Source of the DNA: Blastocystis sp. Blastoise
Taxonomy: Eukaryota > Protista > Bigyra: Opalinata
Length of the DNA: 64,000 nucleotides
Direction of reading: 5' to 3'
NCBI GenBank assembly: GCA_039096225.1
Contig: JBBPEB010000004.1
Span: forward strand, 744,001 to 808,000
Shown here: positions 1 to 64,000 of the stretch, one piece after another
How the letters are laid out: the number at the start of each line of letters is the position of its first letter
Position numbering within the stretch: position 1 is the first letter of the stretch
Position numbers and translations under genes: made by a program
The notes under the pieces: generated by a model
Seen by the model: the letters and a program-made list of their open reading frames with translations, nothing else
The model's database searches: none
Told to the model about the DNA's origin: nothing

Positions 1-2259
1 ATTAATAATAATAATATATATATATAGACCCAAGTATTGTTATGAAAGAACTGATTTCTCGGTATACATCACTAAATAACAATTTCCAAGGAAATAAATA
101 CTTTTCAAATAATATATATCAAACTATTGTTTTACTCATGTTACACCAACCTGTATATATATATTTTTAATACATGATAATTATTTATTTTATATATTTT
201 CTATAACTTTATAAATAGGACTTAGTAACAACTGTCACTTGTATTTATTCATATATGAAAGATTTGTATATATATATATATTTAATAAAAATTTATATTA
301 AATAAATATATATTATATATAAATTTATATATAATATATTTAATATAAATTTATATATAATATATTTAATATATAATCTAACATAGAACACCTACTGATT
401 CACTATATACCCTTTTTGATCGAATTATAAAGCGATATATACAAATAGAAACAAATACATCTGTATAATTTTATTCATAAATGATTCCCATAAATATTTG
501 TGATTTCTATATATATAGAAATATATTCCTCTCTCTGAATATCTATACACAAACTTTACTAATAATTGTCAAAACCCAAATTCATTACATTTATTATCTC
601 TCTGTATTTTGACTATAATCTTATATATTATAAATTATATATATAGTTTTTGACGCTATTCATTTATATCTCTTTCCAAAGATCTATCCTTCTCTTCTTT
701 CTATATATATATCTTTCTATTCATTATCAGGAAAAAACAAGACTATTAATATAAATGAATATAGAAATCAAACACAACATTATATCCCTCTTCTAATTCT
801 TCAATTATATACATATTCACAATTAAATGAAGATTTTTCTTCTTCTTTAACACAAAATGATAATATTTTAAAGAATACAAGAGAAATAAATCAATTATAC
901 TTTAATCGTATATTTCAATCTATTCAACATTTTTCTTCTACATACTTCATGTCTACTTCATCCAGTTTATGTCTATCAGAAGCAGAAATTGAATTTTCTA
1001 CAATTCTTAATCAACTCTTTGTCAATAATGATATTCATATATATACTTTTATTTGTTTACTTCTTCTACAGTTACTAGATCAAAATAATTCTTCACAAGT
1101 AAATATATTTATTTATCAATGTAATTTTATGAATAGAATTATAATTTATAATATTTATTTTCTTATTATTTTTATTATTATATGAATCTAAATAAAAGTT
1201 ATACTTATTATTCTTCATATATAGTTTCAAAAATTGTATTGTTCTACTATATCTACATTTCCTTCTCTTTATGTCTATCCTATTTTCTATGGTATATCAT
1301 TATTTATCTTGTTTGCTTCAACTTCAGAATATTCAGAAGATATTATTCAATTTATTCTTCATCATCTATATTCATATTGTATTCAGTATATACAACAATA
1401 TTCTGAATTATCTGAAAATGATACTAATATTCTTCAGTCTCTTTCTTATACTACTAATTATTCTCTTTCTTCTTCTTTACAAACTCCTGTTGTACAACAT
1501 AAGATTCCTATACAAACAACAGTATTCTCATTTTTAAGATACTTCTTTTATTGTATACAGAATTGTATTATACAAAACACAAAAGAATTATATCATTATT
1601 ATAATATATCATGCTTTTATTCCATATATATGATACTCATATTATTAGTTTCAAAAGAAAACTGGGAAAAAGATTCTATTATACCTGAATTATATAATAA
1701 TAATAAGAATAATATAGTTAATAGTAATATAGTTCATAATAATATAGTTAATAATAATAATAATAATATAGTTAATAATAAGTCTTATAATATAGATACA
1801 AGTCTTCAGGATAAATATATAGGAAATAATTCTATTTCAATAAATAATAAGAATAAAAATGAACAAATGAATACTAAAGAATCTATTTTAATACAAGAAA
1901 TAAATAATAAGCAGTCTATATCTATAACTACAAATAATACGAATTCTCTATGGGGATTATCCCATGAATGCCAAGAACATATACTTATAAGTCTACAACA
2001 TATTCTTTCTTATTTATTATTTATTGAAATCAATCAAAATAATGAAGATATATATATCCCAAAACCTGAAAAGCCTTTAATTGAAGTTATTGATGACGAT
2101 ACGAAGAATCATATTAATATTATTAATACTTATATACTATTATTTCATTCATTAATTATTCACAATGACATTCATTCTATATCATTGTTTAATAACGATA
2201 TACAATCATTATTTCATATATGTATTTATTTATTATATTCTTATTTATATTCTATTCTA

Positions 2260-2298
<39 letters not shown>

Positions 2299-2852
2299 CA
2301 ATCACTTCATCATTATCGATATGTTATTTACCTGTATTATCATTACTTATTCCTTCTCTTACAAAGAATCAAACATTATATATTATGAATCTATTTGATT
2401 CTTATTTAATTAATCAATTAGTTTATAAAGAAATGAAGAACCAAATACTATTTCATTGTCTTAAAATAATTTTATTAGGACTAACTCAATCTCAATATGT
2501 ATCTGATTCCATCACACATAATGTATTACAATCTTTACTCTATCGAATGATAGACCAATCACTTCAAGTATATATAAATATATATATATATATTTGTTTC
2601 AAAGAATTATTTATTATATTTCTCTCTTTCATAGATACGTGAAGTAGCTTTTGGCGTGATATCCAGTATTCTCATATGCAAACCAGAACTCTATAAAGAA
2701 TTCACTACACAAGAAATCCTTCTATTTAAAAAGTATATATAAATAATTGTATGTATTTTATTATATATAGACAAATGTCACTGTTATTAAATGAATCGAA
2801 AAGCAAACAAATAAATACATTAGCAATTACATTTCTTTCTACTTTTCCATAA
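1..2852 (+). CDS. 3' part of a multi-exon gene, helical (HEAT/ARM-like) protein of unknown function; 5' end outside the window
   Basis: Exons separated by gtatat...tatag introns; ORFs 949-1185, 1234-2262 and 2220-2642; last exon from 2771 reads ...QMSLLLNESKSKQINTLAITFLSTFP with TAA at 2850-2852. The C-terminal 'LLYRMIDQSLQ/IREVAFGVISSIL' looks HEAT-like. Confidence 0.6.
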
Positions 2853-3089
2853 ATAAATTCATTATATATGAACGGTTTTTATTCATATTTTGTTATTTAA
2901 ATTATAAAAACAAAACATATTTTTAAAAATAATGATAATATATTAAACAATAAATTAAAATGAATGATAAGGTCTCAGTGCCAATTTCAAATCAGATTTG
3001 GCTCATACGGCACTTCCTATAATGTGTTGGCTTATGTGTCATCATAAACGATATCATTCATATATACATAAAAAATAAATATTTATATT

Positions 3090-3102
3090 CACTATCAGCG
3101 AT
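3090..3102 (+). repeat. CACTA left TIR
   Basis: CACTATCAGCGAT preceded by ATT. Confidence 0.92.
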
Positions 3103-4208
3103 TTCCATGAATAAAAATGGCCTTCTTTGTCACGTTTTGCTTTTTGGATTTAAGATTTTTTCAGAACAATTAAACAAGGAAAAAAAATACCCTCCACAGA
3201 ATAAACAACAAAAAGCATAAAAAAACCCAATGAAGATTTTTAGTATATACACGATGATTATTTTTGGTCGCTCTTTGAATAATTAATTTAAAAACTATTT
3301 AATGATTTAAATTTATCTTTGTTATTTTCATAAACTACTCTATACGCAACTATGGCTTTAACCATTATAACAAAAATTAGAAAACAAAACGAGTAAATTG
3401 TAAATAAATTCTAATTGTGAAATAACATTAAAACATTTTTTTAAATCTATCTACTGGTGGTAATTACTTCTGTCTATAAATACTCTATATAAAAAAAATA
3501 AGTTAGAATTATTCAAATCAATAAATAGTTATACATACCTAATTCACATCGTTAAAGATAGCTGTCATTTCAATGCACGTTACAATTTATATGAAGCAAC
3601 TAAAGAAAGGGATATTGATAGTTAATTAAATAATAGTAACAAAGAATTATAGAAATACGAAACAAAATACTTGCTACCCTTGAATAATCAAACACCTGAC
3701 ATTCTATATAAAAAGATGTTATGATATTTTACAACATTATATACATTAACAAGATAATTGATTCGAAAATTGATAGACACCTAGACACAATAATACTTTA
3801 ATACTGTTTAAAAGTAAAATACATTTTCAAAGAGTATAGTTATTGAATATGTTCATTGATATTTTTGTTGTGAGATAAACAAAGCAATAAAATAAAATAT
3901 GAATGTATGGTGTAAAACAAAAAATAAAGTCAGCATAAAAATATATTCTATTAAAAATACTTAGCCAATCATTTTAATATAAATCAAAAGAATTATAGTG
4001 TAGAACAGGGGTCACCACGTAGTTACTCGTTAAGCGAAAGGACCAAAATTTTTGCGCTTAAATAACAAAGTTACTTTTTTATTACCGTGATTTTCATAGT
4101 TATTTTAAGTGATGAAAACACGGGAAAAACAAAAATATAAGGGAAAATGTTTTGCTAAACCAAAAAGAACATTCTATATTAGATAAACTTTTTTTATTGT
4201 TTAAATAC

Positions 4209-6943
4209 ATGGAACAGTACTTTAAAAAATTACAAGTATATTAATAGTAATATATATATATATATATAGATTGACAAGTCTACAACAGACGAAAAAAAAA
4301 AAGATGATGACATAATTACAGAAGAAACGAATAATAAACCAGATATTAATCCTAAATCCAAATATTATAGTGAAGTAAAAGAAGGAGTTAAAAGATATAA
4401 TGCCAATCCAGTTGTTTATGGATTTAAAAAATTAACAAAAAACTCCTATTTTTGTTTAATCTGTGAGTCTACTCTCACGTGTAAAGGTTATGAAGCCTCA
4501 AAACTCTTCACTCATTTCAAGAATAAACATGGGTTAAGCAAATATACATATGATGACATTCAAGAACTCTTAAAAGATCATAATGAAAACACAGAATACT
4601 CAAATTCTCTCTTTAGCTTTTCAGATTTATCCAGTAAGCTTTCATATTTCATCGCCTACTCCATTTCAAAGAATGGATACAGCTACAGAACTGGAGAAAA
4701 ATTAGTTAAACCTATTATTGAAGAATATGAAAGGTTAAAGAATGTCAAAGTCCTTTCTAATCTTCCGTTATCCTCAAGCAGTATCAAAAGAAAAAGTGAT
4801 GAAATTGCTTTGACAATTCAACAAGAAGTAATAAATAGGATAAGACAATCAGGATCATTTTCTATTCAGCTTGACGAGTCAACTGACATAGAAATGAAAT
4901 CCTATTTACTCGTTTATGCTAGATACGAATATAATAAAAAGTTTACTGAATCATTTTTAAGTATTTTTCAGATTAGTTCCAAAACAGGTGATAATATATT
5001 TAACATGGTAGATAATTTCTTTAATAATAATAACCTTCTGTGGAATAATTGCGTATCAGCTACTTTTGACGGTGCTTCGAATATGAATGGAGACAAAAAC
5101 TCCTTCAAAACACGAGTACTAGAGAAGAATAAGAATTGTATGTTCATCCACTGTTTTCTTCATAGAGAAGAACTCTGTGTAAACTGTTTACCAAAATACT
5201 TCACTAATATATTCAAAAGTGCTGTTGAGATAATTTCATATATAAAGAAGTCTGCTGTTAGACAAGACGAATCCAATAATTACAATATTGATAATGAATA
5301 TTCATTAACCTCTTCTATCTTCTCTCCTCAAGATAACATACCTGATTCCCCTAATAATATATCTTCTTTAGAGATAGAATATAATAAAGTAGTTGAATCC
5401 CTTTTAGATACATCTGATACAGATAATAATATAGATAATAATATTCATGAAGTTTATAGTAATGATAAGAAGGAAGAAAAAAAGGAAAAAAATATTAGAA
5501 GTTATAAACTTCTCCTTTATTGCCCTACAAGATGGCTTTCATGCCATTCATCAATTAAAAGATTTAATTTACTTAGAAATGGAATAACACTAGTAATAAA
5601 AAAGGATAAAGAAAAGAAGGACTTATATAACACCATTATTGATACTAACTTCATAGCTTCAATGTTATACCTTGAGGATGTTACCAGTTTATTCTATGAT
5701 TGTAATAAATCAATGCAAGGACAGCATAGATATATATTTGGGTTAATAGACATTATGAAGGATTTATTTATAAAATTATCGTTGAGATTAGAAAGACTAA
5801 TAAATAATAACGATTATTCATCATTTACGAAACTTAAGGATTATGTATCTACAACCAAGCTTGATATTAATTCAATCATATTTTATATCAAAAATCATCT
5901 AATAACTCTTCGACGTAATTTACTGAATTATTTCCCAGAAATACTAAATTATATTGGTAGTGATGAATCGTATCTTCAAGACCTTAATGAATATTTAATA
6001 GACCAAGAAAATACACATAATACATCAAATATATCTCATGAAGTGAATAGTAATGTTAATAACAATACATCAGTAGTATCAAACCAATTTAATATTCTTG
6101 GATCATTACAAGGTTGCGTATCTCCAAATGGAGTTGTAAATGGCTTAATAACCTATGTTGACATAGTTACTCAGCAATTAATAGAAACTCAAGTAACGAT
6201 TAGAATTGACTTTCCATATTTAGTATATGGATACACTTTAGGTAGTATTTCTGGTGTTCTTAATAATTTCCCTAATAGTAGTATTCAAGGACAATACAAT
6301 GGAATCATTAGTAATATAAATATAATTCAGGCTAATATCAATTGTATAATAACTCTTGGGGCAATCATTCCAAATGAAATAAGTAATAATACAAATCAAG
6401 GAGAAGTACAAAAGAATAAAAAGCAGAAGAAAACGAATAGTAACATAAAAAAACCAAAAAATACACCAACAACTAATCTTATTGATCATTCTTTATATTG
6501 GATTACTAATCCATTTTCAAAAGTAGCTGACGAAAATAAAATGGAGTTTCATGTTAAAGAAGAGTATTTCTGTTTACTTGCTGATAAAACATGTAGAGAA
6601 GAATTTAATAACGTACCAATAGATGAGTTCTATATAAGCCATAAGAGTCGTTTTCCATTATTATATGATATAGCCAAGAAATGTTTTCTTCCCTTTGCAA
6701 CTTCATATCTCTGTGAGAGCGGTTTCAGTCATCTCGTGTATATAAAAAACAAATACAGAAACACTATTAATCCAACAACCCAAATGACAATTGGATTAAC
6801 TTCTGATATCATTGATTCTTCATCACTTATAACTACTGTTTTAGAGCGTATGTATATTATAAGTATTATATTCATAATTCACATAATATAGAATCTATTC
6901 TTAATTATATATAGATAAATTAAAGAAAAAGAAACTCGATTGA
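4209..6943 (+). CDS. hAT (Buster/Charlie, ZBED5/SCAND3-like) transposase with N-terminal BED zinc finger
   Basis: ATG 4209, 34-nt intron 4236-4269, exon 2 in frame with ORF 4810-6891. BED finger CLICESTLTCKGYEASKLFTHFKNKH; catalytic motifs LDESTD, TFDGASNM, HCFLHREEL, PTRWLS, SYLCESGFS. Probable last intron ~6848-6914 and TGA at 6941-6943. Confidence 0.93.
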
Positions 6944-9900
6944 TAACATCTAGCAACAAAATCACTAATCTAATCCAACTACTTAATTACTGTATTTATA
7001 CTACAAAGTACATTGATTTCTTTTACTATTAATATTTATATATTTATATTGTTTTCATTATATTAACTATTTGTATTCCATAATGTTTTATTGTTACATT
7101 ATAATTTGTATTGTTTTAATTAACTCAAGAAGATATACTGTTATCTTTTAAATATAATTATAAATAGATGACATTGAATATTCCTTTATATATTTGATTA
7201 TATCAATAGTATATAGTTTCTTAATTAGAATCACTATTCCTTAATAATTTTTATCTATATTTCAATTATTTTTCTAATTATATTCTTTTTCAAGTACTAT
7301 TATATTCAGATCAAACGAATAACTGAGAAATATTATTACTTATATGAAAAATAAATATTATTTTAGAAGTAATTATTTCATATATACTAATCTCTCTAGT
7401 ATAATACTTTAAAACAATATCCAATACTAATAAGAATCTTTATTCAATCAAAAGTATAATATACAACTATAAAGTATACTCTTCTTAAATCAAATAGTAT
7501 ATCTAATCAAGAAGATTAAATATATAAATAAATAGCAAAATATATTTTCAATCATAATGTATCAATAGAAAGAACCAAATAACTACTAAAATCATTTACC
7601 TGACTTATCAATCAAATATCACAAAGAGAGTGATAACAATTGGTTCCTAAAGAATATACTATTTTCCAAAACATATATATAAAGTGGAATCTTAAATCGT
7701 TTACACCAACAATTTTATATTTATACATGAATTCAAAAGGAAAGAGCAAGATGTGTTATATCTATATTAAGTATCATATGAGGGATTATATATATCCGAA
7801 AGAGTATTAGAATATATGATATAATAGAAAGTAATGTGGATTTTATATTATAATAGCATGAAATAAGTATTAGATTAAGATTCATGATATTATATAAAGG
7901 TTAGCATTTGAAAGATTATCAGAAGAAAAATTATTGGAAAGATTGACATAGACTTAATGAGAATATATTTATATATGTAGATCATAAAGAAGATAACTAA
8001 AAACTTGTAAATAAAATTTGAAGTTAAGAAGAAGGAAGAATGCATATATCAACTGAATTTATAATCGGCAGTGATAAATGAGTAGAAGAGACGATAATAA
8101 TTATTTTTAGTATATTTTTAAAGACAATAACATGAAGAGAGAACAATATTCGTATAAAAATATATATAAATCTATAAATAGAAATACAATAAATAAACCA
8201 TAAGAAGTAATAAGAAGTTGATTTCTATATTATATCATCATGAGTAAAAGAACAAACGGAGTAAATTGTATATAATAGTTAGACATTGTATAAATAATAT
8301 GAAGTAACGGCTGATAACGGAAAAAGCAGGTGTAAATATATATAAGCATATTAATTATGTACATATGCACTTAAGAAGATATAATATCTAAAGTAATAGA
8401 AATGAAAATAAATTTAGAAAATAAACAATTCGAGAACTACCTCAACCGTATTCAACAAAATAGAAGAAATACAAATAGTATTATAGTATTCATATCAGCA
8501 TGAATGTAAGATGTATATAGATAATAAGTTAAAGGGAGTTGAAATGGTTTAAAGTAAATAGAGATAGTATTTTATTAAATAACAGTACGAAAGAAATATG
8601 GAGACATAGATCCTATTATATAATTATATCATTTTTGGAAAATGAGAGTAATTAGAAATGAGAAAGAATAGAAGGAATAGAAGGTGTAGATACTAGGCTT
8701 TTATAAAAAATTAAATAAGAAGAAGAGAATGTACACAATAATAATAAATAAGAGTAGCCATATAAATATGTTTAAGTAACAAAAAGAGCAAAACCTTAGA
8801 ATGAAGAGAAATAATAAAAATATCTTTTGTGGTATATAGATAATAGTAATACAACAATGAGAACAAATCCTAACTTTGATTACTAAAATCCATGATGAGT
8901 AGTGCCAAGAGAGAAATTGTTGGAAAGAAAAAGAAAGGAAACGAACGAGAAGAATTATAAAAAACGATAGTAAGAAATAGGACTAATAAAAATATTCAAA
9001 CCCATATTATTTAGACAAGAAATGGAAAATGCTTCTGAAATAATAACTGTGTAAATAGGAAATACAATAAACATGAGCATTAAAGAATATGAAGAGAGAT
9101 AATGATGAAGCAGTATTAAAATGAATAAGTCTAATAATGAGCACACAATATACACAATAGAAGCACTAGAAATAAAAGAAAAGTGGATAAAGAAATAGAG
9201 ATAATGAGGAAGTATAGGATTAAAAATAGGCACAAAAATAAGTAGACCATGGGATAATATATAGAACATGAGAAAACGAAGAAAACCATAAATGAAGGAT
9301 ATGAATATGTATATGAAGAGTATATTTGAATGAAATATGAAAATAAATTAATTGAGTATGTTTTCAATTATAGAAACAAATATAAAAATAAATCTGTTAG
9401 AATAATAAAACTAAGATATATAATAATATATAATAGTGAGGAATTTGTAATTATTAAAGGAAAAGAAAATCGTCATTAAATCTCATAGTATGTTTAATAG
9501 AGAAATATGAAACGACTATTAGAATAACATAAGAACATAAAGAATTCTATCATAGGAGAAAAAGGAATATCAACTAAGGATAATATAAAAGTAATATAAA
9601 AATAGCACATCTAGAAACTCTTTAATAAAGGGAAAAGAACATGCAGGTGAAGTATTACGAATGATCACATAATAATTGAAAAGCACCAGAAGAAATGAAG
9701 AGTCTAATAAATATAAAGATACCATACGAAGAAGATAGGAAGAGACTGAAAAACCAGAAAACTAATACAATTAATGTAATGCTATAATACCTTAAAAGAA
9801 CAAAAGATGAAATAAGATAAGGAAATAAGATAAGGTTTATAACTAAAAATTCAATATATAATAGTAGACTAACGATAACATGAAGAGAAGTTGAAGAATA

Positions 9901-11351
9901 ATTAACCAAGATGAAAATATATACAAAGAATAAAAAGAAATTCAAAAATTTTATACAGAAAACTACAACAAAGAAATATCATATAGATACTTTCCTGTAT
10001 AATAGCATATTAAAGAATTACACAATAAGATACTAAAACATTCAAAAACTTATAATAGTAAACTTGATAGAATAAGAGTACATGATAATATTGTAATATA
10101 GACAAAAGGATTTAAGGATGAAAAGAAATAAACATCAATTGTTACTAATCTGCTACTATCTTCAGTAGAAACTTATGTATGTTAGTAACCATAGTAAGTA
10201 TTAATCGCAGAGATGAAGTGTTTAAGTATTTATTAAATACTAGAATAAGAATAAGAAAATTCATAATAAGTAAATCTATAAGAAAATGTCATCGTTATAT
10301 ATAAATACCATTATAATACAGTATGAAAAAAGGAAGTATCAGAAAAATAAAAAACAAAAACAAAATAATTAGCACTTATAAAGTAGAACAAGCAATCAAA
10401 AGCACATTAGTCGAATAAAATCAAACATACAAACAACATAAATAAAGATCTCATTAATCGCAAAGTTACAAAAAGAAAAATGAGTATACTAATTCAAGAA
10501 GAGAAGTAAGGAAGTTTGGTGAGTAACCAAATCAGATGTAAATAATAAATGGAAGGCAACAAACTGTAAATATTCATAAAATTATACATTGCAAGTAATC
10601 ATTCCAAGAATAAGTAACTGATAAGTATCCATCACGTAGCACATTGTAAGATATGTGTATTGAACACTGATCATAACGAGCAAGTACGTAACAAAGCAAT
10701 CAACAAACAATGGGAAATCATCATGTAGTAGATATTGACTAGTATTTAAGAGGAGTTCACAATGCAACAAAAACCAATATGAATCTTAATGATAAACCAT
10801 TATTAGTTCAGAAAGCAGATAGAAAGCAAGTTTGAAAAAATATTATAGGCAATAATCTTATTCTGATTTGAATCTTTAACAAAAGAATGAAATTATCATT
10901 GAAATTTTTAAAGAATGACTGAAGTTTTAAAAATAATCAAATAGTCAGTCCTTTCCTGACTTTGGTGACACTTGCCACCAAATTTTGTGACACTTTTTCA
11001 GCCATGCTTAATTCTGCTGAATTTATCAAACACATAAGGAAGTTTTTTGTAACAAAATATGATACTCATGAGTTTTGTCATCAGACTGAATGAAAGGCTT
11101 TTCACCTTATTTGTATACATGGCCATAAATCATAATATTTTTGACAAAGTTAACCTAAATACAAAAAATGTCTTTATAAATGAGCAAATAAAGCTATCAT
11201 TTATTTGATATAAGCCATCAAACATATTCAAACTAAACGAAGCAATGAAATAATTACTTTAAGCATTAATATACAAAAGACAGAAGAAAAGAAACTATTC
11301 AACTTTTTAATCACATTTAGGTACTTCTTGATACCTATATTCAACCCAGTT

Positions 11352-17970
<6,619 letters not shown>

Positions 17971-18522
17971 TATCTATATATATAATTTGTTATCAAAAAT
18001 GAAATAATATTCCTTTTAAATATAAATAAGAAAATAACGATCACTATAATAAACTAATATACAAATAAATCAATGAAATAATAATGATAAAAAGCAATTA
18101 TAATATAATTAATATAAATACTAAATAAACCTTATAGATAACGCACAATAAATACTCTTGAAAAATACTGATCATCCTGCACTATAAAATAAAGATAAAT
18201 CAAATAAATATTACAAATGAAGAAACGAATTATATACAAAAAATATTTGTTGATCCATTTGAACCATCTGGAATGCTATAGATCCTGATTTCACAGTATA
18301 AAGAGTTGTTTAAAAGCTAAAAGCCTTGATACCTAAAGAAAGAAAGTAATTAAGTAAAGCAGATTATAAAAATTAAAATAAATACTCAAGGCGAATACTC
18401 TTGATAAACTAAGTTAATTAAATTAAACCAAAATAAATGATCGTATCAAGAGATAATCAAAATAAATATATAAAAGAACAAGTTTCATAAAAAGATGTTT
18501 TTCCAAGAAATAAAAATAAAAA

Positions 18523-18595
18523 TGCCTCTTGCGAGATTCGATCCAGCGACAATTACCATAATAGCTACAGCGCTGGTCAACTATACCAACCGATT
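18523..18595 (-). pseudogene. tRNA-like element 1 (degenerate; Pol III A/B boxes)
   Basis: Minus strand: TGGTATAGTTGA (A-box-like) ... GGATCGAATCTCG (B-box/T-loop-like), followed by a TTTTT run; ~73 nt; no convincing anticodon arm. Confidence 0.55.
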
Positions 18596-18888
18596 TCTCA
18601 ATTTTATTTTTTCATGTGTTCTATATAATAAGTTTAAAATTATTTGATATCTTCAAATATTATATTTATGCTCTTTTATTACATTTATAACATTCTAGAA
18701 ATACTTAGAATTGTTTTTAAACAATAATTACTATTTTTTGAAAAAAAAGTTTGTTGATATGTTGATTCTAAACTAAAAAGCAGATATCAATGATGTAAAT
18801 AATGTTTACAGATAATAAAAATGAAACAAAGTTGATTTTAAATAAAATCATTGTAAATAGCAGTCAAAAGAAAAAGTTTAAAAAAATA

Positions 18889-18960
18889 GTTCCTCGTAAG
18901 ATTCGATCCGTCCACTATGTAAAAATTTTATACGCACTGACCATTTGACCAAACAACTCC
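18889..18960 (-). pseudogene. tRNA-like element 2 (degenerate)
   Basis: Minus strand: TGGTCAAATGG (A-box) ... GGATCGAATCTTA (B-box), followed by a T-run; same layout as copy 1. Confidence 0.55.
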
Positions 18961-20288
18961 CTTATAATATTTTTCATCAAGTCATATAATAATTGCAAAG
19001 CTAGTGACTACTAACCGTTTTTTTATTTTTTTATTTTTAAACATAAAAACAATATATTTTATAATATAAATATTATAAATGTGTTGTGTGACTTATTCTA
19101 CATATAAAATACATTTTAAAACCATTTTATAAGGCTATTAAAAATCATTTTGTTGGACGTATTGTTTTTTCAAATCCAGCTTTTGTTCATTGTATTGTTT
19201 TTTGTTTGATTTTTGAAAAATAATATTTTAATATGCTTTTCGTTTATTTAATTTTTATTACTTGTCAGGATGTATCTGTACAGTCCCTACAAGACTACTT
19301 CATGATATTTTATAAAAATAAAAACTTTTTAATTACATTATTATTTTTTATAATATTTTTTAGTATTTATTGACATTATTTTTCATTATAAACATAAATA
19401 AAAGTCTTTAAAATAATATACAAAAGAATATCTTAAGCAATTGACTTTTGTCACAAAATAATTTTTATTTGTCACCCAAATTAACACAAATAGTCAAATA
19501 TAGGAATCATACTTGTTGTTATTTGATGACTTATGAACTTTTAAGTCATGTATCTGTCACAACATGTGTCACAAAAATCTTCTTAGATGACTTATTTCAA
19601 AACATTTATACATTATATATCAAAATAATATGTTTTAAGTTAAAAACTGTCATGTCATAGTATAATAGTCAATGAATGAATTACTTTTTTATGTCACCCG
19701 GTCTTTTTTTCATGAAAAGTGTGTAAATTAATGCGTCTTGATGAGCTGAGTTTGAAAATTTTTTGACCACTAATAATCAGTATTTAGCCAATTTAAAAGA
19801 ATTCAAAGTTTTGTAAAAATTTGAAGCATGTATTGCTATTATGATTCTACTACTACTATATTATTAAGATCTACACATAATCACGCTTTTTTCCTAATTG
19901 TTAAATACTTAAAGACAATCAATCATTATAACTACATGATTAACATTCTAAAAATGCTAAAAAATTCAATTTGCTCTCTAATTATAATATGTGTAAGGTT
20001 ATTATTTATTCAACAACAAATCAAATTACATCAACAAACACAAACCTCGTGTAAAATGTCAAAAACATCATTATTGAGCTTATCTCGATCCTCTAAAAAT
20101 TATTAAACGTTTTATTCTATGTAGATTTATAAAAATTAAAAGAAAAATGAAATAAAAGATTTAAGCGCAAAAACAACATCGAAAAGCGCACTTTGCGCTT
20201 AAAGCGCAGTTTTGGCACACCCTGGTGTAGAAGATAAATAGCCAATCATTATGAAATAGAATAAAGGAATAAAGAAAAATAGAATAAT

Positions 20289-21083
20289 TCAAAGATTTAT
20301 CCTGAGAATGGTAGAATCTCTTGGCATTTCTGCAAATTGTTTATTATTGTTTCATAATGTATATATGTATAAGAACTTGTATTTGGAAAAGGACTAATTG
20401 GAATCCATTTGCCAAACTAAAAATAAAGAATATTATATAAAAGAATGATAAAAGAAACGTATAAAAGCATACAATCTCAGAGGATCCTGAGTCATGTATT
20501 TCTATTTCTCTATCTAAATGAAACCCAAAGAATTGAGGAAACGAGCCTTTTCGACGACGATTAGTAATACATTCACGAACACAAACCATTATAATTTCAT
20601 CACTATAATTATCTTGTTTCTCATATGTATGCAAATAAAGACGAGCAAGACGACAAATATATATGTAGACCTCTGACTCATGATCTAAACATATATTATT
20701 CTTTTTTAATGTAAACATGGATTTTGCATTTTTTCGTATAGCTTCAGGTAAGCAAAAAGGAATTACCTTTATTATAGTCTATTGAATTAAACATTATATA
20801 TGTATACAATAAATACTTTTAATTTATTTGAATTCAACTTCTTGTTTCTAAATGGAATATCTCTTTTAATGGAAAGTCTTCTTATCATAGCCTCACATTC
20901 TATAAAAACATCTGAGCAACGAATAGTCTTTTCTAAATAATTATTACCAAAGAATTAAATTGAAATACCATTTGTCTCTTCACCTTTTAATTCGTTAAAA
21001 TAATGTTCGATAGCTTTATAGATATCTTCTTGAAGACTATCAATTTTATTTCTTTCTAATGAAGATAAAGTAGATGATTCCAT
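20289..21083 (-). CDS. CACTA accessory protein (ORF2), 4 exons, divergent from the transposase
   Basis: ATG 21083 (MESSTLSS...), three GT-AG introns join in frame through 'IIMVCVRECITNRRRK' to TGA 20289-20291. Lies within the CACTA termini, head-to-head with the transposase. Confidence 0.6.
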
Positions 21084-21280
21084 GAAAAAGAAAGTAAAAG
21101 AAAAAATATATATGAAAACCGTGATAATAATCAGTAAAATTCTACAGAAGAAATGAATTTTATTTTTTTTAATAAACATTTTTCATAGTATTTGTTATAA
21201 TGAATAATTATAGACATAAGATATCTAATAAGAAGAAATCAGGAATAAATAGTAAGATATAAAAATAAGAAATAACATTA

Positions 21281-24200
21281 ATGATCATAGCAACATTATT
21301 ATCTGAGAGACATGACACTTATCATAGATCAACTACCTTGATTGCAGATGAAATCAACAATGTGAATATTTCTTTAAATAATGAGAATACACCAATTGAG
21401 ATAGAAAATGGTGATATTATAAGGCAGATCATGCAACTCATCTTATCACAAAAAGTATACGGTTTATATTAATATATATATAATATATACCTCTCTTTTA
21501 ATATAAGCCATTATTATATTTCTTCAACACAATACCTACTAATCATTTTATCTAGATAATTCATGAGAAAGTGAGTACAAAAGAGGATGCCATGAATGAC
21601 CTAATTTTTGAGTGTTGGAGAAAACTAGGTATTAGCTTTCAAAAAGTAGCAAATTTGTATGAATTAATAAATAATTTAATAAGCGAATTTGACATTGATC
21701 TTCCTATATTAACAATACCCAAATGCTCACAAAATATTGTAAGAAAATATGTTAGAAATTCTATATATAAGCCTCTTCATATAAATATATTTTCATGTAA
21801 TAAGTGTCATGTAATACATACATATAATACAATACAAGCATATCCATTATTTAAAGATATAACATGTAGTAATCCTATATGCAACGGAAATATATGTATA
21901 TATTTCTAGAAGTAGTTATATATATATATATATATATCACAAAACATTATATAATTCTTATATAGGTAACAAACAAGTTATTATTCCACTAATTCCCCGA
22001 CTTCAAGCCATACTTTCATCTCCATATTATATACAAGATATTGAATTTTATCGAAAAGATGAGATAGAACAAATATATAGTAGTCTTAATAATAGTAACC
22101 TAGATTCAATGATTCAAAATATACCAAATTACATGCTAGGAATGAATTATAAATCATATCTTAGAGATTGTGCCAATAATGGTGATATCATTTTATCATT
22201 CAACGTTACTACAGACGGTATATCGATGTTTGATAAGGCTGTTACTAAGCAGAATAGTTCTTCAAACCCAATTTTGATCCAATTATTAAATTATAAGAAA
22301 TTTAGAAAGTACGATAAAAGAGAGTTCTATATGTATACTTGCGTAGATGAGCCTTCTATTGACTTATGCCTTGATATACTGATGGCTGAATTCAAGTTAC
22401 TCCAAGCTGGAATAAACATGGATATTTATCTTGATGGGAGATTACAGAATAGGAAAGTAGTTGGCATATTAATTAATACATTTGGAGATTCTGCAGCATT
22501 ATCTCATGTAGGTAAATTTTTAGGTCCATCATCTACATATCCTTGTAGATTTTGCGATATGCAAAGCGATAAGCATGCTGAACTATTACATGAAGGTATG
22601 AAGTGTTCCTATTCTCATGTATCTATATCAGTTCAAAAGTCGAATACTGGAGTCCATATATATATTCCATGTTATCAGTTTCTTCTTAAATGGATTAATA
22701 AAACGAATACTTATATAAATAGTAAACCATATATCATGTACAAATCCTTTTCGAAGAGTTGTAAGTTATATGAAGATTCATTTACTAATATTAGATACAA
22801 TCCATATTCTAAAGAAGTAATTACTGAAATAAGAAGTAGTAATAATGATAATCCATCCTACAATAAAGGAATAAAAAAGGTAAGAAGTACTTCTGAACAA
22901 CTTAGCTACTTTAATCCTTCAACATCATTTCCATTAGATACTATGCATCTTTTTGGAAATGTTTGTAATACTTTATTAAGTTTATTATTTGGATTCAAGA
23001 AGGAAAATAAAAATAAAAGTAAGAAGAAGGAAGAAAGTAATAAAAGTAAGAAGAAGAAAGAAAGTAATAAAGGTAAGAAGAGGAAAAATAGTAATAAAGG
23101 TAAGAAGAAGAAAGATAGTAATAAATGTAATATGAAGGAAGATAGTAATGAAAGTAATATGAAGGAAGATAGTAATATGAAGGAAGATAGTAATGTAAGT
23201 AATATGAAGGAAGATCAATCGAATAAAAAGACATCCTCAAATGAAAAAGAAAATGATAATACTAAAGAAAACCAGAGGAAACCATTTGAACTAAACCCAA
23301 CAAATAAAAGCATTTTGGAAACACGTATCTCAGCAGTTAATAGTATATATGGGGATTGTGAATACCAGTTTCGTTATATACTAGATGAAACAATGTTCAA
23401 CAAAATAAATACACACACGAAAATATTTTTCGTTTCTAAAATATTACCATTAATATTATATGATTTTAATTCAAAAGACAGTCCTATAATACCTCTTTTC
23501 GAATTATTAGCTTCTATTATTCATGATTGCCATATATATAAAGCGAATGATATCGAAGACTTGGAAATGCTTGAAAAGAAATGTTTTACATTCACATTTC
23601 TCTGTGAGCTTATACTGCCAAAGCAATTAATTACATCTCAAATACATTCTATCCAGCACTTGGTCTCATGTTTAAGAAATACAGGAAGCTTATCAGTAAC
23701 ATCAACTTGGAAATCAGAATCATATTATTCTAAAATTAAGCACTCATCTCATTCTCGCAATGAATTTAATATTTCCTGCTGCATGTCATCAATAACCAAA
23801 GAAACAATTTTAGTATCTAATGATCATCAAGGAAGATCCAATAACAGAAACGAAATAAGTAATATATCTCAACCATGTGAAGATATGCAACATGATAAGA
23901 ATACTATTTACTATAATCCTGTTGGAAACAATAAAACATATATATATTCTGCTAGTTGTTCTCATTATTCTGAACCGATAGAGATGCCAGATAAAGTACT
24001 TTTCCAGTTTCTCAAAATAATTCTTGAAGAAGGATCTCAAACACTTATTAATTATCTAATAGATGGTATTATTGGTTGGACAGGAGAAAATAGAAATTAT
24101 AATTTAAACTTATTTATAGAAAATAATTTTCATCAGTTGAAGGATAATTATAATAAACTATCTGTTAGTTTCTATGATAGAATCCTTGTTAATAACAAAC

Positions 24201-24532
24201 TTATATATACAACCAGCCAAGTTGATGATGGTGTACATAGAATAGATAATTCATACTTGATATATTATGAAAAAGAAAATAATCATCAGCCACATCTTGT
24301 AAAGGCCTTAAAATATATAAAGGTGAATGATTCCATATTTGTAATGAATTACGATTATGGTCCAGCATTATCATCTGCAACAGGATTATATTATCACTTT
24401 ATGGACAGTCAAGGGTTTCAAGGATTCCAAAATATTAACATATTTCTTGCTTCAAACGTTTTAGTAATGGATATACATACAAATAAAACCCCTGATGACA
24501 TTCTTTGTGAAGTATATACTTATATTAATTAA
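21281..24532 (+). CDS. CACTA/CMC transposase (Transposase_21-like)
   Basis: Exons ~21281-21454, ~21557-21895, ~21966-24510. Motifs CNKC...CSNPIC, PLIPRLQAIL, NVTTDG, FGDSAA...GPSSTYPCRFC, PLDTMHL, HSIQHL...G....STWKSESYYSKIK. The 3' end may have one more small exon. Confidence 0.88.
22995..23220 (+). repeat. Coding tandem repeat (~27-bp unit), Lys-rich insert in the CACTA transposase
   Basis: KSKKKEESN / KGKKRKNSN / NMKEDSN repeats. Confidence 0.8.
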
Positions 24533-26854
24533 TAATAAATAATAATATATTCATATTAGTATCATAATAAATACATCGTATGTATATTAGTAATAGTTAT
24601 TTAGTATCATTTTTTATATTTCATTGTGTAGATAAATCTTTTAATTACTAATATAATAATTATTATAATGAATTCATTTTACTTTTATATATATTTAATT
24701 ATCAGAATGATTACCTTCATCTTTATATGCATATATATATTCTTAATACTAATTATTTATATATTATTAACTATAAAAAATTTTGTCAAATAATATCTTT
24801 TATTGTTTCTATACTTTATTCTTCTTTATATAGGAAAAACAAACCAAAGAAAAGACTATCCAAAGGTCTACGTTGACAGTAACTTCAGAAGATGTTTATA
24901 CTTATACAACATTTATACCAAAAGACTACATGCATGTGAATGGGTACATTTCCATGTAAATACTTATAAAATTATATGTATAATCGTATTTAAACTTTGA
25001 CTTTTTTATAATTTATATTTTTAATGTATAATTTCATACATATTATCTCTTATAATCACTTTTTGGTTGTTCTTGTTATTAATGAATTTCATAACATAAA
25101 AGCAGATCATAGTAGGTTTTTCTAACTTAATTCAACTTCATAATAGTTAAAATTACAGTGAATAAATGTTTTAAATAATACATAAAAAAATGTTCAAATT
25201 CATATCTATTTACAACTTTTTTCACCAATAATCTATATATATGAAGCAATAATCATCGAACTTTTCAAGTATCTAATATTATATCGAATAATATATATAT
25301 TATATTGATTTGTACTAAATTCATTCATATTTACTGAATATATCCTTATTTCATTGTATTTTTCTATCCATAATAATAAAGCATCTTATTTAAAAACTAT
25401 TACATGTTCTATTCAAAATAGAATGAGCATAGACTTATTTAATTTAATCTTCTAAATTCTCATATATTTTTTTAAATGTTTAATATATAATCCTATTTTA
25501 TTGTTATTAATTCATAAAGTAATTATTACAGTAATATATGTTTTCTATATATTTTACTAAACCATTTTCAATAACCATATTAGTAGATCTTTTGTTACTA
25601 ATAAATGAAATATTAATGGCAAACCATAATGAGTAATATATGATTTTTGTATGAACAGTCATATGATGAGAGTAAGAAAAGAGATAGAAGAAAAAATAAT
25701 TAAAAGGAGAATCTGCATAGCAATACTATATTATAATCTCATTAATCTATAGTATTATTAGTAGTAATAATAGACATTCATTGATAGTTGTGATAGAACT
25801 ATTTATGATCTAAGATCAGTAGAGGTTATAAAGAAAGTAATAGTACTTCAAGTATTATTACTTATGGTATTCTTTCTTTAAAGATATGATTACGAAAACC
25901 GAATTACATATTGATATCATAACATTTTTGGTATTTAAATTAATTTAAAAACTGTTAGTAAAGGAGGTACAATCATTTAATGACATAGCATAATATTTTA
26001 ATTGATTCAAAATGTAAGAGAAATTAGAAAACAAGAATAGAAAACATAATTATAATCTTATCATTGTTCTTATTAATAACTACTATTATACGTAGTATTA
26101 GGAGAAGAAAGAGGAAAAATATAAAAGGTATTGCATAGTAGTATATTCCAAATATATAAGTATTAACAATATTAGAAGCAATAGACAGAAAAAGGATTTG
26201 GTGTATAATAGTTTAAGTAGCAGAATATCATTAGTATTAGATATAGTATTATTGGAATAAGAATGTAAAAAGACATGACACATATAAAATATCTTTAATA
26301 TCATTACAACTAGACATAATAATAACGGTAGTAGTAGCACAAAATATTTCTATTATATTTAAGAATTCTTATAATTATTATGAGCATGCGTATTATAACG
26401 AAAACAAGAAGAAAATTGTAGGAGTTTAGTAATAGTAGTAGTGTCATCATCAGCTTATTATATAAAAATACAAGGAGACATAACAGTATGGGTATGTTCT
26501 AACAAGAGGAAGATTATTTTGAAGAAATATTTGTATTACGATGAAAATATAATCAGTTGTTAGAATAAAAAGGCTTATACTAGTAATACTATTATACTTC
26601 ATGATCTTCTGATTGTTATATAGAGAAGACTATTAATATTATTGATTCTTTATTAGTATTAGTATATGTACTATTATTTATAATCTTAGTATCTTAGTAT
26701 TTGCATCCAAATTACTGATTCTTAATATAGCATTCATTCTTCTTCATGCTTTATTATTATTCTTATTGTTAATACACTTGATATGACTTTTGTTTTTGTT
26801 ATTAATAACTGTAATATACAGCAGTAATATATGGAAGTAATAATATTTAAGGAT

Positions 26855-29470
26855 GTAGTAATAATAGTATCATAAAGAAGTAATATTATCATAAAGAAGT
26901 AATAGTATCATAAAGAAGTAATAGTATTATAAAGAAGTAATAGTATTATAAAGAAGTAATAGTATTATAAAGAAGTAATAGTATCATAAAGAAATAAAAG
27001 TATTGTAAAGAAGTAATAGTATTGTACAGAAGTAATATTATTATAAGGAAGTAGTTACATTATAAGGAAGTAATAATATTATAAGTAAGTAGTTAAATTA
27101 TAAGTAAGTAATATTATAATGAAGTAGTAATATTATTATTATAAGTAAGTAGTAACATTATAAGTTATATTATTAAAATGAAGTAATAATATTGTAATGA
27201 AGTAATATTATAAGTAAGTAGTAATAATATTATTATAAGTAAATGGTAACATTATAAGTTATATTATTATAATGAAGTCATAGTATTATAAGGAAGTCAT
27301 ATTATAATGAAGTAATAATATTATAAGGAAGTAATAATATTATAAGGAATTAATATTATTATAAGTAAGTAGTAATAATATTATTATAAGTAAGTAATAA
27401 TATTATAATGAAGTAATAGTATTATATAGATGTAATAATATTATAAGGAAGTAATAGTATTATAAGGAAGTAATAATAATATAAGTAAGTAGTAATAATA
27501 TTATTATAAGGAAGTAATAATATTATGAGGAAGTAATAGTATTGTAAAGAAGTCATAGTATTATAAGGAAGTAATAGTATTATAATGAAGTAATAATATC
27601 ATAAAGAAGTAATATTATTATAAAGAAGTAATCTTATTATAAAGAAGTAATAGTATTATAAGGAAGTAATAGTATTATAAGGAAGTAATAATATTATGAG
27701 GAAGTAATAATATTATCATAAGTACTAACATTATAAGTTATATTATTATAGGTAAGTAATAATATTATAAGTAAGTAGTAACATTATAAAGAAGTAGTAA
27801 CATTATAAAGAAGTAGTAACATTATAAAGAAGTAGTAACATTATAAAGAAGTATTAATATTATAAAGAAGTAATAATATTATAAGGAAGTAATAGTATTA
27901 TAAGGAAATAATAGTATTATGAGGAAGTAATAATATTATAAGTAAGTAGTAATAATATTATAAGTACTGACATTATAAGTTATAATATTATAAGGAAGTA
28001 ATAGTATTATGAGGAAGTAATAGTATTATGAGGAAGTAATAGTATTATAAGAAAGTAATAGTATTATAAGAAAGTAATAGTATTATGAGGAAGTAATAGT
28101 ATTATGAGGAAGTAATAGTATTATAAGGAAGTAATAGTATTATGAGGAAGTAATAATATTATAATGAAGTAATAATATTATAAGTAAGTAGTAATAATAT
28201 TATAAAGAAGTAATAATATTATAAGGAAATAATAATATTATGAGGAAGTAATAGTATTATAAAGAAGTAATAGTATTATAAGGAAGTAATAGTATTATAA
28301 GGAAGTAATAATATTATAAGGAAGTAATAATATTATAAGTAAGTAGTAATAATATTATAAGTACTAACATTATAAGTTATAATATTATAAAGAAGTAATA
28401 ATATTATAAGGAAGTAATAATATTATAAGTAAGTAATAATATTATAAGTAAGTAGTAATAATATTATAAAGAAGTAATAGTATTATGAGGAAGTAATAGT
28501 ATTATAAGGAAGTAATAGTATTATAAGTACTAACATTATAAGTTATATTATTATAAGTAAGTAATAATATTATGAGGAAGTAATAGTATTATGAGGAAGT
28601 AATAGTATTATAAGTACTAACATTATAAGTTATATTATTATAAGTAAGTAATAATATTATAAGTAAGTAATAATATTATAAGGAAGTAATAGTATTATAA
28701 GTAAGTAATAATATTATAAGGAAGTAATAATACTATAAGTACTAACATTATAAGTTATATTATTATAAGTAAGTAATATTATTATAGGAAAGTAATAATA
28801 TTATAAGTAAGTAGTAACATTATAAGGAAGTAATAATATTATAAAGAAGTAATAATAATATGAGGAAGTAATAATATTATGAGGAATTAATATTATCATA
28901 AGTAAGTAGTAATAATATAAGGAAGTAATAATATTATAAGGAATTAGTATTATCATAAGTAAGTAGTAATAATATTATTATAAGTAAGTAGTAATATTAT
29001 TATAGGAAAGTAATAATATTATAAGGAAGTAGTAGTAATAAGGAAGCAATTACAATATTATTATAAAGAAGTTGTAATAATATTATAGGTAAGTAATATT
29101 ATTATAGGTAAGTAATAATAGTATTATAGGAAAGTAATAATATTATAAGGAAGTAGTATTAATATTATTATAGGTAAGTAATAATATTACAGGTAAGTAA
29201 TAATATTACAGGTAAGTAATAATATTATAGGTAAGTAATATTATTATAGGTAAATAGTAATAATATTATAGGTAAGTAATAATATTATAGGTAAATAGTA
29301 ATAATATTATAGGTAAGTAATAATATTATAGGTAAGTAATAATATTATAAGGAAGTAATAATATTATAAGGAAGTAGTAGTAATAATTTTATAGGTAAGT
29401 AATAATATTATAAGGAAGTAGTAGTAATAATAATAGTATAAGTAATAGTATTATAAGGAAGTAATAATAC
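26855..29470. repeat. ~2.6-kb minisatellite, 19-bp unit consensus AGGAAGTAATAGTATTATA
   Basis: Directly visible tandem units with variants (AAGAAG/AGTAAG/GAGGAAG; occasional GTACTAACATTATAAGTTAT); no ORF. Confidence 0.92.
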
Positions 29471-29736
29471 TATTATTATCGCCAAAAAAAGTTAATTTCA
29501 TCATTCATATTATTCTTCTTAGTTATAACATTAATATAATTCTTATCATTATTATAAGATAATATATTATTATTATAATTAGTACCTATAAGGCACTCAT
29601 ACTTATATTCTTATTATTTTCTTTACATGATTCTTTTTATTCTTATTATAATATCATAAAATCTAGAAGTGAGAAATAAAATTATGAAAAGCAGAATCTA
29701 TAGAATGTAAATAAATATTTCTGTGTAACGCTTGTA

Positions 29737-29743
29737 ATAATAA

Positions 29744-29779
<36 letters not shown>

Positions 29780-31125
29780 TATATGTTTCAAGTGGATATT
29801 GAGTAGTTGATATATCTAATAGTAATTGAGAGCAGGCATGATCATTACAGAGATTAAGGAATATATCTAAGCAATTTTTAATAATCACTGTATTATCTTC
29901 CCAATAACGAAGGTTATTCAAAATTACATCGATTAAGTGATTTAATATATTACTCTTCTTACATCTAGACAAAAAATAAGATAAATCATCAATGCAATAT
30001 TGATAAATTATTTATATATATATTTAATTTCTATCTATTAATACATAGCCAATAAATATATATAATTGCTCTTTTCGAGAGGAATTCATATCAAGAAAGG
30101 TATCATCAGGAAGACGCTTCTTATTCTCATATATATATCTATATTTCTGAATTGTTCAAAGAAAATTTAATGATAATTCCATGTTGGAATTAATCCTACT
30201 AAATCAATTCTATATATATATATTTATACATATATATATATACTGTAAAAACGAAAGCAAAAACAAATGTAATAATATATAATAATATATATAATAATAT
30301 ATAATAACATATTATAATATAGTTTATATATATTTACGTTAAGTCAATAACTAGCATTATGTTTAAGTTGAATAACTTCTGTACCTATTAATGATAGTTA
30401 TTTTGAACCTGTGTTTGCTGAATACTTGATTAATAAAAACAGTAACAACAGTATTACAAAACCACGAAAGACAGCCTATAAATAATTGTTTAAGAATATA
30501 TATATTGCTCAATAATTGTTTTATTCGCCAATTCTTGATAATCTGTAGTATTTACTCATACTTTAGAAAATTGATAAAGAAGGGTCTAGAAATACACGAG
30601 AATAGAAGTAATAAATATAATAATGAATATAAATATAAACGTATATTTAAATGCAAATATAAACAAAAAAAGAGATTATTATAATAATACTATATACATT
30701 ATATTCTTCATTAAGAGGATCAAAGCAGTTACATATATATGTAGTATTCACTTAAAAAAATATCTGACTATTTGAGGTAATTGTTGCATTTCTATGGCTA
30801 AGCTTTCTGTATCACTAAGAGGGTTATTCATATCATCATCAACATAATCATCTACACTTTCCATTTTACCATTAATATATGCTTGTATTAATTGATGAAC
30901 AGATTCATTAAAACAACTTGTATTATCAATATCTGAACCGATCTGAACATAACGTTCAGCACAAATCAGTCAACTCCATAAAGTAAGTAAATAACTAAAA
31001 GAATTACTACACCATTGCCAATTCTTAAAGGAATCAATAGTAAAATTTGTTAAAAGACGAATAAATTCACTATATCGTGGAGTTCTGAAAAGTTCTGATA
31101 ACTGGAAATTAGCCTAAAGAAATAG

Positions 31126-31172
<47 letters not shown>

Positions 31173-31460
31173 TTATAGTATAATATATTCGTATATAGAA
31201 TTCATATAATACATTAATAATAATAATAATAAATATATCTATATACTTTAAGTTTTCATAATAATTGACAGAACATATGATAAGTATCTTTATCATCAAA
31301 TGCATGACTACGAGTTAATTGTTCAAAAACCTCTTCAATTAATAATTTTAAGAATTCTAAACGAGATTCAGGTTTAACAAAGAGATAACGTCTCATAGAA
31401 GTCATCATTAATAAACAATGTAAACAAGTGACTGTAGTAGGAGGATAGCAGGAGTAATAA
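29737..31460 (-). pseudogene. XPO7: Internal fragment of exportin-7 (XPO7/RanBP17 family), intron-containing, inside the CACTA element
   Basis: 'CLHCLLMMTSMRRYLF...YHMFCQLL', 'ANFQLSEL...FIRLLTNFTIDSFKNWQWCSNSFSYLLTLWS*', 'AYINGKMESV...NPLSD' and 'ILNNLRYW' match exportin-7. In-frame TGA at 30970-30972; truncated at both ends. Confidence 0.85.
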
Positions 31461-32923
31461 CTAGATAAAGAAGATAATGATGACAATAATAATAAGTATA
31501 ATAATAAGTATAATAATGATAGACATCTATTATATAATATATATATATAATAATTACTATACAATGATTTTTAGTAAAGTTAAATAAATGAATAAATACA
31601 GAAAAGTATGTAATTCTAAATCAGAACAAAACATGAATTTAATTTTTGCACAAAAACATATTCTGTTCTTGTTTAATATGATTAGACAAGCCGTAGACAA
31701 TAGTAACAATCATAAAACTTAACCGATGTAGTTAATTCACAAAAGAATTGTGGCAGCATAACTTCTTAAATACTCTAATAAATATCCAAAACCATTATTG
31801 AAAGGCATAACTTCATTAACAACTGTAAACATCGAAAGGAAAAACTAAAAAGACAACAGATTAACAACAACATATAAAAAAATCTATAAGATTATAAAGT
31901 AATACGTGTAGCAATTATATCTATAATAATCAAACACATTTATCAATTTAAAATAAATTATGACATTTTGTTAACAATAATTATAATAAAAATTCTTCGT
32001 TTAAAAAAAACGAAGAAAACTCGCTGTTTTTTACAAAAAAATTTTTCTTCGTTTTTTAATCATTCATTGACCTAATTCAAATGTTACAAGCTGTTCGTCA
32101 TATAGAATAAAAATTAGTTGTGTCTTCTTACTTTTAAATAAAAACTAACAAATTATATTGATTTACTCAAAATCGATATGAAATAATTTGGGCAACTATA
32201 ATGTTTATAGCATATAATTTAGGGTGATTATGCTATGATACAATTGTGAAATCAACACACAAACAAATATTTGAATCTGATGCAAAATATTCTATTGACG
32301 CATCATTAAGGGTGTCTTGTGGCTCATATACTCATATCTGATATGAAATGAGTCTTAAAACAATTTTCAATTATATTTAGACATGTTTTAATTCAAAAAT
32401 AGAAATAGACCAAGTTTTGAATGGGAAAAACATTCCCGTAAGTATTTCAAAAATTTAAGACTCTGGTCTGACTGTCCATCAAACAAATAGGCTCGGTTAT
32501 TTTTTTTCACTGAAAAAAAAATAACAAAATTTGAATTTTTGGCTGAAATTTGGTTTTGAGCCATAGCGGCCATTTTATTAATTTTTATTCGTATATATGA
32601 CTCTTAAAAATCTTTTACTCCAAACACAACTATAAAAAACTTTATAATATGGACCCGATGAATTAACCAAATTTCGACTTAAAACAAACTAAAAACGTTT
32701 TTGATATTATGTGACATTCTAAGACGAGAAAATAATGTCAATTTTTTAATAAAATATGTCTAATATGGTTTTTTATACCTAAGAAAAACTAAACTGAAAA
32801 AAAGTGTCAAAATTTTGTCAAAATTCACGATTTTTGCCTAAGTCGCTGAAGTAAATCTCATTCCATTGGTGGAACAAGTTTTGAACCAAAATCAACCAAT
32901 CAGATACATTTAATAATTAAAAT

Positions 32924-32936
32924 ATCGCTGATAGTG
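32924..32936 (-). repeat. CACTA right TIR
   Basis: ATCGCTGATAGTG followed by ATT. Confidence 0.92.
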
Positions 32937-33512
32937 ATTTCACTTACTTAAAATATGGCGAACACAATTCAATCAACAACTATAAAGAAATAGAACTTAA
33001 CGAAATCCAATGTATTTAACATGTAAAGAATCGGTCAGATGTTAAGCGTTTTGCCTTCTAGCTAAGTTTTTGTTCAATACACACAAATTAAAATTAATGT
33101 ATCGATGGTTTATCCTAGCAAAAACAATAATAAAATGCGCCACATCGTCATACCCATTATACATGATGAATATATAATCTAATACTTACGTTCACATCAA
33201 TATATTTCTCTTCGGCAGCAGAAAGCATGGATATCACAAGGCTTATATTGCAACTATAAAAATAGGAAAAATAATTTAGGAAGACTTTTATATGCATAAA
33301 AAACATAAACAAAAATATAGTATTGCTTATGATTAGGAAAACCACTTTTTGGGCCTGTTTTTGACATCAAATGACGACATAACGCCCTTCAATGCTTCGA
33401 CACGGCCATATAAATAATATAATTATATATACCTATTGTTAGGCTTGCTGTTGCAATAGATACCATAGCTAAAACAAACCATTATGGACTGAAACCATCT
33501 ATAGAAAAAATA

Positions 33513-33640
33513 ATTAGGTGTGAGCTGCCTTAAAAGTGAGATAAGTCCACAAGAACTTTCCCGTGGAGGGCAGACCTAGGTGTCTGGCCTTTTCCCAAGA
33601 AGGGAAGTCTACTCTGGCATACGGGCATTACAATTCCCAA
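33513..33640 (-). ncRNA. Candidate structured ncRNA (H/ACA-like), unassigned
   Basis: GC-rich island with stems TTCCC/GGGAA, CTGCC/GGCAG and TCCACGGGAA/TTCTTGTGGA (G-U pairs on the minus strand); AGAGTA (ANANNA) and terminal ACAcct. Confidence 0.3.
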
Positions 33641-34242
33641 ATAAAGTTAACATTAAATGAGAATAATGCGTATGCGTACAAGTGAACATATTATACGATA
33701 TATAAATTACATACTCATAAATCAGATTCTTTGTTCATAACACATAGAAACTTAAAAAACAAACAAAAGAAATATGATATGGATTTAGAGTAAAAATTAT
33801 TTTTTGGGGAGATACAAATGAGATATGAAACTGTATAGTGATCGGTATGATTATCATGGTTCTTTGTAAGCACAAAAACTTTTTCAATACTGAAATAATT
33901 CCATGATTCTTTAGTAAGATATAACCTAAATTTGAAAAATATCACTTTTTTTGAGTTTTCAAATAAAAAAACAAGAAAAGTGTCTTTTTCGCGTCTTAGA
34001 AAGCTTATAATAGGATTTAGGTACTTGTTAGGCTATTAGCTAGGTTATATATATTCAAAGACACGAAAAAATTTGAACTTTATTGTGATTATTCTCTCCT
34101 GTCTGTTTTTTTTGTAACTATTGATCCATTATAATATTATATCTACTGTAGGTATTATCTCACTAATTCAAATTTTATATTTAGACTGTATAACTAGAAC
34201 TAATCTTCAAAATTATTGTTTATTCTAAATAATTTAATCGGT

Positions 34243-48057
<13,815 letters not shown>

Positions 48058-48112
48058 TATATATCTTACTTATATATTGGTTTCTTTTATAATATATATT
48101 TTTTTAATTATA

Positions 48113-48120
48113 TGTTTGTT
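48113..48120 (+). promoter_or_regulatory. TGTTTGTT, candidate Blastocystis-type polyadenylation downstream element
   Basis: Exact motif ~55 nt after the PHD gene stop codon. Confidence 0.4.
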
Positions 48121-48872
48121 TCTATGTAATGTATATGTTGTTTTACAAAAAATAATTATATATTCTCTTTCTAGTTTTTATTTTTGAATTATATTTCAAA
48201 AATATAATTATATATGTTTTTTTATATGTTTATTATATGCTAATTTTTTAATTTTTTTTTTGACTTTTCTTATTTATTTGATGTTTTTAAGTATATATAC
48301 AAATATATATATATACATGTGTATTTTTATAAGCAACTGTTGAATAGTATCATTGCTTAATAGTATATATCTTGTTCGTTCGTTTTTGTATAATTTATAT
48401 ATACGAAAACAAATGTAATTGTAATAGAACAATAATCATAATGTATATAAATATAGAACAATACCAATTTAGAATTCGAAAAAGACATATTCATAGTGAC
48501 TAAACAGATTAAGATAGAAAAAAATATAAGAACAAAGAAACATAATAATATTAAAAAAAAGAAAAATATATGATACTTGTTTACAAAAGAAAAATTAGAA
48601 TAAAAAATAATAATGAATAAGACAAAAGAGAAAAATATGATGAATTCAAATATGAAATGAACTGTCATTTCTTAAAGAAAAGACATGAAGAAAAAGTAAT
48701 AGTAAATAATAAACATTCTTTAAAAACAAAATATACTCGATTATGAAATATATAAATGCATATTTAATATATATATTTAAAAAAACAAATTTATAAAATA
48801 TATAAAAAAAAATTATAAACATATAAATGAAAAAGAAATTATATACATATATAGAATACCCAACAAATAATA

Positions 48873-49587
48873 TTATAAATCAAGGGAAGATGATTCTTCA
48901 TTCGATATATTACTTAATAAAATCTCTCTTTCATTAGGAATATATTCAGAAGAAGATAATATATGTTTCAATTCATTATGAGAATCTTTAGTAATCATAG
49001 ATGTTCTATTAGATTTCTTAGGTCTCCACCATTTCTTAGTTATTGTATATAACTCTTGTTCTTCTTGATTATTATCTGCTCCAACAGTACTATTTTTTGT
49101 TGAAGCAGAAATAGTGACTGCCTGTAAATTAGATAAGAAAGGATCTGCTTTTTTACCTATTCTCATATAACGTCTATAAAAAAAATATGTTATTTAATGT
49201 TTATATAATATATATATATATACTTGATCTTGAATAGTTCAACACCATAACTTTCTTTAATAAATGTATATAAACCTAAAAGTATACTAAGTAAAAAAAC
49301 CAGAAAAATGATAGTCAGTGACCATTTATTATCTATAATGGAATATTTCATTATAAAAGTAGTCTTGATATGTTTTATAATCATTTTTATAAAAAAAGAA
49401 ACATACATAGTGGACAATACTCGCATAATTCTCCATAACATCCAAAAGAGCAATCACAAAGTCCTGTGATATCATTGCATATTCCATCATTTATGCATTC
49501 ATGATCACAATGCTCAACTTCGACAATTTCTTCTGAACGAGCCAAAATAAAAATGGATAACATGTATAACATAATAATATTCTTCAT
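48873..49587 (-). CDS. Small single-pass membrane protein with signal peptide and EGF-like domain
   Basis: Signal peptide, then CDHECINDGICNDITGLCDCSFGCYGELCE (EGF), a TM segment 'WSLTIIFLVFLLSILLGLYTFI' and a cytoplasmic tail exon 48873-49174. Confidence 0.75.
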
Positions 49588-49766
49588 TTTAATTTTTATC
49601 GTTAAACAACAAGAAGAAACGAAATATAATTAAACTGAGAACTGCTGTATTTCCGAAAAGACGGAATCAGAAAAATTCAGCTTCTCTGCCAAACTATGTC
49701 AATAAAACTTCTAATCATTTTATCACACCGATTGTTTAAGAGGAATTCTAAGTCCAATTTTTGGAT

Positions 49767-49985
49767 AAGACTGTACTCATACAGGATCATTTCTATAGTG
49801 TACTCTCTTTTCTATTTTCTTACAAAATAGACATACATTCTAACTTTGATGATTCGTAATAGTTTCTGAGCTTAAATTGGGAGGCTAGTATATCTTTTGC
49901 TTCGGCATTCCGATATACATCGAAGAACGTCGGTAGACAATTCCATTCCAGTCTACTTGAAGCACAGAAACATTATGAAAAGTTA
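49767..49985 (+). ncRNA. U3: U3 snoRNA
   Basis: 5' AAGACTGTACTCATACAGGATCATTTCTATAGTG carries the GAC box, box A' and box A; C' TGATGA; B-like GAGCTTAA; stems TAATAGTTTCTG/CAGAAACATTA, GTAGAC/GTCTAC and terminal TAACTTT/AAAGTTA. Confidence 0.87.
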
Positions 49986-50458
49986 TTCTTTTTATTAATT
50001 TAAATTTTTTCCACTTTTTTTAAAAGTAAACATGCATTTATAAATTAAATATAATGTTTCATTTCAACTCATTACAAATAACGTGAAACGCTTGTTTTCT
50101 TTAAAATAACCCATTATTTCTAAAAAAAAGTCAATCTCATTTCAAAAAAAATATTTAAAAGGTCACAATAAAGTCCTCTGCTTATGTATATGTTTCTCTG
50201 TATCCTCTTGTTATTTTAAAATCGTCAATAATTCGTTGGATATTTCTAATTTAATAGAATGTATTTTCAATATTGTCTTCCTTTTTCCTTATATTGTTTC
50301 AGTTCAACAAATTATAGCTTTCTTGAATCAAAACAATTAATATTCATATTTCTTTTTAGGTTTCTTCTCTGTAGAAACTGGAAAAATACTAAAACCATTT
50401 TATTTTTTTAGTATTTAGTCTTCTATTGTGTTTAAAAATATATAAAATTATAAAAATA

Positions 50459-52186
50459 ATGGATACGTATAATATGTCATTAAAGGATAGTTGTATGTCT
50501 CTTCAAAGTAGTTTGAAATGGTATACAGAGTCCATCAAGTTAGTTTTGTCTTATTTAGAATCGACTTATTCTATGAGTCTTCGTTACATCAATTCTTCAT
50601 GTGAATTATTAAATAAAGATATTCTTTATAATTTAGATATTTGTAATGATTCGAAAAAACATACGATTATTCATAATATCGATCAAAAGAATCAAATCAA
50701 GAAGCAATCAGATACTCTAATAGATTCTAGAGATTCTCATGATGTTTCTATGAGTAACATGGATTCTAATGATATATCGAAAGTCACTTTTAAAATGAAT
50801 GATCAAGAATATGTCTTCGATTTCAATATAATTAATAGTTATCAAGGTAGTTTATTTTATGATGAAATGATGAAGAATGATATACATGAAGAATCTGTAG
50901 TTTATATAGATAATTCGAAAGAAAATTGGTGTATTCCAATAATCGTTGATTATATGGAGAATAAGAAGATTTCAATAGAGAACTATAAATATGAAAAATT
51001 ATTAAAGTTGATTGAATGTATAGAATGGTTGAATCTTCCTTTACCTGCTGAGTTGATGTTCATAAGAGAAAGAAGAGATACTAAAAAGAAATATTATAGT
51101 GAAATTGAAGATATATATATCTTTATAAATGAGAAAGAAGATGATCCTCTTATACATTACTTGATAGAAAATAAATTATTAATGTCCTTTATAGAACATT
51201 ATAATAATGGATATGTAGATTATGATAATAAGAATGATGTTTGTTATATTCGAAAAACATATAAATATTTACAATATATGCATGAATTCTGTACTACAGG
51301 GACGTTAGTGATTCCAAAAGAACAATTAAAATTAATACATCGAAAAGAATTCGAAGAAGAAATGAGTGTTTTTGGTGATAAGATATCGAATTGTTTAAAT
51401 ACATTATTTAATCCTTCCTTAGAGAACTCATGGATACTTGAAAAAGGAATGGAAAACTATTTATATGATTGGTTAGGAAAAGAAAAGAAATGGACTTTAT
51501 TATTTAGGTATTTTTAATTTAATTTAATTTTATATTTATTTATTTAATTTATATATGTTATTATTAAAAAGTTATTTTTTATATTTATATTATATTTATT
51601 TTCTTTTAAAATTATGAGTAATTTAACTATATTTTTCCTTCTTCTAGAGCTTCTGAACATGACTATAGTGCTGAAGAATTTCATAAATACTGTGATACTA
51701 AAGGAGAAACAATTACTCTAGTTCAATATAAGAGTAAAAACAATTCTTATTATATATTTGGAGGATATACAAGTGTTGATTGGAATCCAAATACTAGAGA
51801 TCTCTTAGGTATATATATATATTATATATATAATAATAATAATATATCCTTTATTTATAGGATATAAATATGATGCGAATGCTTTTTTATTTACATTAAG
51901 TAATAAATATGATATTACTCCTACTCGATATCCTATATTAAATCCAAATCTTGCTATTTTTTGTAATATTCATAAAGGACCTCAATTTGGAGGAAGTCCA
52001 TTAGATAAAAAAGATATGGCTATTTGTGATCAATGCCATATCAATCCTAATAATCATATTAATTGTATTTCTTATGATCATAAAAATAGTGATTTCAAAA
52101 ATAATATCTTTGTAACTACTAATCAAAATGATCAATGCAATGATTTCATTGTCGAAGAATATGAAGTATATGGTGTAATTCAATAA
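50459..52186 (+). CDS. BTB/POZ-like + TLDc domain protein
   Basis: BTB-like 'VTFKMNDQEYVFDFNIINSYQGSLFY'; TLDc 'WLGKEKKWTLLFR/ASEHDYSAEEFHKYCDTKGETITLV...IFGGYTSVDW...DANAFLFTL...GPQFG...VEEYEVYGV'. Confidence 0.85.
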
Positions 52187-52737
52187 ATTTATTATTCATT
52201 TAGCTTTTCTTAGTTGCTTTTTTATTTATTTATTTATAAATCGTCCTTTTAAACTGCATAAATTATATTTTTCTTCATTTGTTTTGCTAATATCATTCAA
52301 ATTATTATATTCATATTACTAATACTTATTATGGACATTCTATATAAATCTAGATTAATATAAATAGAAGAAATGATTCATTAATCATTACCTTCTTTAG
52401 AATGCACTGATTTTAATTTTAATCTTTGTTTTATTCAACAATATAGGACTTTATAAAATAGAATCATTATATAAATTCCTTATAAATACTTCTTTCAATG
52501 AGAAAACAAGAATATTATTTTTCATTTTTTTTTTTTTTAATTTATAAATTTTCTTGTTTATCTCCTCAAACTGACTAATAAAAGAGCTTTTTCCATTATT
52601 ATCTTTTATTATATATCTTTTTCATTTTATTTTCTATTATTTCATTGATCTATAATTAAATTTATTCTATTGCTTCTCTACTAATAGATAAAATTTGAAT
52701 TCATTAAATTATTTATTTGTTAAAAGACTTTCTTTGA

Positions 52738-55700
52738 ATGTCTATTTTCTTTTCCTTTCTCTTCTTACTTATATTATGTTTCAATCAAATTAATGCATAT
52801 AGTATATATTTAATTATTGATTTGTAAAACAATATATGAAACTGATACTGTATAGTTTGTGTTGGATCTGGTGTTTATGAAATAAAACTTATAAAGAATT
52901 TTGGTGGAGATGCTTATCAAGAGTCTTGGAAGATAGAACGTTTGTATCAATCATTCTCAACAGTTATTTATGAAGATAAAGGTTATTATTCTGATCTTTC
53001 TGGATCTCAACGAAGTACATTGTTATGTTTATCGAAAGATAAAAATTATTCTATTACAGTTTCATCTAGGTATATTTATTTTTATATTTTTTTTTAAGTT
53101 TTATTTTTTATTATATTTTAAACTATATTTTCTATTTTATTCTATTTCTTTAATTAATAGTAACAAATATGGTTGGGGAACAAGTTATGAAGATAATACT
53201 TTTATAGAACTGGCTTATAATGATATTGTTTTCTATACTATATATTTACCTTATTCTACTATTTTAAAGTCAAATTCTATGACATATCCTTTATCTAGTA
53301 TGTTTAATATATTATATTTAATAGTTTTATTATATATAGCTCATTTTTATATAACAAATAGAACGGAATGGCATATTTCATCATCAATATCTTCTTCTTT
53401 ATGGTATTCACCTAGCAATATAGATTATTTAAATTGGTCATCTTCTTCTTCTTCTTCTTTTTCTTTGTCTTCTTCTTCTCCTTCTTCTTCTTTTTCTCCT
53501 TCTTCTTCTTCTGCTTCTTCTTTGTCTTCTTCTTCTTCTTCTTCTGCTTCTTTGTCTCATTCTTCTTCTTTGTCTTCTTCTTTTTCTCCTTCTTCTATTA
53601 CCCATTATTATGTTACTGATGTTTTTATTCCTGTGGATACAATATGGTTGATTTCATTGTCCTTTAAGGTTTCAGGAGGTATTCGTGTATATATTAATGG
53701 GAATGAACTCTATAGAAAGAATCTACCTTAGTATATATATTTATTTATATATCCAAATTATATTTCTAATTCTATATGTTTTATTAAAATTATTTATTCT
53801 ATTTACATAGTAATATTGATTCAAACACATTAGCTATTCAAAATAACGATATTTTCATTGCAAAGTATATATATATATATATATAATTTTATTCATATTT
53901 ATTTTCTTCTTATAGATTTCATTTTCCTCTTCAATCCTTTCTAACAAACGATACTTATATACATATCGCAGTAGAAACTCATCATTATTCAATAAATCAA
54001 ACTACAAATATATTTGAAGGTTTTTTATATGCAGATACTCAAATCGAAGGTATATTTATATTTTATTTATGTACTTATTTGTTTATTATTCTATAGAAAC
54101 ATGTTTTCCTCGTTCTATAGCCAGTACAATTACTTGTATAGATAATTCATCTTCTATTCCTATTTCTTATAATTCCTGTTCTTATCTGCTTCATGAAGAT
54201 ACTAATAATATATATATATCTGCAACAAATAACGTTTCAATTACTATCACTTTCAATGGACAACAGTATTTATTTATATTATATATTTTATTATTTATTT
54301 ATATTATTGATATTATTTATTTATTATTTATTTCTATTATTTATATTATATATTTATTATTTATTTATATTATTTATTTATATAATTATGTAATTATCTT
54401 TATTATTCAAAATATATGATATCTAATATATAGACAAGAATGGATTAATCGTTATAATATTACACTTCCTTCTTCTTCTTCTTCAATGTCTCCTTCTTAT
54501 TATACTTGGACAGTATATGGAATATATGAACAACAAACACTCGTTAAATTAGATTATCAAGAACATATTCAATTCGATGTATCTCATCAAACGCAATCAT
54601 TCTTCATCTTTCAAAATAAATGGAGTTTCAATCAATATCGATTCATTATAGGTATTTATTATTATTTATATATTATTCTATATTATATATCTATATATAT
54701 TTCTAATCATCATTCCCATCTAATAATTTATTATACTATTATTTTATATCTTTCTAGAAAATGATTTTCAAGATCTACCAATTACATTACAGTTTATTCA
54801 ACTTCTTTCCTGTAATCATATTCCTGTTGAATCCATACTTCAATATTCACAAGATATTTATTATCCTCGTGTTTATTCATCACTTTCCTTATTACCTCTC
54901 TTTTCCTCATTTTCTTCTTTTCTTATTACAAATAGTTCTTTTCCTGAAGAAGTTAATGTATCAATTCATAAAGAAACAGGAAAGATTGAAGGGCAAATGT
55001 CTATAGAAGGACACTTCTCTATAACAATTCAAGCTCTAGATACTATGAAACTACAGTATATTACTAAAACGTTACAATTTATTGTTAATAGTATATATAA
55101 ATAATCTTATATTTATTATTAAATACTAATTACATGTATATCTCTGTTTTCTATAGATTGTTCATTTCCTGATTATTCTTATATTTCTATATTACTTCAT
55201 ACAAATTGTCCTTTTGAAAAAACTACATTAATTCTCTATACACATGAGAATCTTTCTATTCCCTTGTTTATTCATGATTCTATTAATTATAAACTAGATC
55301 GATCCTATGAACTTTGTATATCTACTTCTTTAAAAGAAATTCATTATTTTCATTCACCTTTACTTTATTTCACTTCTTTCCTTCAAATTCATCTTCTTCC
55401 ATCTATATCTACATTATCTACTAATAATACACTTCTTCTCTATACTACATGTAGAGGGAAATCTTCTTGTCAATATCTATTATATCCTCAATATCCTGTA
55501 TCTTCTTCTTCTATTTGGACATATATACAAAAAACACAAGAAATAAATCCTTTATGGACTACAATAAACTATAATGATTCTTCATGGTCACAACTCTCTT
55601 CTTCTTCTTCTTCTCCATTAATATCATCATCAATATATCTTTATCGATCTATATTCACAGTAACATCAACTTCTCTTCTTCAATCTATCTCCTTATATAT

Positions 55701-58700
55701 ATCTACTTCATTTCCATTCATTCTATATATTAATGGAATTCAAATCATACAATATGAATGGATATCTTCTACTAATAATCCAAATATTATGAATAAGAAA
55801 TCTATTTCTAATGATACTCAATCATTCTTATTAACACATACATATGATATTATTGAAGAAGGAATTAATTGTATATCTTTAGAAATCTTTATATCCGATA
55901 TAAATACTTCTTCGTCTATTCTTCCTTTTGATTGTTCTCTTCTACTTTTTTATCATGAACATATTATAGATCTTCTTTCTTTATCTACACTATATTTAAA
56001 TAATCAAGTTGTTTCTTCTTCTATTCCTTCTACATATTCTACAACATGTTTTTTATCTCCTAATTATCATGCTACTACTATTTATTCTAAACTTCCTTCT
56101 TATCTATTTGATCTTAATCTCTATACTTCATGGTATCAACCTATGACTATTACTTTAGATCCAATTGAACTCTTACTTCTCTTTCATAATCATATTTCTC
56201 TTCATCATAATGTCTTATGTTTCATTACAAATCCATCACAACCATTCTATGATCCATATCAATGGACACTCTATGGAGTTCTTCAAAACCAATCAAATGA
56301 TTTATCTAATTCACAATATACAGATGATCTACTATATCATTCTGAATATGATATCTATCCATCTACACTCAGTAGAAAATGTTATTATCTATTAAATAAC
56401 ACAAAATCTTATCAAGGATATCGACTTATCTTTGAAAAACCATATAATTCACTATATATACAATATATTTCTCTTTCTCAAATTGAATTCTTCTCTATGA
56501 ATCTTCAAACAATAGAATTACCTCCTTTTGAATTACCTAAGAATCGATATATATTCTTTTATCAAACTAAATATATCTCACCATTCTTCTATCCTTATGG
56601 ATATCAAAATTATGAAATATCTTCTTCTGCTCTCCCATTTTCTAATTTTAATTCTCTTCATGGATATTTTAATCCTTATATATTATTAACATATTCTTCT
56701 CGACTTACTACTATTACAGCAACAAATCTAAAGAATGAAATAGTATCAAATACAATTACTTTAGAATCTAGAGAATGTAATGATGGATATAGTCCTCTAC
56801 ATTTATATGTATATATGGATGAACATTATTTAACAGTTACTTATACATTAAGATCTATATTGAATAATAATGAAGATATTCTTAATAAAACTATAGGAAA
56901 TAATGATAATATCGATACACCTCCTATGAATATTTATACAGAATCCTCTATATTATATCAATCCAAAGATATACTTCCTTCAGTAACTCTAGCGAAAAAT
57001 TTTTGTTTAGATAATGGTATATATCAAATAGAAATAGAAGATTCTCAAGAAGAACCATGGATAAATAGTTTTATATCTATTCAAGGTATTGAACATTCAT
57101 TCGTTACTATACATAAACCAAGAGGTAAATATTATAAATATATATTTAATTTAAATTATATTCTTAATTCAAGAGATTCTAATTGGAAATTAAAAGATAT
57201 ATCTACTTATCCTATAAATTGGAATACATTATCTTTTAATGATATATTATGGGATCGATATGATATTCAATTTAGTCAATCTATATATGATTCTCCTCTT
57301 CATTTATTTCGACATTCATTCACTATTACTGAACATGATATTCAATCTTATTTATCTATTGCTATTTCTATTAATTCTCCAATTGGATGGGTTATTCATA
57401 TAAATGGTATTACAATGAAAATATGGAATATGATTAATGATATTTCAATGATACATGCAAATACTTATTCTATTCATTATTATCCAACTAGACCTAATAC
57501 AGGTATACTTAAAACTTTATATAATTGTCCAAATAATATATCCTATTCTTCTTTTTCAACAAATATTTCTTCTTCTAAAAATGTTTCTTCTTCTTTTTCT
57601 TCTACAAATATTTCTTCTTCTTCTACCTCTACAAATCTTTCAGAATGTATATCTCCTTTTGTTCTAGGAAAGAATGTTTTAGCTATAGAGTTTCATGAAG
57701 ATGCTCATGCTGTTCTTTATGATTTCCAATTTGATGCATCTATTCGACGAATTCATTCTCGTGAAAATTTAATGTTTTCAGGAGAATATCATAGTAATTG
57801 GAATATTGAAGGTATTCAAGGTGTAAATGCTCTATTTGATAATAATATATATACTTCTGTATATATAGAAGGAGAATGTAAAGGAATTCAATATCAATGG
57901 ACTTATACTTATGATCGTTATGTAATGATTAATTCTTATAGAATTGCTAATGGAGATGATTGTATTCATTTAAGTCCTACTTCTTGGATTCTAGAAGGTT
58001 CTTTAGATAGTAATACATGGATATTATTAGATACAGTTACTTATGTATATTGGACTACTTTCAATCAAGAATATTATTTTTCTTTCTTTAATAATAATGT
58101 ATATACTAATTATCGAATAACTATACAATCCTGTTCAATGCCTATTGAAGATTCTTCATGTATTTCTTATGGATTACAACTTAGTGAATGGACACTATCA
58201 GTTGATACTCTTACTTATTGTGAAGATATTCATGGAGATTTAACAATTCCTTATGGCCATTTCTTATTATTCCCTTGTATATCTTGTGAATATGGATATA
58301 TAGTGAAGAGATGTTTAGGTAATAATGAATATATTATTCTTTATGAAACATGTACATCTTCTCTTCCTTCTTCTTTCTATTATTCTTATGATTCTAGTTT
58401 ATATCCTCCTTCTATTACTAATACAACTCAAGGAATATCTCCTTCTTCTCCTTTTATTCTTTATCGTTATATATCTATATCTCCTCTTTATCCTTCAATT
58501 TCTATATGTAATGCTACTTATACGAATATTACAACTCTACCTAATGGACTTTATTTAAATCCAAACACAGGAATAATCACGGGAATACCTACTTCTATAC
58601 AAGAATCTATTCATATTATTATTTCTATAAATACATTGACTAGTACTTCTATATCAAGTTTATATATATCAATAACTGAACATTATTGTCCATCTATAGA

Positions 58701-60719
58701 TACATGGCCATTAACACTTCCTGGAACTACTGCATCTATTCCTTGTGATGATCCTATTCATTATTTTGGAAATCTTCTTCGAACATGTAGAGAAGATCTT
58801 CTTGTTCCTATTTGGGGAGTTATCGTGAATAACTGTACATTAAATATTCCTCAACTTATATATTCTTCAACATTCTTTGGAACATTAGATGAAGTATATT
58901 ACCTAGAACCAGTAATATATTCTGGACTTTATGATCATATTACTTTCATTCCTCCACTTCCTTCTTCTTTTTCCTTTAATAACGATACAAGAGTAATTAC
59001 ACTTTCTTCTTCTTCTTTCTTAGGACAAGTATATCTTATCAATATCAGTAATACTTATGGATATAGTCTTTCAACTATTCGTGTTTCTATTTATTATCAT
59101 ATCGATAGTTCTTATTGTAGTGACAACGATGGATTCCCTTATATGCGTCAAGAACAAACTCTTTCGATTCCTTGTGAAGATCCAATACATTATAAAGGAC
59201 AACGAACAAAAACTTGTTTTGTCTATGGTAACATCAATTCAAATATTACTTCTACATGTAATCCAAAAGATCCACAAATACATTATCCAAGATCTTTATA
59301 TGGTTATATAAATCAGAACATTGATATTCTTACTCCTTTTATTATTTCTTTTCCTCCTCATATACTTAGTATATCTCCTTCTCTTCCTATAACACTTCAT
59401 TTCGATACAACTAAGGGTATATTATCAGGATATACAACAACTACTATATTAGATACATATACTATTTCTATTACAGATACTATAGGTACTAGTTCTATAT
59501 CTTTATATATTCATATCACAGAACCTTATTGTGAACAAGACGATGAATGGCCAGAAACAATTGTTGGATATACAGTCTCTATTCCATGTGAAGATCCGAT
59601 CAATTTCATTGGTGAACGATCACGTGCTTGTATTTTGGATAGATCTCCTATTTGGTCAGAGATTACAGTTTCTTGTGTTATATCTCCTCCTTCTCTTTCT
59701 TATCCTTCTTCTTCTTTATATACATATGTAGATAAACCAATTCAACCATTTCAACCAACTACAACGGGTTTGAATTTATCTGATTATTCAATCAGTCCTT
59801 CTTTGACGAATGGTTTATCATTTAATAATAAAACAGGAATAATCACAGGAACAGCATCGATTCGAGATAGTTCTTTATATAGTATATCCGTAAATAATTC
59901 TGCTGGTACTGGTCGAACAACATTATATATATCTATAATAATGTTAACATGTAGTAAAGAAGATGAATGGATATATAGTTATGAAAATACAACAGTATAC
60001 CTTTGGTGTGGCGATGGATATATAGGTACGAAACAGCGCACGTGCATGAGATTCGAGAATGATACAACTTATTGGGGAACTATAGATACAGAGAATTGTG
60101 TAGATATATCACGTGAGAAACGTAATGATTTAACTTACATCAATATACCTTTTCGAGTATGTTTATTCTATATATAATATATATATAACTATTTTTTATT
60201 TTAATATATAATAATATAAATATTTTATAGATTATGGGAATATCTTTAGCTTCATTTTCTATACCACTAGTTTATGAACAGTTTCGACTATCGATATATA
60301 ACACAGTACAATCCTGGATACTGAATACAGAAAATGTTGTTATTTCTAGTATATATGAAGTAACTACAGAAAGTGTATTTAGTGGAGGAATAACAGATAT
60401 AGTTATAAGGATATATTGTGATTCAGCAACAGCTTCAGAAGTAGTATCAAATCTATTAGATGTTTATGAGTTGAATCACGATTTCTTTAAGGAGTCGATT
60501 GTTTCTAGTTCAAGTGAAGTACTTAAAGAAATCGAATCTATAGATATAATTGTAGACGAAGTTAAAATATATAACGGCGATGTAGCAATGATATATATAA
60601 TAATAATAATATTTATAATTATAGTTACAGTAGCAATTATAATGTATGTAGGATACAAAATATATACAAAGAAAATTCGTATAGCCAAGAAACCAAAGGT
60701 AGCCGTGATTAAAGAATAG
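52738..60719 (+). CDS. Large type-I surface protein: galactose-binding/discoidin-like domains, alternating Cys modules and He_PIG (putative Ig) repeats, C-terminal TM
   Basis: Signal peptide MSIFFSFLFLLILCFNQINAY; 'GKNVLAIEFHE', 'SPTSWILEGSLDSNTWILLD', 'LPNGLYLNPNTGIITGIPT', 'YCEQDDEWPET..G.TVSIPC...G.R.R.C'; TM and Lys-rich tail in ORF 60234-60719. Confidence 0.85.
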
Positions 60720-61319
60720 ATTAGACTATAAATAAATTAGACTAAAAACAAAATATTGTTTAGTTACTATGAATGAATAATAATTAATTACACAACATAA
60801 ATAATGATAAAAATATTTTTATTATATAAATTTAATAACTTGAAGTGAACAAATATTTAGATATATAGGCATATAAATGTTAGAGAATTGTGTAAGCATA
60901 TCTATAGAATATAGATGATTGAGAGAGATAGATATAGAAAATAAATAAATAAATATATAATAATAATAATAATACAAGAATAGGAAGAATAGGAAGAATA
61001 GGAAGAATAACTATAATACAGAAATTAGCGTAATTCAGTTCTATTTTGTTCGCAATTATATCATTCTTTAAATTTTTCTCAGGCATCTATTTTCATTTTG
61101 TAAGCTACTTATATTTCGCGTTATGAATCCAGTGTCTAATTAATTTTTTATTATTCTAAAATCTTTGATTAGCACATATATTTAAACCACTCCTCTTTCG
61201 TTTTCCATGTTTTTATTTATTTCCTATATAACATATATAGTATAAAGATATGTTATATATTACTTCTATGACTTTAAAAAAATTTAAATATACATACGTT
61301 ATATAAATAATTTCAAAAG

Positions 61320-61500
61320 ACTTCCACATTTTGCGTGTTTTTTCTGTGCTTTACATTCTGGTTTTCTTTTACGTTATATCTTTACATGAAGCATTTCTCT
61401 TCAACAACTGGCTGCACAATGATCCTTTAGAAGTAAGAGACGCGATCAGATCAACAGCGAACCACGATTTAACTAACTTCTCAGTCACTTCGGCACTATA
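61320..61500 (-). pseudogene. Degenerate exon-like fragment, unidentified
   Basis: tatag acceptor, then AEVTEKLVKSWFAVDLIASLTSKGSLCSQLLKRNASCKDIT* followed by more stops. Confidence 0.25.
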
Positions 61501-63031
61501 ATTCAGAAAGAAAGTCTATTAAAAATACTATATACCCAGCGATATGTCAGAAACTCGGACTTATGCATATAATGGATCAAAAATAGCAGCATCTGAGATA
61601 CATTAGCACGTTAAAAATAGAAACCTGGACTTCAATCAGCTTTTCATTTCGTCTTAAACGCTAGTATAACTCATAAAAGTTTTATAATTAAATATAGATA
61701 TGTATGTACTATCAGATCCAACAAAGGAAACCTTAGGTAGAGCAAAAACATGGAAAAACACGGCTAATTTGTTTTCCAAAAAGTGTTTCCACAAGGTTAT
61801 TTTCAACTATAATATTTAAAATATATTAATGAAAATGTATAGAGTAAGAAGCAATAAGAATAAAATAGGATCATGACAATTAGAGTCACATCGACGCGAT
61901 TACTTAATTAGCACTTTGTTCTATTACAAAATAAATAATAAATTCATATGTCCGACTTATAGACAAGATGATATACTATTTTAATATACATTATTCCTTT
62001 GATTAGATCAAGAAATAAAAGAAATATGTTGAAAAATTCATATGAACAAAGAATTTCCCTTATTTCCACCATTCGTTTAAAAACCAATTAAATCGTCAAT
62101 TCTTTGACAAATAAATAAATGTCATGATGAAATATGATATCAACCAATGATGTTTGACAATTAAAAGACATCTGGAAGCTTCTATGAAATCCCCGGCCTT
62201 TTTTTCGCGGGGCTAATGTTCCACCTCAACTTTTTGTAATTTTACAATATACGTAGTTTCATCAAAAAATAGTCATACCAATCAACTGAACATAATAAAC
62301 TAAACCATTTGAGTGAAAACAACGACAACATCATACATCATTCAAAGACAAACATCATTATAAAGCCAGTTTAAAATACTTTTAAAAGTATGTAAGGACA
62401 TCCAGGAATGTTTTGAGATACATTTCAAACCTAAAGAAAAAGAAAAAATAAATTCGCAGGTCTATTAACTTTCATTGCATACTAGAATCTTGATTTTAGT
62501 AATCTCTATAGATACTATAAGCCTATGAGAATATTATAAACGAATAAAGTGATTCATCTATACTTTTTCGTAATCGATTTGATCGCCAATGTGAATTAAA
62601 TGACTGCCCTAATCCATGTCTTGTTACATAAAATTGATATAGATATGTTATAATGATAATCAACGATAATTATTTTTAAACACGAAAACATAACACGAAA
62701 AGTCTCTTGTCAAAAGGAGGGAAATCGAAAATAAATATGAATGAATCGTAAAAGTAATTATTTATATTTAAAATGGTTATATATATTAAATTAAGATGTA
62801 AATGAGTTGAATATTCTATCAAATATATTATTTTATCTTTAGAATGATGGAGATAGAAAAGAATATACTTTTTCAATGATAAAAAACAAAGATTTGATCA
62901 ATCATGAATTGAATTGTATGTTATTCTTAATAATTCATAAATCAATACAAAACTATTTATGAAAAAAACAAATATATATTAATATATCCATATATAATAA
63001 ATCAATTAATTATATATAGATAGATATCGAT

Positions 63032-64000
63032 TTAATTGTCTAAATTATATTTCTTTTGAATATAATCAGGTAATTGACAACGTCTTGGAAGATCTTTACT
63101 AAAAATATATATAAATTTATATAAGTAATATAATTATTCTAAAAATTCTAAGATATATATATATATATACGTTCGTTTAGATATGTAGTTATATGTAACA
63201 GCTAGACTATTGTTGTTATCTTCTATTATTAAAGCACGTTTGTATTGTTTATATTTTTCAAAAGAAAGAGTATTAGTATGAATATCATTATTCTCTGAAG
63301 AAGAAGAAGAAGAAGAAGAAGAAATATTATTGACTAGTTGTTGATATTCTTTTGTTAGTGTTTCATCACTATCACAACCATTGTTCTTATTCCATTTCTT
63401 ATTTAATTCTATATCTTTATCTTCAATATATTCATAAGGATCTTCAATAATATCTGTATCATAAACAGTATTATCATATAAACAGTCCGATTCATTATTT
63501 CTGCTAACTGAGTTGTTTATAATTGATCGAATTTGATCATGTATTATTTCTAAAGGAGTATGACCTTTTAAACTCTCCATTCCCCAATCTTTATCATCAA
63601 TAAGAGACTTTAATATATCTACCAATAACAATTTTCTAGAATCTACATATTTGATTTCAATACGATAATCATTTGGAGTGTAAGGTATATTTATTTGTCG
63701 TAGTAGTTGAACAAGTTTATATTTATTATTATACACAGCAGATGATAAAATCTCTTCCAAATAGTTAGTAGAATTCTATTATATATATACATAATTTATA
63801 ATGTTAAAAGTATTATAAAAAAATATATATATATATACATTGGTAATAAGTTTTTCTAAGAAATAGCCACATAAATAATACGTATATATATTTTTCCCTC
63901 TATAGTAACTAGAATAATCATAAAGTTTATTAAAGCAGTCATAATATGTTTTATCTGACCAAGGATATATAAATAAATATTTATATATAGAACAAAAATT
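63032..64000 (-). CDS. 3' part of a multi-exon gene of unknown function; 5' end outside the window
   Basis: ORF 63134-63760 flanked by splice sites; last exon ...KDLPRRCQLPDYIQKKYNLDN*. Confidence 0.6.

Follow-up and report, generated by a model that had tools for sequence, protein, structure and literature searches.

A Buster-like hAT transposon nested within a CACTA transposon in Blastocystis sp. 'Blastoise': apparent meeting of two recently mobile families with old host-gene cargo

Introduction

The En/Spm (CACTA) element of maize has CACTA termini, makes a 3-bp target duplication and encodes both a large tnp2 transposase and a second protein; the subterminal repeat arrays of CACTA elements are binding sites for this second protein. 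In grapevine, transposase-encoding CACTA, hAT and PIF elements (such as Cactavine-5, Hatvine-6 and Pifvine-3) carry transduplicated gene fragments, some of them antisense and downstream of the transposase gene (Benjak et al. 2008, PMC2528002). The Pack-TYPE elements of plants (Pack-CACTA, Pack-MULE), as described in PMC8903248 and by Catoni et al. 2019 as cited in PMC13317346, are non-autonomous by definition.

The window considered here, 64,000 nucleotides in all, comes from the 33-Mb genome of Blastocystis sp. 'Blastoise' (strain Rus-B), from the tortoise gut. The genome paper of this strain gives a bulk transposon content of 5.6-7.5%, and its main text names neither hAT nor CACTA elements. 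A sequence-only reading of the window had proposed a hAT element inside a CACTA element, each autonomous and each with a piece of an essential host gene, stacked into a 30-kb unit that might be a new system of gene shuffling and genome expansion. Our analysis makes it very probable that there are two unrelated families of cut-and-paste DNA transposons, both very recently mobile, and that one hAT copy landed in one CACTA copy. The nest is an ordinary nested insertion, a chance meeting of two active families, and not a new gene-shuffling system.

Ends, copies and empty sites

The hAT element lies within the CACTA element (3090-32936), both being delimited by their ends and target duplications (Table 1). 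At the right end of the CACTA element, 32924-32936 is the exact reverse complement of CACTATCAGCGAT, giving a perfect 13-bp repeat; in two other copies the 5' end reads AACTA, with A replacing the first C. The hAT junctions read GTGTAGAA/CAGGGGTCACCA on the left (3998-4017) and TGGCACACCCTG/GTGTAGAA on the right (20213-20232). The matching termini and duplications reported earlier (ATT for the outer element, GTGTAGAA for the inner) are indeed present, the inner inverted repeat being imperfect (CAGGGGTCACCA against CAGGGTGTGCCA, with 8/12 bases matching as CAGGG and CCA) and conserved in this form in all copies.

Table 1. Features of the nested elements, and older loci bearing the hAT cargo module
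Feature	Position	Strand	Remarks
CACTA left 3-bp target-site duplication, ATT	3087-3089		partner at 32937-32939
CACTA 5' terminal inverted repeat CACTATCAGCGAT, 13 bp	3090-3102	+	same in other copies except two
Spliced non-coding exons, CACTA left arm	3398-3850	-	GT..AG introns of 54, 59 and 41 nt; RNA contigs from runs X1 and X2
hAT left 8-bp target-site duplication GTGTAGAA	3998-4005		partner at 20225-20232
Buster-like hAT transposon, 16.2 kb	4006-20224	+	one of ~19 near-identical copies
hAT transposase main open frame, 873 codons	4270-6891	+	annotated product (876 aa) also has small terminal exons
UTP20 fragment part A, exons and introns	11383-14240	-	92-96% identical to host C34:676519-679432; frameshifted
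Stretch between UTP20 parts, 2.7 kb	14341-17035		absent from host gene
UTP20 fragment part B	17036-17884	-	88% identical to host C34:679570-680433
Repeat in hAT, 1.24 kb, tRNA-like stretches	18512-19765		at least 12 other loci, 82-89% identity
CACTA accessory (second) gene, main exon	20347-20778	-	divergent from transposase gene; no Pfam family
CACTA transposase gene	21577-24532	+	upstream exon ~21577-21897, short intron, main exon 21938-24532
Minisatellite in CACTA, 19-bp unit, ~138 units, ~2.6 kb	26828-29473	+	strong G-over-C skew
Exportin-7 (XPO7) fragment, four internal exons and introns	29685-31570	-	~80% identical to host C4:1305008-1306793; stops and frameshifts
CACTA 3' end, subterminal region with terminal repeat	32396-32936	+	74-80% identity to >80 loci, some being 6.5-7-kb relatives
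Older cargo-bearing loci	C15:700k, C28:237k, C28:325k, C16:189k, C33:82k		

Eight further CACTA copies of 13.6 kb each, hAT-free as had been predicted and essentially identical to one another, occupy different sites flanked by ATG, TTG, GAT, ATT, ATT, AAC, GTT and TGT, so that matching 3-bp duplications are found at 9/9 copies and comprise seven different trinucleotides. Over all stretches compared (11.4 of 13.6 kb) the nine copies are identical. There are about 18 further copies of the hAT element, nine of which, all full-length, were compared with the nested copy; eight of the nine have their own perfect 8-bp duplication, each different, and a central TA is not preferred in these duplications. 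Copies differ by 0-9 substitutions per 16.2 kb, with 16 substitution columns in 16.2 kb among the ten compared, although short-read polishing of repeats may slightly flatter such near-zero divergence (methods, PMC10690189). An array of (CCCTGG)n beside a truncated hAT copy was considered as a telomere repeat and rejected, as it is present at just two internal loci.

The empty site of the hAT insertion, with a single GTGTAGAA, is found as an exact 33-nt match in 8/8 other CACTA copies of the same genome and nowhere else. [quoted passage not shown]

Could the nest be an artefact of assembly, in which repeats were misjoined through identical copies? Each family does comprise many identical copies, and these exceed the length that typical R9 Nanopore reads must have in order to anchor them, but a misjoin would yield neither a perfect 8-bp duplication of an octamer that is single in eight other CACTA copies nor the matching ATT on both outer flanks. 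Moreover, among RNA contigs placed on positions 2600-8500 (5,901 letters), a short-read contig of 58 nt crosses the 4005/4006 junction, 30 letters of it lying on one side and 28 on the other; the culture it derives from may be the one used for the assembly. For the right-hand junctions (20224 and 32936) the support comes from the perfect duplications and the published assembly (Nanopore/Flye). We therefore attach next to no probability to a misassembly, and take the nested insertion to be real.

Genes of the two elements

Uninterrupted transposase frames had been claimed for both elements, and this holds for the hAT element, whose frame is 99.9% identical to an annotated 876-aa protein and is intact in 8/10 copies. 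A 3.1-kb RNA contig spans 4006-7088 at a depth of 226, compared with less than 10 deeper within the element. The product, which has long low-complexity inserts, matches Pfam Dimer_Tnp_hAT (PF05699) at 22.3 bits (cut-off 21.4, E 1.2e-4), and its relatives, named as ZBED5/7/8/9-like, have PF14291 (DUF4371) together with PF05699.

The CACTA transposase frame is not strictly uninterrupted, because there is an upstream exon; the reading frame from its ATG (22109-24532) specifies 807 amino acids. This protein is highly diverged, having just 27 relatives among 1.8 billion representative proteins (phmmer). Since direct Pfam scans of the whole protein and of its halves (E up to 1) gave no match, its kinship is shown through relatives and is one step removed. 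Three of these (P0022, P0026 and P0027; E 8e-8 to 8e-4) align to residues 14-155, and their matched segments are Pfam Transposase_21 (tnp2) domains scoring 53-67 bits. Across P0017, P0022, P0026 and P0027 this domain scores 28.8-67 bits (cut-off 28.6, narrowly missed by P0019 at 27.7); there are also weak DUF4218 matches in several relatives, P0017 and P0019 showing both domains. The element is of the CACTA/EnSpm type, with a putative tnp2-type transposase. A phmmer search against PDB found no match for either transposase. The superfamily assignments of the earlier reading are borne out.

The accessory gene of the CACTA element encodes a small protein conserved across the CACTA clade: the genome has nine copies of it that are identical, besides 36 or more diverged paralogues. 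A protein atlas search with the exon gave sub-threshold leads only. In the left arm, spliced minus-strand RNA contigs across 3398-3850 were found in two studies. Each of these exons, translated and searched singly, has stops in all frames. Most likely the accessory-gene transcript ends in these exons, which in the nested copy are severed from its coding part by the hAT element. The hAT element entered at GTGTAGAA, duplicating 8 bp, between the accessory coding part and its probable spliced 3' exons, and the nested CACTA copy may now rely on its eight intact sister copies for accessory function.

As to the remainder of the CACTA element, the stretch 24533-26830 has no host source at the nucleotide level, and no subterminal repeat arrays were detected: within 410 bases of the left end and 437 of the right, the only motif matches were AT-rich ones at chance level. 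The hAT element carries some 13 kb of passenger DNA, including the UTP20 piece, the 2.7-kb stretch that interrupts it (no Pfam match, and no tblastx match to the host UTP20 locus) and the 1.24-kb repeat; ARAGORN and Rfam identified no tRNA within the element. Its stretch 6900-11383 likewise has no host source at the nucleotide level.

Host-gene fragments

Each element does carry an intron-containing piece of a host gene, as had been noticed. That in the hAT element matches Pfam UTP20_N and a host gene on contig C34, of which it is an internal 5' piece, degenerate but with its introns kept. That in the CACTA element matches Pfam TPR_XPO7 and a host gene on contig C4, its source being an exportin-7 paralogue. 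The pieces occur in every copy (UTP20 about 19 times, XPO7 nine times), both antisense to the transposase gene of their element, and are identical in all of them, which points to a single acquisition of each, long before the burst. They would be neutral passengers, each acquired once by transduplication. For UTP20, the hAT element may not itself have made the capture, because the cargo module (~12480-19765) is also present, at 88-95% identity, at four or five older loci that lack detectable hAT ends; it may instead have inherited or exchanged the module.

Might the pieces have been retained for a function, as sources of antisense or double-stranded RNA against essential host genes, or of truncated proteins? 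Their orientation and their presence in all 19 and nine copies are what such a function would lead one to see, and most differences between the UTP20 exons and the host gene are synonymous (dN/dS 0.02-0.35, from small counts). Presence in all copies, however, is accounted for by a single master copy, and even a neutral copy, if of modest age, should show a low dN/dS when compared with a host gene under constraint. The large UTP20 exon, moreover, has two indels of 1 bp and one of 27 bp, and the XPO7 exons (64-94% identical to their source, just one being as low as 64%) have four stops and many frameshifting indels. We consider retention for function very unlikely. That antisense UTP20 (~19 copies) and exportin-7 (nine copies) transcripts contribute to cross-talk of transposon and host at the RNA level is a very improbable extension of the same idea; were it true, the host genes could be damped or the elements protected from silencing, and these autonomous elements would be regulators and not just carriers of debris. 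The proposal of live gene shuffling is not supported: both pieces are decayed, and identical in all copies.

Is the nest a unit?

The sequence-only reading saw in the 30-kb nest a functional composite that moves or acts as one. In each layer, it is true, the ends are intact and the transposase frame is open, and in principle the CACTA ends could still be cut with the hAT element inside. Against this, only one such nest is present in the 33 Mb, so movement as a unit is without support; all other CACTA copies retain the empty site; and the accessory gene of the CACTA element has been split from its probable 3' exons by the hAT insertion. Nor do the families amount to genome expansion: nine copies of 13.6 kb and about 19 of 16.2 kb add up to ~0.43 Mb, or some 1.3% of the genome. 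A composite unit is thus extremely improbable, and we return to the chance nesting of two families, each recently active and probably autonomous, and each of which would have been mobilised by its own transposase. The nest opens neither a new class of mobile element nor a new mechanism of gene capture.

What the locus does reveal is that tortoise-clade Blastocystis harbours large DNA transposons that moved so recently that their copies differ by few bases. Their insertions are usable as strain markers. Genetic tools for this protist are few, and an intact transposase of either family, together with the known ends, is a candidate for use in insertional mutagenesis. In annotation, the 19 UTP20-like and nine XPO7-like pseudo-fragments, like the transposase genes, should not be tallied as host genes.

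Comparison with known systems

Both families belong to already known kinds of transposon. The hAT element shares with Buster-clade hATs and their domesticated ZBED5/7/8/9 relatives an 8-bp duplication, imperfect short terminal repeats that open with CAG, and the DUF4371 and hAT dimerisation domains of its transposase; it differs in its 16-kb size, in the long low-complexity inserts of the transposase and in the lack of a central TA preference. Like En/Spm, the CACTA element has CACTA termini, a 3-bp duplication, a transposase that is probably tnp2-related and a second protein, but its two genes are divergently transcribed, whereas those of En/Spm are alternatively spliced from one unit, and the subterminal arrays typical of plant CACTA elements were not found.

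With Pack-TYPE elements the Blastocystis families have in common that terminal repeats of DNA transposons enclose host-gene fragments co-amplified with the element, and that the parent loci can be recognised (C34:676519-680433 for UTP20, C4:1305008-1306793 for XPO7); unlike Pack-TYPE elements, both carry long open transposase frames. In this respect they come closer to the grapevine elements, which are also cut-and-paste transposons that keep a transposase gene and have exon-plus-intron host pieces common to several copies (PMC2528002), so that autonomous 'Pack' elements, offered as a novelty, have a precedent. They depart from the grapevine elements in their host, a stramenopile gut protist, in their larger size (13.6 and 16.2 kb), and in that their copies are essentially identical, which points to a burst that is ongoing or very recent.

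A single insertion of one young element into another

In the window, part of contig C13, a 16.2-kb hAT element lies within a member of a 13.6-kb CACTA family. The sequence-only reading had recognized this ~30-kb nest by matching termini and target duplications, and both were confirmed: the CACTA ends form a perfect 13-bp repeat (CACTATCAGCGAT and its exact reverse complement) with ATT on either flank as the 3-bp target duplication, and the hAT has its 8-bp duplication, GTGTAGAA, immediately before CAGGGGTCACCA and immediately after TGGCACACCCTG. The search of the whole assembly (33.3 Mb in 34 contigs; G+C along the window 20-29%) that it had proposed, for other copies with different duplications, recovered eight further CACTA copies and ~19 hAT copies in all.

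The first 900 bases of the CACTA element have nine genomic occurrences at ~100% identity, as do the last 637, and at the eight other sites left and right ends are paired ~13.6 kb apart. The 3-bp duplications there (ATG, TTG, GAT, ATT, ATT, AAC, GTT and TGT) lie in unrelated flanks, and two of these eight copies start with AACTA in place of CACTA. All nine interiors are identical over the stretches tested (4.3 kb including genes, 2.3 kb and 3.3 kb). Two identical copies on contig C34, with differing duplications (TTG and ATG), are inverted and ~18 kb apart, a ready substrate for inverting the intervening stretch.

The hAT 5' and 3' ends have ~19 genomic occurrences, 16.2 kb apart. Ten of these copies were retrieved, nine full-length and one truncated. 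A perfect 8-bp duplication, each of different sequence, flanks eight of the nine; the other has GTGGATTG on one side and CTCAGTTC on the other, which suggests recombination of two hAT copies or a flanking deletion. In an alignment of the ten, 16 columns over the 16.2 kb contain substitutions (0-9 pairwise), and the copy in the window exactly equals two others.

It had been supposed that the nest might be a novel stacked gene-shuffling system. This is unsupported. The hAT/CACTA junction occurs once genome-wide, and a 33-nt empty site (16 bases ending at 4005 plus 17 bases from 20233, with a single GTGTAGAA) has eight exact genomic matches, one in each other CACTA copy and none elsewhere, so that the ~13.6-kb copies predicted to lack the hAT do exist. 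Hence the hAT entered a single CACTA copy and duplicated 8 bp there; the nest is one event rather than a propagating unit, and the two families are nested by chance. Both are new, very young families in known superfamilies, and are probably autonomous.

Coordinates of features in the window (plain numbers) and on other contigs of the same assembly (C-numbers)
Feature	Position	Strand	Counterpart	Identity
Spliced transcript	2635-2771 (intron 2733-2770)	plus		
CACTA element	3090-32936			
CACTA terminal repeats	3090-3102; 32924-32936			
hAT element	4006-20224			
hAT transposase frame	4270-6891			
UTP20 part A	11383-14240		C34:676519-679432	92-96%
Two ORFs matching UTP20_N	12080-13407	minus		
Foreign 2.7-kb stretch	14341-17035			
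UTP20 part B	17036-17884		C34:679570-680433	88%
1.24-kb repeat	18512-19765		at least 12 other loci	82-89%
Accessory gene, main exon	20347-20778			
CACTA transposase, upstream exon	~21577-21897			
CACTA transposase ORF	22109-24532			
19-bp minisatellite	26828-29473			
XPO7-like exons	29685-30011; 30751-30969	minus	C4 gene	64-94%
U3 snoRNA gene	49767-49984			
Inverted CACTA pair	C34:499063-512683; C34:530479-544096	plus; minus		
hAT without target duplication	C16:443718-459931			
Helitron-like insert	C22:60405-66892; C16:1151776-1158266		8409/8410	
(CCCTGG/CCTGG)n array	C22:67025-67900; C32:749561-750013			

Genes of the two elements

Both transposase frames had been thought uninterrupted. For the hAT this stands: its 873 codons are open in the window and intact in eight of the ten copies, the remaining two having frame-breaking indels (one within an A-rich run around 4291) that may be basecalling errors. 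As read in the window, the frame shares 99.9% identity with a Blastocystis sp. 'Blastoise' protein at NCBI and matches the hAT dimerisation domain with a score above the Pfam cut-off; its relatives contain DUF4371 and are named ZBED5/7/8/9-like, placing it in the Buster clade.

For the CACTA element the claim fails. Its frame is open from 21938 and tblastn with relatives places an exon upstream, so that the transposase gene comprises two exons of ~970 codons in total. In a set of 1.84 billion representative proteins, the 807-aa ORF finds only 27 relatives; the best (46% identity) is encoded in the same genome, and a Pfam scan of the transposase itself gave no match. Three of the relatives found by phmmer (P0022, P0026 and P0027) align to ORF residues 14-155 through segments that are clear Transposase_21 (tnp2) domains (53-67 bits), two others lie above (P0017) and slightly below (P0019) the cut-off for that domain, and several have weak DUF4218 matches. 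The CACTA ends, the 3-bp duplications and the relatives' Transposase_21 segments together assign the outer element to the CACTA/EnSpm group. A search of it for subterminal repeat arrays of the plant type found none. A second gene, on the strand opposite to the transposase gene, has at least 36 diverged paralogues of its main exon genome-wide (21-42% identity), one of them adjoining a related transposase, and is the clade's own accessory gene, not cargo.

RNA was assessed from Logan contigs, whose depths are rough, of a run with the same organism label (X1) and an unrelated polyA gut metatranscriptome (X2). In X1, depth is 226 over a 3.1-kb contig spanning 4006-7088 and drops to 0-10 in the remaining hAT interior (7131-8500), a pattern that fits transcripts from the transposase region and not genomic DNA of a repeat present in 19 copies. 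The 4005/4006 junction is crossed by a 58-nt contig that, reaching 30 letters to one side and 28 to the other, is slightly short of the bridging threshold. Within 3398-3850 of the CACTA left arm, minus-strand contigs of both runs reveal three GT..AG introns (54, 59 and 41 nt); the exons there, translated one by one, have stops in every frame. In un-nested copies the accessory gene is immediately followed by this stretch, which we therefore interpret as the spliced 3' portion of the gene; in the nested copy, the hAT separates it from the coding part.

Captured host sequences

The intron-containing pieces of UTP20 and XPO7 reported from the sequence were substantiated by Pfam matches and host loci. 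A single complete UTP20 gene is present in the genome (C34, ~670-681 kb), with the UTP20_N domain inside one 646-codon exon, and the alignments to it show that the hAT carries an internal 5' piece, introns included. This cargo consists of two host-derived parts flanking a foreign stretch, rather than one 6.6-kb fragment; the foreign 2.7 kb are not in the host UTP20 gene and had no recognisable match in the searches made. The large exon is 97.5% identical to that of the host, with two 1-bp indels and one of 27 bp that break the reading frame. At four or five loci there is a collinear version of the cargo module (~12480-19765), 88-95% identical and with no hAT ends detected; the hAT may have captured UTP20 itself or taken the module over from another element. 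On its minus strand, the 1.24-kb repeat within the hAT contains two tRNA-like segments, near 18525-18600 and near 18890-18950; ARAGORN calls no tRNA in either.

The CACTA fragment, whose exons match Pfam TPR_XPO7, derives from one (on C4) of two exportin-7-like genes in the genome, and covers ~1.8 kb of that ~5-kb multi-exon gene; its exons are interrupted by four stops and by numerous frameshifting indels. No match to it was found in the 6.5-7-kb CACTA relatives whose ends are 79-87% identical, which indicates acquisition in the 13.6-kb lineage. Each piece is identical across all copies of its own family, against 3-36% divergence of the two from their sources; capture thus long preceded the present burst, and what amplified would have been a master copy with the debris already aboard.

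Composites, repeats and genomic setting

Two hAT copies have a 6.49-kb Helitron-like insert at the identical position, between A and T; it starts with TC, ends with CTAG after a GC-rich hairpin, and contains no long ORF. As the C16 copy is a full hAT of 22.7 kb, the composite may have transposed as such, or its two copies may have come from duplication. The truncated hAT stops at the position corresponding to window 8540, directly followed by ~0.9 kb of (CCCTGG/CCTGG)n (83% G+C, against 23% for the genome), which is ruled out as a general telomere repeat by its presence at two internal loci only.

The minisatellite inside the CACTA element has ~138 units (80% matches, GC skew +0.5 to +0.6) in higher-order units of ~470 bp that are 77-80% alike, and weaker relatives occur in arrays at C3:652-655 kb and elsewhere. 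About 300 bp upstream of where the CACTA element inserted, there is a spliced transcript with a 38-nt GT..AG intron, and the element may be within or immediately behind the 3' end of a host gene. Outside the nest, Rfam identifies a gene for U3 snoRNA (ACEA_U3, 86 bits).

Together, the two families (9 x 13.6 kb and ~19 x 16.2 kb) make up ~0.43 Mb, ~1.3% of the 33.3 Mb. The genome of this strain (Rus-B, = Blastoise, a Russian tortoise isolate; 33.3 Mb, 23.1% GC) is a Flye assembly of R9 Nanopore reads with Illumina polishing, and the main text of the genome paper gives transposon content in bulk only, naming neither hAT nor CACTA (PMC10690189).

Comparison with known gene-carrying transposons

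Gene capture is best known in non-autonomous Pack-type elements, a definition that the Blastocystis elements fail because they are not non-autonomous. In grapevine, CACTA, hAT and PIF elements retain transposase and carry host pieces of exons plus introns; one such piece lies downstream of a CACTA transposase in antisense orientation, and some are common to several copies (Benjak et al., 2008; PMC2528002). The Blastocystis elements are of the same kind, in a new host, but are larger and much younger.
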